Source: Patescibacteria group bacterium
GTDB lineage: Bacteria; Patescibacteriota; Minisyncoccia; UBA6257; UBA9933
Length of the DNA stretch: 60,772 nt
Direction: 5' to 3'
Assembly: GCA_030017615.1 (NCBI GenBank)
Contig: JASEIG010000003.1
Coordinates: 1-60,772, forward strand
Shown here: in pieces, positions 1 through 60,772 of the stretch
How positions within the stretch are numbered: the first letter of the stretch is position 1
How the letters are laid out: every line of letters starts with the position of its first letter
The notes under the pieces: generated by a model
Seen by the model: the letters and a program-made list of their open reading frames with translations, nothing else
Told to the model about the DNA's origin: nothing
Database searches by the model: none
Translations under genes and position numbers: made by a program

Positions 1-125
1 CTACGGCTCGGGCGTGGCGGAATTCCTCCCCCCAACCCCCTCCTTCCGTCACGCCCTCGCTCGAACTGCCCTTTTTTTCGGCGGAATTGGAGGCCGTGCC
101 AATTTCATTGGCGCGCCGCCTCAAA
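1..125 (+). repeat. GC-rich structured element, partial copy related to the 5' half of the element at 23262-23442
   Basis: GC-rich island in an AT-rich genome. cggcgg(79-84)...cgccgcc(114-120) encloses an inner hairpin ggc-cgt-gcc, the same architecture as gcggcg-gaatgt-ggcg-tgt-cgcc-...-cgccgc at 23299-23340. Also carries ggaattcct..ccccaaccc, which recurs at 5591-5625. Confidence 0.4.
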
Positions 126-128
126 ATT

Positions 129-1787
129 TTATAATTTTTTCTGCGAATTATCAAGACGCGAAAAAAGATGCGATAACAAACTTAAAGCGTCGAGACAGTC
201 TTTTTCCGTAAATAAACCAGAATCTCTCAAATCGGCAACCTCCTCGTGGTTCACGGAGTTTCTGCAACCGGAAACAACGCCCATGGATAAAAATTTTTGT
301 CCTTCTTCAATGTTGTTTATTGTGGTTGCTTGAAAATTACCACCATCGGGTTTTTTGAAGTTTTGCGCAACCTGCAACAATGTCGCGCTCGTTCCGTTGC
401 CGAAAACCTCGCCCATCATACTTGCTTCACTCGTGTTGACACTTCCCGATTTGGTCTTCACCGCATTGATATATCTTTTCGCCGCTTCTTGAAAAGCTCT
501 GTAATAATCACGCTTTTGATAATCCGCTTCCGAAGCCGTTTTTATTTCTTGGTGTAGATGTCTCCAATGATATTTTGGATATTCCGGCACGATCTCATGG
601 ATTTTTTTAACGGCTTCTTGATGTGTTTCTTCCGGCAATTCTGAATCTTTCATGATTGTTTTGATAACCGGCTCAATTTTTGTCCGGATATCTTCCGGCA
701 ACTTACTAAACCAATCTGGAATATTGATATCCGTAACCTCGCTTAATTTTTTCTCTCTCATCTCATCTCTTTTCTTGCGCCAATCCCTTTCAAGCCAATT
801 AATCAGGCCGCGCAAATGTGTCCGCAACTTTTGCATTTCTTCGTGCCCCCAATTTAAAGATTGTCTGTTGGTAGCGATGACATCATCATCGAGTTCGTCT
901 ATAAAATCAACTTCAAGCCACCCGGTTAGATAAGAGAAAAAGTGGCTTGATGTGCTGTCCGAGAAATATTCGGGCAAATTCACCAACTTTTTTCTTGAAA
1001 ACAAAATAATTCCGCGCATGTTGGTATTGGGCGGTATAGGTTTCTTTGCCGCCATCAAATGTCCGACGATTTGATTCGTCTTATCGTAGTCGTCGGAATA
1101 TTCGGAATCGTCGGGAATTTTCCATTCAACCTCTTTTTCCAAACCAGCGTATCGTCTTTCGTTGGAAACAATAATCGGCTTATCGGAATTATGTTTTACT
1201 AAAACTTCAAAACCGGAATCGATGATAAACATTTTTGAAAGATTGTTCGCAAGGTTTTCGGGAGAAAAATCGCTTTCTCTTTGTATTTTTTTTAAAATTA
1301 TTTTGGTCCCGTGTTCGTCCGCCGAACAATTTTTGTCTTTCTTGATAATTTGCGGTTTATAATCTTTCTTGCTCGTTTTTATGTCTTCCCATTTCATCGC
1401 AAACGAGTTTTCTTTTCCGTCTTTTTTTGTGGCAATTTCAATTTCATGAGCGATACCGAAAAACGACAATTTGCCCAATCCTTTTTTACCGATTATTTTT
1501 CTGCCCTTAAGCGTGGTTTCCAATTTGTCTTCGGCTCTGCGATTTCTTCCAATTCTGAGAAATTTGTCGTTGATCTCGTCAAACGACATGCCCATTCCGT
1601 CGTCCTCGATCATTATTTCCTTTTCGGTTGCCGAGTCGTTTAATGTCAAAACAACATGTTCCGCGTCAGCGTCGTGCGCATTGCCTATCAATTCCGTTAA
1701 TACCGGCGGCAAAGTCGAATACATGCGGACACCGAGGTGTTCTATCGTATTCGGGTCAAATGTCATTTTTAATTCTTTTTGCGGCAT
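129..1787 (-). CDS. GHKL (HATPase_c_3 / MORC-like) ATPase fused to a C-terminal Ymh/TIGR02391-type HEPN domain
   Basis: Bergerat-fold motifs ELIGNAHDA (N box), DDGMGM (G1) and GKKGLGKLSFFG (G2). The C-terminal ~120 aa end in GVVSGCRNSVNHEE (Rx4H HEPN motif) followed by a helical tail. Last gene of the R-M operon, 14 nt after the MTase gene. Confidence 0.75.
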   Translation of the reverse strand: MPQKELKMTFDPNTIEHLGVRMYSTLPPVLTELIGNAHDADAEHVVLTLNDSATEKEIMIEDDGMGMSFDEINDKFLRIGRNRRAEDKLETTLKGRKIIGKKGLGKLSFFGIAHEIEIATKKDGKENSFAMKWEDIKTSKKDYKPQIIKKDKNCSADEHGTKIILKKIQRESDFSPENLANNLSKMFIIDSGFEVLVKHNSDKPIIVSNERRYAGLEKEVEWKIPDDSEYSDDYDKTNQIVGHLMAAKKPIPPNTNMRGIILFSRKKLVNLPEYFSDSTSSHFFSYLTGWLEVDFIDELDDDVIATNRQSLNWGHEEMQKLRTHLRGLINWLERDWRKKRDEMREKKLSEVTDINIPDWFSKLPEDIRTKIEPVIKTIMKDSELPEETHQEAVKKIHEIVPEYPKYHWRHLHQEIKTASEADYQKRDYYRAFQEAAKRYINAVKTKSGSVNTSEASMMGEVFGNGTSATLLQVAQNFKKPDGGNFQATTINNIEEGQKFLSMGVVSGCRNSVNHEEVADLRDSGLFTEKDCLDALSLLSHLFSRLDNSQKKL

Positions 1788-1801
1788 AGTTAAAATTATA
1801 T

Positions 1802-2848
1802 TTATTTGGCGAACATTACTATTTGCTTGCCGATTATTTTGGCAAACTTCGGAGGCACAGCGTTTCCTATCATTTTTGCAATGGAGGCCACGCTCGTGCC
1901 GATAAATTCGTAATTTTCAGGAAAAGTTTGCAAAGTCGCTCCTTCTCGCAAAGAAATCGCCCTGTTTTCCTCTGGATGAGCAAAGCGCCCGTTACTAATG
2001 CTGAAAAATTTTGTGGTGATTGTCGGAGATGGTTTGTCCCACCACATGCGTCCGTAAGTATCATAAAATTTTTTCTCGCCGGAAGCGTAGCAGGCCAATT
2101 GAAGAGTTTTTCTATTTTGCCAGCTCGATCTGTTTCCGCCGTTTTTTTCAGTCATTTGCAACCGCTCCAAATTTTTTTTGCTTAAGTTCGAAGCGGTGTG
2201 CAAAAATTTCGTTTTATCTTTGACACCGGCTTTTATCTTTGGAAATCCGTTTTTTATTCCAAGCACATCTCTGACGGTAATTTTTTTACCGGTTGGTTCA
2301 GGCAAAGAAATCCCCGAAACACGCGAAGCCAACAATGTAAAACGTCTTCTCCTTTGAGGCACGCCGTATAAAGACATATCCGTAACGCCATGCGCTACAT
2401 TATATCCGAACGATTCCAGAGCAACGATGAAATTTCCCATTGGACTTTCTTTTTTTGAAGATATGCCGGGCACGTTTTCCACCACAACAAAGCCCGGCCT
2501 GAAATATTCGACAAACTTTTGAAAATCCAGAATCAAATTTTTTGTTTTCCTTGATTTTTCTTTGCTTGTTCGGATAATGCTCCAAAATTGACAGGGAGCG
2601 CAACCAGCAAAAATCATATTGTCGTCGTTTTTTTTGATATTCAAATCACGCTTCAAATCGTCTGGCGAATATTTTGTTATGTCTTTTTTTAGAAAAATCG
2701 CTCCTCTATTGTTTTTTTCAAAAGTTTCTTTGCACGAGCCGTCGTTATCAATGCCGACCAATACCGAAATACCGGCAGCCATAAGGCCGTTAGTAAGCCC
2801 GCCTGCACCGGAAAAAAAATCTATGGCTTTGAGACGATTTCTTATCAT
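1802..2848 (-). CDS. DNA (cytosine-5)-methyltransferase
   Basis: Motif I DFFSGAGGLTNG, motif IV GCAPCQFWS, motif VI ENV, motif VIII QRRRRF, motif X GNAVPP. Confidence 0.9.
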   Translation of the reverse strand: MIRNRLKAIDFFSGAGGLTNGLMAAGISVLVGIDNDGSCKETFEKNNRGAIFLKKDITKYSPDDLKRDLNIKKNDDNMIFAGCAPCQFWSIIRTSKEKSRKTKNLILDFQKFVEYFRPGFVVVENVPGISSKKESPMGNFIVALESFGYNVAHGVTDMSLYGVPQRRRRFTLLASRVSGISLPEPTGKKITVRDVLGIKNGFPKIKAGVKDKTKFLHTASNLSKKNLERLQMTEKNGGNRSSWQNRKTLQLACYASGEKKFYDTYGRMWWDKPSPTITTKFFSISNGRFAHPEENRAISLREGATLQTFPENYEFIGTSVASIAKMIGNAVPPKFAKIIGKQIVMFAK

Positions 2849-2858
2849 ATACTTTTTA

Positions 2859-3254
2859 TTATTTTATTCGTTGAAAATCAAATTTAAAATCTTTTTTCTT
2901 TAAGTCGTGTTCCCAAATTCTTATGATTTTCCAATTCATTTTTTTGTAATGTCGATTGACCAATTTGTCCCGCTGCTTATTACCATCTATTTTCGCTTTC
3001 CAAAACTTCTGTCTTGTCGCGGGGAAACGGCAATGTTTCTTGCAACCGTGCCAAAAACAGGAATCAATAAAAATTACAGTTTCATGTTTTTTCAAAACAA
3101 CATCCGGTTTGCCAAAATATTTTGTTGGATTTTTTCTGTACCTAAATCCTTTTTGCCACAACTCTTTCCTAAATGCGATTTCTATTTTTGTGTCTTTACT
3201 TCTAACGGCACTCATTATTTCGCTTCGTTTCTTTTTAGTAAAAACATCCGTCAT
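2859..3254 (-). CDS. vsr: Very short patch repair endonuclease (T:G mismatch endonuclease)
   Basis: KKKRSEIMSAVRSKDTKIE...GKPDVV...IFIDSCFWHGC...ATRQKFWKAKI..N..RD, collinear with the Vsr family. Lies between two C5-MTase genes. Confidence 0.85.
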   Translation of the reverse strand: MTDVFTKKKRSEIMSAVRSKDTKIEIAFRKELWQKGFRYRKNPTKYFGKPDVVLKKHETVIFIDSCFWHGCKKHCRFPATRQKFWKAKIDGNKQRDKLVNRHYKKMNWKIIRIWEHDLKKKDFKFDFQRIK

Positions 3255-3258
3255 AAGT

Positions 3259-4215
3259 TTAAAATTTCAATGATTGTTGAACGGTCGGCCCGTTGAAAGC
3301 AATCATTTTCCCGGATTGTTTATCGTTTGTATATTCCGCAATACATCTCGCAACGAATTCCGCTAATTTTACCGGCACGGCATTGCCGATCATTTGTTCT
3401 AAATCGGTCTTTTTGCCTTCCCAAACGAACTTTTTTGGAAATGTTTGCACCATTGCTCTTTCCATGGTGGTAAGAGGTCGAACTTTTCCATTGATTGGAG
3501 ACGAATCATTTGCATGTCCATTATAACCTTTTGGGATTGGTCTATTAACCCCCCTTATAGTCGGACTTGGTTCGTCTACGCTGAAAATCGCTCTACGACT
3601 ATAATTTCTTGGATGTCTGTAATAATGCTCGGTATCAAGGGTGTTGCCAAAATAATCCCTGACGGTCATAGGTTTTTCTGATTTATTTTTTTGAAAATAA
3701 TATTCTAAAATATGATCTTCGCCACCCAGCTCTCCGAACATAATAAATCTTTTTCTTGCTTGAGGAACACCGCAATAACTCGCTTCCAGTATTTGATAAG
3801 ATAATCCGTAGCCGGAATCTTTGAAAATTTTTACCGCCTCTTTCAATCTGCGACTTTTGACAATGCGGCCAACATTTTCCATTAAAAAAAACTTTGGCTT
3901 CACTTTTGATATTATTTGAGCATACGCCACAGTTAAATCAGCTCTTCCCAATTCCTCATTTCTTTTACCGGCACTTGAAAAATCTTGGCAAGGCGGCCCA
4001 CCAATGATTATGTCTGGTTTGTATTCGGCGATTTTTTTATGGCTTCTGATGTCGCTTAAGTCCAAATTGATAACATCGTGATCAAAATTTTTTTTGTAGA
4101 TATTTATAGTCGGTTCCCAATTATCAAAAGCTGCAACCACGGAATAACCCGCCTGCATAAAGCCGAGCGAAAGACCGCCGCAACCAGAAAATAAATCTAC
4201 AACTTTGTATTTCAT
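3259..4215 (-). CDS. DNA (cytosine-5)-methyltransferase (second copy, divergent)
   Basis: Motif I DLFSGCGGLSLG, motif IV GGPPCQDFSSAG, ENV, QARKRFI, GNAVPVKL. Confidence 0.9.
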   Translation of the reverse strand: MKYKVVDLFSGCGGLSLGFMQAGYSVVAAFDNWEPTINIYKKNFDHDVINLDLSDIRSHKKIAEYKPDIIIGGPPCQDFSSAGKRNEELGRADLTVAYAQIISKVKPKFFLMENVGRIVKSRRLKEAVKIFKDSGYGLSYQILEASYCGVPQARKRFIMFGELGGEDHILEYYFQKNKSEKPMTVRDYFGNTLDTEHYYRHPRNYSRRAIFSVDEPSPTIRGVNRPIPKGYNGHANDSSPINGKVRPLTTMERAMVQTFPKKFVWEGKKTDLEQMIGNAVPVKLAEFVARCIAEYTNDKQSGKMIAFNGPTVQQSLKF

Positions 4216-4223
4216 AAACTTAT

Positions 4224-5288
4224 TTAATCAAATAACCCTGGCGTGCCCAAAATTACGGAATCAAGTCGCCTTTCTGGGCTAAGCAGATTTTGGCCGCCGC
4301 CAAGAATAATGTTTTTGACCTCTTGTTTTTTAATCCTTGGCATCGTTAATTCTTTACATTTCATAAACGGATAAGACACTCGACCGCTGACAGCAAAGGC
4401 TTTATCATTTTTGGTATTATATGAAAGCTCGTCAATAACTTTTTTATGGTTGACTTTGCCGTCACTAGAGTGATCCAAAAGCATTTTGGCAAGCCAAACG
4501 ACGGATCTTGTTTGTCTGGTTATTTTGTCGTTATCTTTTCTAAGTTCGCCCTTAACAACTTTCAAGAATAATTGCGCGAAAGCAAAATCAGACCAAATAA
4601 AAACATCAAATGCGTTGTCGCTTAACATTTGCGATTTGCCGTTTGTTTTCCAAATAGGTTGTAAAATCAATGGAGTTTGTTTTTCCAATCTGTCGGACAA
4701 AATTTTATCTATCAGTTGGCCCATTAAAGGCAAATATGGAACGATATTTGCCCCGTGCGTCCAATCGGATATTTTGTTAAGCGGTTTTAAGATGTTTTTG
4801 AAAAATTTTCTGTCTTCTTCCAATGACAAGATAATACTCAAGGCCATATAAACTATGGTGTCGGGGCGAACAACGATTTCACAGCCAAATTTATCGTCGG
4901 TTAAACGGCAAGTTGAATTATCAGGCAAAGCAGTCAATTTTATTTCTATCCCTTTAAGACAATTTCCGTTTTTCGAGTTTATCGTTACCAAATCTATCCT
5001 GGGCAAATTATTTACAACAAGTTTTTGAAACGGCGAATAATCACTTTCAAACGAGAAAAATAAATTTGGATCGTCATATTTTAATCCCAGCAATTCATTT
5101 GGATCCAAATAATCATGCAACACTTCCGAGCTTCCGTTTAATTTAAGATATTTCAATTTCAGATTTCTGCTCGCCATATAACAAACAAGCGAAGCGGGAA
5201 AAGACGAATTAAATTGATTCTTTCCCCATGTTTCTTTTTGGGTAAAATCTCGGTTTGAATTTGTTATTCCAAATAAACTTGGTTTCAT
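4224..5288 (-). CDS. Putative type II restriction endonuclease (PD-(D/E)xK); family not identifiable by eye
   Basis: Sits between the C-protein-like HTH gene and the MTase genes. Candidate catalytic motif PRIDLV-x13-EIKL (D...ExK). No other recognisable domain. Confidence 0.5.
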   Translation of the reverse strand: MKPSLFGITNSNRDFTQKETWGKNQFNSSFPASLVCYMASRNLKLKYLKLNGSSEVLHDYLDPNELLGLKYDDPNLFFSFESDYSPFQKLVVNNLPRIDLVTINSKNGNCLKGIEIKLTALPDNSTCRLTDDKFGCEIVVRPDTIVYMALSIILSLEEDRKFFKNILKPLNKISDWTHGANIVPYLPLMGQLIDKILSDRLEKQTPLILQPIWKTNGKSQMLSDNAFDVFIWSDFAFAQLFLKVVKGELRKDNDKITRQTRSVVWLAKMLLDHSSDGKVNHKKVIDELSYNTKNDKAFAVSGRVSYPFMKCKELTMPRIKKQEVKNIILGGGQNLLSPERRLDSVILGTPGLFD

Positions 5289-5292
5289 AAAA

Positions 5293-5487
5293 TTATTTTA
5301 TTAAATCTTCAATGGGAACATTTAACGCCTTGGCGATTTTTTTAAGCGTATCGACTGTCGGGTTCTGCTGTTTGCCCGCCTCTATATTGATTATCGTATT
5401 ATTGGAAACATCGGCAAGCCGCGCCAGTTTTTCCTGCGACAAGCCCAGTTTTTCTCTTAATCGCTTTATTTTACTTGACTCTACCAT
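5293..5487 (-). CDS. XRE-family HTH protein (R-M controller / C-protein-like)
   Basis: 64 aa. LGLSQEKLARLADVSNNTIINIEAG is a classic HTH_3 pattern. First gene of the R-M operon, 4 nt upstream of the REase candidate. Confidence 0.75.
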   Translation of the reverse strand: MVESSKIKRLREKLGLSQEKLARLADVSNNTIINIEAGKQQNPTVDTLKKIAKALNVPIEDLIK

Positions 5488-5505
5488 ATTTGAATAGTAA
5501 TATTA

Positions 5506-5520
5506 AATTGTGGTATAATT
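5506..5520 (+). promoter_or_regulatory. Extended -10 promoter AATTGTGGTATAATT, half of an inverted repeat with 5542-5555
   Basis: 15-mer identical to the one 8 nt upstream of eno (49698-49712). ATTGTGGT (5507-5514) is mirrored by ACCACAAT (5542-5549), giving face-to-face promoter-like or operator-like sites between the two HTH genes. Confidence 0.4.
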
Positions 5521-5586
5521 AGTATATGTTCAAACTTCGCAACCACAATATAATATTACCAAAATATTTGGAAATAGTAAAGAAAA

Positions 5587-5654
5587 AAGGGAGTTCCTTG
5601 TCGTTGCCCTTGCCCCAACCCACCCGTGCGCGGGCAACGACAAGGAATTCCCTT
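5587..5654. repeat. 23-bp stem hairpin (1 mismatch, 22-nt GC-rich loop), related to the GC-rich repeat family
   Basis: aagggagttccttgtcgttgccc (5587-5609) pairs with gggcaacgacaaggaattccctt (5632-5654). The left arm cttgtcgttgccc resembles cttgccgttgcgc at 23277-23289. Confidence 0.6.
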
Positions 5655-5761
5655 TTGCTTGAATAAGTATTTTGAAATTTAGTATTATTGTAATTGATGA
5701 AAGGTAAAAGATACTTTTTAACCTATACAATATAGTATAATAGTATATCCTGTTATAGGCT

Positions 5762-5977
5762 ATGTCAAATAATAATCCCCAGTCAAAAATCGGAAAAAAC
5801 ATTAAGAAATTGCGCCAAGATGAGGGCATCTCACAAGATCGCTTGTCCAAGCTGGCTGATTTGTCGCTTAATACCGTTGTTGCGGTAGAATCGGGCGTAA
5901 ACCCAAATCCTACCATTAAAACACTGACCAAAATTGCCAAAGCGTTAGAAGTCGGCGTTGATGATTTGATCAAATAA
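5762..5977 (+). CDS. XRE-family HTH protein, paralogue of 5293-5487
   Basis: 71 aa, ISQDRLSKLADLSLNTVVAVESG. The C-terminal half aligns with the other HTH (NPT(V/I).TL.KIAKAL.V...DLIK). Stop codon lies 4 nt before the P-type ATPase start. Confidence 0.75.
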   Translation: MSNNNPQSKIGKNIKKLRQDEGISQDRLSKLADLSLNTVVAVESGVNPNPTIKTLTKIAKALEVGVDDLIK

Positions 5978-5981
5978 TTTT

Positions 5982-8666
5982 ATGATGCAACAACTTTTAT
6001 GGCACACCAAAACAATTCCAGAGATTCTCAATACGCTCCACTCGCATGAACACGGCTTAACTAAAAAAGAAGCGAAGTACCGCCTTAGAGAATACGGCCC
6101 CAATAAATTGCCGGAAGGCAAGGTAGACAGCTTGTCCATTATTTTTTTTCGCCAATTCCAAAGCCCGTTGATCTATATCCTTCTTGCGGCAAGCCTGATT
6201 GTTTTTGCGATGAAAGAAGTGATTGACGGCGGCATTATTCTTTTTGTTCTTTTATTCAACGCCGTTGTTGGGACGATTCAAGAAGGAAAAGCTCAAAACA
6301 CCCTTTTGGTGTTGAAGAAATTCGTGGAGACAAATGCCACCGTGCTTCGAGATGACAAAGAGCTTATCATCCCCGATTCAGAAGTGATACCGGGAGATGT
6401 TCTTGTATTACTGGAAGGCGATAAGGTGCCGGCTGACGGTAGAATCGTTATTTCTCATAATCTCAAGATAGATGAAGCGTCTTTGACCGGTGAATCTGAA
6501 CCGATGCATAAAATCGCCGAAGTTTTAAAACAACCTGATCTTCCGACTGCGGAGCAGAAAAACATGGTTTTCAAAGGCACGCATATTGTTGCCGGAAGCG
6601 GCAAAGCAGTTGTGGTGGGCACCGGGCTTAACACCACTGTCGGCAAGATCGCCAAAGAAATCGCGGCGATTGACACGGAAATACCGCTGAAAGCCAATAT
6701 CCGTTATCTCTCGCGTCTTATTATCGTCGCTGTCGCAAGTATCAGCGTCTTGCTCTTCTCGCTCGGCATTGTGCTTGGAAAATCTTTCAAGGAAATGTTT
6801 ACTACGGTGGTTTCCCTTTCAGTTTCTATTATTCCCGAAGGATTACCTATTGTAGTTACGCTTGTGCTCGCCACAGGTGTGTGGAGAATGTCAAAGCGCA
6901 ATGCGCTTGTGAAGAAATTGCAAGCGGTTGAAGCCTTGGGACAAGCGCGCGTAATTGCGGTGGACAAAACTGGAACTATTACCAAAAACGAACTCGTGAT
7001 TCAACGAGTATATGTTGACGGCAATTTTTTTGAAATAGGCGGTGTTGGCTATGAACCAAAAGGAGATATTCATCTTGGAGAGAACATTATTGATCCCCTC
7101 AATCATTCTGAACTTCTTTTTGCCGGCAAAATTGCCGCTTTCTGCGCCAATGCCCATGCCGCCTATTATCCAGAAAATAAAAAGTGGCAAGTATTTGGCG
7201 ATCCCACCGAAGCGGCGCTTGCGGTATTTTCCGAAAAAATAGGTTTTCGCAAAGATGACTTAGAGCGCGAATCTCCCAAAATAGCGGAAGTCCCGTTTGA
7301 TTACAAAACAAAATATCATGTAACCGCGCATAGCGTTGACGGACAAGTGTTACTCACTGTAGTCGGCGCGCCAGAAGGTGTGCTGGGATTATCTTCAAAA
7401 AGATGGGGACAAAATGCTCTTCATCAGCTTTCTAAAAAAGACAAAGAGAATCTGGAGTCCCTATTCTTGGAGATGTCGCAAGAAGGACTCCGCGTATTGG
7501 CTCTGGCAATTAAAGAGAACGCGCCAAAAATCATCGGCCAAGAAGACATTCGCGATCTTGCTTTTGTCGGGTTTGTGGGCATGAAAGACGCGCTCCGCCC
7601 GGAAGTTAAAGACGTAATGCAAAGAGCGGCTTCAGCCAGTATTCGTGTAGTTATGATTACCGGAGATCATAAACTTACCGCTCAAGCCATCGCCAAAGAA
7701 GCAGAAATATATCGCGACGGAGACGAAACGCTTACAGGTTTTGACATCGATTCGATTTCTGATGAAGAGCTGTCTCAAAAACTTGACAAGGTTTCTGTGT
7801 TCGCGAGGGTAACGCCGGAACATAAACTACGCATCATCAATGCCTACCGCAGACGGGGCGAGGTGGTGGCTATGACTGGAGACGGCGTGAATGACGCGCC
7901 GTCGCTTGTGGCGGCGGACCTCGGCGTGGCGATGGGAAAAATTGGCACCGAAGTCGCCAAAGAAGCCTCTGATATCGTGCTCTTGGATGATAACTTCGGA
8001 AACATTGTTTCAGCGGTGGAAGAAGGCCGAAGCATTTACAAAACGATCAAAAAAGTCATCCTCTACTTATTTTCAACGAGTGTTGGCGAAGTGCTCACTA
8101 TTGCCGGAGCATTGTTTCTTGGCTATCCACTCCCTATTTTGGCGGCGCAAATTATCTGGCTAAACTTTGTCACCGACGGATTCCTGGATGTGGCGCTTGC
8201 CATGGAGCCAAAAGAAGAAGGGTTGTTGCGAGGCAATTTTGAACGGCCGAAAAAGTATCTTGTTGACAAACTCATGGCGCAACGGATGTTTGTAATGGCT
8301 GTTCCGATGATGATCGGGACCCTATTCCTTTTCAAAGATTATTATGAAATCGATTTAGTAAAGGCTTGGACGATGTCGTTGACGACACTCGCGGTATTTC
8401 AGTGGTTTAACGCCTGGAACTGCCGGCATGAATCAAAATCCATATTCCAGATGAATCCATTTTCCAATAAATTCTTGGTCGGAGCGACCGCGATTATCGT
8501 CTTTTTGCAGATGCTTGCGATTTATAATCCCCTCATGCAAAAAATCCTCCATACCGCAGAGATTTCGCTCTCCGAATGGATGCTTATTATTCCCGTGGCG
8601 GCCTCCATTGTTCTTGTCGAGGAAATAAGAAAATTCTTTTATCGAAGAAAAGTTACGACATTATAA
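5982..8666 (+). CDS. Cation-transporting P-type ATPase (P2, Ca2+-ATPase-like)
   Basis: DKTGTITKN phosphorylation site, MITGDHKLTA, TGDGVNDAPSL hinge, N-terminal cation_ATPase_N-like segment, about 10 TM segments. Confidence 0.9.
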   Translation: MMQQLLWHTKTIPEILNTLHSHEHGLTKKEAKYRLREYGPNKLPEGKVDSLSIIFFRQFQSPLIYILLAASLIVFAMKEVIDGGIILFVLLFNAVVGTIQEGKAQNTLLVLKKFVETNATVLRDDKELIIPDSEVIPGDVLVLLEGDKVPADGRIVISHNLKIDEASLTGESEPMHKIAEVLKQPDLPTAEQKNMVFKGTHIVAGSGKAVVVGTGLNTTVGKIAKEIAAIDTEIPLKANIRYLSRLIIVAVASISVLLFSLGIVLGKSFKEMFTTVVSLSVSIIPEGLPIVVTLVLATGVWRMSKRNALVKKLQAVEALGQARVIAVDKTGTITKNELVIQRVYVDGNFFEIGGVGYEPKGDIHLGENIIDPLNHSELLFAGKIAAFCANAHAAYYPENKKWQVFGDPTEAALAVFSEKIGFRKDDLERESPKIAEVPFDYKTKYHVTAHSVDGQVLLTVVGAPEGVLGLSSKRWGQNALHQLSKKDKENLESLFLEMSQEGLRVLALAIKENAPKIIGQEDIRDLAFVGFVGMKDALRPEVKDVMQRAASASIRVVMITGDHKLTAQAIAKEAEIYRDGDETLTGFDIDSISDEELSQKLDKVSVFARVTPEHKLRIINAYRRRGEVVAMTGDGVNDAPSLVAADLGVAMGKIGTEVAKEASDIVLLDDNFGNIVSAVEEGRSIYKTIKKVILYLFSTSVGEVLTIAGALFLGYPLPILAAQIIWLNFVTDGFLDVALAMEPKEEGLLRGNFERPKKYLVDKLMAQRMFVMAVPMMIGTLFLFKDYYEIDLVKAWTMSLTTLAVFQWFNAWNCRHESKSIFQMNPFSNKFLVGATAIIVFLQMLAIYNPLMQKILHTAEISLSEWMLIIPVAASIVLVEEIRKFFYRRKVTTL

Positions 8667-8698
8667 AAAAGTTATTATTCAGGATACAATAAAATAAT

Positions 8699-9751
8699 AT
8701 GAACGACCGAAAACCACAATTGTATTTTTTGCTAGCCATTCTTGCGGGAACTTTTGTTCTGGTTTTTTTTATCTTTCGCCCCTTTTTCTATGCGCTCGCC
8801 TTAGCAATGGTTTTTGCGACCGTGTTGCAACCCGTCTATCAAAAAATAGTAGGGTTTACTCGCGGACGGCAAGGACTAGCGGCGCTAGCCACCATTTTCG
8901 TTGTTGTCGCCTTTATTTTCACCCCCCTTATATTTTTAGGAATACAAATCTTTCAAGAAGCCCAACAACTTTACTCTTTTCTCGCAGGAGGCGATGGGAA
9001 AAACACCGTTCTCAATGTTCTTAATATCCTCAATGATTTACTTAATAGCTTTCAAAATTACTTTCCCGCCACCCAAGAATTTTCCTTAAATATTGATCAA
9101 TATCTTAAACAGGGGCTAAATTGGCTACTCCAGCATCTCGGTTCTGTATTCGGGAGCTTTGCAAAAATGGCAATGAGTTCCTTTCTATTCCTTTTCACTC
9201 TTTATTATCTGCTAAAAGATGGGCAGAAATTAAAAGCGGCTATTATCGTCTTAAGCCCTCTCTCGGACGCTGATGACGAAATAATTTCTCAAAAACTAAG
9301 GATGGCGATTGACTCGGTTATGAAGGGAAATCTTTTAATCGCGCTCATTCAAGGAGTGTTGACCTCGGTGGGGTTTTCTATTTTCGGAGTTCCCAATGCG
9401 GCATTGTGGGGTAGCATTGCGACAATAGCCGCGCTAATCCCCGGTATTGGAACGATTTTAGTCCTCCTCCCGGCTATTCTATTCCTTTTCCTTAGCGGAA
9501 AAATGCTTTCTGCGGTCGGCCTTCTTTTTTGGGGAGTGACGGCGGTGGGGCTCATTGATAATTTTTTGGGCCCCAAGCTTGTTGGACGCGGCATGCAACT
9601 TCATCCTTTAATCATTCTACTATCGACCCTTGGCGGTATTGGATTTTTCGGTCCCATCGGTTTCTTGTTGGGACCGCTTACCATAAGCCTGCTTTTTGCC
9701 CTTTTGGGTATTTATTCCTCTTTGATAATAAAAGAAAAATCTGTAATGTAA
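8699..9751 (+). CDS. AI-2E family transporter (PerM/UPF0118)
   Basis: Polytopic membrane protein with the family-typical GLIDNFLGPKLVG segment. Confidence 0.75.
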   Translation: MNDRKPQLYFLLAILAGTFVLVFFIFRPFFYALALAMVFATVLQPVYQKIVGFTRGRQGLAALATIFVVVAFIFTPLIFLGIQIFQEAQQLYSFLAGGDGKNTVLNVLNILNDLLNSFQNYFPATQEFSLNIDQYLKQGLNWLLQHLGSVFGSFAKMAMSSFLFLFTLYYLLKDGQKLKAAIIVLSPLSDADDEIISQKLRMAIDSVMKGNLLIALIQGVLTSVGFSIFGVPNAALWGSIATIAALIPGIGTILVLLPAILFLFLSGKMLSAVGLLFWGVTAVGLIDNFLGPKLVGRGMQLHPLIILLSTLGGIGFFGPIGFLLGPLTISLLFALLGIYSSLIIKEKSVM

Positions 9752-9755
9752 ATCT

Positions 9756-9926
9756 ATGGTTAAAAAAACAATCGGCATTCTTTTAATCATTATCGGCCTG
9801 CTGGCTCTGGTTACGCCCTTTACGCCTGGTTCTTGGTTAATTTTCGTTGGCTTGGAATTTATTGGAATTCGAATACTATTTTGGGATAAAATAAAATTGT
9901 GGTTTCAAAAACATACTCCCCGATAA
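9756..9926 (+). CDS. Small membrane protein (PGPGW-like), below the ORF-track cutoff
   Basis: ATG at 9756, 56 aa: MVKKTIGILLIIIGLLALVTPFTPGSWLIFVGLEFIGIRILFWDKIKLWFQKHTPR. Two hydrophobic helices around a PGSW turn. Confidence 0.45.
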   Translation: MVKKTIGILLIIIGLLALVTPFTPGSWLIFVGLEFIGIRILFWDKIKLWFQKHTPR

Positions 9927-10140
9927 ACAAAGTAAAATCAAAAGAATTGTTTTTATCGCCGCCATTATTGTAAAAAACAGAAAATTCTTTTAAAATTCTC
10001 TTAATGCCCGGTAATATTGTCTTAATTTTATCGTCAAAGCGATAAGAGTCGCCGGGCAAGCTAACACTGTTAAAATAATTAATCCGCTTTAAACGGAAAT
10101 TAAGTTAAAATCTTAATTCATTAAAGCGATATTATCGGAA

Positions 10141-11154
10141 ATGGAAAGAAGGGGAATAGAAATTTCATGGACTTCGTTATGGCGGATTTTTTTAATCCTG
10201 ATTCTTGTAGTCGGTCTTTATTACACGCGATATATTTTAGTCGTTCTCGCTCTCGCCATAGTGATATCGTCTGCTCTTGACACGCCTTTAAATTTTCTTG
10301 AGAGAAAAAGAATTCCGAGATTGTTGGGAATCATTTTTATATTTATTGCGTTTATTTCCATATTGTTTTTCTTGTTATACACCGTGATTCCCATAACGAT
10401 TATTGAATTCAAGGACCTGTTTAATAATTTGGATAAAATTGAATCGTCTTTGGGAGGATTTTTTGGGATATCTAAAATCACCGAAAAAATTGAAATCAGC
10501 TTAAACGACGTAAGCAGTGCGATTTTCAGCGGCGAATTTTCCATCATAAATCTTTTGCCGAAAGTTTTTGAAAATGCCGTTTTGCTTGTTGCCACGATTG
10601 TAATTTCTTTTTATATGGCTCTGTATAGAAACGGAATTGAAAATTTTTTAAAAGCTATTTTGCCGCTTTCTTATGAACACCAATTTATTGATATATTTCA
10701 CAGGTCAAGAAGAAAAATAGGAAAATGGCTTGAGGGTCAGATATTGCTCAGTCTTATAATCGGCGTTGGAACCGCCATCGGGTTAAAATTATTGGGAGTG
10801 AATTACGGTCTTGTTCTCGGAGTGCTTGCGGGAATTTTTGAAATCATTCCGTTTATCGGACCTGTTGTGGCGGGAGGTCTGGCTTTCTTAGTCGCCGCTT
10901 CTCAATCTCTGATGTTGGGAGTTTACGTCATAATATTTTTTGTTGTTCTTCAACAAATTGAAGCCCACATACTTGTTCCGGTTGTTATGAAAAAAACCAC
11001 CGGAATCCATCCGGTTATTGTTGTTCTTTCTATTTTGGCGGGATCTCAAATAGCCGGATTTATTGGAGCTATTTTAGCAATACCTTTTGTGGTTGTTATC
11101 GGCGAATTTGTTGAAGATTACGCCGCCAGAAAATACCGCCAGCCAACCCTGTAA
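10141..11154 (+). CDS. AI-2E family transporter (second paralogue)
   Basis: Polytopic; VLQQIEAHILVPVVMKK matches the family signature region. Confidence 0.75.
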   Translation: MERRGIEISWTSLWRIFLILILVVGLYYTRYILVVLALAIVISSALDTPLNFLERKRIPRLLGIIFIFIAFISILFFLLYTVIPITIIEFKDLFNNLDKIESSLGGFFGISKITEKIEISLNDVSSAIFSGEFSIINLLPKVFENAVLLVATIVISFYMALYRNGIENFLKAILPLSYEHQFIDIFHRSRRKIGKWLEGQILLSLIIGVGTAIGLKLLGVNYGLVLGVLAGIFEIIPFIGPVVAGGLAFLVAASQSLMLGVYVIIFFVVLQQIEAHILVPVVMKKTTGIHPVIVVLSILAGSQIAGFIGAILAIPFVVVIGEFVEDYAARKYRQPTL

Positions 11155-11156
11155 AA

Positions 11157-12620
11157 ATGGATAAATCTTACATTACAACGTCAATCGCGTACGCGAACGC
11201 TTCGCCGCACATCGGTTTTGCTCTTGAAAGCGTGCAAGCTGATGTTGTTGCCAGATATCGCCGCCAAAAAAACGGCGAAGTGTTTTTTTTGACTGGAACC
11301 GATGAGCACGGAACGAAAATTTATCGGGCCGCGCACGAAAAAAATCTTCCGCCGCAAAAATTCGTTGATGAAATTGCGGACGAATTTAAAAATCTTAAAA
11401 ATATTTTAAATTTGGATTGGGATGGTTTCATTCGCACGACCGACAAAGAAAATCATTGGCCGGCTGTTGAAAAAATATGGAAAAAATTGCGGGAAAACGG
11501 CGACATAGAAAAAAGAATATTTAAAGGATTATATTGTGTCGGATGCGAAGATTTTATCACAGAAAAAGATTTAGTTGACGGAAAATGCCCCATTCACCAA
11601 AAAGAACCGGAAGTTATCGAAGAAGAAAATTATTTTTTCAAACTTTCTAAATACGCCGAAGAATTAAAATCGCGAATTAAAAAGGATAAATTAAAAATAA
11701 TTCCGGAAACAAGAAAAAATGAAACACTCGCTTTTTTAAAAGAAAGATTAAGGGATGTAAGCGTTTCGCGTTCAAGAGATAAACTGCCATGGGGGATTCC
11801 GGTCCCCGGAGACGAAAGTCAGGTTATTTATGTATGGATAGACGCGCTGATTAATTATTTATCGGGTCTTGGTTATCCCGAATCGGACAATTTTAAAAAA
11901 TTTTGGTCGGAAAATTCCGAAATCATGCACTTTATCGGAAAAGATATTTTTAGATTTCACACAATAATCTGGCCCGCGATACTTTTGTCGGTTAACCTTC
12001 CTTTGCCTAAAAAAATTTTCGTTCATGGATTTATAACCGTAAATGGGCAAAAGATATCCAAATCTGACGGTAATGTTGTTGATCCGAAAAATTTAGTCGG
12101 AAAATACGGAACCGATGCGGTTCGTTACTTCTTGCTTCGCGAAATTTCTCCTTTTGAAGACGGAGATTTCAGCAAGGAAAAATTCAGAGAAAGATATAAC
12201 GGCGAACTTGCCAATGGGTTGGGAAATTTTGCGGCTCGGGTGCTAACCCTCGCCTCGCGCAACGCTAATCTACAGATACATAACAATACTATAAATGAAG
12301 AAATAAAAGAAAAAATAGATTTTACGGAAAAAATAACAGAGCAGAAAATCAATGAATTTAAATTTAATGAAGCTCTTTCCGTAATTTGGGATTTGATTAA
12401 ATACGGAGACAATTATGTCAACCAAACCAAGCTCTGGGAAAATACTGAAAATAAATCAGCTGAAATCGCCAATCTGATCTTTCTTCTGCAAGCGGTCAGC
12501 CAGATGATATTGCCTTTTCTTCCGGAAACCTCAGAAAAAATATCAAAAAACATCAAAATTTCGGGAGATAATTTGGAAGTTTCCAAACCTGAAAATCTTT
12601 TCCCTCGTTTTAACGAATAG
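11157..12620 (+). CDS. metG: Methionine--tRNA ligase (short form)
   Basis: Class I motifs SPHIGF (HIGH) and KISKS (KMSKS), Zn-knuckle CVGCEDF...CPIH. Confidence 0.9.
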   Translation: MDKSYITTSIAYANASPHIGFALESVQADVVARYRRQKNGEVFFLTGTDEHGTKIYRAAHEKNLPPQKFVDEIADEFKNLKNILNLDWDGFIRTTDKENHWPAVEKIWKKLRENGDIEKRIFKGLYCVGCEDFITEKDLVDGKCPIHQKEPEVIEEENYFFKLSKYAEELKSRIKKDKLKIIPETRKNETLAFLKERLRDVSVSRSRDKLPWGIPVPGDESQVIYVWIDALINYLSGLGYPESDNFKKFWSENSEIMHFIGKDIFRFHTIIWPAILLSVNLPLPKKIFVHGFITVNGQKISKSDGNVVDPKNLVGKYGTDAVRYFLLREISPFEDGDFSKEKFRERYNGELANGLGNFAARVLTLASRNANLQIHNNTINEEIKEKIDFTEKITEQKINEFKFNEALSVIWDLIKYGDNYVNQTKLWENTENKSAEIANLIFLLQAVSQMILPFLPETSEKISKNIKISGDNLEVSKPENLFPRFNE

Positions 12621-12643
12621 TCAGGCCCATAATACTTACTATA

Positions 12644-13429
12644 ATGCCTAAATTGATTGACGCGCATATTCATGTTCAATTTCCGCAATTTAATAAAGAT
12701 CGCGATGAAATCATAAAAAGGGCTTTTGATAACGAAATTTGGATAATAAATGCCGGAGCTGACTATAAATCGTCCGTAAAAGCCGTTGAACTTTCTCAAA
12801 AATATCCAAACGGCGTTTTTGCTACTGTTGGCCGGCACCCGACGGCAAAAGAAACTTATGATTTCCAATATAACAAGTTTTTAAATTTGGCAGAAAATAA
12901 AAAAGTCGTGGCTATCGGCGAATGCGGTCTTGATTACTACTATAATCCGCAGACTAACGCTGAAAATATTGAAAATCAAAAAAGATTATTTATAGAACAT
13001 ATAAAATTGGCAAAAGAAGTAAAAAAACCTCTAATGATTCATTGCAGAGAAGCATTTCCCGATTTAATCAAAATCCTAATTGCTAATTACCAATTACTAA
13101 TTGCCGATCGTCCCGGTATTTTCCATTTTTTCACCGGCGCTTTAAATGATGCGAAGAAACTTTTAGAAATGGGATTTTATTTTACTTTTGGCGGTTTAAT
13201 CACTTTCAATCGTGAATTTGATGAAATAATAAAACATATTCCGATGGACAGGATTTTAACCGAAACCGACGCGCCTTATGTCGCGCCCGCTCCTTATCGG
13301 GGACAAAGAAACGAGCCGGCTTATGTGATTGAAGTTGCAAAAAAAATGGCAGAAATAAAAAACATTTCTTTTGAAGAAATTGCCAAAATCACCATTGAAA
13401 ACGCCAAGCGAATTTTTAATATTTTCTGA
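12644..13429 (+). CDS. TatD-family metal-dependent hydrolase
   Basis: DAHIHV start, GECGLDY, HCR, HFFTG and ETDAPY motifs. Confidence 0.85.
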   Translation: MPKLIDAHIHVQFPQFNKDRDEIIKRAFDNEIWIINAGADYKSSVKAVELSQKYPNGVFATVGRHPTAKETYDFQYNKFLNLAENKKVVAIGECGLDYYYNPQTNAENIENQKRLFIEHIKLAKEVKKPLMIHCREAFPDLIKILIANYQLLIADRPGIFHFFTGALNDAKKLLEMGFYFTFGGLITFNREFDEIIKHIPMDRILTETDAPYVAPAPYRGQRNEPAYVIEVAKKMAEIKNISFEEIAKITIENAKRIFNIF

Positions 13430-13468
13430 CAGGGTTCACAAAACGCATTTTATAAGCTAATATTTTTT

Positions 13469-13765
13469 ATGGCTTTAATAGACCAAAAAACTATCAAATA
13501 TCTTGCCGGTTTGGCTCGAATTGAAATCAAGCCCGAAGAAGAAACCAAACTTAAAAAAGATTTGGAGGAAATTTTGCGATATTTTGAACAGCTTGAAGAA
13601 GTTGATACCGAAGGAATTAAGCCGATGACCGGGGGAACTTTACAGAAAAATATTTTTCGGAACGATAAACTGTCTGTTAAACAAAAAAGTAATCCCGAAG
13701 AGCTTATAAAAGCTTTTCCTGATAAAGAAGGAAGATTTCTTAAAATACCGCCTGTTTTTGAATAA
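13469..13765 (+). CDS. gatC: Asp/Glu-tRNA(Asn/Gln) amidotransferase subunit C
   Basis: 98 aa; IKYLAGLARIEIKPEEE...LEEILRYFEQLEEVDT is the typical GatC pattern. Lies upstream of gatA. Confidence 0.85.
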   Translation: MALIDQKTIKYLAGLARIEIKPEEETKLKKDLEEILRYFEQLEEVDTEGIKPMTGGTLQKNIFRNDKLSVKQKSNPEELIKAFPDKEGRFLKIPPVFE

Positions 13766-13803
13766 TTTACTGAAAAATATAAAAATTTATTAATAACGAA
13801 CGG

Positions 13804-13840
13804 TTTTTGCATACTATCGCGCATGTATAGTATGCAAAAA
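13804..13840. other. Perfect 14-bp hairpin between gatC and gatA
   Basis: tttttgcatactat (13804-13817) and atagtatgcaaaaa (13827-13840), 9-nt GC-rich loop cgcgcatgt. No U-tract beyond the stem. Confidence 0.6.
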
Positions 13841-13886
13841 TATCCGAACAATACTCGTTTTTTATCAAAATAAACAAAATTAATTT

Positions 13887-15365
13887 ATGGAATTTATTCA
13901 TAATTTAACCATAAAAAAAATTCATCAAGGTTTAATAAACAGGGAATTTTCTGCCGTCCATATTGTAAATGAATTTTTCAATCATATTGAAAAAAAAGAC
14001 GAAAGCATCGGCGCTTACCTGTATCTCGCCAAAGATGACGCTTATAAGCAAGCAAGCAATGTTGATGCCGTTTTAGAGAATGGCGAAAATGTAAGTTTGT
14101 TGGCGGGGATTCCTTTGGCGATTAAAGACAATATCCTGATAAAAAATTTGCCGGCCACAGCCGCTTCTAAAATTTTGGAAAATTACAATGCGTCTTACGA
14201 TGCCGGTGTGATTTCCAAACTTAAAAAAGCCGGCGCGATTTTTTTAGGCAAAACGAATATGGACGAATTTGCGATGGGCTCGTCCACGGAAAATTCCGCG
14301 TTTAAAACCACAAAAAATCCTTATGATTTAGAAAAAGTTCCGGGCGGTTCATCGGGCGGTTCGGCGGCCGCAGTCGGAGCGAATATGGCGGCCGTGGCTT
14401 TAGGTTCTGACACTGGCGGTTCAATCAGGCAACCCGCCAGTTTTTGCGGAGTTGTCGGATTAAAGCCAACATATGGCGCGGTTTCAAGATCGGGATTAAT
14501 GTCTATGGCTTCCAGCTTGGATCAAATTGGGCCGCTTGCAAAAACAGTTGAAGACGCCGCTGTTTTGTTTCAAGTTATCGGGGGAAAAGACGAATTTGAT
14601 TCAACGAGCGTGGAAATTTTATACGGAGATGAAATCACGAATCCAAAACCGGATGAGATAAAAAAACTAAAAATCGGATTGCCAAAGGAATATTTTATTG
14701 AAGGTTTGGACGACCGCACTAAAACTGAAATCAATCTGGCAATTCAAAAATTAAAAAGCTTGGGGTTTGAAATAAGGGATATCAGTTTACCGCATACGAA
14801 ATATGCGTTATCCGCTTATTATATTATTATGACAGCCGAAGTAAGTTCCAATTTGGCAAGATATGACGGCGTTAGATATGCAAGAATAGCAAACAACAAC
14901 TCCGGCAGAATCGTCGGAACCGACAACTTATTGGATATTTACAAAAAACAAAAAGGAATGGGGTTTGGTCATGAAGCCAGAAGAAGAATTATTTTAGGAA
15001 CTTACGTTTTGTCCGCCGGATATTATGACGCATATTACGCGAAGGCGCAAAAAGTCAGGAATTTAATAAAACAAGATTTTGATAACTCTTTTAAAGAGGT
15101 TGACGTTGTTTTGACTCCCGTTTCTCCGACAACCGCTTTTAAAATTGGCGAAAAAACAAACGATCCTCTGCAAATGTATCTTTCCGATATTTTCACCATT
15201 CCCGTTAATCTTGCCGGCTTGCCGGGCATCTCTATTCCCGTTAGAAAATTTGGAGGATTTAAAGATCTCCCCGTCGGTTTTCAGCTGATCGGGAAACATT
15301 TCAAGGAAGCGGATATTTTAGGCATTGGACAATTATATGAACAACTGGATTCAAAAAATTATTGA
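13887..15365 (+). CDS. gatA: Asp/Glu-tRNA(Asn/Gln) amidotransferase subunit A
   Basis: Amidase signature GGSSGGSAAAV...GSDTGGSIRQPA. Confidence 0.9.
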   Translation: MEFIHNLTIKKIHQGLINREFSAVHIVNEFFNHIEKKDESIGAYLYLAKDDAYKQASNVDAVLENGENVSLLAGIPLAIKDNILIKNLPATAASKILENYNASYDAGVISKLKKAGAIFLGKTNMDEFAMGSSTENSAFKTTKNPYDLEKVPGGSSGGSAAAVGANMAAVALGSDTGGSIRQPASFCGVVGLKPTYGAVSRSGLMSMASSLDQIGPLAKTVEDAAVLFQVIGGKDEFDSTSVEILYGDEITNPKPDEIKKLKIGLPKEYFIEGLDDRTKTEINLAIQKLKSLGFEIRDISLPHTKYALSAYYIIMTAEVSSNLARYDGVRYARIANNNSGRIVGTDNLLDIYKKQKGMGFGHEARRRIILGTYVLSAGYYDAYYAKAQKVRNLIKQDFDNSFKEVDVVLTPVSPTTAFKIGEKTNDPLQMYLSDIFTIPVNLAGLPGISIPVRKFGGFKDLPVGFQLIGKHFKEADILGIGQLYEQLDSKNY

Positions 15366-15858
15366 AGATTGGAATTTAGGATTTGGATATTATTCCAATA
15401 TTCTTCCTGTTTTAAACGTTATAGCTCTGGTTATTTCAGGAATACTGCTTTGGTTTGTTGTTTACCTTTATATTAAACTGGATATTTTAGGAAAAAAAGT
15501 AAGAAAATACGAAGAATTGACGGGGGTGGATGTAATGAAAAAATTTTTAAGGAAAGCGTGGACGGATATCATTAAAAAAATTAACAGCGGCAATGATATT
15601 AAAGCCAAAAACGCTGTCCAAGATGCGGACAAAATTCTGAACGAAGTTTTAAAACTTAACGGATTTATGGGAAAAAATATAAATGAAAGACTTATTCAAT
15701 TAACTGAAAAAACACTTCCTAACTGCAGAGAAGTTATCCACGCGCACAGTTTGTGTGAAAAAGCCAAAGATGAAGATTTTACAGTAACGTCAAGCGAAGC
15801 AAAAAACATCTGTCTTATTTATCAAAAAGCTTTCAAGCATTTTGGTCTTCTAGATTAA
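15325..15858 (+). CDS. Hypothetical single-pass membrane protein
   Basis: One TM (ALVISGILLWFVVYLYI). Overlaps the gatA 3' end; the start may instead be the ATG at 15337. Confidence 0.4.
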   Translation: MDNYMNNWIQKIIEDWNLGFGYYSNILPVLNVIALVISGILLWFVVYLYIKLDILGKKVRKYEELTGVDVMKKFLRKAWTDIIKKINSGNDIKAKNAVQDADKILNEVLKLNGFMGKNINERLIQLTEKTLPNCREVIHAHSLCEKAKDEDFTVTSSEAKNICLIYQKAFKHFGLLD

Positions 15859-15877
15859 AAACGTTAAAAACTGCGAA

Positions 15878-16705
15878 TCAACCCGCATTTAAAAGCGCGA
15901 TATCCAACAAAACCATATCGTAGTCAATTTTCCCGGATTTTACAAGCGCGTCATAATCCGCCAATCTTGTAATTTGCTCAAAAGTTAAAAATTTTCCGCC
16001 TGCCATAATGTTAAAAATTTTTGCCGGTTCTTCGCGGTTTAAAAAAATCAGTTCCAAATCGTGCAATTTTTGCGCTAAACGTCCGGTTTTAAAAACATTA
16101 TTTATAAATCTGAAAATTTCCGTCGGTTCGGAATAAAAAAATATCTTTTCCAAGTCTTCTGCGTCAAATTTTTTGTCATCTTCTTTAAGAAATTGTATTT
16201 TATCCAGCTCGTTTATAATCTCCCAACTGCCTTCTTTTAAAGTTCGCGCCATGAATTTAATCGCTTTTTGTGTTAATTCAATATTTCTGTTTTTCGCTTC
16301 TTTTGTAATAAAAAATTCTCGTTTCGCGCTGTCCATATTTTTAAACTTCTGCGAAACAACTGATTTTCCCAAAAGAAAAGAAAATTTTTTCACCGGAACA
16401 TTCTCGTCGGAAATTATCAAAATATCATCGCTTGACTTTAAAACACTTTTTATAAGATTTGTTAAATCATCTATTTCATTTTCACACGCCGCCGAAATAT
16501 TTTTTAAAACCATCAATTTTTTCTGTGAAAACATAAACACCTGTGTAAACAATTCTTTCAGGCCGAAAAAATCATCCGGATTTTCCAAATCAAAAAATTT
16601 TTCCGAAAAAGCGGAATTTTTTTTCTGATACTCTAAAATAAGCTCCCGAAGCTTTTTTTGCCTCCTATAAGAATCAGCCCCGTAGAGAAAAATTACCATA
16701 TCCAT
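15878..16705 (-). CDS. holA: DNA polymerase III delta subunit-like
   Basis: N-terminal IFLYGADSYRRQKKL pattern and a length typical of short holA-like proteins. Assigned by overall pattern only. Confidence 0.5.
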   Translation of the reverse strand: MDMVIFLYGADSYRRQKKLRELILEYQKKNSAFSEKFFDLENPDDFFGLKELFTQVFMFSQKKLMVLKNISAACENEIDDLTNLIKSVLKSSDDILIISDENVPVKKFSFLLGKSVVSQKFKNMDSAKREFFITKEAKNRNIELTQKAIKFMARTLKEGSWEIINELDKIQFLKEDDKKFDAEDLEKIFFYSEPTEIFRFINNVFKTGRLAQKLHDLELIFLNREEPAKIFNIMAGGKFLTFEQITRLADYDALVKSGKIDYDMVLLDIALLNAG

Positions 16706-16734
16706 TATAATATCATTGCCAACTGCGAAATACT

Positions 16735-17493
16735 ATGAAAAAAAAGATTATTAAATTTGACGCCATTACAATTTTCCCCGAGGCTTTTAGTTCTTATTTA
16801 AATGTTTCTATTATCAGAAGAGCTATCAAAAACAAGTTAGTTTCAGTAAAATTTCACAATCTCAGAAAATTTGCCAAAGACAAACGCAAAAAAGTGGATG
16901 ACAGACCCTATGGCGGAGGACCGGGGATGGTGCTTAAAACCGAGCCGATTGTGCGCGCGGTTTTAAAAGCAAAAAGCAGAAGTAAAAAAGAAAAAATTGT
17001 AGTCGTTTTATTTTCGCCTGAAGGCAAGCAATTTAATAACAATCTTTCCGCTAAACTTTCTAAATATGATCGGGTTATTATGATCTGCGGCCATTATGAA
17101 GGAGTGGATAGGCGAGTAGAGCTTGTGCTTAAAAATTTAAAGATTAAAATTGAAAAAATTTCTGTCGGTCCGTATGTTTTAACCGGCGGAGAATTGGCGG
17201 CTATGATTTTAATTGACTCCGTTTCCCGTAAAATTCCTGGAGTGCTTGGCAAAGAAGAATCTTTAGAAGAAAAAAGACATGGTATTGGGGTTGAGACTTA
17301 TACCAGACCCAGCACTTTAAAATATAAAGGCAAAAAATATTCTGTTCCCAAAGTTTTAATTTCCGGCAATCATAAAAAAATAGAGGAATGGCGTGCTAAG
17401 AATAAGAAACTGACAACTCACAACTCCGACGCAAGGTCGGAGCTCCAACAGAATTGTCGGAGCCAACAACCTGCAATCAAAAAACCTGCATAA
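16735..17493 (+). CDS. trmD: tRNA (guanine37-N1)-methyltransferase
   Basis: FDAITIFPE...DDRPYGGGPGMVL...CGHYEGVD...GGE. Confidence 0.9.
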   Translation: MKKKIIKFDAITIFPEAFSSYLNVSIIRRAIKNKLVSVKFHNLRKFAKDKRKKVDDRPYGGGPGMVLKTEPIVRAVLKAKSRSKKEKIVVVLFSPEGKQFNNNLSAKLSKYDRVIMICGHYEGVDRRVELVLKNLKIKIEKISVGPYVLTGGELAAMILIDSVSRKIPGVLGKEESLEEKRHGIGVETYTRPSTLKYKGKKYSVPKVLISGNHKKIEEWRAKNKKLTTHNSDARSELQQNCRSQQPAIKKPA

Positions 17494-17554
17494 ATAAAAG
17501 GTTTTTTGAACGACATCTTGCAATTTTTTGCCATATCTGATAATATCCATTGAA

Positions 17555-17821
17555 ATGTTAACTAAGAGGAAAAAACAGACTATTATTAATGACCATGGAG
17601 TCCACAAATCCGATACCGGCTCTACCGAGGTCCAAATCGCGCTTTTAACCAAACAAATCACCGAACTCACAGGCCATCTTAAAAAGCATGCCAAGGACAA
17701 TCATTCCAGAAGAGGTTTATTAAAAATGGTGGGGAAAAGAAAAAAACTGCTTGATTATTTATCTAAAACCAACGTAAAAAGCTACGAAAAACTGATTAAG
17801 AAACTCGGACTAAAAAAATAA
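17555..17821 (+). CDS. rpsO: 30S ribosomal protein S15
   Basis: [27 protein letters not shown]. The ATG at 17555 gives an 88-aa protein; the track ORF starts at an upstream TTG. Confidence 0.9.
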
Positions 17822-17861
17822 CGCGATGTCAATATACGAATGCGTACTAATGATGCAAATA
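17820..17861. repeat. Left arm of a 42-bp inverted repeat enclosing the NYN gene
   Basis: aacgcgatgtcaatatacgaatgcgtactaatgatgcaaata is the reverse complement of 18525-18566 except at one position, which becomes a G-U pair in plus-strand RNA. Overlaps the rpsO stop codon. Confidence 0.85.
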
Positions 17862-17935
17862 GCAACGAATAAATCAATTCATATTTATTGGTATAATTCG
17901 TATAAATGTAAATTAGTATCGCAACAGCGTAAGTT

Positions 17936-18448
17936 ATGAGGCACAAAGACCAAAGAATAGGAATTTTTATAGACGTTCAAAATCTCTATCATTCCGCAAA
18001 AAATTTTTATCATGCAAAAATAAATTACCGTGAATTGGTAAAAGTTCTTATTGCTAATCGCCAACTTATCAGAGCATTAGGTTATGTCGTAAAAAGCGAA
18101 ACTTTAGGAAGCGAGGAAAAAGGAGAGCAATCTTTTTTTGGGGCCCTTGAAAAAGCGGGGATTGATTTAAGGATAAAAGACCTTCAAATTTTTCCGGGCG
18201 GAATGAAAAAAGCCGATTGGGATGTTGGAATGGCGGTTGACGCCATCAGAATGTCGGAATTTTTAGATGTTGTTATTCTTGTTACGGGAGACGGTGATTT
18301 TATGCCTCTTCTTGATTATTTGAAATGGGGGAAAGGCAGAATTGTTGAAGTCGCCGCTTTCGGAAGAAATACTTCCGCCAGACTTAAAGAATCCGCCGAT
18401 GTTTTTATAGATTTGGGAGAAATGCCAAGAATGTTGTTAAAAAAATAA
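17936..18448 (+). CDS. NYN-domain (LabA/DUF88-like, PIN-fold) putative ribonuclease
   Basis: IGIFIDVQNLYHSAK...DVGMAVDA...LVTGDGDF is the NYN acidic-residue pattern. Own extended -10 at TTGGTATAAT (17888-17897). Confidence 0.8.
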   Translation: MRHKDQRIGIFIDVQNLYHSAKNFYHAKINYRELVKVLIANRQLIRALGYVVKSETLGSEEKGEQSFFGALEKAGIDLRIKDLQIFPGGMKKADWDVGMAVDAIRMSEFLDVVILVTGDGDFMPLLDYLKWGKGRIVEVAAFGRNTSARLKESADVFIDLGEMPRMLLKK

Positions 18449-18524
18449 ATTATGCGATACTAAATATACTAATCCATACGAATTATGCTAATATATGCGA
18501 ATCAATTTTAATTTTATTCGCAGT

Positions 18525-18566
18525 TATTTGTATCATTAGTACGCATTCGTATATTGACATCGCGTT
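18525..18566. repeat. Right arm of the 42-bp inverted repeat enclosing the NYN gene
   Basis: tatttgtatcattagtacgcattcgtatattgacatcgcgtt. Ends 12 nt before the pnp ATG. Confidence 0.85.
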
Positions 18567-18578
18567 ATTTTGTCATTA

Positions 18579-20771
18579 ATGGATCTTAATAAAAAAGAGT
18601 TTCAAATAGAAATTGCGGGCAAACCGCTCACAATCACAGTCTCAAAATTAGCCGAACAGGCAAACGCCGCCGTTATCGCGCAATACGGAGACACCACCGT
18701 TTTAGCCACAACGGTAATGGGCGCGAAAGACAAAGAAAATATTGATTACCTTCCTCTGGTTGTTGACTATGAAGAAAGATTTTACGCCGCCGGGAAAATT
18801 ATCGGAAGCAGATTTATTCGCCGCGAAGGAAGGCCTTCTGAAGACGCGGTATTATCCGGCCGCCTTATAGACAGAACAATCAGACCTCTTTTTAACCATA
18901 GCATAAGAAGAGATATTCAGGTTGTCTTGACAGTTCTTTCTTACGACGAACAAAACGATCCGGATTTTGTGGCTCTTTTTGCCGCCTCAACGGCTTTAAT
19001 GATTTCCGACATTCCTTGGAATGGCCCCGTGTCCGGAATAAAAATGGCAAAAATGAAATCGGGTGAATTAATTTTAAATCCGGAAAACGAACAAATTATT
19101 GAAAAAGAAAAAATCGTTTTTGAAGCGTTCATTGGAGGGACCGAGAATAAAATAAACATGATTGAACTTTCCGGTTATGAAGCCCAAGAAAATGAAGTGG
19201 TTGAATCTTTTGCAACGGCGCATTCGGAAATTAAAAAAATGACTGAATTCCAAAAAGAAATTGTGAAAGAAATCGGCAAACCGAAAGCCGAAGTGAAATT
19301 AAAAGAAATTAATCCGGAACTTAAGAAAAAAGCGGCTGAATTTATAAATGGAAAATTAGAACCTGCTGTTTATACTAAACATAAAACTGAACAGCATAAA
19401 AAAATTGAAGAACTTAAAACAACCCTTAAAGAATATTTGGTTGAATCTGGCGCGGAAGATGTCTTGTGGATTGAAAATTTTTTTGAAGAGGAAATTGACG
19501 CGATTATCCATAAAAATATTTTAGAAAAAGAATTAAGGCCGGACGGCAGAAAACTTGACGAGGTCAGATCCTTGCACGCGCAAATAGGATTATTTAAACG
19601 CTTACATGGTTCAAGTTTATTTATCAGAGGAGGCACACAAGCGTTGGTTGTAACCACATTGGCCGCTCCCGGAGCCGAACAGCTGGTTGAAACTATGGAA
19701 GCGTCTTCCAAGAGAAGATTTATGCTCCATTATAATTTCCCGCCTTACTCAACGGGAGAAATAGGCAGAATGGGCGCTCCCGGAAGGCGTGAAATCGGGC
19801 ACGGCGCTTTAGCTGAAAAAGCTATTAAAGCTGTACTCCCGTCGCAAGAAGAATTCCCCTACACCATCAGGGTTGTTTCCGAAATCCTTGCTTCAAACGG
19901 TTCTTCTTCAATGGCCACAACTTGCGCCTCTTCTCTTTCGCTTATGGACGCCGGCGTCCCGCTTAAAAAACATGTTGCCGGAATCGCGATGGGAATAATT
20001 ACCGACCAACAACCGACCCCGCTTTCTTCGGGGCAGGCAACCGACCCCGCTTTCTTTGTGGCAGGCAACCGACAACCAAAACATAAGGTATTGACCGATA
20101 TCCAGGGGCCGGAAGACCATTACGGCGATATGGATTGCAAAGTTGCCGGGACTGATAGCGGAATCAATGCCATACAAATGGACGTGAAAATAAACGGGAT
20201 TACTTCTGAAATACTTAAGGAAGTTTTAATTCAGGCTAAAAAAGCCAGATTGGAAATTCTTGATGTTATGAACTCGGTCATTTCCAAACCTAAAGAAAAA
20301 GTTTCCGAATACGCGCCTGTGGTTGCGGTTTTTGAAATAAACCCCGAACAAATCGGGGAGGTTATCGGACCCGGCGGGAAAATAATAAACGGAATTATTA
20401 AAGATACGGGAGTTTTTTCAATTGACATAGAACAAAATGGAAAGATATTTATTGCTGGCTCCGATAGCGAAAAAGTCGGCAAAGCGTCCTCTTTTATCCA
20501 ATCTCTTACGAAAGAATTTAAAATAGGCGATATAGTTGAAGGAGAAGTTGTAAGAATTTTGGAATTCGGAGCGATAGTTGATATTGGCGGCGGAAAAGAC
20601 GGAATGATTCATGTTTCCGAACTAAAAAACGGATTTGTAAAAAAAGTTGAAGATGTCGTGAAAATTGGAGATTTTGTCAGGGCAAAAGTGATAAAAACAG
20701 ACAATGGAAAATTGGGGCTTTCAATAAAAGCGCTCTCCATTCCGGAAGAGGAAGAAAGTAACCGCGGATAA
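18579..20771 (+). CDS. pnp: Polyribonucleotide nucleotidyltransferase (PNPase)
   Basis: Two RNase PH domains, GDMDCKVAGT, C-terminal KH (GPGGKIINGI) and S1 (GDIVEGEVVRILEFGA). ATG at 18579 preferred over the TTG at 18570. Confidence 0.9.
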   Translation: MDLNKKEFQIEIAGKPLTITVSKLAEQANAAVIAQYGDTTVLATTVMGAKDKENIDYLPLVVDYEERFYAAGKIIGSRFIRREGRPSEDAVLSGRLIDRTIRPLFNHSIRRDIQVVLTVLSYDEQNDPDFVALFAASTALMISDIPWNGPVSGIKMAKMKSGELILNPENEQIIEKEKIVFEAFIGGTENKINMIELSGYEAQENEVVESFATAHSEIKKMTEFQKEIVKEIGKPKAEVKLKEINPELKKKAAEFINGKLEPAVYTKHKTEQHKKIEELKTTLKEYLVESGAEDVLWIENFFEEEIDAIIHKNILEKELRPDGRKLDEVRSLHAQIGLFKRLHGSSLFIRGGTQALVVTTLAAPGAEQLVETMEASSKRRFMLHYNFPPYSTGEIGRMGAPGRREIGHGALAEKAIKAVLPSQEEFPYTIRVVSEILASNGSSSMATTCASSLSLMDAGVPLKKHVAGIAMGIITDQQPTPLSSGQATDPAFFVAGNRQPKHKVLTDIQGPEDHYGDMDCKVAGTDSGINAIQMDVKINGITSEILKEVLIQAKKARLEILDVMNSVISKPKEKVSEYAPVVAVFEINPEQIGEVIGPGGKIINGIIKDTGVFSIDIEQNGKIFIAGSDSEKVGKASSFIQSLTKEFKIGDIVEGEVVRILEFGAIVDIGGGKDGMIHVSELKNGFVKKVEDVVKIGDFVRAKVIKTDNGKLGLSIKALSIPEEEESNRG
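20010..20077 (+). repeat. 28-bp direct tandem repeat (about 2.4 copies) inside pnp
   Basis: caaccgaccccgctttcttcggggcagg / caaccgaccccgctttctttgtggcagg / caaccgacaacc. The unit length is not a multiple of 3, so copies are read in different frames (QPTPLSSGQATDPAFFVAGNRQP). Confidence 0.85.
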
Positions 20772-20924
20772 CGTGAATTAAAATTAATTTGGTTAAATTT
20801 ATCTTCTGATTTCCATATCTTTGTCATTTTATATCACCTCTCTTTTGTTTAATTTACCACAAACACAAGCCCATAAGAGTTAGTTTGTAAAGAAAAAAAC
20901 AAAAACCCCTTTTAGGGATTTTTA

Positions 20925-21176
20925 TTACTTTACTATCTTGCTTAACTTTGACTTTAGGCGGCTCGCCTTATTCTTTTTAATCAGTTTTATTTTGGCTGAT
21001 TTATCAAGTTTTTTATAAACCTGCGAAAGGTATTTTTTAGCCTCTTCTTTATTTGAAACAACTAATTTTTTATAATGTTTTATCGCTCCTTTTAGCTCGG
21101 TTTTTTTCTTTACATTTATTGCTCGCCTTTTAATGCTTTGTCTGAGAGCTTTTTTAGCCGATTTAATTTTTGGCAT
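20925..21176 (-). CDS. rpsT: 30S ribosomal protein S20
   Basis: MPKIKSAKKALRQSIKRRAINVKKK. Confidence 0.9.
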   Translation of the reverse strand: MPKIKSAKKALRQSIKRRAINVKKKTELKGAIKHYKKLVVSNKEEAKKYLSQVYKKLDKSAKIKLIKKNKASRLKSKLSKIVK

Positions 21177-21318
21177 TTTATTTAAAAATCAAAACTTATT
21201 ATAACTTAATATTAATATATTGTATCTGAAAGATTGTGAAAGTCAAATTTTTCCCGCGTCTATAATTGTCCTTCTCTCCAAATTTCTCTATAATGTTCCT
21301 AACTAACTACTATCCCCA

Positions 21319-21888
21319 ATGATTTATTTTCTTTTCGGAAAACTTATTCTCAAAAAACCGCAATTTGCGGTTATTGACGTTAACGGTGTTGGTTATAAGG
21401 TTTTTATCCCGTCCAATATTGAACGAAAAATAAAAATTGGAGCAAAAATCAATCTGTTTTGTTCTTATCATATCCGTCAAGAAATGCCGGAAATCTACGG
21501 ATTTTTAAGCGAAAAGGAACTGGATATTTTTGAACTGCTTAATTCTATTAACGGCATTGGTCCGAAATCTGCTTTGAAAATCGTCAGCAATATTAAAATG
21601 GAAAAATTGACGGCCGCGATAAATAAAAATCGCGCCGATGTTTTGGCCGAAAACTGGGGTATCGGGAAGAAAAAAGCCGAAAAAATAATTTTTGAGCTTA
21701 AGGATAAAATCAAAAATAATTTATCGGAAGAAGAAATCGCCTTGCATGATTTGGATAAAGACATAAAATCGGCTTTGAAAAATTTAGGCTACAAACAAAG
21801 CGAAATCAACGAAGCGCTGAAAGAAATTCCGGTTAAATTGAAAAAAACCGAAGAAAGAATAAAATTTGCCATTAAAAGAATGAAATAA
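21319..21888 (+). CDS. ruvA: Holliday junction branch migration complex subunit RuvA
   Basis: MIYFLFGKL....AVIDVNGVGYKVFIP, then HhH region INGIGPKSALKI. Confidence 0.85.
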   Translation: MIYFLFGKLILKKPQFAVIDVNGVGYKVFIPSNIERKIKIGAKINLFCSYHIRQEMPEIYGFLSEKELDIFELLNSINGIGPKSALKIVSNIKMEKLTAAINKNRADVLAENWGIGKKKAEKIIFELKDKIKNNLSEEEIALHDLDKDIKSALKNLGYKQSEINEALKEIPVKLKKTEERIKFAIKRMK

Positions 21889-21911
21889 AATTATTAAATT
21901 CTAAATTCCGG

Positions 21912-23246
21912 ATGAAAAAAATACTTAGATTTTTTGAAAAATTTATTCCAAAACCGCTTTATCAAATCGGCCAGCCGATTTATCACTATATCTTGGCGTT
22001 CGCCGCCGTCTTATTTTACGGATTTCCCTCGCGGAAAATGACCGTTATCGGTGTAACCGGAACGAAAGGAAAAACCACTACCTGCAATTTAATCACGCAC
22101 ATTTTAAATTCCGCCGGATTTAAAACCGGAATGAGCACAACGGTTAATTTCAGAATTGGCGACAAAGAATGGAAAAACAATTTAAAACAAACAATGCCCG
22201 GCAGATTTCAACTGCAAAGTCTTTTATCAAAAATGGCAAAAGAAAAATGCCGATACGCGGTTATTGAAACATCCTCCGAAGGGATAGCGCAGTTTCGTCA
22301 CAGATTTATTGATTACGATATAGGAGTTTTTATTAATCTTACCCCCGAACATCTTGAAAGGCACAAAGGATTTGAAAATTACAGAAACGCCAAAGTAAGT
22401 CTTTTTAAACAAATTGCCGGAAAGAAACACGGCGTGGGAATTTATAATCTTGACGACGAAAATATTTCTTATTTTCTAAAACCGGCAGTCAAAAAAAAAT
22501 ATGGCTATACGATTGAATCAAAAGAAAATCTCGTTTCTGCGGTTTTAAAAGCCGATGAAATAGAGCTTGAATCAAATAAAACAAAATTTAAAATTGGCGA
22601 TGTGCAATACGAAACTTTGCTTATCGGAAAATTTAATATTATGAATTCTTTAGCCGCGATTACCGCCGCTGTTTCACAGGGAATTCCCGCCGATAAAATT
22701 AAATCGTCTCTCGCTTCTTTTAAGCCCGTTTCGGGCAGAATGGAAATTATCAACGAAGGACAAAATTTTTCGGTTATTGTTGATTACGCTCATGAACCGG
22801 CCAGTTTGGAAGCGGTTTATAGCGCAATTCAGGAAACTAATCTAAAAAGGAAAGACGCGAAAATGATTTGTCTGCTCGGAGCCGCCGGAGGTGGACGCGA
22901 CAGATGGAAAAGACCGGTTATGGGAGAGATTGCCGGGAAATATTGCAACGAAATCATTTTAACTAACGAGGACCCATACGACGAAAATCCGTTTGAAATA
23001 ATTTCTGATATTGAAAAAGGAATAACAAAAACATCTTTCTCTCCGAATAATTTTTATGAAATTATAAATAGAAGAGAAGCCATTGAAAAAGCCGTTTCTT
23101 TGGCTAAAAAAGGAGACGCTGTTGTGTTAACCGGCAAAGGAGGGGAAGTGTGGATGTGTGTGGAAGAAGGCAAGAAAATACCTTGGAACGAAAAAGAAAT
23201 TGCGGAAGAAATTATTGAAAACGCTTTAAAAAATTCTAAACATTAA
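21912..23246 (+). CDS. murE: Mur ligase family protein (MurE-like)
   Basis: P-loop VIGVTGTKGKTTT, Mur ligase middle and C-terminal domain pattern (DYAHEP, GAAGGGRD). Confidence 0.7.
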   Translation: MKKILRFFEKFIPKPLYQIGQPIYHYILAFAAVLFYGFPSRKMTVIGVTGTKGKTTTCNLITHILNSAGFKTGMSTTVNFRIGDKEWKNNLKQTMPGRFQLQSLLSKMAKEKCRYAVIETSSEGIAQFRHRFIDYDIGVFINLTPEHLERHKGFENYRNAKVSLFKQIAGKKHGVGIYNLDDENISYFLKPAVKKKYGYTIESKENLVSAVLKADEIELESNKTKFKIGDVQYETLLIGKFNIMNSLAAITAAVSQGIPADKIKSSLASFKPVSGRMEIINEGQNFSVIVDYAHEPASLEAVYSAIQETNLKRKDAKMICLLGAAGGGRDRWKRPVMGEIAGKYCNEIILTNEDPYDENPFEIISDIEKGITKTSFSPNNFYEIINRREAIEKAVSLAKKGDAVVLTGKGGEVWMCVEEGKKIPWNEKEIAEEIIENALKNSKH

Positions 23247-23261
23247 TTTTAATTATAAAAT

Positions 23262-23442
23262 GAAGCTCACATGGGTGCTTGCCGTTGCGCAACCAATGCG
23301 GCGGAATGTGGCGTGTCGCCATAGGCTATACTGACGCCGCGCGAAATCCGCCAAAGCGCTCCTCTACTTCTCGAACTTCGGAGGGCCGCTATGCACAGAC
23401 ATTCACAGCTTTACAGTCATAATCTTCTGCGAAGGCGGATAG
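23262..23442 (+). repeat. GC-rich structured repeat element, copy A (full length)
   Basis: The 3' ~105 nt align with 44536-44640 and 49548-49653. Shared blocks: GCGAAATCCG, AAGCG, CCGCTAT, CATTCA, TCTTCTGCGAAGGCGGATA. Two helices show compensatory changes between copies. Confidence 0.7.
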
Positions 23443-23451
23443 AAAAAAAAT

Positions 23452-23488
23452 CAGCCCCAGACATTTTAAATATTGGTGTCTGGGGCTG
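23452..23488 (-). terminator. Rho-independent terminator for the small Zn-ribbon ORF
   Basis: cagccccagaca/tgtctggggctg 12-bp stem, followed on the minus strand by T8 (23443-23450). Confidence 0.7.
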
Positions 23489-23639
23489 TGAGTATTTTTC
23501 TTCCCTCAAATTCTTTTGCTGTGTAAGTGGAATTTGGAGAAAGTTTAAACGGATTTTTATCGCAGTTCGGGCATTTCCCGGAAATCTGCATTCCGCTTGG
23601 GAACACATACCCGCATCCGGGCTGAATACATATCGTCAT
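23466..23639 (-). CDS. Small zinc-ribbon protein (57 aa), below the ORF-track cutoff
   Basis: GGAGGTGG Shine-Dalgarno 4 nt before the ATG (23639). MTICIQPGCGYVFPSGMQISGKCPNCDKNPF... has CxxC-x13-CxxC. The terminator overlaps the stop codon. Confidence 0.55.
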   Translation of the reverse strand: MTICIQPGCGYVFPSGMQISGKCPNCDKNPFKLSPNSTYTAKEFEGRKILTAPDTNI

Positions 23640-23787
23640 AAAACCACCTCCTTATTTTACGGCAAATTAACTAAATATGCTTTTTTAATTATACTACTTT
23701 GATAAATTTTGTCAACCTCGCGCAAAAGCCGGTGTTTACCCGCTCTTTAGCCGCTTTATACTGAATACTTTATACTTTATACTATTC

Positions 23788-24372
23788 TTGATGACTGAAT
23801 ATTACACCGAAGCAATTGTTTTGAAAAAAGAAAACTTCAATGATACGGACGGACTGGTTTATTTTTACACCGATGAATTGGGAAAAGTCGTCGCCAAAGC
23901 CAGAGGATTAAAAAAAATACTTTCCAAATCCAACCCCCATCTTGAACCGCTTAATTTTGTGAAATTGAGACTTGTATCCGGGAAAAACGGCTATCTGCAA
24001 ATTATTGACGCGCTTTCTTTTAATACAAAAATTACCAAAAAAATTAAAAATTCTCCCGAAAAATTACTTAAACTTCTGCGTCTGGCGGATTTTATAAAAG
24101 AAACCGCGCCTGAAATGCATCGCGATCAATACATCTGGCATGCCATTAAAAAAGTTGTCGCCAATAATTACGACGAACACATAATTTATCGGCTGTTTTT
24201 AAAAATTATGGGATTTGACGCGGAATACGCCAATTGTATTATTTGTTATGGCAAAAATCCGCATTATTTTTTTAAGGAAGACCAGTCTTTTATTTGTAAA
24301 TCGTGTGCTTTTTCCGCGATGACTTCCGCGCTTGAAAATGGAGAATTGATTAAATTAGCAAAAGAAGCGTGA
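23788..24372 (+). CDS. recO: DNA repair protein RecO
   Basis: N-terminal OB pattern EAIVLKKENFNDTDGLVYFYTDELGKVVAKARG; C-terminal Zn motif CxxC...CxxC. Confidence 0.8.
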   Translation: MMTEYYTEAIVLKKENFNDTDGLVYFYTDELGKVVAKARGLKKILSKSNPHLEPLNFVKLRLVSGKNGYLQIIDALSFNTKITKKIKNSPEKLLKLLRLADFIKETAPEMHRDQYIWHAIKKVVANNYDEHIIYRLFLKIMGFDAEYANCIICYGKNPHYFFKEDQSFICKSCAFSAMTSALENGELIKLAKEA

Positions 24373-24453
24373 ATATTATTTCAAAAAATCCAAAAAAAAG
24401 TTAAAATTAAAAATACTTTATAAAAATTTATTATATTCAGCGATTAAAAAATT

Positions 24454-25809
24454 ATGAAACTGACTTTTTATGGAGGAGCCAAAATGGTTACAGGCTCTAA
24501 TTATTTATTGGATACGGGGAAAACTCGCGTGCTTATTGATTGCGGCCTTTTTCAGGGAAGCCATTATGCCGACGATCTTAATTTTGAACCGTTCCCGTAT
24601 GATTTAAAAACTATTGACGCGGTGTTGGTTACTCACGCGCATATAGACCATACAGGCAGATTGCCAAAATTATACCGCGACGGATACAGGGGGAAGATTT
24701 ATTCAACGGCGCCGACAAAAGATTTTTCCGAACAACTGCTTCTGGATTCGGAACATATTCTTTTAAAAGAAGCGGAAAACAGAAAACTGCCTCCTCTTTA
24801 TGATATAGACGATGTTAACGAAGTGATGAAATTATGGGAAAAGCGGAGCTACCATGAAAAATTTCGCGTTAATGAAATAGAAGTGGAATTTTTTGACGCG
24901 GGACACATTTTGGGTTCGGCGTTTATACTTGTAAAAGCGGAGGGGAAAACAATAGTTTTTTCAGGCGATCTCGGAAATGTGCCGGCTCCGCTTGTAAAAG
25001 ACACGGAAATAATCAAAATGGCGGATTATGTTTTAATTGAATCCGCTTATGGCAATAGAATTCATGAAGACTTATTAAAAAGCAAGGGTATTTTTGAAGA
25101 TACAATTGAGGATACTATTAAATCAAACGGTGTGCTGATGATACCGGCGTTTGCTATGGAAAGAACGCAGGAGCTTTTGTATGAATTAAATGAACTGGTG
25201 GAATACGGGAGAATTCCGTCTGCGCCGGTTTTTATAGACAGTCCTTTAGCCATAAAAATTACCGCAATTTACCAAAAATATTCTCGGGACAAAAATTATT
25301 TTGATACGGAAGCGCTCGCAAAACTTAAAAAAGGAGACGCAATTTTTGATTTTCCAAGATTAAAATTAACATTGACATCCGAACAGTCAAAAGAAATAAA
25401 TGACATACCCGCGCCAAAAATAATTATTGCCGGATCGGGAATGTCGCAAGGCGGAAGGATTCTCCATCACGAAATGCGTTATCTTTCCGATCCAAACAGC
25501 ACGATTTTATTTGTCGGGTATCAATCAAAAGGGTCTTTAGGAAGATTTATTTTAGATGGCGCGAAAAACGTAAAAATTTTCGGAGTTGATATTTCGGTAA
25601 AATGCAAAATAATGTCCATTTCCGGATATTCCGCGCACGCTGACCAAAAAATGCTTTTGAATTGGCTGGCTCCGATGAAACATTCAATCAAAAAAATTTT
25701 TATCGTTCAGGGCGAAGACAACCAAATGCTTCCTTTTTCGGAAAAAGCGCGGGACGAACTTGCCATTGAAACGGAAATCCCGGAATACAATCAAACAATT
25801 AATTTATAG
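24454..25809 (+). CDS. MBL-fold beta-CASP ribonuclease family protein
   Basis: HAHIDHTG (HxHxDH), beta-CASP motifs, and the C-terminal SGHAD-type motif ISGYSAHAD. Confidence 0.8.
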   Translation: MKLTFYGGAKMVTGSNYLLDTGKTRVLIDCGLFQGSHYADDLNFEPFPYDLKTIDAVLVTHAHIDHTGRLPKLYRDGYRGKIYSTAPTKDFSEQLLLDSEHILLKEAENRKLPPLYDIDDVNEVMKLWEKRSYHEKFRVNEIEVEFFDAGHILGSAFILVKAEGKTIVFSGDLGNVPAPLVKDTEIIKMADYVLIESAYGNRIHEDLLKSKGIFEDTIEDTIKSNGVLMIPAFAMERTQELLYELNELVEYGRIPSAPVFIDSPLAIKITAIYQKYSRDKNYFDTEALAKLKKGDAIFDFPRLKLTLTSEQSKEINDIPAPKIIIAGSGMSQGGRILHHEMRYLSDPNSTILFVGYQSKGSLGRFILDGAKNVKIFGVDISVKCKIMSISGYSAHADQKMLLNWLAPMKHSIKKIFIVQGEDNQMLPFSEKARDELAIETEIPEYNQTINL

Positions 25810-25850
25810 CTTTTAGGTTTTAACTTTTAGGTTTATAATGTATTTAAATG

Positions 25851-25990
25851 CCCGGTAACATTACTTTAAAGTTTTCCAACTAAACTGGAAAAATTAATGA
25901 AGCTGGGTTTTAATTTGCGGGAAATATAAAACATTATCCGAACTCAAATAAATTTGTTAAAATTTATTCAGTTAAAGTAATGTTGCCGGG
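25851..25990 (+). repeat. ~140-nt element with ~20-bp terminal inverted repeats (copy 1)
   Basis: cccggtaacattactttaaag (25851-25871) pairs with gttaaagtaatgttgccggg (25971-25990). Its 3' ~45 nt are near-identical to 44209-44253. Confidence 0.65.
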
Positions 25991-25991
25991 T

Positions 25992-27005
25992 ATGATTAAT
26001 AAGGAAAATTTTTTATCTGAAAACATTTTTGAAAAAAATATCTCAACCGAGCCCTTAAGAGACGGTTTTGGGAGAGGTCTGTTAAAATTGGGGATGAAAA
26101 ATCCTGAAGTTGTTGTAATCTCGGCGGATTTAAAGGAATCAACCAGATGTCATTGGTTTGCGGAAAAATATCCCGAAAGATTTATTGAAACAGGCGTTGC
26201 CGAACAAAATATGGCGGCAATCGCCGCGGGCTTGGGAATTTCGGCGAAAATTCCTTTTATTTCTTCATACGCCGTGTTTTCTCCCGGCAGAAATTGGGAA
26301 CAAATAAGAACAACAATCGCGTACAATAATTCCAATGTAAAAATAGCCGGACATCATGCGGGAGTTTCCGCGGGGCCGGACGGAGCGACTCATCAGGCGA
26401 TTGAAGATATCGCCATAATGCGCGCGATGCCGAATATAAAAATAATCGCGCCTTGCGATTCTATTGAAGCGGAAAAAGCGACTATTGCTTCAATTAGTGT
26501 TTGGGGGCCGATGTATTTAAGATTCGCCCGCGAAAAAACTTCTGTTCTAACCGCTGAAAAAACAAATTTTACGCCCGGCAAAGCTTATATAATGTTTGAC
26601 ACCTCGTCTGGCTCAGCGCGGAAAGAGAAAAAACCCCAAGTTTTAATAATCGGAGCGGGACCGATTCTCTATAACGCGCTTCTGGCGGCCAAAGAACTGG
26701 AAGATGAAAAAATAGGAACCATTGTTTTAAACTCCCACACCATTAAGCCGATTGACGATAAAAAAATAATTGAACTGACAAAAAAATGCGGGGCGGTTGT
26801 AACCGTTGAAGAACATAATATACTGGGCGGGTTAGGAGGAGCCGTATCCGAAGTTTTGGCTAAAAATTATCCCGCGCCGATGGAATTTATCGGCATCAAA
26901 GATGTTTTTACGGAAAGCGGAAATTATGAACAACTTCCGGAGAAATACGGTCTGGGAGTGAAATCAATCATATCGGCGGTTAAAAAAGTTATTAAAAGAA
27001 AATAA
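25992..27005 (+). CDS. Transketolase, C-terminal (pyrimidine-binding) subunit
   Basis: GVAEQNM motif and transketolase C-terminal domain pattern. ATG at 25992 (MINKEN) preferred, because the track start at 25980 lies inside the repeat arm. Confidence 0.85.
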   Translation: MINKENFLSENIFEKNISTEPLRDGFGRGLLKLGMKNPEVVVISADLKESTRCHWFAEKYPERFIETGVAEQNMAAIAAGLGISAKIPFISSYAVFSPGRNWEQIRTTIAYNNSNVKIAGHHAGVSAGPDGATHQAIEDIAIMRAMPNIKIIAPCDSIEAEKATIASISVWGPMYLRFAREKTSVLTAEKTNFTPGKAYIMFDTSSGSARKEKKPQVLIIGAGPILYNALLAAKELEDEKIGTIVLNSHTIKPIDDKKIIELTKKCGAVVTVEEHNILGGLGGAVSEVLAKNYPAPMEFIGIKDVFTESGNYEQLPEKYGLGVKSIISAVKKVIKRK

Positions 27006-27030
27006 ACGATAATTCTTAAATTATAATTCA

Positions 27031-28077
27031 ATGCAATTTGACGTAATCACAATCGGAACGGCGACTAAAGATATTTTTGTGTCCAGTCCGCTTTTTAAAA
27101 TAATAAAAAACGAAGAGCATTTGAAAAAACTCGGTTTTGTGGCGGGCGAAGCTACCTGTTTCGCTTTGGGCGCCAAAATAGAAATTGAGAAACCAATCTT
27201 AACGTTTGGAGGAGGAGCCGCGAACAGCTCAATAACTTTTGCAAAACAAAATCTTAAATCCGCAACCGTGATAAAAATCGGCGATGATGAAACTGGACGA
27301 GAAATTACGGCAAAATTAAAGAAAGAAAAAATCACCCCGTTTTTTTCTTTGGACAATAAATTATCCACGGCGTATTCTATAATTCTTCTTTCTCCTACGG
27401 GCGAAAGAACAATTCTTGTCTACAGGGGAGCGGCGCAAAAAATGGGACTCCAAGACATCCCATTTAATAAATTAAAAGCGAAATGGGCGTATATTTCTCC
27501 GGGTAAAATAAATTTTAAAGTATTTAAAAAAATAATCAGCTCTTTTTATGATAAAAAAATTTTAGTTGCTCTAAATCCCTCAAAAGACATAATTAAGGCG
27601 GGAATAAAAAAATTACTGCCCATTTTTGGGAAAGTAAGAGTTTTGATAATGAATCGGGAAGAATCGGCTTATTTAACCGGCATTGATTATGGAAAAAAAG
27701 AAGAAATTTTTAAAAAAGTGGACGATGCGGTTGAAGGAATTTTTGTGATGACTGACGGAAGAAACGGAGCATGGATTTCAGATAACCAAAAAATTTACCA
27801 AGTGGGAAATTATAAAGCTAAAGTTGTTGATGAAACGGGCGCGGGCGACGCCTTTGGAAGCGGATTTGTCGCCGGCATAATTCATAAAAAAGAAGCGTGC
27901 AGGAAAGGAGTGTGTAATCTAAACAATATCCAATACGCAATAAGATTGGCATCGGCTAACGCGGCTTCCGTAGTGGAACATATCGGAGCGCAAAAAGGAA
28001 TTCTATCTTTGGAAGAATTTGAAAATAATAAAAGATGGAAAGAACTTCCGATTAAAATCGTAAAAAACGGAAATTAA
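27031..28077 (+). CDS. PfkB-family carbohydrate kinase
   Basis: GGGAANS and the C-terminal DETGAGDAFGSGF signature. Confidence 0.8.
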   Translation: MQFDVITIGTATKDIFVSSPLFKIIKNEEHLKKLGFVAGEATCFALGAKIEIEKPILTFGGGAANSSITFAKQNLKSATVIKIGDDETGREITAKLKKEKITPFFSLDNKLSTAYSIILLSPTGERTILVYRGAAQKMGLQDIPFNKLKAKWAYISPGKINFKVFKKIISSFYDKKILVALNPSKDIIKAGIKKLLPIFGKVRVLIMNREESAYLTGIDYGKKEEIFKKVDDAVEGIFVMTDGRNGAWISDNQKIYQVGNYKAKVVDETGAGDAFGSGFVAGIIHKKEACRKGVCNLNNIQYAIRLASANAASVVEHIGAQKGILSLEEFENNKRWKELPIKIVKNGN

Positions 28078-28125
28078 TTTTTATAGCACTTTGGCAACGA
28101 TCGCGCGTAAAGTGCTAAACATAAC

Positions 28126-28749
28126 ATGAACGGAGATAAAAACGTTTATAAAGAAATAAAATATAAAATTTGCGTTTCCGGAGCGGCGGAAACCGGACAT
28201 TGCGGGAAAGACGCTTTTAAAATGGGCGAGGAAATCGGCAGGGAAATAGTAAAACATCACGGAGCGTTGATAACGGGAGCCACAACAGGATTTCCTTTTT
28301 GGGCGGCAAAAGGCGCAAAAGAAGAAGGCGGAATAGTAATAGGGTTTTCTCCCGCCGCGACAGAAGGAGACCATATAAATCTTTTTCATTTGCCGACGGA
28401 TTACCACGATTTGATAATTTATACGGGACAGCATTACAGCGGAAGAAATTTGGTTTTAACAAGATCATCGGATGCCGTGATTGTCGGGTGCGGAAGAATG
28501 GGGACAATAAATGAATTCACGATTGCTTTTGAAGACAATAAACCGCTGGGGATATTGCAGGGGGAATGGGAAACTGATGAAGTTATTAAGCATATAATTG
28601 AAAAATCTCATCGCGCCGAGGAAAGATTGGGGAAAATTGTGTATGATTCCGACCCAAAAGCGCTGTTAGACAAACTTGTTAAAGTGATAGACAAGTCTAA
28701 AAAAGAAAATTTTGGCGCTTATTACGTCCCGAATATAATCAAAGAATAA
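28126..28749 (+). CDS. TIGR00725/LOG-like (SLOG-fold) protein
   Basis: ICVSGAA...ALITGATTG...SDAVIVGCGRMGTINEF, a Rossmann-like LOG/DprA-related pattern. Confidence 0.6.
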   Translation: MNGDKNVYKEIKYKICVSGAAETGHCGKDAFKMGEEIGREIVKHHGALITGATTGFPFWAAKGAKEEGGIVIGFSPAATEGDHINLFHLPTDYHDLIIYTGQHYSGRNLVLTRSSDAVIVGCGRMGTINEFTIAFEDNKPLGILQGEWETDEVIKHIIEKSHRAEERLGKIVYDSDPKALLDKLVKVIDKSKKENFGAYYVPNIIKE

Positions 28750-28753
28750 GACT

Positions 28754-29887
28754 ATGATAAAAAATGTCGCGATGCCGATGAGTTTATTAATAGGCACTAC
28801 CATCGGCGCCGGAATTTTTTCTTTGCCTTTTGTATTTAGTAAAGCGGGGATGGCAGTCGGTGTTGCCTACCTTATTTTATTCAGTTTTGTTTCTTTTTTA
28901 ACGCACTTAATGTACGCGGATATAATAGTTCGCACGAACAATAACCATTGTCGTTTTCCCGGTTATGCCAAAATATATTTAGGAGAAAAGGGAAGCTGGT
29001 TGGCAAACACAGTGGTGTTTACTGCTTTGTTTCTTACTCTGACTGTTTATTTAATAATTTCAGCGAGCTTTATAGGATTGATTTTTCCTTTAATTCCCGA
29101 AATTTTCAAAATACTTATTTTTTGGGTATTCGGGTCTTTGGCTATTTTTTTAGGAATCAAAAAAGCGGCTGTTTTTGAATCATTCACTACTTTAGTAACC
29201 TTATCGGCAATTTTTATAATTTTTGTATTAGGGATTGCGGTGTATTTTTATAAGTCGGCGCGATTTCCGTCATTTAATTTAAATTTTATACTTTTTCCTT
29301 TCGGGCCTGTGTTATTTTCATTATTCGGAGAAGCGGCCATTCCCGCAATTATAGTCTATTTTAAAAAAGAAAATATTGACGTTAAAACTGTGAGAAAAAC
29401 TATACTTTATAGTTCATTTATTACGGCGATATTTTATTTTCTTTTTGTTATCGGAATTTTAGGATTTTCAAACGTTGTTTCGGAAGACGCAATTTCCGGA
29501 TTAAAAGACGTTGCGCATCCGGCAGTATTGGCGCTTTTGGGAATTTTTGGTTTTATTTCACTTTGGGATTCTTACGCTACAATCGGAACGGATATTAAAA
29601 AAATACTTGAATATGAATCAAAAATTCCAAAACCAATTATTAATTTATCGCTGGTATTTTTACCTCTTCTTCTTTATTTTTTCGGTTTTCAAAATTTCCT
29701 TTCACTTATTGGAATTATAGGGGGAATATTTTTCAGCATATGGGGGATTATGATTGTTTTAATTTGGAAGAAAGCGTCCGCAATAAACACGGAAAATTCA
29801 ATAATTAAAAAGCCTATTTTTTTTATTCCGTATTTATTATTGGCTATTTTTATCGCGGGTATAATTCATCAATTTTTAATATTATAA
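28754..29887 (+). CDS. Amino-acid transporter-like polytopic membrane protein
   Basis: About 11 hydrophobic segments. The N-terminal GTTIGAGIFSLPF is typical of Aa_trans/APC-type permeases. Confidence 0.5.
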   Translation: MIKNVAMPMSLLIGTTIGAGIFSLPFVFSKAGMAVGVAYLILFSFVSFLTHLMYADIIVRTNNNHCRFPGYAKIYLGEKGSWLANTVVFTALFLTLTVYLIISASFIGLIFPLIPEIFKILIFWVFGSLAIFLGIKKAAVFESFTTLVTLSAIFIIFVLGIAVYFYKSARFPSFNLNFILFPFGPVLFSLFGEAAIPAIIVYFKKENIDVKTVRKTILYSSFITAIFYFLFVIGILGFSNVVSEDAISGLKDVAHPAVLALLGIFGFISLWDSYATIGTDIKKILEYESKIPKPIINLSLVFLPLLLYFFGFQNFLSLIGIIGGIFFSIWGIMIVLIWKKASAINTENSIIKKPIFFIPYLLLAIFIAGIIHQFLIL

Positions 29888-29939
29888 ACATCGTTATAAA
29901 AAGCTTGGATTATATGTTTTAAAGTAATATTATTAATAT

Positions 29940-30461
29940 ATGATTCAGAAAGGAAAAAAATACCAATATAATCCAAAAGTATTTAAAAAACGCGACGAGG
30001 AGCGCGAATTTCCGAAAGGAGCCAAAGGCATTTTAGTCTGTAAAATTTGCGGCGCGCTTTACCATAAAAAATCATGGAATCGCAGTATTTCAATAATAAA
30101 TAAAAACGATTTGGATAAAATACTAGTTCGTTCAACAATATGTCCGGCTTGCGCAATGATAAAAAATAAGGAATTTGAAGGCGAGTTGATTATTTCAAAC
30201 ATACCAAAAGAACATTCTAATAAAATTGCAAAAATTATAGAAGATGTTGGGACAAAGGGGCGTCAAAGGGATATTCAACACAGATTAATTGCGATTTATA
30301 AAAATAAAAATTCTTTACGCGCGATAACCACGGAAAATCAACTAACAGTGGAAATGGCAAGAAAAATAAAAGACGTGTTCAAAAATAAAATTAATGAAAA
30401 AATATCTTATTCTCCCAACCCAAGCGATGTGGTTTATGTCAGAGTGGAATTTAAAAATTAG
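29940..30461 (+). CDS. Hypothetical zinc-ribbon protein (possibly BCAM0308-like)
   Basis: CKICGALYHKKSW...CPACAM cysteine pairs. Family assignment is from memory of the pattern only. Confidence 0.35.
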   Translation: MIQKGKKYQYNPKVFKKRDEEREFPKGAKGILVCKICGALYHKKSWNRSISIINKNDLDKILVRSTICPACAMIKNKEFEGELIISNIPKEHSNKIAKIIEDVGTKGRQRDIQHRLIAIYKNKNSLRAITTENQLTVEMARKIKDVFKNKINEKISYSPNPSDVVYVRVEFKN

Positions 30462-30471
30462 GAAGATAATA

Positions 30472-31497
30472 TTAAAATAATATTTTAATATCTTTTATTG
30501 TTATCAAAATCATCAAAATTAAAAGTAAAGCCAGTCCGGCGGCGTTGGTATATTGCTCAAATTTACGGGGAAGCGGAGAACCTTTTATTTTTTCAATTGC
30601 TAAAAATAATAGTCTTCCTCCGTCAAGCGCGGGAAATGGAATAATATTAAAAGCGGCGAGATTAAGCGATATTAAAGCAAGCAGTTGAAATAAATAAACA
30701 ACCCCCAATTTACTTGCTTGCGCGGTGATTTTTACGATTCCAACCGGACCGCTTATCCCGCTCAAATCGGCTTGTCCGACTATAGCAAGTTTTATCAAAT
30801 GATAAATTCCAGAAAAAAACATCCCCAAAATTTTAATTGAATATTTCAAACCCTCCCAAACTCCTTTAAACAAGCTGGTTTTTTCTTGTCCCGCCTCCAC
30901 TAAAGCGACACCAAACGCGCCTTGATTTTTTGGGAGATTGGTTCTGACAGTTATTTTTTTTTCAATTTCCTGACCTAATCTGTCTATTTTAAGCGCAATC
31001 TCTTTTCCTTTATTGGCGTTTATGTAGCCGGTAAAATCTTCTATGGTGTTAAATCCGATTATTTTATCATTACGTTGTATATCCGCCGCTTGAGCCGGAG
31101 TGTCAGGTTGAACTTCCGCAATAAATATCGCGTTAGGAATGCCTGTTAAAAATACAACAGACAAAGCAAGCCATCCGAGCAAAAAATTCATTATCACTCC
31201 CCCGGAAAGAATTAAAGATCTTTCCCAAATTTTGAGATTATAAAAAATTTGATTTTTAGAAAGATGTTCAAGTCCCTCCTCGTTGTTTTCTCCGGCGATT
31301 TTAACAAATCCGCCAAAAGGCAAAGCATTGATGCTGTAAATTGTTTCCCCTATTTTTTTACCGTAAATTCTTGGAGGCAATCCTAATCCGAATTCTTCCA
31401 CAAAAATTCCAAACTTTTTAGCTAAAAGAAAATGCCCAAGTTCATGGACTAAAATCAAAACAGATAAAAAAATTATTATAATAATCGCCGTAAACAT
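30472..31497 (-). CDS. rseP: RIP metalloprotease RseP (site-2 protease, M50)
   Basis: HELGHFLLAKKFG (HExxH), internal PDZ-like region, C-terminal NLLPFPALDGG-type motif (NIIPFPALDGG). Confidence 0.85.
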   Translation of the reverse strand: MFTAIIIIIFLSVLILVHELGHFLLAKKFGIFVEEFGLGLPPRIYGKKIGETIYSINALPFGGFVKIAGENNEEGLEHLSKNQIFYNLKIWERSLILSGGVIMNFLLGWLALSVVFLTGIPNAIFIAEVQPDTPAQAADIQRNDKIIGFNTIEDFTGYINANKGKEIALKIDRLGQEIEKKITVRTNLPKNQGAFGVALVEAGQEKTSLFKGVWEGLKYSIKILGMFFSGIYHLIKLAIVGQADLSGISGPVGIVKITAQASKLGVVYLFQLLALISLNLAAFNIIPFPALDGGRLLFLAIEKIKGSPLPRKFEQYTNAAGLALLLILMILITIKDIKILF

Positions 31498-31606
31498 TTA
31501 CTAAATATAAAATAAAAATCCAAAACTGCAAAATTTTTAATTTTGCATTATTCTAATTCATCCGCCGACGGGCGAATTAAAATCATTTTGGTTTTTGCAT
31601 TTTGAA

Positions 31607-32155
31607 TTATTTTTCTATTTCTTCTGTTTTATTTTTAAGAATAATCTCAAGCTCTTTATTTGCTTCATCTACCACTTTCTGCGCTTGTTCTTTGAGTTTG
31701 AATTTGGCGTCTTCTGTAATATTGCCCTCTTCAAAATCGCGGACTATTTCTTTATTAATTTCGTCCCGGAAAGACCTGATTTTTATTTTAGTGTCTTCCA
31801 CTTCTCTTTTAACAATTTTAATCAGTTCCCTTCTTCGCTCATCCGACAGCGGAGGAAGATTTATTCTAATAACAACACCGTCTATATTCGCGTTAACGTT
31901 TAAATTGGACGATTCAATGGCTTTTGCCGCAGTATTAACGATTGATTTGTCCCAAACGGAAATTTGAATTTGAATAGGCGGGACAATACTGATTGCCCCA
32001 ATCTGTTTAATAGTCATTTTTTGTCCATAAACTTCCACGGGGATATCTTCTACCATTCGCGGGCTGGGACGGTTTGAACGCATCGCCATAAACTGTTGTT
32101 TTAATGCGTTGATAAAACCGTTAATTTTATTTTCCGCTTCTTTTATTTCAACCAT
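31607..32155 (-). CDS. frr: Ribosome recycling factor
   Basis: RSNRPSPRMVEDI.VEVYG....I.Q.....V.....I..WDKS; 182 aa. Confidence 0.9.
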   Translation of the reverse strand: MVEIKEAENKINGFINALKQQFMAMRSNRPSPRMVEDIPVEVYGQKMTIKQIGAISIVPPIQIQISVWDKSIVNTAAKAIESSNLNVNANIDGVVIRINLPPLSDERRRELIKIVKREVEDTKIKIRSFRDEINKEIVRDFEEGNITEDAKFKLKEQAQKVVDEANKELEIILKNKTEEIEK

Positions 32156-32464
32156 ATTTTTAATATATATAGGAATTCAACATTTTTATCAAATATTAAT
32201 TAAATAACCAAATTCAGTTCAAATTCAATAAAGCGTTTTTAATGTTTTTAAATCAATATGACGTTGATATATCCGGATATGCCACTAAAAATTCAGATAA
32301 TGCTTCTGACGCCTTTATAAATATAAGGGGGCAATAATAGCTTATATTTTGTAAAAGCCGTGCATCCACGAAGGGAGGCATATTTATTATATCAACTTTA
32401 AACTGCGTTAAAACGCTCCATAATAATACTGCCGTGCTCGTATAACAAAATCCACTCTTATTTT

Positions 32465-33145
32465 TTATGATTTTTTATCAGAATATGGTTTAACCGGCTT
32501 TGTTTTTAAAGTTATCCCGACGGTTCTGAGTTGAAGTTTTTTATTAAGGTTGAATTGTTTTATAAGCGTAAGCCTGTTTAAAATTTCTTTTATCATTGCG
32601 AAATTTTTTATCGGGTCTGATTTTAATTTTAATAATTCTGTTATAAGCAATTTTTCGGCATTTTCTTCAAGCTTGTTTTTAATGTTTTTTTCCAAGCTGG
32701 GAAAAAAAATCTTATGTATCCTTGATTTAATCGTTTCCATTAGATTTTCGTCGCTTTGGCATATTAAAATAATCAGCGAGTCTTTAGGCGGTTCCTCAAT
32801 AATTTTTAAAATCGCGCTCTGCGCTTCCGCGGTAAGACTGTCCGCTTTGTAAATTATCGCCGTTCTTTTTTTTGAAATAACGGGCTTTTGATAAAGAAAA
32901 TTGCGCAACTCGCGAATTTCATCAATGCCGATAGATAAAGTTTCTCTCGGTTCAATTTTAAAAAAATCATTTAAAAATCCGCTTGGCTTTTCAAAAATAT
33001 CTTTTTCCAAAAAATTTATCAGTTCTTCGGAAAATAAAAGGATATCATCAGGCGAACTGCCGAAAAATAAATAAGCATGAAACAAAGAATTGCCGCTTAT
33101 AAGACGGATAAAATCTTTTTTAATTTTTTGAAAATCAGCAGCCAT
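32465..33145 (-). CDS. holB: DNA polymerase III delta'-like clamp-loader subunit (degenerate P-loop)
   Basis: LFHAYLFFGSS...ILKIIEEPP pattern. ATG at 33145 (MAADFQK) preferred over the track start at 33211. Confidence 0.5.
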   Translation of the reverse strand: MAADFQKIKKDFIRLISGNSLFHAYLFFGSSPDDILLFSEELINFLEKDIFEKPSGFLNDFFKIEPRETLSIGIDEIRELRNFLYQKPVISKKRTAIIYKADSLTAEAQSAILKIIEEPPKDSLIILICQSDENLMETIKSRIHKIFFPSLEKNIKNKLEENAEKLLITELLKLKSDPIKNFAMIKEILNRLTLIKQFNLNKKLQLRTVGITLKTKPVKPYSDKKS

Positions 33146-33248
33146 TTTAAAATTTTTAAAATACAAATCACAAGTGCCAAATAACAAACAAACACAGTGC
33201 CGCAATATCAAATTGCAAAAAAATAATTTGAATTTTTTAATTTTGAAT

Positions 33249-33728
33249 TTATTTGGTGTCTGGAATTCGTTTTTTATAATTTATTGCGTCGCATATTTCT
33301 TTCCCGCTCACCGGTGTTCCTTTGGGACCGACTATTTTCAGCCCATTAAATTGCTTAGGGTTGTGCGAAGCGGTAATCATTATGCCTCCGGAAGCCTTAT
33401 GTTTATTCACCAGAAAGTAGAGCATAGGAGTAGTAATGAGACCCGCGGGTAGAATTATGAATGATGAATTATGAATTACGGTTTTTTTCTTATTTCTAAT
33501 TTCTAATTCATAATTCTTAATTCCCTTTATCACGAAGTAATAAAGCGCTGGAGAAGAAAGCCGCGCGTCGTAGCCTATGATAAATTTTAATTTTTTAGTT
33601 TTTAGTTTTAAATTATTGCGGAAAAATTTGATAATTTTAGGCGTTAATTCTGCGACAATTCGCTCGTTTATTTCAGAGGGATAAATCCCGCGAATATCGT
33701 AAGCCCGAAAAATAGCATCAGGTATCAT
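33249..33728 (-). CDS. Phosphoglucomutase/phosphomannomutase domain I only (truncated; possible gene remnant)
   Basis: FRAYDIRG...GYDARLSS...GGIMITASHNP (catalytic Ser loop), but the ORF stops after ~159 aa; domains II-IV are absent. Carries an in-frame repeat insertion. Confidence 0.6.
   Translation of the reverse strand: MIPDAIFRAYDIRGIYPSEINERIVAELTPKIIKFFRNNLKLKTKKLKFIIGYDARLSSPALYYFVIKGIKNYELEIRNKKKTVIHNSSFIILPAGLITTPMLYFLVNKHKASGGIMITASHNPKQFNGLKIVGPKGTPVSGKEICDAINYKKRIPDTK
33451..33524. repeat. Heptad-periodic imperfect palindrome inserted in frame in the PGM fragment
   Basis: agaattatgaatgatgaattatgaattacgg - t7 - cttatttctaatttctaattcataattcttaattcc. Units of 7 nt (gaattat / tttctaa). 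Encodes KNYELEIRNKKKTVIHNSSF, absent from canonical domain I. Confidence 0.7.
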
Positions 33729-33824
33729 ATATTAAGTATCAGGCAAAAAGAAAAATGGGGCAAGATTGATAAGTATCCTTAGCGCTAATAACCAAACAGC
33801 GCGTGAGAGTTCCCCTGCGCTGTT

Positions 33825-35159
33825 TTATTTTTCCAAATTATTTTTCATCCAATCTGTAAGATCGCTAATCTCCGCTCTCTCCTGTTTCATTGTATCTCTG
33901 TCTCTTACCGTAACAGTCCCATCTTTCAAAGTGTCGTAATCAACGGTAACGCAATACGGAGTTCCGATTTCGTCCTGATAGCGATAACGTTTCCCGATAT
34001 TCCCCCGGTCATCCCAGAAAACATTAAAATTCTTTTTTAAACCGCCGTAAATTTCACGAGCTTTGGAAACCAATTCTTCTCTATTGGAAACAAGCGGAAA
34101 CACCGCCGCTTTATACGGAGCCACACGCGAATTGAATTTCACAACAATTCTTGTCTCGCCATTCTCCAACCGCTCTTCGTTATAAGCTTCGGACATAATT
34201 GCCAAAAAAGTCCTGTCTACGCCGAAAGTCGGTTCAATCACATGAGGAATGTATTTTTTATTTTCCTTTTCGTCAAAATACTCCATTGATTCCCCCGAAT
34301 ATTTTTGATGTCTGCTTAAGTCATAATCAGTCCTGTAAGCAATCGCCCACAATTCTTCCTGCCCAAATGGAAATTGATATTCCATATCAATTGTTCTTTT
34401 TGAATAAAATGCTCTTTCTGTGTCGGGAATCTCGTGATTATACATTTTTTTTCTGTTCAAGCCGATTACATCCATAAAATTATGCATATAATTCACCCAG
34501 TCTTCAAAAATTTTATTCCAATCAGACACTGGATTTATGAAATATTCAATTTCCATCTGTTCAAATTCCAAAGTCCTGAAAATAAATTGTCCGGTTGTGA
34601 TTTCATTTCTGAAAGCTTTTCCGATTTGACCGATTCCAAAAGGAATTTTCATATTGGTGGAACTTAAAACATTCTTGTAATCGGCGAAAATTGTCTGGGC
34701 TGTTTCGGGCCTTAAATAAGCGACAAGTCCTTCTTCTTCAACGGGACCTATTATGGTTTTAAACATTCCGGAAAATGTTTTGGCGGGAGTAAATTCTCCT
34801 CCGCATTCGGGGCATTTGGCAGTGTCTCCTAACTTGTCGGGGCGAAATCTTTTATGGCACTTTTTGCACTCAATCAAAGCATCTTTAAAATTTTCAACAT
34901 GTCCGCTTGCTTCCCAAATTTTCGGGTTCAAAAGTATCCCTCCGTCAATGCCAACCATATCGTCTCTGTTTTGGATAAAGTATTTCCACCAAGCTTTTTT
35001 TATATTATTTTTAAGCTCTGTTCCAAGAGGCCCATAATCGTAAGTATTGGCGAGTCCTCCATAAATTTCGGACCCGGGATAAACAAAACCGCGTCTTTTG
35101 CAAAGAGAAATTATTTTCTCCATTATATTAGGAACATTTTCTTTTTCTTCTTTTTTCAT
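33825..35159 (-). CDS. glyQS: Glycine--tRNA ligase (alpha2 type)
   Basis: [25 protein letters not shown], class II motifs, C-terminal anticodon-binding domain. Confidence 0.9.
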
Positions 35160-35224
35160 ATTTTACTGAAATAAAACTATTTCTGTTAAAATTTCTGACG
35201 AAACATATTTTTTACTTTAATCCG

Positions 35225-37006
35225 TTACTGAAAAATTTTTAACTCCTCGTTTTTGCCGGAAAGCTGAATGCCTGTAAATTCATCCGTGGCGGATACGCGG
35301 CTTTCGCTTAAAATTTGGATAACTTGATTTCTCTGATTGATATTGGGCGTGATTTCTATTTCAAACGTGGCTTCAGTCGGTTTCCCAACAACTCCTTTAG
35401 TGGCCACTATTTTGCCGATCGTCCATATTATTTCTCCCGTGCGGTCATTGTACAATGGTATAGTATCCACATTACTTTTGACAATATTAAGCCATTTTAT
35501 GCCGGGTTGTGATACTGAAGAAATCTGCGCGTCTTTAATATCGGTGGAATAATTTTTTAACGTCCAGCGAACGGCATAAACTGATGATTGATTGGGCAAC
35601 GGGGGATTCGGTCCGCTTATATGTTCAATAGTTTCTGTTAAAACCGCATTCCCTGAAATTTTTGTTTCTATTTTTGCCAAGCCGGCTGTTTTATCGCTTG
35701 AAACATTGTACGGAACGGTGGGCGAATTTATTTCTGCCTGAACTTTTAACAAATAATTTTTGTCAAACATTCTTTTTATCGGGAAATTCGGCTTGGTTTT
35801 GATGCTAAAAGCAACCTTTCCCGTTTGTCCCTGCGCCAATAATTTAAGTTCGGGAGTTGTTGCCGCATTCCAAAGAATGGTGTTTGTTTTTGAATCAAAC
35901 GCCCCCTGTGTTTGCAAGGAACTGAAATCAAACATTTCTCCGGACATTTTTGCGGTAACCACCGCGTCGCTTAATCCGACATCGGTGTTATTTTTGTACG
36001 CTATTTCATAATTTACGGAATCATTGGCGGTCGCGATATAATTCGGGTTGCCGTTAACGATGATTCCTAATGAAAGTGGAGAAGAAGAAATGTTTAATGT
36101 GGAATTTTTTTCGCTGATTAAATAATCTTTGCCGCCAATGGACGCGAAAATGCGGCTTTTTAAATCATAAAATGACTGATCCGGCCCCTCTAACCATCCC
36201 TTTATAGCAACATTTTTTTGCGTGTCGGGTAAAAAATCGTTAAAAATCCAGATATTTTTTCCGGTGTTTGGCGAAGAACTCGCCTCTTTAAAAATAAAAC
36301 CAGACGGATAATCCAGCTGGACTCTGATACTGTCATACTTAATATCAGAAAGATTTCGGCAATTAAAAGACATTTCAAAAGTTTCATGATTAAAAACTTT
36401 TTGAGGCGTAGAGAGATTAAAAACAATTGCGGGCTGGTCCGCGGTTATTTCAATTATTTTGTTTTTTTCAAATCTGGTATTAAGATTAGGCGGTAAATAA
36501 GAAAAATTAACACCAAACTGTTTTATTGAAGATTCGTCTTTCAAAATAATCGCCTGATATTTTTTTTCAAGAACCGCTCCTTGTCCCAGATCGCCTAAAT
36601 TTTCTTCAATAAACTGCTTGTCGGAAGTTTTTGAAATAGAAAGCGCGCCGTCAGGGAATTTAATTAATATTTTCGGTTTTTTTAAATCGCTTTTTGACTT
36701 ATTTTCCAAATCAATAACAATATCAAACGGTTTTCCTATCATAACTTTGTCCGGCGCCTTAACGATAAATCTCAAATCTTTTGTTTTGTTGTATTGGATA
36801 AGATAATAAACTCCAAAACCTCCCGCTATAAAAAATACCACCGTAACAATCAAAAACATCCGTTTCATATAAGAGCCGAATTTATTTGCGGCGCCGCTTT
36901 TATCTGAGCGGATAATGATATTATTTTCATTAGAACTGCTCCAGTTAGTTTGCAAATCTGTTTTTTCTTCTTCGGTTTGAGATTTATTTTGATTTTCAAA
37001 AGACAT
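35225..37006 (-). CDS. Hypothetical N-terminally TM-anchored surface protein with repeated beta-sandwich-like modules
   Basis: TM MFLIVTVVFFIAGGFGVYYLI, then about four repeats of an N.S/T...D..I....P.G pattern (CARDB/DUF11-like by eye). Confidence 0.4.
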   Translation of the reverse strand: MSFENQNKSQTEEEKTDLQTNWSSSNENNIIIRSDKSGAANKFGSYMKRMFLIVTVVFFIAGGFGVYYLIQYNKTKDLRFIVKAPDKVMIGKPFDIVIDLENKSKSDLKKPKILIKFPDGALSISKTSDKQFIEENLGDLGQGAVLEKKYQAIILKDESSIKQFGVNFSYLPPNLNTRFEKNKIIEITADQPAIVFNLSTPQKVFNHETFEMSFNCRNLSDIKYDSIRVQLDYPSGFIFKEASSSPNTGKNIWIFNDFLPDTQKNVAIKGWLEGPDQSFYDLKSRIFASIGGKDYLISEKNSTLNISSSPLSLGIIVNGNPNYIATANDSVNYEIAYKNNTDVGLSDAVVTAKMSGEMFDFSSLQTQGAFDSKTNTILWNAATTPELKLLAQGQTGKVAFSIKTKPNFPIKRMFDKNYLLKVQAEINSPTVPYNVSSDKTAGLAKIETKISGNAVLTETIEHISGPNPPLPNQSSVYAVRWTLKNYSTDIKDAQISSVSQPGIKWLNIVKSNVDTIPLYNDRTGEIIWTIGKIVATKGVVGKPTEATFEIEITPNINQRNQVIQILSESRVSATDEFTGIQLSGKNEELKIFQ

Positions 37007-37084
37007 AAAATTAAATTTCTATAATTTTTAAATTGAAGAAGAATTAAGACAAATTAGGGCAAAACAGAAGTTTTTGGGGTGCTA

Positions 37085-37112
37085 TTGACAAAATTTTAAA
37101 AGCAGTTATAAT
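37085..37112 (+). promoter_or_regulatory. Near-consensus sigma70-type promoter with no downstream plus-strand CDS
   Basis: TTGACA (37085-37090), 16-nt spacer, TATAAT (37107-37112). Both flanking genes are on the minus strand. Confidence 0.5.
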
Positions 37113-37144
37113 ACATATAAAGACTCAAATAAGTCTTTTTATTT

Positions 37145-37298
37145 AAAAAACTTTTTGGTTCTGTGGGCTAACCTATGGAATTTCCTTTAGTTTACGGAAG
37201 ATTTGGCTTTGGCTGGGTCTCTCCTCGGGGGGATTCTGAATTTCTTACCCTGCGTAAGATTTTTTTAAACATTGACCCACAGAACCAAGAAGTTTTTT
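37145..37298 (+). ncRNA. Candidate small structured RNA (or MITE): 23-bp closing stem plus U-tract
   Basis: aaaaaactttttggttctgtggg (37145-37167) pairs with cccacagaaccaagaagtttttt (37276-37298) with 1 mismatch. The interior has a GC-rich hairpin tctcc-tcg-ggggga that needs U-G pairs, so it favours the plus strand. Lies ~30 nt downstream of the promoter. Confidence 0.35.
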
Positions 37299-37620
37299 GT
37301 CTTTATTCCGTATTTTATTTTAAGATACGGCGAGTATCTACTTAGATGTTATCAGAAATTTCTTTGCTTTAAAATGTGGATAACCATCTCTCAGAAATAT
37401 TTCTCGCTCGCGGCTTGCAGATTTTAAAATTCAGTTCGCTCATTGCGTAAATTTATTACCCCGCTTCCCTTCGTTGCGGGCACCCGATAAATTTACTATT
37501 CGCTTACGAATTTTTATAAAATCTTACGGCATACTCGCCACAAAATAATTCTTCGCTTTTTAAAAAATAGAGAAATTTTCTTTTCACTCATTTATTTAAC
37601 AACTAAAACCTAAAACCTGG

Positions 37621-39285
37621 TTAGAGCCACTCAATTGGTCCTGTAACCGTTTCCACCTCCTTAAATGTGGTGATTCCTTCTATTACTTTTAAAATTCCGT
37701 CTTGTTGAAGTGTTGTCATTCCTTGCGATTCGGCGAATTTTATAAATTCTGTTTCACCAGCTTGTTTTAAAATCAATTCTTCTATTTCCGGTCCGGCTAA
37801 AAGCAATTCATAAATCGCGATTCTTCCCCTATATCCCGCGTTGTTGCAAGCCGGACATCCTTTTGATTCGTATATTTCAATATCCTTATATTTTTCTTTA
37901 TTTATTCGCGACGGTAATTTTTCTAAAAACAAATGGATTTTATTTTTCAAATCATCTGATATTTGCGCCGGAATGCGGCATTTTAAGCATATTTTTCTCA
38001 CTAATCTTTGTCCGATTATTAAATTCAAAGCCGGCCCGATGCTTTGCGCTTTAACACCCAAATCTAGAAGACGGGGGATAGCTCCGCTTGCTGAATTGGC
38101 ATGCACTGTTGAAAAAACCAAATGTCCGGTTAACGCCGATTGCACACTGGTAATCGCCGTTTCCTGATCGCGAATTTCACCGATTAAAATTATGTCAGGG
38201 TCTTGTCTCATTAAAGATTTTAATCCGTCTGCGAATGTGTATTTTTTTGTTTCATCCACTTGTGTTTGTTCAATCCCCTCTATTCTGTATTCAATCGGAT
38301 CTTCAATCGTTATTATTTTTACTTCAGGAGTTTTTTTGTATTTTAAGAACGCGTAAAGTGTGGTTGTTTTTCCCGAACCGGTCGGGCCTGTGTTTAAAAT
38401 CATCCCATTCGGTTTTTTCAATTCTTTTTTGACTATTTCCAGATCGTCATCTCTGATTCCGAGCTCATGAAGATCTATATTAATTGCGGCGGGGTCAAGC
38501 AAGCGCATAACCGCGACTTCGCCGAATTGCGCCGGCGCCACCGCAACACGGACTTCTATTTCGTGATTTCCAAATTTAATCGTGAATCTTCCGTCCTGAG
38601 GTTCATTGGAAATATTTATTTTTAAGTTGGAAAGCAGTTTTATTTTTGAAATCAAATACGGATAAAATTCTTTGCTTATTTTAAAAACGTCGTGAAGCAA
38701 TCCGTCAATTCTGATTCGTAAATTTGCGCCTTTATCGGACGGCTCCAAATGGATATCGGAACCTCTGTTCGCTAAAGCTCCTTGAAGAATAATATCTAAA
38801 ATTTCTGCGGCCTTTCTTGGCGCGAACTCTTCTTCGCTTAAGACTTGCGCGATATTTTCCAGCGAATCTATTTTTTTCTCTTTTATTTCTTTGGATAATT
38901 TTTCTATGTCTATTTTTCCGGTGATACTTTCTTTTTCTTTTGAAACGAATTTATAAAAATCCAGAGCGTGGATAAAACTGCTTTGGGAAATTATAAATAC
39001 CGAAACATCAAAACCCTTTGATTTTAAATAATCAACAGCTTTTTTTGTTTCGGAGCTTGCAGAATCCACCGCGACCGCCGCGATTTTTTCGTTTTTCTTC
39101 TCAATTGCGGCTATCCGCCCCTTTCTCGCGAGTTCTTCCGGTAAAAGAGCCAACGCTTCAATATTAACGGGAGTTTTTGAAAGATTAATATACTTAGCGC
39201 CTAATTTTTCCGCGCGCCGTTCCGCCATTCTCTCTTCCGATTCTCGGCGAAGTTTTAATAATTTTTCGTCAAGTTTTTTGTTCAA
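37621..39285 (-). CDS. pilB: Type IV pilus assembly / type II secretion ATPase (GspE/PilB family)
   Basis: Walker A GPTGSGKTTT, Asp/His boxes, C-terminal tetracysteine CLKC...CPAC. Confidence 0.85.
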   Translation of the reverse strand: MNKKLDEKLLKLRRESEERMAERRAEKLGAKYINLSKTPVNIEALALLPEELARKGRIAAIEKKNEKIAAVAVDSASSETKKAVDYLKSKGFDVSVFIISQSSFIHALDFYKFVSKEKESITGKIDIEKLSKEIKEKKIDSLENIAQVLSEEEFAPRKAAEILDIILQGALANRGSDIHLEPSDKGANLRIRIDGLLHDVFKISKEFYPYLISKIKLLSNLKINISNEPQDGRFTIKFGNHEIEVRVAVAPAQFGEVAVMRLLDPAAINIDLHELGIRDDDLEIVKKELKKPNGMILNTGPTGSGKTTTLYAFLKYKKTPEVKIITIEDPIEYRIEGIEQTQVDETKKYTFADGLKSLMRQDPDIILIGEIRDQETAITSVQSALTGHLVFSTVHANSASGAIPRLLDLGVKAQSIGPALNLIIGQRLVRKICLKCRIPAQISDDLKNKIHLFLEKLPSRINKEKYKDIEIYESKGCPACNNAGYRGRIAIYELLLAGPEIEELILKQAGETEFIKFAESQGMTTLQQDGILKVIEGITTFKEVETVTGPIEWL

Positions 39286-39294
39286 TAAATTATT

Positions 39295-39348
39295 GAAAGA
39301 TTGTAAGATTATGAGATTGCAAACTCAATCCTAATCTCTTAATCAATC
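39295..39348. repeat. Periodic-unit hairpin (AGATTG / CAATCT units) in the pilB leader
   Basis: gaaagattgtaagattatgagattgcaa followed by ctcaatcctaatctcttaatcaatc. The arms are built from mutually complementary short units. Related units occur at 43800-43850 and 58999-59096. Confidence 0.55.
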
Positions 39349-39451
39349 AGACAATTACTTTTTCTAATTTTATAAAATAGCGGCTTAATAAGCAATTTTA
39401 TAAATTTAACATCTATTCAACATTTGTTTTTTGCCCAATATAAATTTCTTT

Positions 39452-39485
39452 AAAAAAAACAAAACATCCCTTTGCGGGATGTTTT
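39452..39485 (-). terminator. Rho-independent terminator after the KH-protein gene
   Basis: aaaacatccc-tttgc-gggatgtttt stem, followed on the minus strand by a T-run (39452-39460). Confidence 0.7.
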
Positions 39486-39494
39486 GGCGAACTG

Positions 39495-39779
39495 TTAATT
39501 ATTGTATTCTCTCGGGGCTCTTGTTGAATCTTCCGGCTCAACAATTTTAAAATTTATGCGGGCGTGATTTTTTACGCCGACAATTCTAAGCAATGATCTG
39601 ATAGATTTTGCGGTAGCGCCTTGTCTTCCCACAACTTGACCTATATCAAGGGGATTAACTTTTAATGAAAGGAGAACTCCCATCTCGTCCACTTTTCGTT
39701 CTACAACAACATCATCCGGATGGTCAACGATTGATTTGACGAGAAATTCAAGAAAATCCTTATCTTTTGCTTCTTCCAT
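39495..39779 (-). CDS. KH-domain RNA-binding protein (YlqC/UPF0109)
   Basis: VGRQGATAKSIRSLL (GxxG KH motif). Conserved position downstream of rpsP. Confidence 0.8.
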   Translation of the reverse strand: MEEAKDKDFLEFLVKSIVDHPDDVVVERKVDEMGVLLSLKVNPLDIGQVVGRQGATAKSIRSLLRIVGVKNHARINFKIVEPEDSTRAPREYNN

Positions 39780-39883
39780 AGTCTTTTCTAAATCTAAAAT
39801 GTATTTTCTCTTCCGACCTTTTTTTAAAACCTAATAATAATCCGAAATTTTATAAAAATCAATACTTTGTTTAAGTAAAAAAA

Positions 39884-40180
39884 TTAAGCCGATATCGGTG
39901 TTTCTGCCGGCTTCTTTGATTTTTTATGAACCGGCTTTTTAGTCCCTTTTATAATTTGGTTTTTTACCATAAGGTTGTAAACACTGTCAGTCGGCTGAGC
40001 GCCAGCTTTAATCCAATACGCGGACCTTTCTTTATTTATTGAAACTTTTTTATTGTTAGGATTCCAAAATCCGAGGTCTTCCACATACCTTCCGGCCATC
40101 TTTGATTTTTTTTCGGCAACAACTACGCGAAACGCCGCCTGGTGCTTTTTCCCTATTCTCTTTAATTTTATGGCTAACAT
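39884..40180 (-). CDS. rpsP: 30S ribosomal protein S16
   Basis: MLAIKLKRIGKKHQAAFRVVVAEKKSK. Confidence 0.9.
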   Translation of the reverse strand: MLAIKLKRIGKKHQAAFRVVVAEKKSKMAGRYVEDLGFWNPNNKKVSINKERSAYWIKAGAQPTDSVYNLMVKNQIIKGTKKPVHKKSKKPAETPISA

Positions 40181-40281
40181 CTTTAATTTAAAGTTATGAA
40201 TTACGAATTAAGGATAATAAATAAGGTTTGAAAAATCAAGACCAACAAAAAAAAATCTCAAAAATTTACCAATACTATCAT

Positions 40282-42435
40282 TTAATTTTCCAATTTCAAT
40301 GAAAGCAATTTTGAGGTGCCGTCGTCGTTCATAGTAACTCCGTAAAGCGCGTCGGCGGCTTCCATAACAGTTCTGTTGTGGGTAACTATGATAAATTGGA
40401 CTTTATGCGTGAATTCTTTTATTAAATTCGCAAAACGCCGGGAATTTTGTTCGTCCAATGGCGCGTCTATTTCATCAAGCACTAAAAACGGCGGGGGACT
40501 GACTGAAATTAAAGCGAACAAGGCGGCAATTGAAACTAAACTTTTTTCTCCACCCGATAAAATATCCAGACTGGTTATTCTTTTCTTCGGCAGATTCAAT
40601 TCAATCTCAATTCCCGCAGTCTTCTCCTGCTCTTCTTTTTTTGTATTACTCTCGCTTTCTCCTTTACTGTCGGTTATTAGTTGTCGGTCGTTGGTTTTTA
40701 GTTTCAACCTTGCATTTCCTCCCCCGAACATAATTTTGAAGAATTTATTAAACCCTTCGTTTATTTCTTTAAACGCATGGTTAAATTTTGAAGTAATATC
40801 AGTTTTAAGCTCTTCAATCAGTTTTTCCAAATCTTTTGAAGCTTTTCCCAAATCATCCGATTGTATGGAAAGATGGCTGTAATGCGCCTCAACTTCCTGC
40901 GCTTCTTTTATAAGCGATTCGTCAATTTCTCCGATACTGATAAGTTCTGCGCGAAACCTCATCATTTGCCGCTCCATTTCATCCGCTTGGCTTTGCGATA
41001 AAATTTTATCTGATTTCAATTTTTCAAATTCTTGCTCGTCTCTTTCATTTCTTATCCATTCGCGCTTCAATTCGGCAATTTTTGAATTTAACTTTTCAAT
41101 TTCAAAATTAAAATAACCTTTTTTATTTTCCAAATTCCTTATCTCTTCTCGCTTTTTTTCTTTTATTTCAAAAGACTTCTTAAATTCTTGATTAAAATTT
41201 TCCAGAGAAGCGGCTGTTGCGCTTTCTTGTTCTTTTATTTTTTTTATCTCTATTTCAATAAATTCCAAATTTTTCGCTAAATCATTCTTTTCCTTTTCCG
41301 CCTCCTTCAATTCTTTGCCGATTTCATTTTTTGGTTGATCAAAATAATCGTTTATTTTTTGAACCAGCGATTTAATTGAAAAAATTATTTTATTTAAATC
41401 GGTTTCTTTTAAATTTTTTTCCAATGATTCGCGGATGCTTTTTACGAGAGAAACCATCTTGTCTTTTTTTAGAACATCTCCGCCTTGGTCAACGGAAAGA
41501 AATTCTATCCTTGTTTCAATACGGCCCATTTCCCTTTGTATTCGCGATTGTTTTTCAATCAAGTCTTTTTCTTTGTTTTTAAACTCCAAATCATTATTTT
41601 TTATCTGTCCGCCGGCTTCAATTTTTTTTAATTCTTCCGACAAAACTTCCAACTTCTTTAATTTTTTGGAAATTTCCAAATTTAATTCCGCAACTTGTTC
41701 GTTATGTTTTTTTAACAAATTTTTAATTTCCGTTGTTTTAGAACCGAAATAAATATTTTCCGCATTTTTTAATTCCTCTTTTTTCTGGTCTCTTGTCTGG
41801 TATTTTGAAACTTGGCGTTTTAACATACGAAGTCGCGGAGCCACCTCTTCGGCCATTAATTTTATTTTTTCCAAATTTGAGTAAGTGGCTGACAACTTTC
41901 TTTCGGCTTCTGATTTTTTAAGTTGATATTCTTTAAGCCCCAAAACTTCTTCTATTATTATTCTTCTGTCATACGGCGAAACTCTCACAAACAAATCGCT
42001 TGAACCCTGATTTATAACCACGATACCTTTTGTGCCTAACCGCGCGCGAGCGAAAAAATCAACCGCGTCTTTTGCGCGGACCTCCGATTTATTAAGAAAA
42101 TATGTTGAATTGCCGTCACGGCTGATTTCTCGCGCGACAGTCATTTCGTTAAAGTCAATAGGAAAAAGTTTTACGTTGTTTTCAAATAAAATTTCAACTT
42201 TTGCCGTTCCCGCGCGCGGTTTTTTTACCGTTCCCGCGAATATTAAATCTTCGGTTTTTTCTCCGCGTAAATTTTTTGTCTCTCTTTCGCCCAGTATCCA
42301 GCGTATTGCGTCAATAATGTTTGATTTGCCCGAACCATTAGGACCGACAATAGCCGTAACGCCCTTTGGAAATTTTAAAACGGTTTTCTGCGCGAAAGAT
42401 TTAAACCCGATTAATTCCAATGATTTTAAAAACAT
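40282..42435 (-). CDS. smc: SMC-family ATPase, short (717 aa), no recognisable hinge domain
   Basis: Walker A GPNGSGKSN, signature LSGGEKS, Walker B LVLDEIDAPLD. The ~400 aa between the head halves is K/E-rich coiled coil without a globular hinge. Confidence 0.75.
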   Translation of the reverse strand: MFLKSLELIGFKSFAQKTVLKFPKGVTAIVGPNGSGKSNIIDAIRWILGERETKNLRGEKTEDLIFAGTVKKPRAGTAKVEILFENNVKLFPIDFNEMTVAREISRDGNSTYFLNKSEVRAKDAVDFFARARLGTKGIVVINQGSSDLFVRVSPYDRRIIIEEVLGLKEYQLKKSEAERKLSATYSNLEKIKLMAEEVAPRLRMLKRQVSKYQTRDQKKEELKNAENIYFGSKTTEIKNLLKKHNEQVAELNLEISKKLKKLEVLSEELKKIEAGGQIKNNDLEFKNKEKDLIEKQSRIQREMGRIETRIEFLSVDQGGDVLKKDKMVSLVKSIRESLEKNLKETDLNKIIFSIKSLVQKINDYFDQPKNEIGKELKEAEKEKNDLAKNLEFIEIEIKKIKEQESATAASLENFNQEFKKSFEIKEKKREEIRNLENKKGYFNFEIEKLNSKIAELKREWIRNERDEQEFEKLKSDKILSQSQADEMERQMMRFRAELISIGEIDESLIKEAQEVEAHYSHLSIQSDDLGKASKDLEKLIEELKTDITSKFNHAFKEINEGFNKFFKIMFGGGNARLKLKTNDRQLITDSKGESESNTKKEEQEKTAGIEIELNLPKKRITSLDILSGGEKSLVSIAALFALISVSPPPFLVLDEIDAPLDEQNSRRFANLIKEFTHKVQFIIVTHNRTVMEAADALYGVTMNDDGTSKLLSLKLEN

Positions 42436-42576
42436 ATTTTAAAAAAATTACAAACCCTCATCGTCAAAATTACAAACAATATCTAATAATAAAAATTCAA
42501 ATAATTAAATTCCAACGGATTTTATAAATTTGGAATTTATAATTTATTTGTTATTTAGAACTTGTGATTTATAAAT

Positions 42577-43272
42577 TCACAAATTAGGTTTTTCTAATAT
42601 GTGCAACGCGTCTTTTGCCGCCTCTATTTCCGCTTCTTGCTTTGAAAAACCCTTGCCTTGTCCGGCAAATTCATTTCCGAAATAAACTCCAACATTGAAT
42701 ATTTTTTGATGATCTGGTCCTTCTTCTTCCAATACTTCGTATCTCGGGGTTATCTTCATCCGTTCCTGGATAATTTCCTGCAAAAGACTTTTGGGGTCTT
42801 TGTATGTTTTATTTTTGATAATTTCGGGAAGCTGGCTTAATATGTTTTTCTTTATGAATTTGGCCGCGGTCTCATATTCCTTATCCAGATAAATTGCTCC
42901 GATAAGAGATTCAAAAGCGTTTGCTAAAATAACTTCTTTGGCGCGGTCGGTATCCCGCGCTTCGCCTTTTGAAAGAAAAATAAACTTGTCAAGTTTTATT
43001 TCTTTGGCAAGTTTTGCGAGTATCTGATAATTAACCAGAGCCGCTCTTATGTTTGTGAGCTCACCCTCCGGGTAATCGGGATATTGGCGAAAAAGATTTT
43101 CCGTAACAGCTAATTCTAAAACCGCGTCGCCTAAAAATTCCAGCCGCTCGTTGTGCGGAATTCCCCACGAAGGGTTTTCGTTGATATAAGACCTGTGCGT
43201 AAGAGCTTCTTTTAAAAGATTTTTATTTTTAAACTCTACGTCTATTCTGTTTTCCAGTATTGAAAAATCCAT
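42577..43272 (-). CDS. rnc: Ribonuclease III
   Basis: ERLEFLGDAVLEL signature plus a C-terminal dsRBD. Confidence 0.9.
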   Translation of the reverse strand: MDFSILENRIDVEFKNKNLLKEALTHRSYINENPSWGIPHNERLEFLGDAVLELAVTENLFRQYPDYPEGELTNIRAALVNYQILAKLAKEIKLDKFIFLSKGEARDTDRAKEVILANAFESLIGAIYLDKEYETAAKFIKKNILSQLPEIIKNKTYKDPKSLLQEIIQERMKITPRYEVLEEEGPDHQKIFNVGVYFGNEFAGQGKGFSKQEAEIEAAKDALHILEKPNL

Positions 43273-43285
43273 TTAGCACTAGAGT

Positions 43286-43361
43286 AATCGCGAATATACA
43301 AATAATTTTTAATATACAAATCAAATTCGTATATTTGCGTTTGATTCGTATATTCGTGAAT
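43286..43361. repeat. Cluster of ATTCGTATAT-type palindromic motifs immediately upstream of rnc
   Basis: aatcgcgaatatacaaat (43286-43303), attcgtatatttgcg (43325-43339), attcgtatattcgtgaat (43344-43361). Same core as the arms flanking the NYN gene and as 53949-53987 and 56421-56461. Confidence 0.65.
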
Positions 43362-43368
43362 ACTCCAA

Positions 43369-43797
43369 TTATTTTTCTATCTTTTCCAATTCTTTGTAAA
43401 CCGTTCCCAAAACCCCATTGACAAATTTTCCGGAATTTTCGCCGCCAAAATTTTTTGCAAGTTCAATCGCCTCGTTTATCGCCACTTTTTCGGGAACTTC
43501 ATTATGGTCGGCGTAAATCAATTCATAAAGCCCTATCCGTAAAACATTTCGATCCACAATCGGAATTTGCTCCAGTGGCCATTGCGGCGCCGCTTTTCTG
43601 ATGATGTCGTCAATTTCTTTTAGATGAGTGATTACGCCGTTTATTAATTTCCACGCAAATTCCGGTTCGTCAATGCCGAGACCAAACTCATTCAAATTTC
43701 TTTCTATCGTTTTAAAAAGGTCTTCTTGATGCTTGTAAAAATCCCATTCGTAAAGAGACTGGAGAATAATGGAACGTATTAAGTGTCTGGTAGCCAT
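43369..43797 (-). CDS. nusB: Transcription antitermination factor NusB
   Basis: [19 protein letters not shown]...; 142 aa all-helical NusB pattern. Confidence 0.85.
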
Positions 43798-43851
43798 TTA
43801 AGATTGCTGATTGCTAATTAAAAGATTTAAATTTTGCAATCTTGCAATTAA

Positions 43852-44007
43852 TTATTTATAGGTTCTGCAATTGGGGCAGGTCTTGTGCGGAAGAGTGGGA
43901 TAGGAACAACTCTTGCAAACGCTTACTTTTTTCGGCTTTAACGCCAAATGCGATCGCCTTCTTCCAGTTTTTGATTTTGTGTGTTTTTTCATTGGTACTC
44001 CGCCCAT
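43852..44007 (-). CDS. rpmF: 50S ribosomal protein L32
   Basis: MGGVPMKKHTKSKTGRRRSH...CKSC...CPNC. ATG at 44007 preferred over the track start at 44061. Confidence 0.85.
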   Translation of the reverse strand: MGGVPMKKHTKSKTGRRRSHLALKPKKVSVCKSCSYPTLPHKTCPNCRTYK

Positions 44008-44116
44008 AATTCTTATATTATGAAACTTAGAAACATAAAACTTAAATGTTTCACGTCTCAATTTTCATATTTTATAAATTTAAATCATTATATATTTTCA
44101 ATCTTTTAAAGTCAAT

Positions 44117-44253
44117 CCGATAATAATGCTTTAAAGTTTTTCAGCAAAAGCTGAAAAATAAATTAAAAACAAAGTATATGCAAAAATTAAAAATATCATC
44201 CAAATTCATGATAAATTTATTAAAATTTATTCAATTAAAGTAATGTTACCGGG
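44117..44253 (+). repeat. ~140-nt element with terminal inverted repeats (copy 2, degenerate left arm)
   Basis: ccgataataatgctttaaag ... aattaaagtaatgttaccggg. Internal cagcaaaagctg hairpin at the same position as ccaactaaactgg in copy 1. The 3' 45 nt match 25946-25990. Confidence 0.6.
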
Positions 44254-44275
44254 CTGTTTTCATTAATACTGTTTT

Positions 44276-44286
44276 TGCGGTATAAT
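44276..44286 (+). promoter_or_regulatory. Extended -10 promoter TGCGGTATAAT
   Basis: TGnnnTATAAT-type element ~45 nt upstream of the small ORF at 44333. Confidence 0.4.
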
Positions 44287-44332
44287 TTAACCAGAAAATT
44301 AATTCACTTATAAATTATTATGGGGGTGTGTT

Positions 44333-44494
44333 ATGAGAACCGGAAAAAAGAAGGTTATATGGCCCGGAGAAATATTCAGCATTAAAGACGAAGAAATGAG
44401 AGAGAATACAAAAAAAAGACGGGATTGCGTTAGAAACGTGGGGTGGGGAATAGTTGCGGTGGTAATCATATACTGCCTTATATTATTGATGTAA
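44333..44494 (+). CDS. Small C-terminally TM-anchored protein (53 aa), below the ORF-track cutoff
   Basis: MRTGKKKVIWPGEIFSIKDEEMRENTKKRRDCVRNVGWGIVAVVIIYCLILLM. Preceded by a G-rich SD-like tract and followed by a terminator. Confidence 0.4.
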   Translation: MRTGKKKVIWPGEIFSIKDEEMRENTKKRRDCVRNVGWGIVAVVIIYCLILLM

Positions 44495-44505
44495 AAAAAT
44501 TAATT

Positions 44506-44535
44506 GGAGGGCTTATGCCCTCTTTTTCCTTTTTT
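44506..44535 (+). terminator. Rho-independent terminator
   Basis: gagggc-ttat-gccctc followed by tttttcctttttt. Confidence 0.7.
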
Positions 44536-44640
44536 GGCGAAATTCGTCGAAGCGCTCCTCTGTAATTTTTGAGCTTCAGAGGGTCCGCTATTCGCATTAT
44601 TCACGGGCTGATGGCTGTGGTCTTCTGCGAAAGCAGATAA
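44536..44640 (+). repeat. GC-rich structured repeat element, copy B (3' half only)
   Basis: ggcgaaattcgtcgaagcgctcctctg...cagagggtccgctattcgcattattcacgg...tcttctgcgaaagcagataa. Collinear with the 3' halves of copies A and C. Confidence 0.7.
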
Positions 44641-44687
44641 ATAATAATTGCTTGTTTTGGAGTTTGAGTGTGATAGACTTTAAGCAA

Positions 44688-45707
44688 ATGAATAAAATCA
44701 AAAACAGAAAATTAAACGATAAAGAAGATACTTATTTAGAAACGCTTTTGCGTCCGAGTTCTTGGGATAAATATATTGGGCAAGACAGAATAAAGAACAA
44801 TTTAAAAATAATGATTGAGGCGGCCAAAAAAAGAAAGGATTTACCCGACCATTTGCTTTTTTACGGGCCGCAAGGATTAGGAAAAACCACTCTCGCGCAT
44901 TTAATTGCCAAAGAAATGAATGCCAATTTGCGTGTTACTTCCGGCGTGAATTTGGAAAAATCGGGAGATCTAATCGCCGTTTTGGCCAATTTAGAACCCG
45001 GGGACGTTCTTTTTATAGATGAAACTCACAGAATAAACAGAATGATTGAAGAAATTCTTTATCCGGCTATGGAAAATAGAAAAATACACATTACTGTCGG
45101 AAAAGGTCCGTCCGCCAGAATGCTTGCTTTGGATTTGCCGCCCTTTACTTTAATCGGTGCCACCATCAGAATCAATCTTTTATCAGCTCCTCTTCGCTCT
45201 CGTTTTGGAGCGATTTTTGGGGTTGATTACTACAACACTGACGAAATTCAAAAAATAATTGCGCAATCCGCGAAAATAATCGGAATGGAAATTTCCGACG
45301 ATGCTACCGCGATTTTGGCAATGGCCTCTCGTTTTACCCCGAGAAACGCCAACCGTCTTTTAAAAAGAGTGCGCGATGTTGCCGAAGTAAAAGGGAAAAA
45401 AGCGATTAAAGCGGAAGTTGTGAACGAAACTTTAAGATTGCTTGAAGTGGACAGCTTGGGTTTAGAAAAATGGGATAGAAGATTAATTGAAACTGTCATA
45501 CGAAAATTCAACGGCGGTCCTGTCGGACTTAACACACTTTCGGCTGTTTTGGGCGAAGACAGGGGAGTTATTGAAGAAATACACGAACCGTTCCTTATTA
45601 AAATGGGATTGCTTCAAAAAACTCCTTCTGGTAGAATAGCCACTGCGGATGCCTATGAGCATCTTGAAATTAAAAATGTAAAATCAAAGCGGAAAGCAGC
45701 AGCTTAA
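44688..45707 (+). CDS. ruvB: Holliday junction DNA helicase RuvB
   Basis: LRP..W..YIGQ, Walker A GPQGLGKTTLA, Walker B LFIDETHR. ATG at 44688 preferred over the TTG at 44652. Confidence 0.9.
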   Translation: MNKIKNRKLNDKEDTYLETLLRPSSWDKYIGQDRIKNNLKIMIEAAKKRKDLPDHLLFYGPQGLGKTTLAHLIAKEMNANLRVTSGVNLEKSGDLIAVLANLEPGDVLFIDETHRINRMIEEILYPAMENRKIHITVGKGPSARMLALDLPPFTLIGATIRINLLSAPLRSRFGAIFGVDYYNTDEIQKIIAQSAKIIGMEISDDATAILAMASRFTPRNANRLLKRVRDVAEVKGKKAIKAEVVNETLRLLEVDSLGLEKWDRRLIETVIRKFNGGPVGLNTLSAVLGEDRGVIEEIHEPFLIKMGLLQKTPSGRIATADAYEHLEIKNVKSKRKAAA

Positions 45708-45839
45708 ATTTCAAATTTTATAAATAATTTTCTAAATGTCTTAATTTTAAAAATTTGAAATTATGATTTATTTAAAAATTACAGAATTAAGAATTAAAAA
45801 TTATTTCCATATACATATTGATTTTTAAATTTTTCCAAC

Positions 45840-46535
45840 ATGTTTAATACTTACATTTATCAGCCCTTATTTAATTTTCTTGTTTATATTTACCAACATT
45901 TGTCATTTCACGATTTCGGAATCGCAATTATTGTTTTTACGGTTTTTATCAGAATAATTTTATATCCTCTTTTTTATAAAGGAGCCAAAGACCAGTCTAT
46001 TTTTCAGCAATTGGCACCGAAATTGAAAGAAATCCAGAATAAATACAAAGACGACAAAGAAAAACAAGTGCAGGAAACTATGGCGTTGTATAAAGAATAC
46101 AAAGTCAATCCTTTTTCCCCATTTTTTCTTATCATTATTCAATTGCCGATTTTAATAGCCTTATTTAAGGTTTTTTCAAACGGTATCAGTAAAATTCCGG
46201 AACTTAACCCGCTTTTTTTGGGCGTTGTTAATATAACGAATCCTAATTTTATTATAGTCGCTTTAGCGGCTTTAGCGCAGTATTACCAGTCAAAAATATC
46301 TTTGCCGAAAATAAACAAATCATATAAAAATCTTTCGCCGATGGAAAAAATGAACCGTCAAATGATTTTTTTGGGACCGATTATCACAATAGCGGTTTTA
46401 TTCAGGTTGCCGTCCGCTCTGGCGCTTTATTGGTTGACAACAACTGTTTTTTCGATTATTCAACAAATAATAATCAATAAACATCTGAAACTCAGCGAAA
46501 TTAAAAAAGAAGCTGAAAAGAAAAATAAACAATAA
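45840..46535 (+). CDS. yidC: Membrane protein insertase YidC/Oxa1 (short form)
   Basis: FGIAIIVFTVFIRIILYPL, the ...MALYKEYKVNPF region, five TM segments. Confidence 0.85.
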   Translation: MFNTYIYQPLFNFLVYIYQHLSFHDFGIAIIVFTVFIRIILYPLFYKGAKDQSIFQQLAPKLKEIQNKYKDDKEKQVQETMALYKEYKVNPFSPFFLIIIQLPILIALFKVFSNGISKIPELNPLFLGVVNITNPNFIIVALAALAQYYQSKISLPKINKSYKNLSPMEKMNRQMIFLGPIITIAVLFRLPSALALYWLTTTVFSIIQQIIINKHLKLSEIKKEAEKKNKQ

Positions 46536-46681
46536 ATTTTATGCCCTGTAGTGAAACTGCAATGGTTAGCATATAATCTCAACGGAGTCACTTTGGGCTA
46601 AATGATTGGAATAAATAAAAAATAATTAATTAAAGAGCATAGATTGCCAAAAAAATCGCAATCGCAGTTCTACCACAGAGT

Positions 46682-47110
46682 ATGGAACAACTGGAACAAA
46701 TCATAAAACAGCTGATTGAAAAAATGGGTTTCTCGGATTTTTCCGTCAGCTTTGATTCCGAAGGAAACAGATTCAGTATTTTAATAAACGACGGAGCTTT
46801 TTTGGAAAAATCAATTCCGGATTTTATCGTTGATTTTAACTATCTCATAAAACTGGTGGCTAAAAAATATGATTTAAATCTTGTCATTATTGATATTAAT
46901 AATTACAGGAAGCAAAGGCAGGAATTGATTTTGGAACTTGCCCGCGCCGCCGCCCGAAAAGCCGTTGCTAACAAAAAAGAAATAACCCTGCCCCCGATGA
47001 ACGCTTTTGAAAGAAGGTTGGTGCATATGGAACTTATAGGAAGGCCCGATATAAAAACGGAAAGTGCCGGCGAAGAAAAAGAACGGTGCGTGATAATCAA
47101 ACCGATATAA
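46682..47110 (+). CDS. jag: Jag-like KH/R3H RNA-binding protein
   Basis: R3H motif region PMNAFERRLVHMEL. Conserved position after yidC. Confidence 0.75.
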   Translation: MEQLEQIIKQLIEKMGFSDFSVSFDSEGNRFSILINDGAFLEKSIPDFIVDFNYLIKLVAKKYDLNLVIIDINNYRKQRQELILELARAAARKAVANKKEITLPPMNAFERRLVHMELIGRPDIKTESAGEEKERCVIIKPI

Positions 47111-47198
47111 TTCAACTTTTTAATGCGGATGTTTTTTAACAAACCATGAAAGTTTTGATTAGATTTTGGCAGCAATATAAGCAAATAAAAATATTTAG

Positions 47199-47236
47199 AA
47201 AAAGGCGGATATTTATCCGCCTTTTTTGTTTTTTTA
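47199..47236. terminator. Bidirectional rho-independent terminator (jag / polA convergent)
   Basis: aaaaa-ggcgga-tattta-tccgcc-ttttttgttttttt. Overlaps the polA stop codon. Confidence 0.8.
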
Positions 47237-49414
47237 CGCTTCGCTCCAATTATCGCCAATACGCGCGTTAATTTTTAGGGAAACCTCTAATTTATAAATA
47301 CTCTCCATAGTTTTACTTATAATATTAATGATTTCTTTCAGATTTTCATCGTCTCTAATTTCAAAAATCAATTCATCATGAATTGTTAAAAGCATTTTTG
47401 CGTTTTCTCCCCAAAAATTTTTCTTTTCCAATTCTTGTTTTACTTTTGCCATAGCCATTTTTATGATATCGGCCGCCAAACTTTGAATGGGAAAATTAAT
47501 TGCCATTCTTTCCGCTTCCGATTGAACTCTCGGATTAAACGACAAAATTTCCGGCAACGCCCTTGTTCTGCCGTTTAAATTTTCCACAAATCCTTTCTCT
47601 CTCGCGCGGGTTAAAATTATTTCCTGCCATTTTTTTATTTCCGGGAAATCCTTAAAATATTCTTTTATAAATTTTTTCGCTTCTTCTTGCGGCAATCCGC
47701 TTTGTCGGCCGAACGCTCTCGCGCCCATTCCGTACACAATCCCGAAATTAAGCGTTTTCGCCGTTTTTCTCATCTGCGAAGTAACATTTTCTTCTGAAAC
47801 GTTAAAAATATTGCTTGCCGTCATTTGATGGATATCCAAATCGTTTTCAAACGCGTCAAGCATTTTAGGAACCTGCGCGAGCGATGCCAAAATTCTCAAC
47901 TCTATTTGCGAATAATCAAAAGAAGCCAATTTATATCCTTTATCTGTCACAAAAATTTCGCGAATTGATTCCGGAATGTTTTGGAGATTCGGGTTCTCGC
48001 AGGTAATTCTTCCTGTTAACGCCTTATCTTGCACAAAAGTCGGATGAATTCGCCCGTCTTTTTGCGTCAGTTTTTTAAACGGCTCCAAGCAAGTTGATTT
48101 TAATTTGAATAATTCGCGGTATTTTAAAACGAGGTCGGCAAAAGGAATTTTCCCTCTTATAACAACTAATTTTTCAAAATTAGTTGACTTGATTTTTAAC
48201 CCGAATTTTTCTTTTAAAATTTCAAGGAGTTGTTTCGGCGAATTTATATTAAAAACAACATTGACTTCTTTGTGTATTTTTTTCGTCAATTCCGATAATT
48301 CGCCGTTTATTTTTAATTCCATTTTCTCCAAAACATTTAAATCAATTTTAATGCCCCATTCCTCCATTTCTTTTAAAATCGGCGTCAGCGGCTTTTCAAT
48401 CTCATCTGTGATTTTTTTAGAAGCAACCGGAAAGGAGATTTTAAAAAATGTTTGTTGTCCGCTTTTCTTTGTTTGTCCGTCGCCTGTTTGTCCGTTAAGC
48501 GGAGGTGTTTCTTTTGCGAGTTTTTGCGAAATCCTTTTAATTAGGCTTTGAAATCCCATTTTCGCGAAATAGGAAATCAAATTTTTTGTTGCAACACCCT
48601 CATATTTCAATTCGGAAATGTTTTTTATTTCAACCGGAGCGTCGCAATTAATTGTCGCTAAATGTTTGGAAAGTAAAACTTGTTCTTTATTTTCTAACAC
48701 TTTTAAAATAACATTTCTTTCTTTTTCTGGAATGGAACCCGATATTTCTTTTTCTTTGAATAATTCAAAAATTTTTTCAACACTTTCATATTTTTGAATT
48801 AACATAGTTGCGGTTTTGGGACCGATTCCCTTCACTCCTAAAATATTATCCGATGGATCGCCGACTAATCCTTTATAATCCGGGATTTGATTTGGAGAAA
48901 TCCCATATCTTTGCATAACCGCGTCTTCGTTGTAAATAATAGTTTCGCTCACGCCTTTTTTTAAAGTTTCAACCACAATCTTGTCGTCTTTTACCAGTTG
49001 AAGCGTGTCTAAGTCTCCGGTTAAAATTATTATTTTCAAATCTTTTTCATTTTCCAGTTTGCGCGCCATGACTCCTATTAAATCATCGGCTTCATATCCC
49101 GGCATTTCGTATTTTTTAACTCCGAAAATTTCAAATAAATTTCTGGCCTCAATAAGTTGAGCGACTAATTCGTCCGGCGCTTTCGGCCTGTGGATTTTAT
49201 AATCTTCGTATAATTTTTTTCTAAAAGTTGGTTCCGGCCGGTCAAAAAAAACCGCCGCGTAATCATGCGGGTTTTCTTTGAAAATTTTTAAGAGAATTAT
49301 TGAAAGCCCGTAAATCGCTCCGCTCGGCGCACCGTCTTTATTGGTTAAGTTCGGCAAAGCGTGGAAAGAACGGTGTATTAAAGCGTGCGCGTCTATAAGC
49401 AAAAGAGTTTTCAT
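47234..49414 (-). CDS. polA: DNA polymerase I (5' nuclease plus polymerase; no 3'-5' exonuclease domain)
   Basis: N-terminal 5'-3' exo (LIDAHALIHRSFHA, GIGPKTA). Pol motifs A DYSQIELR, B RKTAKTLNFGIVYG, C HDE. Only ~55 aa link the two modules. Confidence 0.9.
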   Translation of the reverse strand: MKTLLLIDAHALIHRSFHALPNLTNKDGAPSGAIYGLSIILLKIFKENPHDYAAVFFDRPEPTFRKKLYEDYKIHRPKAPDELVAQLIEARNLFEIFGVKKYEMPGYEADDLIGVMARKLENEKDLKIIILTGDLDTLQLVKDDKIVVETLKKGVSETIIYNEDAVMQRYGISPNQIPDYKGLVGDPSDNILGVKGIGPKTATMLIQKYESVEKIFELFKEKEISGSIPEKERNVILKVLENKEQVLLSKHLATINCDAPVEIKNISELKYEGVATKNLISYFAKMGFQSLIKRISQKLAKETPPLNGQTGDGQTKKSGQQTFFKISFPVASKKITDEIEKPLTPILKEMEEWGIKIDLNVLEKMELKINGELSELTKKIHKEVNVVFNINSPKQLLEILKEKFGLKIKSTNFEKLVVIRGKIPFADLVLKYRELFKLKSTCLEPFKKLTQKDGRIHPTFVQDKALTGRITCENPNLQNIPESIREIFVTDKGYKLASFDYSQIELRILASLAQVPKMLDAFENDLDIHQMTASNIFNVSEENVTSQMRKTAKTLNFGIVYGMGARAFGRQSGLPQEEAKKFIKEYFKDFPEIKKWQEIILTRAREKGFVENLNGRTRALPEILSFNPRVQSEAERMAINFPIQSLAADIIKMAMAKVKQELEKKNFWGENAKMLLTIHDELIFEIRDDENLKEIINIISKTMESIYKLEVSLKINARIGDNWSEA

Positions 49415-49435
49415 TGACGATATTATATCACAAAA

Positions 49436-49656
49436 CGAGGCCTTCGCAGGATTACCCCGTAAGTATGGAAGTCAATCTCACGGAGCTTGCTCGCTATTAT
49501 GTAGCCGCTATGGCGAAGCAGGCGCCCGTGGTGCCCCTCATTGCTTTGGCAAAATCCGCTGAAAGCGTCTTCATTTGCTTCCCGAGCTTTGGAAGTTCCA
49601 CTATTCGCATTCATTCATGACCTGACGGCCGCAATTTTCCGCAAAAGCAGATACGC
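49436..49656 (+). repeat. GC-rich structured repeat element, copy C (full length)
   Basis: ctcacggagcttgctcgc...ggcaaaatccgctgaaagcgtcttca...ggaagttccactattcgcattcattcatga...ttttccgcaaaagcagatacgc. Collinear with copy A over ~185 nt. Confidence 0.7.
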
Positions 49657-49697
49657 TGTATTATTTGAGTAATTTTAAATTTAACAGCGCGCGTTTT

Positions 49698-49712
49698 AAT
49701 TGTGGTATAATT
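49698..49712 (+). promoter_or_regulatory. Extended -10 promoter AATTGTGGTATAATT for eno
   Basis: Identical 15-mer at 5506-5520. TATAAT ends 8 nt before the eno ATG, implying a leaderless or near-leaderless mRNA. Confidence 0.45.
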
Positions 49713-49719
49713 TAATCTA

Positions 49720-50922
49720 ATGAAAATAGAAAATATTAATTTAAAAATAATTCCCGATTCGCGCAATCAGGATACTTTGGAAGCGGAAATTCAAACCGAA
49801 ACCGGAGTGTTTAAAGACAGTGTTCCAAGCGGCAAAAGCAAGGGATCGGCTGAAGCGTTTGTTTTGAATCCTGGGAAAGCTTTGGAAAAATTCAATGAGA
49901 TAAAATCCGAAATTTTATCAAAAGATTTTGAAATACAAAAAGAATTTGACGATTTTTTAATCGGTTTGGACGGGACGGATAATAAAAGTAATTTGGGCGG
50001 AAATTTAATTCTGGTATTATCGCTGGCGTTTGCCAGATTTAAAGCGCGAAGCGGGAATCTGGAATTATTTGAATATTTAACATCAATTGCCCAATTACCA
50101 ATTACCAATTACCAATTACCGTACCCTATTTTTAACGTCATAAACGGCGGGGCGCACGCGAAAAATAATCTGGAATTTCAGGAATTTCAGATTATTCCCC
50201 AAGTGAATGATTTTAAAATCGCTTACGATTTTGGGAAAGAATTTTATGAAAAACTCAAAGAGGTTTTGGAAGAAAAATTCGGAATTGAAAATATCTCTCT
50301 CGGCGATGAAGCCGGATTTTCCGCTCCTTTTAAAAACAACGAGGAAGCGCTGAACATTTTGGCGGAACTTATTTTAAAAAATAATTTTCCTTTGCGCATC
50401 GGACTTGATGTCGCCGCAAACGGTTTTTTTAAGGAAAATGCCTATGTTATCGGTGAAAAAAAATTATCCGAAGACGAATTGGCGAATTATTACAAAGAAT
50501 TGATAAAAAAATTCAATATCATTTCCATTGAAGACCCTTTTAATGAAAATGATTTCAACTCATTTGTTAAACTCACTGCAGATTTAAACAAAAGCAACGA
50601 ACTGATTATTACCGACGATTTAACTGCAACAAATCCGAAAAGATTGAAAAAAGCGATTGAAGAAAAATCAGGCAACACTATCTTAATCAAACCCAATCAA
50701 ATCGGAAGCGTTACCGAAACTTTGGAAGTGATAAAAATGGCTTATGAAAATAATTGGCAAACTGTTGTTTCGCACAGAAGCGGGGAAACAATGGATGATT
50801 TTATTTCCGATTTGGCGGCGGCTGTCGGCGCGTGGGGGATTAAAGCCGGCGCTCCCGGAAAACCCGAAAGAATCGCAAAATATGACAGACTTCTGAAAAT
50901 CCAATCCACTATCTCCTTTTGA
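49720..50922 (+). CDS. eno: Enolase (divergent)
   Basis: SVPSGKSKGS..A, NVINGGAHA, IGLDVAA, SHRSGET catalytic loop. Confidence 0.85.
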   Translation: MKIENINLKIIPDSRNQDTLEAEIQTETGVFKDSVPSGKSKGSAEAFVLNPGKALEKFNEIKSEILSKDFEIQKEFDDFLIGLDGTDNKSNLGGNLILVLSLAFARFKARSGNLELFEYLTSIAQLPITNYQLPYPIFNVINGGAHAKNNLEFQEFQIIPQVNDFKIAYDFGKEFYEKLKEVLEEKFGIENISLGDEAGFSAPFKNNEEALNILAELILKNNFPLRIGLDVAANGFFKENAYVIGEKKLSEDELANYYKELIKKFNIISIEDPFNENDFNSFVKLTADLNKSNELIITDDLTATNPKRLKKAIEEKSGNTILIKPNQIGSVTETLEVIKMAYENNWQTVVSHRSGETMDDFISDLAAAVGAWGIKAGAPGKPERIAKYDRLLKIQSTISF

Positions 50923-50973
50923 TAAAAGTTATCCACAATTCCCAATATAAACAAAAAATCGTATAATTTAAAC

Positions 50974-52275
50974 ATGAAAAAACCTCTTTCATCCGTTTCC
51001 GCATTCTCTCTCGTGGAGATGATTATATACACGGGGATTTTGGCCGTAGTCGCGGGATTGTTTGTCGGAATTCTCAGTAATGTTCTTAGAATAAATGTCC
51101 AAGAAAGTTCTGGAAATGAAATTACTTCTCAACTTAATTCTTCAATGAATCTTATTTCCAAATTAGTCAGAGAATCTTCAAATGTGGAAATTGATGTCGC
51201 GACAACCACTTCCATCCTAAAACTTCGGATGAAAGATTCTCAAAAAGACCCCACCTGCGTGTATATTTCAAACGGAATATTAAAGCTCGCTCAAGGACCC
51301 GATTCAATAAATCCTTCAAATTGTTCTTTAGACCCGTCCAAAATATCGGATATCACCACCTCCAAAGTTGTCGCGAACTCGGTTATTTTCAAAAAATTTA
51401 CTTTTTATCCTGGACATGATCAAGTTGCCATAGACCTTCAGATATCTTACAACTCCGACAATCCTCAAGCTAAAATATCCAGAATTCTGCATACCGCGGT
51501 TTCAAGAGTTTCCGCCGCCAACTTTGATTCCAACCTTCTTCCCGGTTCGGATAATATTTTCCAAATAGGATACCCAACCAATCAGCGATGGAAAGATTTA
51601 TATATTTCAAACTCCATAAATGATACGGTATATTTTTCTGGAACTAATATCGGTATTGGGACAAACAGTCCTACAGCAAAACTTCATATTGGAGGCACAG
51701 CAGGAACCGATGGTATTCGTTTTCCTGATGGAACGATGCAAACAACAGCAAGCGGCTCTCTTGTTGGTGAAATTAAGATTTATTCCAGCTCCACAGCTCC
51801 CGCTGGATGGTTGCTTTGTAATGGTTCGGCAGTATCCCGCATAACATATTCCGCATTATTTTCAGTAATCGGAGTTGCTTATGGAGTTGGTGACGGAAGC
51901 ATTACATTTAACCTGCCGGATTTAAGAGGAAGAACGGCAATTGGCGTTGGGCAAGGAACAGGACTCACAAACAGATCTTTGGGACAAAGCATAGGAGAAG
52001 AGTACCACACTCTTTCAGTTTCAGAAATGCCATCCCATAATCATGGAGTAAATGACCCCGGTCATAGACATTATTCCGTGGACGGTAACCCTATTGTTAC
52101 CCAAGTTGGCTACGAAAGCTGGGGACTTCAAAGCGGTGATTTTAAAGTTATAAATAATAACCCATCCTATGTTACACTTAACTACACCGGCATCTCCATT
52201 CAAAACAACGGCGGAGGCAGCGCTCATAATGTAACGCAACCGTCATTGGTTGTAAATTATATTATTAAATATTAA
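50974..52275 (+). CDS. Type IV pilin-like N-terminus fused to a tail-fibre-like segment and a phage tail collar domain
   Basis: Prepilin-type signal SAFSLVEMIIYTGILAVVAG. Mid-region NIGIGTNSPTAKLHIGG. C-terminal GEIKIYSSSTAPAGWLLCNGSAVSRITYSALFSVIG...FNLPDLRGR (collar/MdpB pattern). Confidence 0.65.
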   Translation: MKKPLSSVSAFSLVEMIIYTGILAVVAGLFVGILSNVLRINVQESSGNEITSQLNSSMNLISKLVRESSNVEIDVATTTSILKLRMKDSQKDPTCVYISNGILKLAQGPDSINPSNCSLDPSKISDITTSKVVANSVIFKKFTFYPGHDQVAIDLQISYNSDNPQAKISRILHTAVSRVSAANFDSNLLPGSDNIFQIGYPTNQRWKDLYISNSINDTVYFSGTNIGIGTNSPTAKLHIGGTAGTDGIRFPDGTMQTTASGSLVGEIKIYSSSTAPAGWLLCNGSAVSRITYSALFSVIGVAYGVGDGSITFNLPDLRGRTAIGVGQGTGLTNRSLGQSIGEEYHTLSVSEMPSHNHGVNDPGHRHYSVDGNPIVTQVGYESWGLQSGDFKVINNNPSYVTLNYTGISIQNNGGGSAHNVTQPSLVVNYIIKY

Positions 52276-52298
52276 TTATCAAATTTCGCATTAAAAAT

Positions 52299-53846
52299 TT
52301 ACAGCAATAAATTCAGCAGACTTTGCGCCGTCATTTCTTTCGGTTTTGCAATTCCCATCAATTCCAAAACAGTGGGCGATATGTCTGCCAACACTCCTAT
52401 CGGATTTTTTTCAGACCGTCTTATTTCTTCGGCGGTTTTTTTCCGTTTAAATTCATTTCCGACCAAGTATATCGGCACGGAACTTGCGTCGTGTTTTGTT
52501 TCCGGCATTCCGGTTTGCGGGTCAAGCAATCTTTCCGCGTTTCCGTGATCGGCGGTAATTATGAGATATGCGTCGCTGTCCAGAGCGGTTTTTGTTATTT
52601 TCCCGATTTGCTCATTCAACACCTCAATCGTTTTTTTCGTCGCTTCAAAATTTCCCGTGTGCGCGATTATGTCGGCGTTGGCAAAATTCGCCAGAATAAA
52701 ATCGTAAGCTTTTTCTTCAATCGCTTCTATTAATCGGCTGGCTATTTCTTCCGCGCGCATTTCCGGGTGTTCGTCGTGTTTGAAATTTGTTTGGGACGGA
52801 ATCAAAACCCTGTATTCATTTAAAAACGGCTGTTCTTTAAGGCCGTTAAAAAAATAAGTTATATGCGCGTATTTTTCCGTTTCCGCTATTCTCCATTGAA
52901 TCTTCCCTTTTTCGGACAAAACTTTTCCCAAACATCCGTCAATTTTTTCCCGGGGAAAAGCGATCGGCAGATTGAATTTGGAATCATAATTGACTAATGT
53001 TGTCGCGCGCAGATTTGAAAATTTTTTTGTTTTGAATTTATCAAATTCGGAATCAATAAAAGATTTTACAATCTGCTTCATTCTGTCTTCGCGGAAATTG
53101 AAAAAAATTATAGCGTCATTGTCTTTTACGGGATTTGCCGAACTGACAAACGCCGGCGCTATAAATTCGTCATTTAAATTTTTTGCGTAAGTTTTTTTAA
53201 TATGCGTTTCAATGTCGGTCATCGCGGGCGCGTCTCCGGTCATCGCTTTATACGCTTCCTCTGTTCTATCCCAGTGATTATCGCGATCCATCGCATAATA
53301 TCTTCCGGAAACGGAAGCAATCCGCTCAATATGCGAAATTTTTTTCAATAATGCTATAGCCGATTGCGGGGGACTGTCGCGCCCGTCGGTAATCAAATGA
53401 AGATTTAACTTTTCTTTCGGCAAACCCTCTTTTCCAAAAAACTGTATTAGCGCTTCCAAATGTTCAAATGACGCGTGCACATTGGCTTCTGTCAGAAGCC
53501 CGATTAAATTAACACTGGAATTATTTTTTTTCGCGTGAACGAAAGCGTCTTTTATCGCTTTATTTTCAAAAAAAGTTTTGTCGCGTATGGCCAAAGTGAT
53601 TTTCGGATAATTTTGGTAAATTATTTTCCCCGCTCCCATATTCAAATGTCCCACTTCGCTGTTTCCCTCTTCTCCCCACGGCAAACCGACCGAAATCCCC
53701 GAAGCCTGCAACGCCCCGCTTGGAAAATTTTCTTTTAAATAATTGATATTTTTCGGATTTACAATGTGTATTGGATTGGAAAAATCGGGGTTGCCAATTC
53801 CCCAGCCGTCCAAAATTATAAGAATAACCGTGTGATTTTTTCTCAT
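52299..53846 (-). CDS. gpmI: 2,3-bisphosphoglycerate-independent phosphoglycerate mutase
   Basis: ILDGWG, SEVGHLN, ITADHGNAE motifs; 515 aa. Confidence 0.9.
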   Translation of the reverse strand: MRKNHTVILIILDGWGIGNPDFSNPIHIVNPKNINYLKENFPSGALQASGISVGLPWGEEGNSEVGHLNMGAGKIIYQNYPKITLAIRDKTFFENKAIKDAFVHAKKNNSSVNLIGLLTEANVHASFEHLEALIQFFGKEGLPKEKLNLHLITDGRDSPPQSAIALLKKISHIERIASVSGRYYAMDRDNHWDRTEEAYKAMTGDAPAMTDIETHIKKTYAKNLNDEFIAPAFVSSANPVKDNDAIIFFNFREDRMKQIVKSFIDSEFDKFKTKKFSNLRATTLVNYDSKFNLPIAFPREKIDGCLGKVLSEKGKIQWRIAETEKYAHITYFFNGLKEQPFLNEYRVLIPSQTNFKHDEHPEMRAEEIASRLIEAIEEKAYDFILANFANADIIAHTGNFEATKKTIEVLNEQIGKITKTALDSDAYLIITADHGNAERLLDPQTGMPETKHDASSVPIYLVGNEFKRKKTAEEIRRSEKNPIGVLADISPTVLELMGIAKPKEMTAQSLLNLLL

Positions 53847-53948
53847 TTACCAATTCTATCATAATCTAAAATAGTATTGAAAGAAGTATTTGCGAATAAC
53901 ATTTGCCTGCCGGCAGACAGGCAAATCAAAAACAAATATGCTAGTGTC

Positions 53949-53987
53949 CGAATTCGCGTTATTAAAATTAATTCGTATATTCGCGAT
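53949..53987. repeat. ~40-nt repeat cgaattcgcgttattaaaattaattcgtatattcgcgat (pair with 56421-56461)
   Basis: About 37/40 identity with 56421-56461. Contains the ATTCGTATAT core. Lies in the divergent gpmI / 54054 intergenic region. Confidence 0.7.
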
Positions 53988-54053
53988 TACTTCTTTGATT
54001 TTGTGTTCAAAAATTTGTATTATTAACTTAATTACAAACTTAATGGACGAATT

Positions 54054-55442
54054 ATGAAAAAAATCAAAGTCATAGACATTATTCCGAAAAAGAGTCAGGT
54101 TGAATTAAAAACTTTTTCCAAAAAAGAAATTTTCGTTCCTTCGGAAAAGAAAATTAAAATTGAGCCGATTGATGAAGAAAAAGGAAAAATTTTGGAAGGA
54201 ATGATTAAAAAAGAAGAAAAAAACGAAAGAGAAGAAACGCGCTTGCATCGCGCTCGCGACCACCGCCATTCAGAATTGCGCCAAAAATCCAAATCCAAAT
54301 TAAATTTAACGATATTTATCGGATTGGCAGCTATTCTTTTTGGCTCTTTGGGATATTTGGCGGTTAACATTCTCCCGCGCGCGGACATAAAAATCGTTTC
54401 CAAAAAAAGCAATTGGGAATACGGCAACTCCATCGTGATAAATCCGAAAATCGCCGACATTGATTCGCTTACCAGACAAATTCCCGCCGCTGTTTTTTAT
54501 GAAAAAAGAAACGCCGTTATTCCTTTCCCCGCGACGGGGAAAAAATACGGCGATAAATATGCGGACGGCGCGATAATTATTTATAATAACTACGGGACAA
54601 ATCCGCAGACGCTTGTTGCCGGAACCAGATTTCAGGCTCCGGACGGAAAGATTTTCAAACTGAAAGAAAAAACCGTCGCTCCGGGCGCTAAAAACGGAAA
54701 CGGAAAATTAACCCCGTCTTCGGTGGAAGCAAATATTATCGCGGAAAAACCGGGCTCAGCTTACAATATCCCCGCGGTGAAAAAATTCACGATTCCCGGA
54801 TTTATCGGCTCGGACAAGTTTGAAAAATTCTACGGCGAATCAAAAACGCCGATGACGGGAGGAACAAACGGAGAGCTTGCTTATCCGACCGACGACGATA
54901 TTGATAAAGCCAAACAAAACGCCGAATCGCAGATTAAAGACATTGTAAATTCTTTTATTTATTCGCAGATTCCCGAGAACGAGTTCAAAATTATTGACAG
55001 CGGGAAGCAGTTTAAAATTTTAAAGGAAATCGTCAATAAAAACACCGATGAAAACGGCAATTTTTCCGTGTTTATTGAAGCGGAAGGAACGGCGCAGGCA
55101 TTTAAAGAATCCCAACTTGTCAGCTTAATGAATGCTTTAGGACAACAAGCTATTGGGCAAGATTTTGAATTAAAAGACAAAGAATACACAATTGAATACG
55201 GCGCGATTCAAACCGACCCAAAAACAAAAATTATGACTTTACCGGTGAATTTTAAAGGAACTTTTTGGAAGCCGTTTAATATTGACGATTTCAAAACGAA
55301 AATAGCGGGTAAATCGGAAACCGACTTAAAATCGCTTATCTTTTCTTTTTCCAATATTGAAAAAGCAAACATTTCTTTTTGGCCATTCTGGGTTTCCGAA
55401 GTTCCCGATGACGCGAAGCGGATAAAAATTTCTCTGGACTAA
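54054..55442 (+). CDS. Hypothetical TM-anchored extracytoplasmic protein (possibly baseplate-J-like)
   Basis: Charged N-terminus, one TM (IFIGLAAILFGSLGYLAVNIL). GTRFQAPDGKIFKLKE...GSAYNIPA resembles baseplate J/gp47-type proteins by eye only. Confidence 0.3.
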   Translation: MKKIKVIDIIPKKSQVELKTFSKKEIFVPSEKKIKIEPIDEEKGKILEGMIKKEEKNEREETRLHRARDHRHSELRQKSKSKLNLTIFIGLAAILFGSLGYLAVNILPRADIKIVSKKSNWEYGNSIVINPKIADIDSLTRQIPAAVFYEKRNAVIPFPATGKKYGDKYADGAIIIYNNYGTNPQTLVAGTRFQAPDGKIFKLKEKTVAPGAKNGNGKLTPSSVEANIIAEKPGSAYNIPAVKKFTIPGFIGSDKFEKFYGESKTPMTGGTNGELAYPTDDDIDKAKQNAESQIKDIVNSFIYSQIPENEFKIIDSGKQFKILKEIVNKNTDENGNFSVFIEAEGTAQAFKESQLVSLMNALGQQAIGQDFELKDKEYTIEYGAIQTDPKTKIMTLPVNFKGTFWKPFNIDDFKTKIAGKSETDLKSLIFSFSNIEKANISFWPFWVSEVPDDAKRIKISLD

Positions 55443-55527
55443 AATCATCAAGAATGGACGAGTAAACACTTGACGATTAAAATTTTCTAATTTACCATGT
55501 AATAATCCCGTTGGGGAATTTTTAAAT

Positions 55528-55743
55528 ATGTCGCCAAAAGAATTCAAGCAACTGTTCAAAGGTATGGTTACGGAATCGTTACCGGCGACCACCTTTCGCG
55601 TTAAACTTGAAAGCGGAGAAGAGATTTTGGCGTATTTATCGGGTAAAATGAGAATGCATTATATTAAAATAATGCCCGGCGATAATGTGCTTCTTGAACT
55701 TAGTCCGGACGGTAAAAGAGGCAGAATCACCCGAAGATTATAA
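55528..55743 (+). CDS. infA: Translation initiation factor IF-1
   Basis: G.V.E.LP...[32 protein letters not shown]-like pattern. Confidence 0.9.
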
Positions 55744-55802
55744 ACTTGTAACCCATAACCTGTAACTCAAAGCAAGCTACAAGCTACAAATTACAAGCTG
55801 TA
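55743..55802 (+). repeat. Heptad-periodic intergenic spacer/hairpin R1 (infA-rpmJ)
   Basis: cttgtaa|cccataa|cctgtaa|ctcaaag|caagcta|caagcta|caaatta|caagctg. The 5' 28 nt are near-identical in R2 and R3. TAA recurs every 7 nt. Confidence 0.75.
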
Positions 55803-55808
55803 AAAAAA

Positions 55809-55925
55809 TTGAAAGTGCGAGCATCTGTCAAAAAAATATGTAAAAATTGCAAAAGTGTCAGAAGAAAAGGACGCATTTTTATTATTTGCAAAAAAAGCCC
55901 GAAGCATAAACAGAGACAGGGATAG
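55809..55925 (+). CDS. rpmJ: 50S ribosomal protein L36 (TTG start), below the ORF-track cutoff
   Basis: (M)[37 protein letters not shown]; 38 codons. Confidence 0.85.
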
Positions 55926-55932
55926 ATAATAG

Positions 55933-55995
55933 AACTTGTAACCCATAGCTTGTAACTCAAAAATGAGCTACAAGCTACAAGCTACAAACTACAAG
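55933..55995 (+). repeat. Heptad-periodic intergenic spacer/hairpin R2 (rpmJ-rpsM)
   Basis: aacttgtaacccatagcttgtaactcaaaaatgagctacaagctacaagctacaaactacaag. cttgtaa units face ttacaag/ctacaag units. Confidence 0.75.
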
Positions 55996-55998
55996 AAA

Positions 55999-56382
55999 AT
56001 GCGACTAATAGGAATCAACATCCCGGATAATAAAAGAGTGGAAACGGCTTTGACCTATGTTTTTGGCATTGGGCCGACTTCCGCCAAAAAAATTGTGAAA
56101 TCAGCTCAAATTGATTCAGCTAAAAGAGTTAAAAATTTAACTCCCGATGAAGTTAAAAAAATTACCGACCTCATCGGAAAAAATTACAAAGTTGAAGGCG
56201 AATTAAGACAGGTTATTAAAACAAATATAAGCAGATTGAAAGATATCCAAACATACCGAGGCGTTAGACATATAAAAAGACTTCCCGTCAGGGGTCAGAG
56301 AACCAAAACCAATTCCAGAACCATACGAGGAAACGTCAGAAAAACCGCTGTCAGCGGAAAGAGAAAAGTTGAATTAAAGTAA
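55999..56382 (+). CDS. rpsM: 30S ribosomal protein S13
   Basis: MRLIGINIPDNKRVETALTYVFGIGPTSAKKI. The track start at 55963 lies in the repeat and is rejected. Confidence 0.9.
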   Translation: MRLIGINIPDNKRVETALTYVFGIGPTSAKKIVKSAQIDSAKRVKNLTPDEVKKITDLIGKNYKVEGELRQVIKTNISRLKDIQTYRGVRHIKRLPVRGQRTKTNSRTIRGNVRKTAVSGKRKVELK

Positions 56383-56420
56383 TCACCAACACACAAATCA
56401 AACGCAAATACACAAATATA

Positions 56421-56461
56421 CGAATTCGCGTTATTAAATAAAAATTCGTATATTCGCGAAT
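56421..56461. repeat. ~40-nt repeat cgaattcgcgttattaaataaaaattcgtatattcgcgaat (pair with 53949-53987)
   Basis: Together with the upstream atatacgaat (56416-56425) it forms a 10-bp hairpin with attcgtatat (56444-56453). Ends 3 nt before the rpsK ATG. Confidence 0.7.
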
Positions 56462-56464
56462 GCT

Positions 56465-56920
56465 ATGGGAAAAAAGAAAATTATACAAAAAACTGACGCA
56501 GAGGTAATCAAGGAAAGCAGTAATCTTGAAAAAAATATAGCCGAGGCGTCTATAAAAGTAAGCGCGTCTAAAAAAATTGAAAACGGAAAAATTTTTATAA
56601 ACGCCACTTACAACAATACCATTATCACCGCTACTAATAAAAACGGAGATGTTTTGGCTTGGGTTACCGCCGGAGGATTGGGATTCTCCGGCCCCAAAAA
56701 AGCCACTCCTTTTGCCGCTTCCAAAGCTGTCGCGGCGATTGCTGAAAAATTAAAGAAAATCGGCTTGGCTAATGTAGAAGTTATCGTAAAAGGAGTCGGT
56801 TCCGGCAGGGATTCGGCAATCAGGTCGCTTGCCAATCAGGGGTTTAATATTGTGTCATTAAAAGATATGACTCCGATTCCGCATAACGGACCCAAACCCC
56901 CGAAGGCGAGAAGAATATAA
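56465..56920 (+). CDS. rpsK: 30S ribosomal protein S11
   Basis: G.IFINATYNNTIITATNKNGDVLAW.TAG..GF.G.KK.TPFAA. Confidence 0.9.
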   Translation: MGKKKIIQKTDAEVIKESSNLEKNIAEASIKVSASKKIENGKIFINATYNNTIITATNKNGDVLAWVTAGGLGFSGPKKATPFAASKAVAAIAEKLKKIGLANVEVIVKGVGSGRDSAIRSLANQGFNIVSLKDMTPIPHNGPKPPKARRI

Positions 56921-56928
56921 AATCATAA

Positions 56929-56993
56929 AACTTGTAACCCATAACCTGTAACTCAAGAGTGAGCTGCAAGTTATAAGTTATAAGCTATAAGAC
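56929..56993 (+). repeat. Heptad-periodic intergenic spacer/hairpin R3 (rpsK-rpsD)
   Basis: aacttgtaacccataacctgtaactcaagagtgagctgcaagttataagttataagctataagac. Confidence 0.75.
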
Positions 56994-56995
56994 AA

Positions 56996-57610
56996 ATGCT
57001 TGGCGCAAAAGAAAAAAAAGAAAGATCATTGGGAATAAAACTTGGACTTAAAGCGGAGCGTTGCAGTTCCCCAAAATGTGCCATGACACGGCGTCCTTAT
57101 AGACCCGGTATGCATGGAAAATCAAGACGAGGCGCGCTTTCCGAATACGGCCAACAGCTTTTAGAGAAGCAAAAAATCAGAATTACTTATGGTTTGCGAG
57201 AGGCTCAGATGAGAAAAGTTTTTATGTCGGCCGCCAAAAAACATGAAGCGGTTACCGACGCGATTATCAATATTTTAGAAAGAAGATTGGATAACGTGAT
57301 TTTTAGATTGGGGTTTGCTCCGTCAAGAATAATGGCAAAACAATTTGTGAATCACGGGCATATTTTGGTAAATGGCAAAAAAATTAACATTCCTTCTTAT
57401 CAGGTAAAAGTCGGAGATATTATTAAAATAAAACAAAAATCGCTGAATAACTTGATTTTTAAAAATTTTTTAAGTAATATCAAGAAACATGAAACGCCTT
57501 TATGGCTGTCGGTTGACGCCGAAACGCTTGAAGGTAAAGTAAAATCTCTGCCGCATGATGTTGAAATTCCTTTTGATATTAACTTAGTCGTTGATTTTTA
57601 TTCAAAATAA
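56996..57610 (+). CDS. rpsD: 30S ribosomal protein S4
   Basis: RPYRPGMHGKSRR...SEYG.QL.EKQK, C-terminal S4 domain RLDNVIFRLGFA. Confidence 0.9.
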   Translation: MLGAKEKKERSLGIKLGLKAERCSSPKCAMTRRPYRPGMHGKSRRGALSEYGQQLLEKQKIRITYGLREAQMRKVFMSAAKKHEAVTDAIINILERRLDNVIFRLGFAPSRIMAKQFVNHGHILVNGKKINIPSYQVKVGDIIKIKQKSLNNLIFKNFLSNIKKHETPLWLSVDAETLEGKVKSLPHDVEIPFDINLVVDFYSK

Positions 57611-57669
57611 CCAACAACTAACGACAAAGTAATTCTTCGTTGTAAGTCGTAAGCTGTAAGTTATAAGTC
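57611..57669 (+). repeat. Heptad-periodic intergenic spacer R4 (rpsD-rpoA)
   Basis: ccaacaa|ctaacga|caaagta|attcttc|gttgtaa|gtcgtaa|gctgtaa|gttataa|gtc. Four TAA at 7-nt spacing. ctaacgacaaag/cttcgttgtaag can pair (10/12). Confidence 0.7.
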
Positions 57670-57675
57670 AATTTT

Positions 57676-58437
57676 ATGGAATACGCAAAATTAAGCGAAA
57701 CAGTAAAAATTAAAAAAATATCTGAAACCGAAAATGAAGGCGTTTTTGAAATAGAAGGACTTTTTACCGGTTACGGATTGACTGTCGGGAATGCGTTGCG
57801 GCGCGCTCTTTTATCGTCTTTGCCGGGCGCCGCCATTACTCAAGTTAAAATTAATAATACCAAACATGAATTTTCCACCATCAGCGGAGTTTTGGAAGAT
57901 ATAATTGAAATCACTTTGAATTTGAAAAAAATCAGGTTTAAGTTTTATGCCGACGAGCCGCAAATTTTAACTTTAAACGTCAAAGGAGAAAAAGAAGTTT
58001 CTGCGGCTGACATTAAAACCAATTCGCAGATTGAAATAGTGAACCCGGAAGCTCATATCGCGACCATTACTGATAAAAAGACGGAATTAAAAATGGAAAT
58101 TACCGTTGAAAAGGGGCTTGGGTTTGTTCCGGCTGAAGTTAGGAAATTTGAAAAACTTCCCATAGGAGTTATTGCGATTGACGCGATTTTCACTCCGGTT
58201 ACCAATGTTAATTTCACTATTGAAAATATGCGTGTCGGCGAAAAAACAGATTTCAATAAACTTAAACTTTTTATTGCGACCGATAAAACAATCAGCCCGT
58301 CAAAAGCTTTGCATAAATCGGCGAATATTTTAAAAGACCATTTTGAAAAAATTTCCGCAGTTGAAGTTGACGGAACAGAAACTTTAAAAATTTTTGCGGA
58401 AAAACCGAAGAAAAAGAAAACCGCCAAAAAATCATAA
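57676..58437 (+). CDS. rpoA: DNA-directed RNA polymerase alpha subunit, N-terminal domain only (253 aa)
   Basis: GYGLTVGNALRRALLSSLPGAAIT and the dimerisation/beta-binding NTD pattern. The ORF ends in a short Lys-rich tail with no alpha-CTD. Confidence 0.85.
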   Translation: MEYAKLSETVKIKKISETENEGVFEIEGLFTGYGLTVGNALRRALLSSLPGAAITQVKINNTKHEFSTISGVLEDIIEITLNLKKIRFKFYADEPQILTLNVKGEKEVSAADIKTNSQIEIVNPEAHIATITDKKTELKMEITVEKGLGFVPAEVRKFEKLPIGVIAIDAIFTPVTNVNFTIENMRVGEKTDFNKLKLFIATDKTISPSKALHKSANILKDHFEKISAVEVDGTETLKIFAEKPKKKKTAKKS

Positions 58438-58508
58438 AACCCGGAACATAAAATCTGAAGCATAAGAACTCTTATGTTCCGTGCTGTGCGTTATATACTT
58501 CATAAAAA

Positions 58509-58859
58509 ATGAGACATCTTAAAAAAGGAAGAAAATTTCATAGAAAAGCGGGACAAAGAAAATCTCTTTTAAAAGGTTTGGCTCATAATTTAATTTTAGA
58601 GGGCAAAATCACCACTACCGAAGCGAAAGCGAAAGAATTAAAAGTTAAAGCTGAAAAATTAATAACTTTGGCAAAAAAACAAAATTTGGCGAGCCTGCGG
58701 CTTCTTATCGCAAGATTGCCTAAAAAATCGGCGGAAAAGCTCTACTACGAAATAGCTCAAAAATATATGGAAAAAAGAGGAGGATACCTGAGAGTTATTA
58801 AAGAAACTGCGGTAAGAAAAAGAGACGCGAGCAAAATGGCGACAGTGGAATTCGTATAA
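58509..58859 (+). CDS. rplQ: 50S ribosomal protein L17
   Basis: MRHLKKGRKFHRKAGQRKSLLKGLAHNLI..G.I.TT..KAKEL. Confidence 0.9.
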   Translation: MRHLKKGRKFHRKAGQRKSLLKGLAHNLILEGKITTTEAKAKELKVKAEKLITLAKKQNLASLRLLIARLPKKSAEKLYYEIAQKYMEKRGGYLRVIKETAVRKRDASKMATVEFV

Positions 58860-58862
58860 ATT

Positions 58863-58947
58863 AACCAACAACCGACAACTAACAACTAACAACAAAAACA
58901 TTATTTTCGTCGCAAATCGCAGGTCGCAGGCTGTAGGCTATGAGTCG
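58863..58947 (+). repeat. Heptad-periodic spacer R5 downstream of rplQ
   Basis: ccaacaa|ccgacaa|ctaacaa|ctaacaa|caaaaac ... aaatcgc|aggtcgc|aggctgt|aggctat|gagtcga. gacaactaacaact matches gacaactcacaact in the trmD 3' end (17412-17425). Confidence 0.7.
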
Positions 58948-58998
58948 ATTTGACGAAACAATAATAAAAATATAATATACAAAAGTCGAGAATAAATT

Positions 58999-59096
58999 GA
59001 ATTGCAAGATTGGGAGATTGCAAGATTGAAAAATTAAACGAGATTAAACAGAAAAATTAATCTTTGAATCTTTCAATTAGCAATCTGGCAATTATT
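58999..59096 (+). repeat. Long imperfect hairpin of AGATTGC/GCAATCT units upstream of tuf
   Basis: gaattgcaagattgggagattgcaagattga ... tctttgaatctttcaattagcaatctggcaatt. Outer 12 bp and inner ~10 bp are complementary. Ends 9 nt before the tuf ATG. Confidence 0.6.
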
Positions 59097-59104
59097 TAAT
59101 AACT

Positions 59105-60304
59105 ATGGCAGAAAAAGAAAAATTTGAACGAAGCAAGCCGCACGTAAATGTCGGGACTATTGGACACGTTGATCATGGGAAAACCACTTTAACCGCGGCC
59201 ATTACCCACATTCTTTTTTTAAAAGGCCTAATTAAAAAAGAAGAAAAAGTTGACCAAATAGACAACGCGCCCGAAGAAAAAGCCCGAGGCATTACCATCG
59301 CGCTTCACCACTCGGAATATGAGTCGGAAAAAAGGCATTATGCTCACGTTGACGCTCCCGGACACGCCGATTACATTAAAAATATGATTACCGGCGCCGC
59401 CCAAATGGACGGAGCTATATTGGTTGTTTCCGCCACTGACGGGCCGATGCCCCAGACGCGAGAACACATTCTTTTGGCAAAGCAGGTAGGCGTGCCGAAT
59501 ATAATCGTTTTCCTTAATAAAGTTGATATGGTCAACGACCCTGAACTTATTGATTTGGTTGAGGCTGAAGTAAGGGAATTATTAAAGAAACATAAATTCC
59601 CCGGAGATGAAACTCCGATTATTAAAGGTTCGGCCCTAAAAGCTTTAGAGGCGAAATCAGCGGACGAGGAAGCCGCTAAGCCGATTTTAGACCTTATTAA
59701 AGCTTTAGATGAATTTATACCGGAACCCTCAAGAGAAACCGATAAACCCTTTTTAATGCCCGTGGAAGACATTTTTTCAATTGAAGGACGCGGCACTGTT
59801 GTTACTGGCCGCATTGAAAGAGGAATTGTCAAGGTAAATGAAGAAATTGAAATTATCGGCTTAAAACCGCCTATGAAAACTACGGTTACCGGCATTGAAA
59901 TGTTTAATAAATTATTGGATGAGGGTCGCGCTGGCGACAATGTGGGGGTTCTTTTAAGAGGACTTAAAAAAGAAGACGTTGAAAGAGGACAAGTTTTGGC
60001 CAAATCGGGGTCGGTCACTCCGCACACCGATTTTGAAGCTGAAGTTTATATTTTAACCAAAGAAGAAGGCGGAAGACACACTCCTTTCTTTAAGGGATAT
60101 AAGCCGCAATTTTACATCAGAACCACCGATGTTACCGGAGAAGTTGAGCTTCCGTCGGGAATGGAGATGGTTATGCCCGGCGATACTGTTAATTTAAACA
60201 TTAAGCTGATAGCGCCGGTCGCGCTGGAAGAAAAACAAAGATTTGCCATCCGCGAAGGAGGCAAAACTGTCGGCGCCGGAGTTGTCGTAAAGATTCAAAA
60301 ATAA
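59105..60304 (+). CDS. tuf: Elongation factor Tu
   Basis: [25 protein letters not shown] motifs; 399 aa. Confidence 0.95.
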
Positions 60305-60375
60305 TCGCGGATATGCCGATTAATTCAAATTAGCGAAAATAGGACGCACCTTGTCATTTTTATCATTTAGAATTT

Positions 60376-60705
60376 ATGGCTAAAAAGAAAGAAGAAGAAC
60401 AATCAAAACTGCGTTTAAGAGTCAGGTCATATGACCATAAATTGATTGACAGTTCCATTAAGCAAATTATTGAAACTGCGATTAGGAATGGCGCCGAAAT
60501 TGTCGGGCCCGTTCCTTTGCCGACGGAATTTAAGCGCTATACCGTTAATCGTTCCACGTTTGTTCATAAGAACGCGCGAGAGCAATTTGAGATGAGAGTT
60601 CATAACCGTATGATAGACATAATGAATCCGAGTCAAAAAATTATTGAATCTTTAAGCAATCTTAATCTTCCCTCAGGAGTGGACATTGAGATAAAAATGA
60701 AATAA
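60376..60705 (+). CDS. rpsJ: 30S ribosomal protein S10
   Basis: KLRLRVRSYDHKLIDSS...IVGPVPLPT....YTV.RS.FV.K.AREQFEMR.H.R.I. Confidence 0.9.
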   Translation: MAKKKEEEQSKLRLRVRSYDHKLIDSSIKQIIETAIRNGAEIVGPVPLPTEFKRYTVNRSTFVHKNAREQFEMRVHNRMIDIMNPSQKIIESLSNLNLPSGVDIEIKMK

Positions 60706-60716
60706 AAATTGCAAAA

Positions 60717-60743
60717 ACTCCCCAAAAGGGGAGTTTTTGTTTC
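60717..60743 (+). terminator. Rho-independent terminator after rpsJ
   Basis: actcccc-aaaa-ggggagt followed by ttttgttt. Confidence 0.75.
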
Positions 60744-60772
60744 TAATCTATTTTTAACTATTTAAAATTAAG

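Follow-up and report, generated by a model that had tools for sequence, protein, structure and literature searches.

In a 60,772 nt stretch of DNA from a Patescibacteria group bacterium (contig JASEIG010000003.1, called the window below), we identified an effector gene that we read as the 'R' half of a mobile [Vsr]-M(C5)-GHKL/HEPN cassette, in which DNA methylation, possibly of CCGG, would silence a predicted ATP-gated RNase. We give this reading a probability of about 40%. The cassette is of the type that REBASE lists as the putative NmeAI system. We confirmed that an intact GHKL ATPase and an Hsp90/MORC-like middle domain (aa 1–315) are followed in the 552 aa effector by a helical linker and, at the C-terminus, a HEPN domain of the Ymh type.

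Gene arrangement of the locus

Six co-directional genes with gaps of 4–14 nt follow each other on the minus strand and encode a C protein, R.HindVP, the C5 methyltransferase M1, Vsr, a second C5 methyltransferase (M2) and the GHKL/HEPN effector. The original prediction had placed the effector gene within a restriction-modification (R-M) operon. The R-M context holds, but the operon consists of two modules, a complete HindVP-type R-M system and the separate cassette Vsr-M2-GHKL/HEPN. The features are as follows.

129..1787, minus strand: GHKL/S5-HEPN(Ymh) effector gene, 552 aa, ATG start (ORF call, Pfam and NCBIfam matches, AF2 model)
1278..1787, minus strand: GHKL (Bergerat-fold) ATPase domain, aa 1–170 (Pfam HATPase_c_3 at aa 27–161, E 2.7e-23)
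1668–1694, minus strand: motif I ELIGNAHDA, aa 32–40 (read in the ORF translation)
1587–1604, minus strand: motif II DDGMGM, aa 62–67 (read in the ORF translation)
1455–1490, minus strand: motif III GKKGLGKLSFFG, aa 100–111 (read in the ORF translation)
aa 160–161 of the effector: motif IV GT of the GHKL domain
843..1277, minus strand: middle alpha/beta (S5/transducer-like) domain, aa 171–315 (Foldseek alignments, NF050001 match, conservation)
564..842, minus strand: long helix, aa 316–352, and helical linker bundle, aa 356–407 (AF2 secondary structure, conservation profile)
132..563, minus strand: Ymh-type HEPN domain, aa 409–552 (PF09509 and TIGR02391)
246–263, minus strand: HEPN motif RNSVNH, aa 509–514
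1802..2848, minus strand: M2, C5 cytosine methyltransferase, 348 aa, the cognate methyltransferase of the cassette (PF00145, E 8.6e-55)
2859..3254, minus strand: Vsr very-short-patch repair endonuclease, 131 aa (PF03852, E 5.5e-30; TIGR00632 above cut-off)
3259..5487, minus strand: neighbouring Type II R-M system, separate from the conserved cassette
3259–4215, minus strand: M1, C5 methyltransferase (PF00145, E 6.4e-71)
4224–5288, minus strand: HindVP-family restriction endonuclease (PF09519, E 3.3e-141)
5293–5487, minus strand: C protein (HTH_3; PADLOC Control_protein)

Because only 128 nt of the window lie downstream of the effector gene, its position as the last gene of the operon is unprovable within this stretch. 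In a relative with 86% identity, unrelated genes follow the effector gene. A scan for terminators and promoters around the effector gene yielded nothing exceeding the shuffled background.

The ATPase and middle domains

The gene product had been read from four motifs as a GHKL/MORC-like ATPase joined to a Ymh-type HEPN domain. All four motifs (ELIGNAHDA, DDGMGM, GKKGLGKLSFFG and RNSVNH) are present in the 552 aa minus-strand ORF, and the matches to HATPase_c_3, PF09509 and TIGR02391, far beyond chance, support both assignments. A homologue search with the effector matched more than 2387 clusters at 90% identity, the best 120 of which were all full-length PF13589+PF09509 proteins. The exact protein sequence of the effector gave no record in public assemblies.

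The conservation analysis was based on an alignment of 61 homologues with identities down to 30%. Invariant in this alignment are E32, N36, D39, D62, G64, G66, G100, K102, G103, G105, K106, G111, T161 and H514. The GHKL motifs I (ExxxN), II (DxGxG), III (GxxGxG lid) and IV (conserved T) are thus all present in the effector and invariant among the 61 sequences, and the middle domain contributes the invariant residues G259, Y286, G289, R308 and W313. Conservation is lowest in the helix and linker segment (aa 316–407).

The AF2 model of the effector has a pLDDT of 89.8. Foldseek matched this model to HtpG, TRAP1, Hsp90, MORC2 and MORC3 at E-values of 1e-13 to 1e-11, in alignments of ~360–460 columns that take in the ATPase module of MORC and, in Hsp90, the N-terminal domain together with the middle domain. 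The aligned part of the effector extends from aa 1 to ~400, with target-normalised TM-scores of up to 0.57, and in the model this part is a GHKL+S5 module of the MORC/paraMORC type. A PDB sequence search with the whole effector returned weak HtpG/TRAP1 matches only, and no ABC or AAA family was found in it with the Pfam and NCBIfam profiles.

The HEPN domain

Both profiles for the C-terminal domain matched over their full lengths. PF09509 (Hypoth_Ymh) aligned to aa 409–545 with an E-value of 4.8e-14 and 52.7 bits (cut-off 25; profile positions 1–119 of 119), and TIGR02391 reached 54.7 bits (cut-off 39.45; positions 1–125 of 125). Anantharaman et al. (2013, PMC3710099) placed PF09509 among the HEPN families and gave Rx4-6H as its conserved motif. 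Of the RNxxxH residues, H514 is found in all 61 aligned sequences, R509 is R in 53 and K in 4, and N510 is N in 53. Among 121 close homologues, the histidine of the motif is kept in 120 and the arginine in 114. The expected conservation of R and H was therefore found, with the qualification that a minority of homologues have K in place of R509 or have lost this residue, which counts against our main model.

The model of the C-terminal domain is all-alpha (pLDDT 90.4). Foldseek against PDB gave no significant match for it (best E 0.43, TM 0.42–0.50); HEPN proteins make up 15 of the top 50 of these non-significant matches, including the entries 1ufb, 2hsb and 1wol, HepT (7ae6/7ae8/7bxo/5yep/6m6w) and AbiV (9bj7). 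Comparing the domain profile with PDB sequences gave nothing meaningful, and a Foldseek search of the model against BFVD nothing informative. The Pfam, NCBIfam and PADLOC profiles detected no DNase domain in the effector. HEPN RNxxxH chemistry works through the RNA 2'-OH, and judged by its motif, the domain is a predicted endoribonuclease of the metal-independent Rx4H type. A weak match was obtained to the PADLOC model PDLC03987, component B of PD-lambda-3 (E 0.0011, 16.4 bits, aa 409–551 against profile positions 140–266 of 270); PD-lambda-3 served as an abortive-infection control in a later paper.

Association with a C5 methyltransferase

We analyzed the neighbourhoods of 172 related loci and counted methyltransferase (MTase) and Vsr genes in 49 loci of the Ymh type for which the flanks were complete. 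In 46 of these 49 loci, the effector has a C5 MTase no more than 200 nt away, and in 41 it is located immediately upstream on the same strand. Where genome loci had upstream sequence, an M2-type MTase was found directly upstream of the effector in 11 of 11. The identities of MTase and effector co-vary (Spearman 0.67, p 7e-9, n=60), so that the MTase gene is both adjacent and co-inherited, as in a Type II M+R pair. Vsr is a facultative third gene of the cassette, present within 1.5 kb of the effector in 20 of the 49 loci. About 8 of 50 loci (~16%) have a recognisable Type II restriction endonuclease (REase) directly upstream or within the operon, none of the 172 has a HindVP homologue, and no other gene family around the effector loci recurs in more than five. 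The methylase linkage of the effector is therefore obligate, and its conserved partner is the M2-type C5 MTase, not a neighbouring REase.

The original prediction had expected homologues next to MTase, Vsr or REase genes, which applies to the MTase and, less often, to Vsr, but to few REases. It had also proposed the effector as a backup to the neighbouring Type II R-M system. The same counts speak against this proposal, and we rejected the HindVP system as a guarded partner because it recurs in no related locus. We prefer to read the effector as the 'R' in a methylase-effector pair of its own, because its first 400 residues are homologous to the bona fide restriction enzymes BbrUII/HgiDII.

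In addition to HindVP in the window, the complete R-M systems behind which the cassette was found were HaeII (five loci), HpaII (two) and HaeIII (one). In the P0005 loci, it follows EcoRI-methylase/GmrSD-HNH. One locus, L031, has no M2-type MTase; its effector comes after an M.HpaII-like/R.HpaII (CCGG) pair, the MTase of which is unrelated to the M2 type (25% identity). This single locus is a hint that the methylation mark itself may be more important than the MTase protein that sets it. When we scanned the effector in windows of 30 aa for segments that follow the target-recognition domain (TRD) of the MTase more closely than overall divergence explains, no partial correlation exceeded 0.14, and the scan therefore offered no candidate for a DNA-specificity or methylation-reading element in the effector.

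Relation to the NmeAI system of Neisseria

The GHKL-HEPN architecture and the analogy to PrrC/RloC are not new, as both are in print from computational studies. Orlowski & Bujnicki (2008, PMC2441816) described a GHKL plus C-terminal Hypoth_Ymh architecture for the REBASE putative R.NmeAIP, and Anantharaman et al. (2013, PMC3710099) reported, from R-M neighbourhoods, paraMORC GHKL ATPases that carry a fused Ymh HEPN domain, and proposed the analogy. The PrrC-like idea of the original prediction had thus been published before. Its remark that it knew of no characterised GHKL-HEPN protein agrees with the literature searched, in which we found no experimental work on any member of this effector family.

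The NmeAI system of Neisseria meningitidis resembles the cassette in its GHKL N-terminus with C-terminal Hypoth_Ymh and in its gene set of M(C5), R and Vsr. We further compared a Neisseria gonorrhoeae locus of the same layout, which was equated with NmeAI by architecture alone and not by the REBASE sequence. Its R aligns full-length to the effector and keeps the motifs ELIANAYDA, GKKGLGKL and FRNPVQH; its MTase is 48–62% identical to M2, with the 62% over the half containing the TRD. Unlike in the window, where Vsr lies upstream, it lies downstream in Neisseria, and the R proteins are only 38% identical. The gonococcal copy is a pseudogene and has decayed in both genes: M is frameshifted, and R contains two stop codons. 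M.NmeAI methylates C-m5C-GG (PMC4676702). Judged from the MTase identity, at a locus equated with NmeAI by its architecture, the mark set by M2 is probably C-m5C-GG as well. Palindrome counts in the window showed strong avoidance of TCGA, GATC, GGCC, ACGT, GTAC and CTAG. CCGG is mildly avoided (238 observed versus 297 expected), which neither confirms nor excludes it as the site of the cassette.

Comparison with other nuclease systems

The NCBIfam model NF050001 ('BbrUII/HgiDII family restriction enzyme') matched aa 7–387 of the effector with an E-value of 1.7e-72, at 245 bits against a cut-off of 550 and only over profile positions 2–407 of 659. R.HgiDII and R.BbrUII, the family site of which we take to be GTCGAC, possess a homologous chassis of GHKL and middle domain and likewise adjoin a C5 methyltransferase, but carry their own C-terminal PD-(D/E)xK-like domain of ~230 aa in the place taken by HEPN in the effector. 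A sister clade of proteins of ~620–680 aa matches NF050001 over its full length (P0170, P0171 and P0243 cover positions 1–654), shows a D..ExK motif and weak PD-(D/E)xK matches (SduA_C/HSDR_N/NucS_C) at the C-terminus and is MTase-linked in 71 of 83 loci. The effector family and this sister clade have the same chassis and differ only in the effector domain.

Assignment of the effector to the BbrUII/HgiDII family or to Shedu was rejected because the C-terminal nuclease that defines each of them is absent: Pfam found no SduA_C (DUF4263) or other PD-(D/E)xK match in it, and no Shedu model of PADLOC matched. GHKL-Shedu nucleases are built on a related GHKL scaffold that is armed with a PD-(D/E)xK DNase. 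In VcSduA, the GHKL-Shedu (paraMORC3) protein of Vibrio cholerae, an N-terminal GHKL ATPase and a clamp-like middle domain control a C-terminal nuclease, and ATPase and nuclease residues are both needed for phage defence (PMC12137116), which sets a precedent for the kind of control that we propose for the effector. The similarity to the effector extends to this layout, whereas the VcSduA nuclease is a DUF4263 PD-(D/E)xK DNase and no methyltransferase partner has been described for it. A phage gene annotated as ParaMORC3 aligns to aa 5–395 of the effector with 27% identity.

PrrC and RloC also place an NTPase N-terminal to a HEPN-type RNase domain and are associated with R-M genes, but have an ATPase of their own ABC/Rad50 type instead of GHKL and, beyond the HEPN motif, no sequence homology to the effector. 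PrrC is encoded within a Type Ic hsd locus, where the complete EcoprrI enzyme masks it. At the effector locus, hsd genes are absent and no such embedding in a complete R-M enzyme was found. Sacsin likewise joins GHKL modules of the Hsp90 type to a HEPN domain at its C-terminus (PMC3710099), and sacsin ATP-binding models gave weak matches to aa 21–118 of the effector. It differs in being a giant eukaryotic (animal) chaperone whose HEPN domain belongs to another family (HEPN-T), with the catalytic motif missing in humans and no methylase context.

Proposed mechanism and alternative explanations

For the effector we infer RNase activity, methylation sensing, ATP gating and a defence phenotype. 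M2 would mark the host DNA, probably as C-m5C-GG by similarity to the Neisseria enzyme. The MORC/Hsp90-like ATPase and middle domain (aa 1–315) would dimerise and close upon ATP binding, as in their fold relatives, with the long helix and linker (aa 316–408) connecting them to the HEPN domain (aa 409–552). A clamp meeting DNA without the protective methylation, either that of an incoming phage or plasmid or that of the host once the cassette is lost, would activate the paired HEPN domains by ATP-driven closure. Using the metal-independent chemistry of the Rx4H motif, these may then cleave RNA (tRNA, rRNA or mRNA), and the halt of translation would lead to post-segregational killing or abortive infection. 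The effector would then be an RNase-armed sibling of the HgiDII/BbrUII restriction enzymes. More tentatively, such loci may represent an R-M system with a restriction arm that does not cut DNA, in which a MORC/Hsp90-like clamp reads methylation, probably at CCGG, and fires a HEPN RNase on unmethylated DNA, the chassis being armed with a DNase in HgiDII/BbrUII and with an RNase in the NmeAI type.

We consider it unlikely that the effector is instead a guard in the manner of PrrC/RloC, that is, a latent anticodon-type nuclease silenced by contact with an R-M protein (the neighbouring REase or, in view of the neighbourhood counts, M2) and released when a phage anti-restriction factor disables this partner, with DNA methylation not being the signal. 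The published analogy (PMC3710099), the NTPase-plus-HEPN logic shared with PrrC, the constantly co-operonic MTase and the frequent placement of the cassette behind other complete R-M systems speak for a guard, as does the canonical Type II REase in the operon of a minority of loci. Yet no REase is conserved with the effector, a lone methylase is no defence needing a backup, the ATPase belongs to the GHKL and not the ABC class, and the genes are not part of a Type I hsd locus. The replacement of the M2-type MTase by an unrelated one in L031 argues against a specific protein-protein mask. Quite unlikely, too, is an ATP-dependent, Type II-like REase cutting unmethylated DNA, with the Ymh domain serving DNA binding or dimerisation, or with the cleavage done by an unrecognised DNase site or by a partner nuclease such as Vsr. 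It would fit the homology of the chassis to the true DNA-cutting enzymes BbrUII/HgiDII, PADLOC REase_II matches at E-values of 5e-35 and 3e-32, the classical M-R gene-pair organisation, the provisional REBASE label R.NmeAIP and its usage in the literature (PMC2441816), and the ability of MutL-type GHKL proteins to activate separate nucleases, Vsr included (PMC2292703). However, no DNase domain is detectable in the effector, the HgiDII homology ends at ~aa 400, exactly where the PD-(D/E)xK-like domain of the HgiDII clade starts, and Vsr is present in fewer than half of the loci. The conserved signature is RNxxxH, the chemistry of which acts through the RNA 2'-OH.

Two further explanations shift the function away from phage defence. 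We regard as improbable that the M-effector pair is mainly a selfish addiction module kept by post-segregational killing with little real phage defence. Its extreme horizontal mobility, with 60–86% identity across phyla and DPANN archaea, its insertion behind varied operons and the decay of both M and R in N. gonorrhoeae point in this direction, but addiction and our main model are not mutually exclusive, since classical R-M systems do both, and the defence-island context (other R-M systems, AAA_15, Z1/DEAD and serine recombinases around the related loci) is typical of defence genes. Very improbable is a role as a MutL-like accessory to Vsr in the very-short-patch repair of m5C deamination damage, rather than as a toxin or defence effector. 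A MutL-superfamily GHKL+S5 module does adjoin dcm-like and vsr genes here, and E. coli MutL stimulates Vsr (cited in PMC2292703); against this, more than half of the loci lack Vsr, repair of this kind has no use for the conserved catalytic motif of HEPN, and the members of the sister clade, which shares the chassis, are restriction and defence nucleases.

Implications and distribution

If methylation gates the RNase as we propose, the cassette would join R-M and abortive infection in one hybrid system and be a natural example of a sensor chassis on which an RNase stands in for a DNase. Such a cassette would also provide a bacterial model for MORC-type clamps that read epigenetic marks, and some putative Type II entries in REBASE would not be DNA endonucleases. 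A DNase or a PrrC-like guard in its place would be a useful but incremental result. Annotation pipelines probably file the effector as an ordinary Type II REase, a 'TIGR02391 family protein' or an 'ATP-binding protein'. The window effector is a further member of the known GHKL-HEPN family, which is large and crosses phyla, including bacteria, CPR lineages, DPANN archaea and the NmeAI locus of pathogenic Neisseria. At 60–86% identity, the effector or cassette was found in Verrucomicrobiota, Chloroflexota, Nitrospirota, Patescibacteria/CPR lineages, Clostridium and DPANN archaea.

The effector closes a six-gene run

The effector gene is the final one in the window of six co-directional genes with a spacing of 4–14 nt:

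5293–5487, minus strand: HTH control protein (64 aa), gene 1 of the run
4224–5288, minus strand: HindVP-family restriction enzyme (PF09519, E 3e-141)
3259–4215, minus strand: C5 methyltransferase M1, gene 3 of the run
2859–3254, minus strand: Vsr, between the HindVP-type system and M2
1802–2848, minus strand: C5 methyltransferase M2, directly upstream of the effector
129–1787, minus strand: GHKL/HEPN effector, closing the run

The control protein, the HindVP enzyme and M1 (3259–5487, minus strand) form a complete, separate Type II restriction-modification (R-M) system within the same run, and Vsr could serve both m5C methylases. The original prediction of the effector as the last gene of an R-M operon holds in part: it ends the six-gene run, and the next genes in an 86%-identical relative are a small ORF followed by unrelated metabolic ones, but the window itself extends only 128 nt beyond the effector stop codon. 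Within this segment (1–128) lies a GC-rich inverted repeat, GGCGG...CCGCC. Read on the effector strand, the repeat leads into an A-run, unlike an intrinsic terminator for the effector, and it might serve to end a convergent transcript coming from outside the window. Divergent from the control gene, a 71-aa HTH_3 ORF (5762–5977, plus strand) directly precedes a P-type ATPase gene (5982–8666); this ORF may encode a second controller or else an unrelated regulator.

Domain architecture and conservation

The ORF encodes 552 aa and contains all motifs previously quoted for it:

aa 1–170: GHKL ATPase (HATPase_c_3)
aa 32–40, nt 1668–1694, minus strand: GHKL motif ELIGNAHDA
aa 62–67, minus strand: GHKL motif DDGMGM
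aa 100–111, minus strand: GHKL motif GKKGLGKLSFFG
aa 171–315: middle alpha/beta domain (AlphaFold2 model)
aa 316–352 and 356–407: long helix and helical bundle (AlphaFold2 model)
aa ~409–552: all-alpha C-terminal domain (AlphaFold2 models)
RNSVNH at nt 246–263, minus strand, within GCRNSVNH: C-terminal HEPN motif

Profile searches recovered both expected domains well above chance. HATPase_c_3 matched aa 27–161 (E 2.7e-23), and the whole Hypoth_Ymh profile PF09509 matched aa 409–545 (E 4.8e-14, 52.7 bits; cut-off 25 bits), with 54.7 bits for TIGR02391 (cut-off 39.45 bits).

An AlphaFold2 model built from an alignment of 61 homologues reached a mean pLDDT of 89.8. Searched with Foldseek, aa 1 to ~400 matched the N-terminal and middle domains of HtpG, TRAP1, Hsp90 and GRP94 as well as the ATPase modules of MORC2 and MORC3 (E 1e-13 to 1e-11). 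As modelled, the N-terminal part forms a GHKL+S5 clamp like those of MORC, Hsp90 and MutL. In the 61-sequence alignment, with identities down to 30%, the residues E32, N36, D39, D62, G64, G66, G100, K102, G103, G105, K106, G111 and T161 of the GHKL domain and G259, Y286, G289, R308 and W313 of the middle domain are invariant. The MORC matches and the invariant catalytic residues bear out the predicted GHKL/MORC-like ATPase.

The Rx4H motif is likewise conserved: H514 is kept in 61/61 homologues, position 509 is R in 53/61 and K in 4/61, and position 510 is N in 53/61, so R509–H514 reads as the R-N-x-x-x-H signature of HEPN. Modelled alone, the C-terminal domain gave a pLDDT of 90.4 and no significant PDB match by Foldseek (best E 0.43); HEPN proteins accounted for 15 of the 50 top matches (TT1696, AF_0298, ST0689, several HepT toxins and AbiV). 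This fold comparison is only suggestive, and we assign the domain to HEPN from the PF09509/TIGR02391 match, the published placement of PF09509/Ymh in HEPN (PMC3710099) and the conserved motif.

The window gene thus belongs to a kind described computationally. The GHKL-Ymh architecture is in print (PMC3710099, PMC2441816), REBASE carries the NmeAI-type family as a putative Type II enzyme (PMC2441816), and its members appear at NCBI as 'TIGR02391 family protein'. As anticipated, we found no experimental characterisation in the literature searched, with most subscription journals outside its scope. What we add is a quantified, near-obligate pairing of the effector with a C5 methylase of its own instead of a restriction enzyme, an explicit account of a DNase-for-RNase exchange on the HgiDII/BbrUII chassis, a tentative link to CCGG, and a sharper hypothesis, that of an R-M-like system armed with an RNase.

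The genomic partner is a C5 methyltransferase

We collected 172 related loci (12 GTDB genomes, 80 metagenomes and 80 IMG/VR). All 11 genome loci having upstream sequence carry an M2-type C5 methyltransferase, 40–85% identical to M2, directly upstream on the same strand, and none of these 11 contains a homologue of the HindVP enzyme. Ymh-type effectors occur in 71 loci, 49 of them flanked by 1 kb or more on each side. Among these 49, a C5 methyltransferase lies within 200 nt of the effector in 46, directly upstream and co-directional in 41, and 20 have Vsr no more than 1.5 kb away. The methyltransferase is one gene farther off in two of the three exceptions, L027, with an AAA_15 ATPase (3364–5154) between, and L031; in the third, L042, none was recognisable. 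Methyltransferase and Vsr aside, the most frequent families reached five loci: a HaeII restriction enzyme with its own methyltransferase and serine recombinases in five each, an AAA_15 and DUF3226 pair in four, and HpaII, Z1/DEAD and NgoFVII in two each.

Methyltransferase identity to M2 and effector identity to the window protein are correlated (Spearman 0.67, p 7e-9, n=60), indicating joint inheritance of the two genes. According to this census the conserved unit is [Vsr]-M-effector, and the C-R.HindVP-M1 system of the window is a separate neighbour. The R-M context of the gene holds up in this census, but a role as backup to the neighbouring R-M system fits it poorly, as no restriction enzyme is conserved.

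In four loci (L173–L176) of the 86%-identical relative, the M2-effector cassette lies behind a different system made up of an HTH controller, an EcoRI-type methylase and a GmrSD_N/HNH protein. The cassette appears mobile and seems to join other R-M operons at their 3′ end. An AAA_15/AAA_21 ATPase recurs beside it, upstream of M and paired with a DUF3226 protein in L034, L036, L037 and L048, and alone in L027; this ATPase may represent a further defence module or else have an accessory role.

One chassis with two effector arms

The effector region aa 7–387 matched positions 2–407 of the 659 in the NCBIfam profile NF050001, 'BbrUII/HgiDII family restriction enzyme' (E 1.7e-72), at 245 bits, below the cut-off of 550. 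Two PADLOC REase_II models match the same region. Searched exhaustively, 1.84 billion representatives yielded two groups of relatives. Proteins of the first (~540–590 aa) align over their entire length and have a Ymh domain, whereas in the second (~600–680 aa) the alignment is limited to aa 1–400. The latter match NF050001 over its full length (274–382 bits), and their C-terminal regions show a D...ExK pattern and weak matches to the PD-(D/E)xK families SduA_C, HSDR_N, HSDR_N_2 and NucS_C. This DNase-type sister clade is methylase-linked in 71/83 loci.

Published descriptions are consistent with the split: R.HgiDII as GHKL plus an unassigned C-terminus and R.NmeAIP as GHKL plus Hypoth_Ymh (Orlowski & Bujnicki 2008, PMC2441816), paraMORC3 as GHKL+S5 with a restriction-fold nuclease (Iyer et al. 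2008, PMC2292703), and VcSduA, a GHKL-Shedu protein of paraMORC3-like architecture whose phage defence needs intact ATPase and nuclease residues (PMC12137116). One sensor/motor chassis has thus acquired a DNase in one clade and HEPN in the clade of the window gene.

A possible CCGG specificity

A full-length effector homologue (38% identity) is located on a 2.17-Mb N. gonorrhoeae replicon (NZ_CP119142.1; plasmid per PLSDB), with a C5 methyltransferase upstream and Vsr downstream (locus L177, 2933–6072). The meningococcal NmeAI system has been described with the same three-gene arrangement (PMC3787668). The gonococcal copy is decayed: two in-frame stops interrupt the effector, and the methylase carries a frameshift. 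It nevertheless retains ELIANAYDA, GKKGLGKL and FRNPVQH, and its Vsr looks intact. The gonococcal methylase is 48% identical to M2 in the N-terminal part and 62% over aa 186–344, which takes in the target-recognition region. Because M.NmeAI modifies C-m5C-GG (PMC4676702), M2 may share this specificity, the gonococcal locus being likened to NmeAI by layout alone.

In L031 (3652–7635), an M.HpaII-like/R.HpaII (CCGG) pair precedes the effector. This locus has no M2-type methylase; the effector directly follows the HpaII-family enzyme (PF09561, E 5e-136), and the sole C5 methylase, upstream of that enzyme, shares 25% identity with M2. A classical restriction enzyme and the HEPN effector appear to share one methylase here, consistent with C-m5C-GG specificity of M2. 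L054 likewise has an HpaII-type pair just upstream. If the CCGG link holds, for which L031 is the one clear locus, the methyl mark and not a particular methylase protein protects the cell.

CCGG is only mildly avoided in the 60.8-kb window (238 observed, 297 expected). Other 4-bp palindromes fall further below their Markov expectation: TCGA (30 vs 174), GATC (69 vs 177), GGCC (91 vs 164), ACGT (49 vs 103), GTAC (15 vs 49) and CTAG (9 vs 34). Such strong avoidance suggests that several 4-cutter R-M systems have acted on this DNA for a long time.

Candidate mechanism and alternatives

The ATPase clamp, the HEPN motif, the obligate methyltransferase linkage and the restriction-enzyme chassis are most simply explained by a methylation-gated, ATP-switched RNase effector, to which as a whole we give a probability of about 0.4. 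M2 would mark host DNA, and the GHKL/S5 dimer would engage DNA without this mark. ATP-driven closure of the clamp would then switch on the paired C-terminal HEPN domains, which would cut RNA and arrest the cell, presumably in phage defence. Weak points are the non-significant HEPN fold match and our failure to find any part of the effector that tracks methylase specificity.

A PrrC-like guard role, as originally predicted, has a published precedent in the PrrC/RloC analogy drawn for Ymh-GHKL fusions (Anantharaman et al. 2013, PMC3710099). We regard it as unlikely, since no restriction enzyme is conserved alongside the effector and the methylase is swapped in L031. Somewhat less probable still is a true DNA endonuclease, the provisional reading of REBASE: a DNase domain is missing exactly where the HgiDII clade carries one, and Rx4H chemistry is RNA-specific. 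A purely selfish addiction module, which overlaps with the methylation-gated effector, seems improbable, and a MutL-like helper in Vsr repair very improbable.

Genomic surroundings and distribution

The remaining window is ordinary chromosome, with genes for MetRS, a GatA-like amidase, PNPase, a Mur ligase, a beta-CASP RNase, a T2SSE ATPase, SMC and Pol I; it contains no tRNA genes and no Rfam matches. The SMC (40282–42435, minus strand) is unusually short at 717 aa, and the Pol I ORF (47234–49414, minus strand) has 5′-3′ exonuclease and polymerase domains, with no Pfam match for a 3′-5′ exonuclease domain. Both features are in keeping with a CPR-like host that has a reduced genome.

The family is represented in Verrucomicrobiota, Anaerolineales, Nitrospirales, Thermodesulfobacteriota, Bdellovibrionales, Paceibacterota, Clostridium, Fibrobacter, Pacearchaeota, Burkholderia and Neisseria. 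Identities of 38–86% across such varied hosts indicate frequent horizontal transfer.

Follow-up and report, generated by a model that had tools for sequence, protein, structure and literature searches.

Two probable Type II 5mC restriction-modification cassettes stacked in a mobile gene block of a Parcubacteria-like organism

We identified a block of six minus-strand ORFs at positions 129-5487 of the window, which is an entire contig of 60,772 bp, with intergenic gaps of 4, 8, 4, 10, and 14 nt. These coordinates and gaps, given in a preliminary description of the same DNA, were reproduced exactly, and the domains assigned there (a C-like HTH, a restriction endonuclease, two C5 methyltransferases, Vsr, and a GHKL-HEPN fusion) were confirmed by family matches. 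Because all six ORFs have strong matches of this kind, we treat them as real genes. The block had been called the only clearly accessory part of the window, and about 30 larger ORFs scanned elsewhere were nearly all core genes, as that claim implies. The host had been described as CPR-like. The named relatives of its MetRS all come from Patescibacteria/Parcubacteria (best match 64% identical), which identifies it by sequence as a Parcubacteria-like CPR organism.

The first gene of the block (5293-5487, minus strand) encodes a 64-residue XRE-family HTH protein resembling the controller (C) proteins of restriction-modification (R-M) systems (HTH_3, 2.5e-20; PADLOC Control_protein PDLC03665, 5.7e-12). 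Among solved structures the protein is closest to generic XRE proteins, CylR2 for instance, and no known C protein is among its closest PDB relatives at E <= 1e-5. Type II R-M systems under C-protein control include PvuII, AhdI, and Esp1396I. As in such systems, the small HTH gene comes first, immediately upstream of the endonuclease gene, and a conserved palindrome lies upstream of it, but this palindrome is unlike the canonical GACT..AGTC C-boxes. The palindrome, a candidate operator/promoter (5498-5558, minus strand), is a 17-nt inverted repeat with arms TAATATTATATTGTGGT (5542-5558) and ACCACAATTTAATATTA (5498-5514) and a 27-nt spacer. Among related contigs, which we designate by L numbers, the arms are almost invariant, with one mismatch in L082/L083; the spacer differs among the window, L081, L082, L083, and L007. 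We infer that the repeat is a C-box, which the HTH protein would bind upstream of its own gene to time expression of the endonuclease. Just upstream of the C promoter is a hairpin (5585-5656, minus strand) with 25-nt arms (5585-5609 and 5632-5656, 96% complementarity), followed by U6 on the minus strand. Its predicted stability is high (dG -45.5 kcal/mol, z -6.66, with 0 of 200 shuffles equally stable), and it is common to L081, L007, L119, and L122. The hairpin probably serves as a terminator and shields the block from read-through.

The second and third genes, together with C, form what we assign by family matches as cassette A, comprising the C regulator, an endonuclease (R) of the BsaHI/HgiDI/HindVP family, and its C5 methylase (M1). 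The 354-residue R (4224-5288, minus strand) is a Type II restriction endonuclease of the PD-(D/E)xK class and of the BsaHI/HgiDI/HgiGI (putatively also HindVP) family; it matches Pfam RE_HindVP (PF09519) over positions 1-332 of 332 (3.3e-141) and PADLOC REase_II (2.5e-125). Its three family signatures, WGKNQF (21), KNDKAFA (293), and QNLLSPERRLD (333), are present along with an ExK motif (D98 and E115-I-K117), and the enzyme is predicted to be active. M1 (3259-4215, minus strand, 318 residues) is a C5 cytosine DNA methyltransferase of the M.BsaHI/M.HgiDI type (Pfam DNA_methylase, 6.4e-71; PADLOC MTase_II PDLC03270, 3e-147, over 2-303 of 309). Its TL motif, T219-I220 with R208 eleven residues upstream, matches the description of M.BsaHI (TI217) in position, and in related loci M1 is invariably found after the R homologue. 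Going by family membership, R would cut unmethylated GR/CGYC, and M1 would methylate the central C of GRCGYC. Unlike in the BsaHI and HgiDI systems, a C-type HTH gene stands before the pair, and Vsr and a second R-M cassette come after it.

The sequence GRCGYC occurs 26 times in the window against 42.5 expected. Such mild depletion would fit a block that is partly decayed, an orphan methylase with a dead nuclease, kept mainly as a selfish or epigenetic element. There are precedents, as HindVP and a Crocosphaera homologue are inactive on lambda DNA and do not have ExK (PMC2413257), and one meningococcal strain carries an IS element that interrupts the NmeAI restriction gene. We consider decay extremely unlikely here, given that all six ORFs are full length against their profiles, that the ExK, SPERR, Bergerat, and Rx4H motifs of the block proteins are intact, that the six frames are all open in close copies of the block, and that weak site depletion is expected of a recent arrival.

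The remaining three genes are assigned on the same grounds to cassette B, made up of Vsr, a second C5 methylase (M2), and a GHKL-S5-HEPN(Ymh) protein, hereafter GHKL-Ymh. Vsr (2859-3254, minus strand, 131 residues), a T:G mismatch nicking endonuclease, lies at the joint between the cassettes. It scores 5.5e-30 against Pfam Vsr and 122 bits against TIGR00632 (cut-off 97.85), and its alignment with E. coli Vsr 1CW0 (4.3e-19) shows that the PD and CFWH motifs are conserved. By nicking the T:G mismatches that arise from 5mC deamination, it may offset the mutagenic cost of two C5 methylases. M2 (1802-2848, minus strand, 348 residues; Pfam DNA_methylase, 8.6e-55) is a C5 cytosine DNA methyltransferase and the partner of GHKL-Ymh. 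It has the motifs FSGAGG, PCQ, ENV, QRRRR, and GNAVP, and its target-recognition domain (TRD) carries the pattern YGRx8TIx9GRxAH. Patterns of the YGRx8T[LIM]x9GRx?H type have been described in GTCGAC methyltransferases (..GRxGH) and in M.TspMI, which recognizes CCCGGG (..GRxLH) (PMC2413257). Among candidate sites, the window contains 238 copies of CCGG (297 expected), none of GTCGAC (1.2 expected), and three of CCCGGG (5 expected). M2 would mark host DNA at a site of its own.

The 552-residue GHKL-Ymh protein (129-1787, minus strand) consists of a GHKL ATPase domain, an S5-like middle domain, a helical linker, and a C-terminal Ymh-type HEPN domain. It matches Pfam HATPase_c_3 at residues 27-161 (2.7e-23), Hypoth_Ymh at 409-545 (4.8e-14), and TIGR02391 (54.7 bits, cut-off 39.45). 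Across 25 homologues there is no variation at residues E32, N36, D62, G64, G66, G100-G105, R509, and H514. The top Foldseek hits of its AF2 model (pLDDT 79.8) were the N and M domains of Hsp90, TRAP1, and MORC2/3 (E ~1e-12); for the C-terminal domain model, Foldseek ranked HEPN toxins at the top, but no match reached significance (best E 1.8). We found no segment of GHKL-Ymh that co-varies with the TRD of M2 (maximum partial correlation 0.14), so nothing points to a sequence-reading head matched to M2. To our knowledge, HEPN domains bearing Rx4-6H are RNases, and we know of no experiment in which any GHKL-Ymh protein cuts DNA. Once triggered, the HEPN domain may cleave DNA or RNA.

The GHKL-HEPN protein is not an unexplained addition to an R-M locus. 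Its architecture is that of R.NmeAIP (GHKL at the N-terminus, Hypoth_Ymh at the C-terminus), whose REBASE family name is putative (PMC2441816). It is equally that of the paraMORC-Ymh proteins described in 2008 (Iyer) and 2013 (Anantharaman), which are encoded in R-M neighbourhoods and join a paraMORC ATPase to Ymh, a HEPN family (PMC3710099). We predict GHKL-Ymh to be the effector ("R") partner of M2. NmeAI of Neisseria meningitidis consists of M, R, and V genes, with M.NmeAI producing C5mCGG (PMC3787668, PMC4676702, PMC7973814). As judged from the published description, cassette B is like NmeAI in the architecture of R and in its content of a C5 methyltransferase, R, and Vsr, and it may be an NmeAI-type system. 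Loci L068 and L077, from Neisseriaceae/Pasteurellaceae, carry M-R-V homologues of cassette B, with M2 proteins 56% identical to the window M2 in the core and 52-56% in the TRD, with no indels. The gene order in the window is V-M-R rather than M-R-V, and identity to the Neisseriaceae proteins is only 43-56%.

A second comparison is with the HgiDII/BbrUII enzymes (GTCGAC; NF050001). R.HgiDII likewise has an N-terminal GHKL domain (PMC2441816), residues 7-387 of GHKL-Ymh are homologous to this family (E 1.7e-72), both are partnered with a C5 methylase, and M2 carries the pattern reported for GTCGAC methylases. Membership was rejected, as the score of that region against the BbrUII/HgiDII endonuclease model (245 bits) is far under the cut-off of 550 and the C-terminal 250 positions of the family are replaced by the helical linker and HEPN domain. 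VcSduA/paraMORC3 (GHKL plus DUF4263 PD-(D/E)xK; Shedu type I-D) resembles GHKL-Ymh in that a GHKL ATPase and a clamp-like middle domain control a C-terminal nuclease, but that nuclease is PD-(D/E)xK rather than HEPN and VcSduA needs no methylase. By analogy with MutL, MORC, Hsp90, and VcSduA, GHKL-Ymh could be an ATP-driven dimeric clamp gating its C-terminal nuclease, an ATP-dependent effector whose toxic activity would be held off by M2.

Of 80 GHKL-Ymh loci from many bacterial phyla and archaea, 75 have a C5 methyltransferase gene no more than 150 nt from GHKL-Ymh. The five exceptions are two truncated contigs, two loci with the methyltransferase about 1.8 kb away, and L016, which has GHKL-Ymh and Vsr with no methylase within 8 kb. 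None of the 80 loci contains a HindVP-type R or M1, and no second endonuclease recurs beside GHKL-Ymh, the nearest flanking ORFs belonging to 132 different Pfam families. The M2/GHKL-Ymh pair, with or without Vsr, is thus a unit conserved across phyla and a self-contained two-gene module.

This distribution bears on two other explanations of the block. GHKL-Ymh could be a latent suicide RNase of the PrrC/RloC type within one integrated six-gene system, guarding the R-M enzymes and firing when a phage disables them. PrrC and RloC also join an NTPase domain to a C-terminal HEPN nuclease and are encoded in R-M loci, paraMORC-Ymh proteins have been proposed as their functional analogues (Anantharaman et al. 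2013, PMC3710099), and the HEPN Rx4H motif is invariant. An extra C5 methyltransferase is present in 19 of the 80 loci, and M2/GHKL-Ymh repeatedly lies downstream of another complete R-M pair and C gene. Still, the sole constant partner across the 80 genomes is an M2-type methylase rather than a complete R-M system, and with no recurrent endonuclease most loci have nothing to guard. PrrC, moreover, requires a complete Type I partner and its ATPase is of the ABC type, as in RloC, whereas GHKL-Ymh has a GHKL ATPase and a lone C5 methylase. We regard a guard function as rather unlikely.

The other explanation makes M2, Vsr, and GHKL-Ymh a repair module, with a MutL-like ATPase helping Vsr to correct 5mC deamination by very-short-patch repair. 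In E. coli, Vsr is stimulated by MutL, the GHKL and S5 fold resembles MutL, Hsp90, and MORC, and Vsr is within 1.5 kb of GHKL-Ymh in 37 of the 80 loci. Iyer et al. (2008) reported C5 methylases and Vsr in MORC/paraMORC neighbourhoods and drew the MutL analogy. Yet more than half of the loci are without Vsr while the methylase is nearly always present, such repair has no use for the invariant HEPN catalytic pair, and the HgiDII/BbrUII restriction enzymes also have the N-terminal module. The GHKL-Ymh module is also patchily distributed, occurring in defence islands and, as full modules, on IMG/VR viral contigs (L108-L112). A repair function is very unlikely in our view.

The preliminary description had viewed the block as a single system beyond textbook Type II R-M and had proposed a comparison of related loci, in which we found that it is not conserved as one unit. 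GHKL-Ymh/M2 occurs alone, R and M1 occur without cassette B (R-M1-Vsr with no M2 or GHKL in L089-L091; R-M1 with or without HTH or Vsr in L093-L103), and R and M1 are exchanged for other genes. Window positions 41-3236 and 5291-5609 are 93.6% and 91.9% identical, respectively, to L119/L120, where the intervening genes are a HaeII-like M (Pfam DNA_methylase) and R (RE_HaeII; the equivalent ORF of L007 scores 1.5e-121). In these near-identical contigs R and M1 are replaced exactly by the HaeII-type pair, and C, Vsr, M2, and GHKL-Ymh are kept. M2/GHKL-Ymh lies downstream of HaeII-type genes in L007 and L119-L125 and of an EcoRI-methylase with GmrSD/HNH in L085-L088. Since subsets are conserved separately and one pair is swapped, each methylase has its own effector, and the block is two tandem cassettes of known kinds of R-M gene set rather than a novel six-part defence machine.

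The vsr gene records the joint. In sliding comparisons its 5' end shares 92-93% identity with the Vsr located after R-M1 in L089, and its 3' end shares 92-98% identity with the Vsr located ahead of M2 in L007, which indicates a chimera of A type in its 5' part and B type in its 3' part. We think it likely that two Type II 5mC R-M cassettes, fused at a shared vsr behind one C-type regulator, make up the block and that this stack is horizontally mobile.

The same six-gene order recurs in independent metagenome contigs, such as L081 (89% nucleotide identity to window 65-5609) and L082, L083, and L092 (80% identity to 123-5582). Because the junctions are as tight or overlapping in all copies, a single transcript is plausible. 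The spacing is weaker evidence for it than had been implied, since neighbouring genes on one strand are often this close in so compact a genome (for example, 4 nt apart at 5977/5982 and 2 nt apart at 11154/11157). With six genes co-oriented behind C, both methylases would need internal promoters to precede the nucleases; we found 23 promoter-like hexamers against 15 +/- 4.2 expected, not clearly above chance.

All six block proteins have relatives at least 90% identical on other contigs, and four core proteins are singletons. Such relatives, set against at most 64% for MetRS, point to a recent transfer of the block into the CPR host. The C-like protein belongs to a 90% cluster of 358 members, some found on more than 100 contigs each, and named MAGs in the cluster represent several CPR lineages as well as Elusimicrobiota; the L007 copy, at the head of the HaeII-type cassette, is 97% identical to that of the window. 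Mobile R-M units flanked by inverted repeats were reportedly described by Furuta, Abe and Kobayashi in 2010, and the block is similar in being bounded by inverted repeats in related contigs and exchanged between distant hosts. The window has only one copy of the boundary sequence of about 60-100 nt (1-100). The contig ends 128 nt past the GHKL-Ymh gene, and the left flank of the block is out of view. Positions 46-97 match L119/L120, and positions 1-61 match L122, in each case downstream of GHKL and, inverted, upstream of C; positions 6-31 match both sides of the block in L082. A large serine recombinase gene follows GHKL in L122-L125.

At positions 129-5487, two Type II 5mC R-M cassettes of known kinds stand in tandem, together with Vsr. 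All six genes of this block are on the minus strand: a C-like HTH regulator (C, 5293-5487), an endonuclease (R, 4224-5288), its C5 methylase (M1, 3259-4215), Vsr (2859-3254), a second C5 methylase (M2, 1802-2848), and a protein combining a GHKL ATPase with a Ymh-type HEPN domain (GHKL-Ymh, 129-1787). These assignments rest on the ORF list and on family matches, which are strong and full-length for all six, so that the ORFs represent genes and not chance ORFs. The coordinates in the preliminary description proved exact, as did the intergenic distances of 4, 8, 4, 10, and 14 nt. The same gene order with equally tight or overlapping junctions is also found in independent metagenome contigs, with 89% nt identity between L081 and window 65-5609 and 80% nt identity to the block in L082, L083, and L092. 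As a caveat, very short intergenic gaps are usual in the window's compact genome. There was no GGAGG-like Shine-Dalgarno site 5' of any of the six genes, and a promoter and terminator consensus scan gave matches inside the block that were not clearly above the shuffled expectation. With all of the genes running in one direction behind C, the methylases would be expected to have promoters inside the block.

The earlier remark that this is the only clearly accessory block is supported by the remaining sequence. Most of the approximately 30 larger ORFs scanned outside the block are core genes, including those for MetRS, GatA, TrmD, PNPase, RuvAB, PolA, enolase, and RRF. The sole other non-core-looking gene among the larger ORFs scanned lies at 50974-52275 (+), between the enolase and phosphoglycerate mutase genes, and its 433-aa product matches the phage tail collar domain (5.9e-23).

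R matches PF09519 (RE_HindVP) with 470.5 bits (cut-off 25; E 3.3e-141), its residues 21-353 spanning profile positions 1-332 of 332. This family includes the characterised BsaHI, HgiDI, and HgiGI (GR/CGYC) as well as the putative HindVP (PMC2413257; PMC3424549). Its three signature motifs, WGKNQF, (Q/K)(T/N)DKAF(A/S), and QxxxSPERRFD (PMC2413257), are all present in R: WGKNQF at 21, KNDKAFA at 293, and, with a single F-to-L substitution, QNLLSPERRLD at 333. Motif spacing places the ExK motif at E115-I-K117, with D98 before it; the BsaHI equivalent is E130-V-K132. HindVP showed no activity on lambda DNA, which was put down to a missing motif (PMC2413257). With the family signatures in place and, unlike in HindVP, the ExK motif as well, R is predicted to be an active enzyme. 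A sequence search of R against the PDB gave no match. M1 aligns with a PADLOC Type II methylase profile end to end over 309 positions (3e-147) and has the complete set of C5 motifs. As in M.BsaHI, an Arg precedes the TL dipeptide (219-220) by eleven residues. Based on their families, R would cut GR/CGYC and M1 would methylate the central C of GRCGYC.

Vsr scores 122.3 bits against TIGR00632 (cut-off 97.85), and its alignment to 1CW0 retains the "PD" (catalytic Asp) and "CFWH" (zinc-site) motifs. Like other members of its family, it would repair the T:G mismatches that arise from 5mC deamination. The presence of two C5 methylases and Vsr predicts two 5mC motifs in the host methylome. P0195, a 492-aa protein with 74% identity to M2, has both DNA_methylase and Vsr domains and is a natural methylase-Vsr fusion in M2's family.

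The GHKL domain of GHKL-Ymh was identified by HATPase_c_3 (83 bits against a cut-off of 25, 2.7e-23). Its Bergerat motifs, E32, N36, D62xGxG66, and G100-G105, are invariant among 25 homologues with 62-88% identity, as is the HEPN motif R509-x4-H514 of the C-terminal domain, which matches PF09509 (Hypoth_Ymh) with 52.7 bits (cut-off 25) and TIGR02391 with 54.7 bits (cut-off 39.45). In Foldseek searches with an AlphaFold model (pLDDT 79.8), the GHKL and middle domains matched the N+M domains of Hsp90, TRAP1, and MORC2/3 over 360-440 columns with E about 1e-12; an S5-like transducer domain thus follows the GHKL domain in the model. When only the C-terminal 240 residues were used for a structure search, no match was significant, the best E being 1.8 with HepT/HEPN toxins on top.

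This architecture is already known from the literature. Orlowski and Bujnicki (2008) described the R.NmeAIP family, a putative endonuclease family in REBASE, as having a GHKL N-terminus and a "Hypoth_Ymh" C-terminus (PMC2441816), and Iyer et al. (2008) described paraMORC GHKL ATPases in R-M operons together with C5 methylases and Vsr. Anantharaman et al. (2013) placed Ymh among the HEPN families, noting its fusion to paraMORCs in R-M neighbourhoods, and proposed a likeness of the Ymh-paraMORC proteins to PrrC/RloC (PMC3710099). NmeAI comprises three genes, M, R, and V, and the product of M.NmeAI is C5mCGG (PMC3787668, PMC4676702, PMC7973814). GHKL-Ymh does not belong with the PrrC/RloC anticodon nucleases, which need an ABC-type ATPase and a Type I R-M partner where this protein has a GHKL ATPase and a C5 methylase; the likeness is one of analogy only. 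Residues 7-387 align with positions 2-407 of the 659-position BbrUII/HgiDII model (NF050001), leaving the C-terminal part of the profile unmatched. Since the score of 245 bits is far below the cut-off of 550, GHKL-Ymh is not a member of this family, and it is related to the BbrUII/HgiDII restriction enzymes by its N-terminal module only.

We surveyed 80 genomic loci from many bacterial phyla and archaea that encode GHKL-Ymh homologues with 42-86% identity. A C5 methylase is at most 150 nt from GHKL-Ymh in 75 of the 80, mostly directly upstream on the same strand. The remaining five comprise two truncated contigs, two loci with the methylase approximately 1.8 kb away, and one locus (L016) with no methylase. 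The near-constant adjacency and co-orientation with a methylase led us to reject a Type IV (methylation-dependent) function for GHKL-Ymh. Vsr occurs within 1.5 kb of GHKL-Ymh, on either side, in 37 of the loci, and a BsaHI-type R or M1 in none of the 80. The nearest flanking ORFs of the M2/GHKL-Ymh modules matched 132 different Pfam families, the commonest being OLD/AbiEii-like ATPases (11 of 130 flanking ORFs) and other methylases, and no recurrent second endonuclease was found among them. Such modules are also present on IMG/VR viral contigs. Given this linkage and the variety of the flanking ORFs, M2 and GHKL-Ymh, with or without Vsr, are a self-contained, highly mobile module. The preliminary description had regarded the six genes as a single system beyond textbook Type II R-M, to be checked by the presence or absence of the block as a unit. 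This view had to be abandoned, although other parts of the preliminary interpretation are supported: across the 80 loci only subsets are conserved, an outcome that the description itself had named as refuting, with M2 and GHKL-Ymh (with or without Vsr) kept together and R-M1 found elsewhere.

Database names for M2 were generic only, with no specific name returned. The pattern of its target recognition domain (TRD), YGRx8TIx9GRxAH, is of a type common to GTCGAC methylases and M.TspMI (CCCGGG) (PMC2413257). A Neisseriaceae M2 homologue has 52% TRD identity with no indels. When the M2 TRD was compared with 40-aa segments of GHKL-Ymh for co-variation in 75 pairs, none stood out (maximum partial Spearman 0.14); this result neither supports a matched DNA-reading head in GHKL-Ymh nor argues strongly against one.

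Members of the GHKL-HEPN "R.NmeAIP" family number in the thousands across bacteria, archaea, and phage-like contigs, and for almost 20 years they have been labelled "putative Type II REase". To our knowledge, all characterised HEPN nucleases cut RNA. The linkage with M2 suggests that GHKL-Ymh is the effector held back by M2 methylation, and by analogy with MutL, MORC, Hsp90, and the GHKL-nuclease VcSduA it would probably act as a dimeric clamp that is driven by ATP and controls access to the C-terminal nuclease activity. We tentatively consider, while thinking it somewhat doubtful, that M2/GHKL-Ymh departs from classical Type II systems and is either a hybrid of R-M and abortive infection, with the HEPN domain acting as an RNase, or a system in which the HEPN domain itself cuts DNA. 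In the hybrid, the MORC/MutL-like clamp would scan DNA at the expense of ATP, and a site without the 5mC mark of M2 would turn the HEPN RNase on. The DNA-cutting alternative is even less expected than the RNase hybrid. The cited literature on R.NmeAIP and paraMORC-Ymh proteins reports no experiment on a nuclease restrained by partner methylation. If either possibility were true, a very widespread family would have a mechanism new among R-M systems. The locus touches on the substrate of methylase-linked GHKL-HEPN "R.NmeAIP" proteins and their control by ATP and methylation. It offers an intact, compact GHKL-HEPN candidate, for which the linkage in 75/80 loci justifies testing, and this CPR copy with all motifs intact would be as good a test case as any.

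The R-M1 pair also occurs without M2 and GHKL-Ymh in related contigs (L089-L091 and L093-L103). In L089-L091, R (94% identity) and M1 (89%) are followed by Vsr and then an OLD-family ATPase, and some of L093-L103 have an HTH or Vsr in addition to R-M1. The ATPase gene at L089:9432-11288 overlaps the end of vsr, and its product has AAA_15/AAA_21 and weak TOPRIM matches; ATPases of the OLD/AbiEii-like kind are also the commonest neighbours of M2/GHKL-Ymh. Contigs L119-L121 share 93.6% nt identity with window 41-3236, a stretch comprising GHKL-Ymh, M2, and almost the whole of vsr, and 91.9% identity with window 5291-5609, which covers the C gene, its candidate operator, and half of an upstream hairpin. 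Between these two stretches they carry a HaeII-type methylase and endonuclease (DNA_methylase, RE_HaeII) in place of R-M1, an arrangement likewise found in L007 (RE_HaeII 1.5e-121) and L122-L125. As judged from the aligned sequences, R-M1 and the HaeII-type pair are precisely exchanged cassettes inside a constant scaffold that consists of the C gene with its candidate operator and of vsr-M2-GHKL-Ymh.

A sliding-window comparison with L089 and L007 located a cross-over inside vsr. The 5' end of the gene has 92-93% identity to the L089 vsr, which follows R-M1, and only 60-67% to the L007 vsr. The 3' end has 92-98% identity to the L007 vsr, which precedes M2, and 57-65% to that of L089. Most simply, these identities are explained by two 5mC cassettes, R-M1-V and V-M2-R2, that each contained a vsr and underwent homologous recombination with each other. 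With this cross-over visible inside vsr, the related contigs are an unusually clean natural example of R-M cassette shuffling. A third combination, in L085-L088, consists of an HTH, an EcoRI-type methylase, GmrSD/HNH, M2, and GHKL-Ymh.

The first gene of the block encodes a 64-aa XRE HTH protein (HTH_3 2.5e-20; PADLOC Control_protein 5.7e-12) and is directly upstream of R, co-directional and with a 4-nt gap, as are the controller proteins of R-M systems. Upstream of C is a 17-nt inverted repeat (arms 5542-5558 and 5498-5514) whose arms are near-invariant in the five copies compared, whereas the 27-nt spacer varies. This candidate palindromic operator is unlike canonical C-boxes. By comparison with its family, C would time the expression of R via the palindrome. 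Upstream of the palindrome, a very stable hairpin at 5585-5656 followed by U6 (dG -45.5 kcal/mol, z -6.7) is likely a terminator that shields the block from read-through. The 22-nt non-palindromic hairpin loop (5610-5631), situated between 25-nt arms, is reversed in the window relative to L081, L119/L120, and L122, with collinear flanks, and looks to have been flipped when one arm recombined with the other. Divergent from the C gene is a second XRE HTH gene, at 5762-5977 (+). Its 71-aa product has 50-55% identity to C-type proteins and 42-46% to the HTHs heading other R-M cassettes (L085-L088, L093/L094). Only 4 nt separate it from a P-type ATPase gene at 5982-8666 (+), whose G+C of 0.46-0.47 is the window's highest. 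The 71-aa HTH could be an orphan C protein from an earlier cassette or a regulator of the P-type ATPase.

Site avoidance was not a decisive read-out of specificity. The candidate sites of the block (GRCGYC, CCGG, GTCGAC, and CCCGGG) show mild depletion at most in the window, and unrelated 4-bp palindromes are far more depleted. GRCGYC occurs 26 times against 42.5 expected, with none in 1-14552 and all 26 further on, in a sample of 60 kb. Weak depletion of these sites is expected from a recent arrival and a sample of this size. TCGA (30 observed, 174 expected) and GATC (69 observed, 177 expected) are strongly depleted, and GGCC, ACGT, GTAC, and CTAG, which are likewise unrelated to the block, are also low. 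The strong depletion of 4-bp palindromes suggests that the genome has long been exposed to R-M systems whose specificities differ from those of the block.

All six block proteins have relatives with at least 90% identity on other contigs. For the C protein, the cluster comprises 358 members, some of them each on more than 100 contigs, and among its sources are named MAGs from Elusimicrobiota and from several CPR lineages. At the 90% level, four core proteins of the window are singletons. The best relative of the MetRS has 64% identity, and the named MetRS matches are all from Wolfebacteria, Liptonbacteria, Gribaldobacteria, Parcubacteria, or Patescibacteria. These comparisons identify the host as a CPR organism and the block as a recent import. 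An exact look-up in the contig index had no record of the window's own R and GHKL ATPase proteins. In this Parcubacteria-like CPR genome, the block represents a mobile defence island that was acquired recently and lies at the end of a contig, in a region otherwise made up of core genes.

The contig stops 128 nt beyond GHKL-Ymh, and as the window is the complete 60,772-bp contig, the left flank is out of view. In many related contigs, too, the sequence breaks off no more than a few hundred bases from the block, which is typical of strain-variable elements. In L119, L122, and L082 a 60-100-nt sequence is found in inverted orientation at both block ends; the window has the left copy only (1 to about 100). 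Immediately past GHKL-Ymh, L122-L125 carry a gene for a large serine recombinase, at a position that the window does not reach. The recombinase at L122:5993-7516, for example, has 507 aa with Resolvase and Recombinase domains, and past it these contigs have an SDH-type protease gene and then two adenine/N4 methylase genes. This region resembles an integrative or prophage-like element. Neither the tRNA scan nor the Rfam scan of the whole window found anything, so no tRNA integration site is in view. Positions 1-5225 and 10632-15856 of L082, one of the contigs with the six-gene block, form two 5,225-nt arms that are 100% reverse-complementary. These are most likely a misassembly folded back at the short terminal inverted repeats of the block and, with lower probability, a real invertible segment.

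Follow-up and report, generated by a model that had tools for sequence, protein, structure and literature searches.

The rpsO and pnp genes of the Patescibacteria genome studied here are separated by a gene for a NYN-domain protein, and this gene is enclosed by a near-perfect inverted repeat. The arrangement raises the question of what the repeat is and how it came to surround a single gene. The original prediction offered two answers: either the loop of an rpsO-pnp processing hairpin had been expanded by insertion of an RNase gene, so that RNase III cleavage of the stem would excise the NYN mRNA and uncouple rpsO from pnp, or a mobile cassette bounded by terminal inverted repeats (TIRs) had targeted that hairpin. 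The whole 60.8-kb stretch of DNA containing the locus (the window) was analysed together with the same operon in related species. The neighbours of the NYN region in the window are trmD, rpsO, pnp, rpsT and ruvA, and the features of the locus are listed here, with IGR1 denoting the rpsO-NYN spacer, IGR2 the NYN-pnp spacer and R1 a covariance model described below.

17555..17821, + strand: rpsO, ribosomal protein S15 (Pfam PF00312, E 1e-34)
17815..17873, + strand: left arm (A) of the inverted repeat that encloses NYN, 59 nt with 93% complementarity to 18513-18571
17822..17923, + strand: IGR1 hairpin element (R1 match 17823-17922, 35.9 bits, E 3e-6)
17936..18448, + strand: NYN/LabA-like protein gene, 170 aa (PF01936, E 6e-29)
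18453..18565, + strand: IGR2 hairpin element, local arms 18463-18508 and 18510-18555 (R1 match 18455-18563, 55.1 bits, E 8e-11)
18513..18571, + strand: right arm (B), pairing at long range with A (93%) or locally with 18463-18508 (76%)
18579..20771, + strand: pnp, polynucleotide phosphorylase (Pfam RNase_PH twice, PNPase, KH and S1)

Geometry of the inverted repeat

The two 59-nt arms were recovered by an inverted-repeat search and are spaced 639 nt apart. The 42-nt core described in the original prediction, complementary at 41 of its 42 positions, sits within these longer arms, and its sole mismatch is indeed a G·U in + strand RNA (G17855 opposite U18531). It was also correct that the left arm overlaps the end of rpsO: the last codons and stop (17815-17821, AAAATAA), with the TAA at 17819-17821, belong to it. 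The 42-nt right arm ends 12 nt before the pnp ATG (18579), as had been claimed, and the 59-nt arm ends 7 nt upstream of it. Complementarity continues inward in the predicted blocks (17871-17903 with 18476-18508, 79%; 17913-17923 with 18453-18463, 100%), and nearly the full spacers can pair, with 90/102 identities between 17822-17923 and the reverse complement of 18453-18565. The alignment of the spacers scored 109 in inverted orientation, compared with 29 for the best among 500 shuffles and 39 in direct orientation. A 40-mer from the left arm had two matches in the window, both at the arm positions (0 and 1 mismatch), when 0 were expected by chance (100 shuffles).

The 801-nt transcript 17800-18600 is predicted to fold at -255.8 kcal/mol (z = -11.9), and the long-range stem is present in both the MFE and the centroid structures, so the complementary flanks bracket the whole NYN RNA and dominate its predicted fold. 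The A:B duplex, whose 59-bp helix contains 2 G·U, 1 A·C and 1 A·A, is predicted at -125 kcal/mol versus about -24.5 and -31.7 for the two local folds (sum about -54). However, a local pairing of the right arm with 18463-18508, missed in the original prediction, brings the number of arms to three, not two. This local inverted repeat of IGR2 (46 nt, 76%) folds at about -30.5 to -31.7 kcal/mol with z -5.2, and the IGR1 element alone folds weakly (predicted about -23.5 to -24.5 kcal/mol).

The NYN gene had further been credited with a promoter of its own. The sequence TTGGTATAAT is found at 17888-17897, but it was skipped by the promoter scan because a -35 box is absent, and it lies within the 3' arm of the hairpin element. 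A sigma-70 promoter for NYN was likewise rejected, as TGGTATAAT exists without a -35 box, was not called by the scan and derives from the element consensus GTATCATTCG.

Two other candidate repeats in the window were examined and set aside. A second gene-enclosing inverted repeat (5285-5384 / 5886-5985) consists of two divergent paralogous XRE-type HTH genes, so that its similarity is coding similarity and it is no analogue of the NYN repeat. What looked like a duplication of two neighbouring genes (231 aa and 142 aa, at 42.6-43.8 kb and again at 45.8-47.1 kb) proved to be two unrelated pairs, rnc/nusB and yidC/R3H.

The NYN gene is a long-term resident of the operon

The domain match of the enclosed protein is strong (101.8 bits versus a curated cutoff of 24.2 for PF01936), and the DVQN, DWDVG..DA and (T/S)GDGDF motifs are conserved. 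The closest solved structure, PDB 2QIP, matches it with E 5e-20 and is itself annotated 'unknown function'. By these matches the protein is a member of the NYN/LabA-like PIN-fold family and a putative nuclease.

Of 80 related Patescibacteria species genomes (GTDB species loci), 77 have the gene order rpsO-NYN-pnp, with NYN in the same orientation in every relative examined. Homologues of NYN fall into over 100 clusters that share 67-81% identity with it, and the protein collection searched contained no relative above 81%. Their source names are only Patescibacteria, Wolfebacteria or 'uncultured bacterium', and the nearest named relatives of the group are Wolfebacteria, Harrisonbacteria and Liptonbacteria. 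The GC content of NYN (0.374) is that of the window (0.373), and NYN identity correlates with rpsO identity across relatives (rho 0.56). Comparison of gene order across these genomes shows rpsO-NYN-pnp to be the ancestral order in this group of Patescibacteria. Since NYN has long resided between rpsO and pnp, the inverted repeat does not bound an inserted cassette.

The enclosing repeat, by comparison, was absent from all 78 other distinct operons compared. Cross-spacer complementarity scored 123 in the window versus 33 or less in the other loci, where the next-best cases (24/29 in locus L021 and 27/30 in L016) were followed by values at chance level. The closest relative having both spacers, L086 (79% NYN identity), has an rpsO-NYN spacer of 25 nt from which the left arm is wholly absent and a purely local hairpin before pnp, the 3' arm of which matches the right arm of the window. 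Comparison of this spacer in related genomes had been set beforehand as a test of the original prediction, and it revealed NYN in place without inverted repeats. The idea that an inserted RNase gene expanded the loop of a processing hairpin is contradicted by this result, by the position of the relatives' hairpin, which sits before or after NYN and never around it, and by the ordinary local pnp-leader hairpin that the window keeps.

The arms belong to a dispersed hairpin family

The hairpin elements are built from units of approximately 10 nt (TRCNAAT plus 3 nt). The covariance model R1, built solely from sequences of other species, matched five sites in the window with E values of 8e-11, 3e-6, 0.004, 0.02 and 0.65, the last three being weak or marginal. 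The first two are IGR2 and IGR1; the remaining sites, with the rnc gene that one of them precedes, are given here.

42577..43272, - strand: rnc, RNase III with catalytic domain and dsRBD (Pfam PF14622 E 4e-41, PF00636, PF00035)
43273..43368, - strand: family hairpin between nusB (43369-43797) and rnc, forming the rnc 5' leader (R1 match 43285-43357, E 0.02)
53913..54004, strand not assigned: weak and more complex member of the family, in the spacer separating the divergent iPGM and 54054 genes (R1 E 0.65 to 1.8)
56383..56470, + strand: family hairpin between rpsM (S13) and rpsK (S11) (R1 match 56404-56470, E 0.004)

The nusB-rnc hairpin folds at -32.6 kcal/mol (z -5.6 to -6.6) and shares 60/71 nt (85%) with the rpsM-rpsK copy, to which the 53913-54004 copy is 55/65 nt (85%) identical in inverted orientation. 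Outside the window, R1 matched the NYN operons of some 20 related species, either before NYN or after it, as well as the sequence immediately preceding rnc in L102-108 and L117. On these matches the arms of the NYN repeat are members of a dispersed intergenic hairpin family. That the arms might be dispersed repeats had been named in advance as grounds against the original prediction, and at the family level this is what was found.

Presence of the family at any one junction is variable. Among 79 distinct loci a hairpin occurs in IGR1 only in 17, in IGR2 only in 16, in both in 11 and in neither in 35, and junctions of relatives without an element are 0-25 nt long. Most nusB-rnc junctions of relatives also lack a hairpin. 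Because so many operons are hairpin-free at both junctions, and most nusB-rnc junctions as well, any role of the hairpins must be dispensable or replaceable. The family is found in the rpsO-NYN-pnp operon across species with 20-40% protein divergence. The 3' arm of IGR2 is conserved in L086, L001, L021, L032 and L038, and pnp-leader hairpins orthologous to the IGR2 copy occur in these five loci and in L003 and L057. Copies are found in both orientations (IGR1 versus IGR2; IGR2 versus IGR1 of L016; 53913-54004 versus rpsM-rpsK).

The window also holds several unrelated unit families of like design, and hairpins lie at successive gene junctions from infA through rpmJ, rpsM and rpsK to rpsD and between rpoA and rplQ. 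With a simple dG threshold the frequency of hairpins is approximately 35% at the junctions surveyed above for pnp and rnc versus approximately 30% at other junctions in the window. As hairpins are similarly frequent elsewhere, the association with pnp and rnc may be partly coincidence; a post hoc estimate of the probability that the pnp and rnc junctions are both among 5 of 57 is P ≈ 0.006. No Rfam family was found at the gathering threshold anywhere in the window, and the sole match obtained with permissive filters in 17400-18800, to a miRNA, was rejected as chance level (E 0.97). Searches of Rfam and the full-text literature returned no description of TRCNAAT-unit hairpins, and literature searches on NYN with rpsO or pnp, or on intergenic hairpins of the Candidate Phyla Radiation (CPR), returned nothing on this operon or these elements.

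Origin of the two copies and of the long-range duplex

IGR1 and IGR2 each hold one palindromic element of approximately 100-113 nt, and the two are 88% identical in mutually opposite orientation. If the elements were removed, spacers of 12 and 17 nt would remain, comparable to the compact junctions that relatives have. Comparison with the related operons shows the pnp-proximal copy to be the orthologous one and the rpsO-proximal copy to be a lineage-specific inverted copy. Because a single element already forms a hairpin, the arms of two copies in inverted orientation will necessarily be complementary to each other.

Divergence between the copies is uneven, with 4 differences and 0 gaps in the outer 52 columns versus 8 differences and 10 gap positions in the inner 60 columns (Fisher test, p = 0.004 with gaps and 0.23 without gaps). 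The outer 50 nt or so may additionally have been homogenised, most simply by gene conversion or by a template switch from one inverted copy to the other, a route suggested because the near-identical tract extends 7 nt into the coding end of rpsO. The most plausible view of the near-perfect long-range duplex is that it arose as a by-product of inverted, partly homogenised copies, though it should be noted that selection on the outer stem fits the uneven divergence equally well.

RNA-level signals in the family hairpins

RNAalifold predicted no pairs for a MAFFT alignment of 23 sequences because the loop region is gap-rich; the fold of one member was mapped onto the alignment and pairs were counted. 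Paired cells amounted to 82.5% versus 77.4% in shuffles (0/500 reached the observed value), and pairing fell to 28-41% when the partner was slid. Double changes were present at 16 of 33 pairs. On the operon sense strand there were 71 G·U versus 33 A·C, with sequence orientation partly chosen by the model. These covarying pairs and the excess of G·U over A·C on the sense strand favour a hairpin at the RNA level. In addition, 18 of 19 copies within operon spacers scored higher on the operon sense strand, 11 of these being seeds of the model, and at IGR2 the + strand outscored the - strand. The hairpins contain conserved asymmetric U·C mismatches. Mismatches occur every 4-8 nt, which means that the family hairpins may be poor RNase III substrates. 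An intrinsic terminator was considered and rejected: none was called at the hairpins, and a U-rich tract follows only the IGR2 copy of the window, not those of L086, L021 or L032.

Comparison with known systems

The leader hairpin between rpsO and pnp of E. coli is where RNase III enters for the autoregulation of PNPase. In E. coli the rnc and pnp leaders are hairpins cleaved by RNase III (PMC5371410). The window resembles E. coli in having a long hairpin between rpsO and pnp directly before pnp (18463-18555, a stable pnp 5' hairpin with z -5.2), a second hairpin directly upstream of rnc, as in rncO, and an encoded RNase III. However, no sequence relation to the E. coli leaders was detected (Rfam), the operon has the extra NYN gene, and the hairpin is made of tandem units of approximately 10 nt from a dispersed family. 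In the window's group the hairpin lies before or after NYN or is absent, and it does not accompany the operon wherever the operon occurs, since the NYN-pnp spacer is structured in 27 of 79 operons.

The Correia elements of Neisseria are bound by RNase III and then cleaved or protected (PMC2649163). Like Correia/nemis elements and the REP/BIME elements of enterobacteria, the present family consists of multiple imperfect palindromes in operon spacers, in both orientations; several related, hairpin-forming copies lie at unrelated intergenic sites, their presence varies between relatives, and promoter-like sequences can arise in them. The differences are that the arms here are tandem arrays of short units, not unique TIRs around a core, that the window gave no sign of a target-site duplication or, among the ORFs scanned, of a RAYT-type transposase, and that a single operon has retained the family in many genera.

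TIGR arrays, the tandem guide-RNA arrays associated with Tas that are frequent in CPR bacteria, also bring short-period palindromic repeats to CPR genomes, with 36-nt units of edge and loop repeats, variable spacers and a neighbouring Nop-domain Tas gene (PMC12045711). This identity was rejected here, as the units repeat about every 10 nt, lie next to rpsO, NYN and pnp, and have no Nop-domain protein among the ORFs scanned.

Hairpins at successive gene junctions recall the early mRNA of phage T7, which has intercistronic RNase III sites, and RNase III also acts on long-range stems that enclose the 16S and 23S rRNA precursors. In a similar way, the complementary flanks of NYN, which lie 640 nt from each other, could pair over 59 bp or more and so enclose a whole cistron. 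However, the enclosing helix here is predicted, is unique to this genome and not conserved in relatives, and encloses an mRNA, not a stable RNA.

Proposed role of the hairpins and alternatives

The reading that we consider somewhat probable is that inverted copies of a dispersed hairpin flank an ancestral NYN gene and act as intercistronic double-stranded RNA signals for processing or stability, probably as RNase III substrates. The elements would be transcribed inside the operon mRNA and would fold into long imperfect double-stranded hairpins, which would serve as intercistronic processing or stability signals and most probably be cut by RNase III, the product of 42577-43272 being the candidate enzyme. 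An alternative fold in this genome would be the long-range duplex, nearly perfect over 59 bp and imperfect over about 100 bp. Cutting it would release the NYN mRNA and uncouple rpsO from pnp, and cutting both local hairpins would give the same outcome. RNase III processing was part of the original prediction, and this part survives the loss of the gene-insertion origin to which it was tied: the right arm lies within a pnp-upstream hairpin that is orthologous in relatives, the genome encodes RNase III, and the rnc leader has a weaker match to the hairpin model (E 0.02). Together these make an RNase III-type role reasonable to propose.

It is possible, though unlikely, that the near-perfect A:B helix is itself a functional structure selected in this lineage. 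RNase III would then cut it so as to excise the NYN mRNA with paired ends, strip the 3' hairpin from rpsO and make a processed pnp 5' end for autoregulation, and the base of the stem, which reaches from the stop codon of rpsO to 7 nt before the pnp ATG, would link that codon with the pnp initiation region. The duplex is predicted to be far stabler than both local hairpins summed, dominates the MFE and centroid structures and surpasses every family hairpin by far as double-stranded RNA; between the copies, conservation is higher in its outer than in its inner part, and RNase III is encoded in the window. On the other hand, the stem is conserved in 0 of 78 other distinct operons and its left arm is missing from the closest relative, the local IGR2 hairpin has been kept, recent duplication or conversion can account for the near-identity, and with two G·U differences only, RNA-level selection is statistically unsupported.

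Rather unlikely is a DNA-level or selfish element that has no function as RNA, either MITE- or REP-like insertions or arrays of protein-binding units about one helical turn apart. Such elements would invade compact junctions and stay there either neutrally or as sites for protein binding, and the repeat enclosing NYN would be meaningless. The patchy presence at orthologous junctions that are otherwise 0-25 nt long, the copies in both orientations, the several unrelated unit families of the same design in the window and the recurrence of units at approximately 10-nt spacing are all consistent with this. However, persistence of the family in this operon despite 20-40% protein divergence, the higher sense-strand scores of 18 of 19 copies (11 of them model seeds) and the excess of G·U over A·C argue against it, the conserved asymmetric U·C mismatches speak against simple DNA palindromes, and no transposase, RAYT or integrase was found among the ORFs scanned.

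A more far-reaching version of the RNA reading is speculative, and we give it a small chance. The TRCNAAT hairpins might form a class of RNA elements that punctuate operons throughout the lineage, are kept by selection and are read by a dedicated nuclease, either RNase III or the always-syntenic NYN protein, for which the neighbouring hairpin would be the cognate or autoregulatory site. In this genome the two copies flanking NYN would have been co-opted to form a near-perfect long-range duplex through which the NYN mRNA is excised and pnp expression is gated. If this is true, a single cis-RNA circuit would join three RNA-decay enzymes (RNase III, NYN and PNPase).

An invertible DNA segment, in which the 59-bp repeats flip NYN between sense and antisense to the operon, is very improbable: suitably long inverted repeats do bracket a segment of approximately 640 bp with a promoter-like TGnTATAAT, but no invertase is encoded nearby, where the genes are trmD, rpsO, pnp, rpsT and ruvA, NYN lies the same way round in every relative, and a single orientation was assembled. 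A TIR-bounded cassette that carried NYN to an rpsO-pnp hairpin is scarcely credible, since the 59-nt, 93% terminal repeats around a single gene with a possible promoter are outweighed by NYN at this site in 77 of 80 related species without TIRs and without presence/absence polymorphism, by the lack of a direct repeat flanking the arms and of a further copy of the arms in the window, by the absence of transposase, integrase, recombinase or RAYT domains from the 52 of 58 long window ORFs scanned, and by an NYN composition that is normal and a divergence congruent with that of rpsO.

Implications

In these reduced genomes, families of repeat-built hairpins occupy gene junctions that are very compact otherwise, the leaders of pnp and rnc among them. 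If the hairpins are RNase III sites, as in the reading preferred here, they would constitute a simple punctuation system for the operon mRNAs of the Candidate Phyla Radiation and provide a ready natural set of substrates for testing. The RNA-decay machinery of Patescibacteria is essentially unstudied. An uncharacterised but highly conserved NYN/LabA-type gene is fixed in the rpsO-pnp operon of many of these organisms, and this fixed synteny is a strong genomic hint that NYN works with PNPase in RNA turnover.

The inverted repeat around the NYN gene

A repeat search of the window recovered the near-perfect inverted repeat that had been described around the NYN gene, with arms of 59 nt that are 93% complementary and lie 639 nt apart. 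The features concerned are these:

17815-17873, left arm (A)
17819-17821, stop codon of rpsO (S15, Pfam), within the left arm
17936-18448, NYN-domain protein of 170 aa (Pfam PF01936, E 6e-29)
18513-18571, right arm (B)
18579, ATG of pnp (PNPase, Pfam)
42577-43272, RNase III with dsRBD, encoded within the window

The overlap of the left arm with the rpsO stop codon, the inner complementary blocks (17871-17903 with 18476-18508 at 79%, 17913-17923 with 18453-18463 at 100%) and the single mismatch of the left-arm 40-mer (G17855 opposite U18531) all agree with the original prediction. A search of the whole window for other copies of the arms found the left-arm 40-mer at the two arm positions only (0 and 1 mismatch), with none expected by chance. 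It had been overlooked that B also pairs locally with 18463-18508 (46 nt, 76%), so there are three arms in total. When 17800-18600 was folded as RNA (-255.8 kcal/mol, z = -11.9), the long-range A:B helix formed in the MFE structure and also in the centroid. Over its 59 bp this helix departs from Watson-Crick pairing just four times (2 G·U, 1 A·C, 1 A·A), and its predicted energy is -125 kcal/mol versus about -54 kcal/mol for both local hairpins together. The predicted A:B helix is thus thermodynamically far better than the local hairpins, and it would be a better candidate RNase III substrate.

Separately, rpsO and the NYN gene share the 3' end AAAAAAATAA (Lys-Lys-stop; 17810-17821 and 18437-18448), and hairpin elements follow immediately after both; these identical ends may be a coincidence or the element's preferred junction. 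The solved structure nearest to the NYN protein is 2QIP, itself of unknown function.

The NYN gene as a resident of the operon

The original prediction had the NYN gene inserted between rpsO and pnp, possibly as a mobile cassette bounded by terminal inverted repeats. NYN homologues form more than 100 clusters at 67-81% identity, all with PF01936, and the organism names attached to these clusters are Patescibacteria or Wolfebacteria only; the closest non-self match in the protein collection searched has 81% identity. The contigs of five homologues have the order rpsO-NYN-pnp and often share the flanks of the window (trmD upstream, rpsT and ruvA downstream). A synteny scan with one genome per GTDB species gave 80 loci, with titles naming Wolfe-, Harrison-, Lipton- and Jorgensenbacteria, Paceibacterota and similar groups. 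In 77 of these, tblastn placed S15 before and PNPase after the NYN gene, all on one strand; two exceptions are at contig ends and the third, L085, has no tblastn rpsO match. Across loci, identity of NYN to the window is at least as strongly correlated with that of rpsO (Spearman 0.56) as is that of pnp (0.29). The GC content of the NYN gene (0.374) is that of the window as a whole (0.373), the arms have no flanking direct repeat when the region is read directly, and no transposase, integrase, RAYT or Nop domain was found in the 52 ORFs scanned of the 58 long ORFs in the window. Conserved synteny, rpsO-congruent identity, window-like GC and the lack of a flanking direct repeat or of a transposase in the scanned ORFs therefore contradict the mobile-cassette reading. 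The NYN gene is a resident of the rpsO-pnp operon and not an insertion.

Spacers of relatives and the origin of the two arms

The rpsO-NYN spacer (IGR1) and the NYN-pnp spacer (IGR2) were extracted at every locus, and IGR1 was locally aligned to the reverse complement of IGR2. This comparison of relatives, which had been suggested as a check, found no other NYN gene enclosed by an inverted repeat and many with a one-sided hairpin. The cross-spacer score was 123 in the window, followed by 33, 28 and 26 at L021, L016 and L022; all other loci scored 20 or less, within the range of shuffled window spacers (maximum 29). The IGR1:IGR2 duplex energy was -125 kcal/mol in the window and -50 kcal/mol or weaker elsewhere.

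Structured spacers (dG ≤ -20 kcal/mol) in 79 distinct operons
IGR1 only: 17
IGR2 only: 16
both: 11
neither: 35

Unstructured spacers are usually just 0-25 nt long. In L086, the closest relative with both spacers (79% NYN identity), IGR1 has 25 nt, and the 3' arm of a local hairpin in IGR2 (GCATGCATTCGTATATCGGCGTCGCGG) matches the right arm of the window (GTACGCATTCGTATATTGACATCGCG). Because of this matching IGR2 hairpin and the 25-nt IGR1, the right arm is taken as ancestral at its position and the left arm as a lineage-specific addition. The IGR1 element is an inverted copy of the IGR2 element, since 17822-17923 is identical to the reverse complement of 18453-18565 at 90 of 102 aligned positions; the score is 109, and the direct orientation reaches 39 and the highest of 500 shuffles 29. 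Without these elements the spacers would measure 12 and 17 nt, resembling the compact junctions of relatives.

The divergence between the two copies is uneven: the copies differ at 4 of the outer 52 columns, which have no gaps, and at 8 of the inner 60, which also contain 10 gap positions (Fisher p = 0.004 with gaps, 0.23 without). The near-identical tract also runs 7 nt past the element into the end of rpsO, where AAAATAA pairs with TTATTTT, an extension that L086 does not have. This tract suggests that the inverted copies were secondarily homogenised through gene conversion or template switching, or else that the helix is under selection. The collection of proteins that was searched contained no NYN relative closer than 81%. 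The enclosing repeat as such is probably incidental.

A hairpin family of short units

The copies in IGR1 and IGR2 belong to a family of palindromic elements made of units of about 10 nt (TRCNAAT plus 3 nt). Many species have a common design, in which the 5' arm consists of units such as ATACTAAT-TC-ATACTAAT-GA-TAC and the 3' arm is GTATCATTCGCATGCATTCGTATATTGGCATCGC. RNAalifold on an alignment of 12 hairpins from other species (A1) gave 21 pairs in a 3-3-3-7-5 pattern with single mismatches between, and 8 of the 21 pairs had compensatory changes. A covariance model (R1) was built from these 12 hairpins, with the window sequence left out.

Matches of R1 in the window
18455-18563, IGR2, + strand 55 bits (E 8e-11), - strand 46 bits
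17823-17922, IGR1, 36 bits (E 3e-6), strands about equal
56404-56470, rpsM-rpsK spacer, E 0.004
43285-43357, nusB-rnc spacer, E 0.02
53913-53989, iPGM-side divergent spacer, E 0.65

The nusB-rnc and rpsM-rpsK copies are identical at 60 of 71 nt, and the 53.9-kb copy matches the rpsM-rpsK copy at 55 of 65 nt, inverted. Across the NYN loci R1 found 22 elements in 21 species (E < 0.01): 11 occupy IGR1, 8 occupy IGR2 and the other 3 precede rpsO. A second collection of 80 metagenome loci was made with the window's RNase III protein as query. Among these, L102-108 and L117, in which rpsK precedes rnc, have an R1-type hairpin immediately before rnc, and in L098-100 such hairpins lie about 1 kb upstream of it. 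Hairpins in the nusB-rnc spacer are patchy: the four closest relatives have strong ones, built of different unit sequences, and most other loci have none. The same design was also seen at the same junctions with wholly different units (IGR1 of L001, L006 and L037, IGR2 of L046, nusB-rnc spacer of L115), and the alternative units of relatives include GTAGTCC, TTAGCT, TTTTCAAT and GGCAGAGT. The construction principle is more widespread than any single sequence family. The element belongs to no Rfam family, and no published description of the rpsO-NYN-pnp operon or of the elements was found in the literature searched. A TIGR array was considered as its identity and rejected.

Whether selection acts on RNA or on a DNA palindrome was considered with a 23-sequence alignment (A2), in which pairs were counted from one member's fold mapped onto the columns. 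Standard pairs occupied 82.5% of cells compared to 77.4% in column shuffles (0 of 500 reaching the observed value), pairing dropped to 28-41% when the partner was slid by 1-3 columns, and 16 of 33 pairs had changed in both partners. Cells with G·U numbered 71 and those with A·C 33 on the sense strand of the operon, and G·U was the more frequent in 17 of 23 sequences, a few of whose orientations were chosen by the model. The cells of the alignment are phylogenetically dependent. U·C mismatches are conserved at fixed columns. The pairing excess, the G·U bias and the fixed U·C mismatches therefore make a hairpin under selection in the sense-strand transcript more likely than a palindrome in the DNA alone.

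Other repeats and features of the window

Second hairpin family, units CTTGTAAC / GCTACAAG, at the infA-rpmJ, rpmJ-rpsM, rpsK-rpsD and rpoA-rplQ junctions: 55733-55809, 55923-56000, 56919-56996, 58428-58467
Third unit family, ATTACCA / TAATTNC repeats: 13067-13106, 33451-33526, 50082-50121
Element of about 145 nt, two copies with 22-nt terminal inverted repeats ATGCCCGGTAACATTACTTTAA ... TTAAAGTAATGTTGCCGGGTAT: 25848-25993, 44117-44253
GHKL-ATPase protein: 129-1787
C5 cytosine methylases, two: 1802-2848, 3259-4215
Vsr mismatch endonuclease: 2859-3254
HindVP-type endonuclease: 4224-5288
Divergent paralogous XRE-type HTH genes: about 5289-5490 (-), 5763-5978 (+)

The small rpmJ gene (L36, about 38 aa) is absent from the listed ORFs and was identified by eye in the spacer 55744-55962. 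Two direct copies of the second family flank it, and rpmJ is therefore enclosed by complementary arms too (55775-55802 / 55930-55957, 75%). The third-family copy at 33451-33523 is a hairpin that lies apparently in frame within ORF 33249-33728, which encodes a 159-aa protein with a match limited to domain I of phosphoglucomutase; this resembles palindromic elements inserted in coding sequence, or may mark a broken gene. The 145-nt element looks MITE-like: its two copies, which agree at 93% over one 43-nt stretch, occupy unrelated spacers, one following a beta-CASP RNase J-like gene and the other in the divergent nusB/ruvB spacer. The region 129-5978 is a restriction-modification island with an adjoining pair of XRE-type HTH genes; the two paralogous genes account for a 100-nt, 70% inverted repeat beside the island and have a perfect 25-bp hairpin (5585-5656) between them. 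The spacers 49415-49719 and 23247-23390 are G+C-rich by eye (window 37% GC), fold at -89 and -43 kcal/mol, match no Rfam family even at E ≤ 1, and may be unannotated structured RNAs or leaders.

Probable function of the hairpins

The hairpins are most likely intercistronic dsRNA processing or stability signals, and probably RNase III substrates; this function is preferred because RNase III is encoded in the window and because of parallels with the E. coli rnc and pnp leaders, T7 and the Correia repeats. T7 early mRNA has intercistronic RNase III sites, which the junction placement of the second unit family in the window resembles. The two classic RNase III targets in E. coli autoregulation are the rnc and pnp leader hairpins (PMC5371410), and RNase III binds to the Correia repeats of Neisseria, which are dispersed palindromes, and cleaves or protects them (PMC2649163). 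Hairpins of one family precede both rnc and pnp in the window; the chance of both junctions being among 5 of 57 is about 0.006, a post hoc estimate. Cleavage of the A:B helix by RNase III would separate rpsO, NYN and pnp, and cleavage of the two local hairpins would do likewise. However, 35 of the 79 operons have no hairpin, the hairpin frequency at these junctions (about 35%) is close to that at other junctions of the window (about 30%, dG ≤ -20), and the family helices are broken by mismatches every 4-8 nt, all of which argue against a processing role.

Unlike the E. coli leaders, the T7 sites and the Correia repeats, the arms described here repeat a short unit in an array, the family has been retained in a single operon in many genera, the hairpin shifts around an extra conserved nuclease gene, and in one genome two inverted copies make a duplex that encloses that gene. 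The enclosing repeat is a less useful lead than the conserved rpsO-NYN-pnp operon and the families of hairpins.
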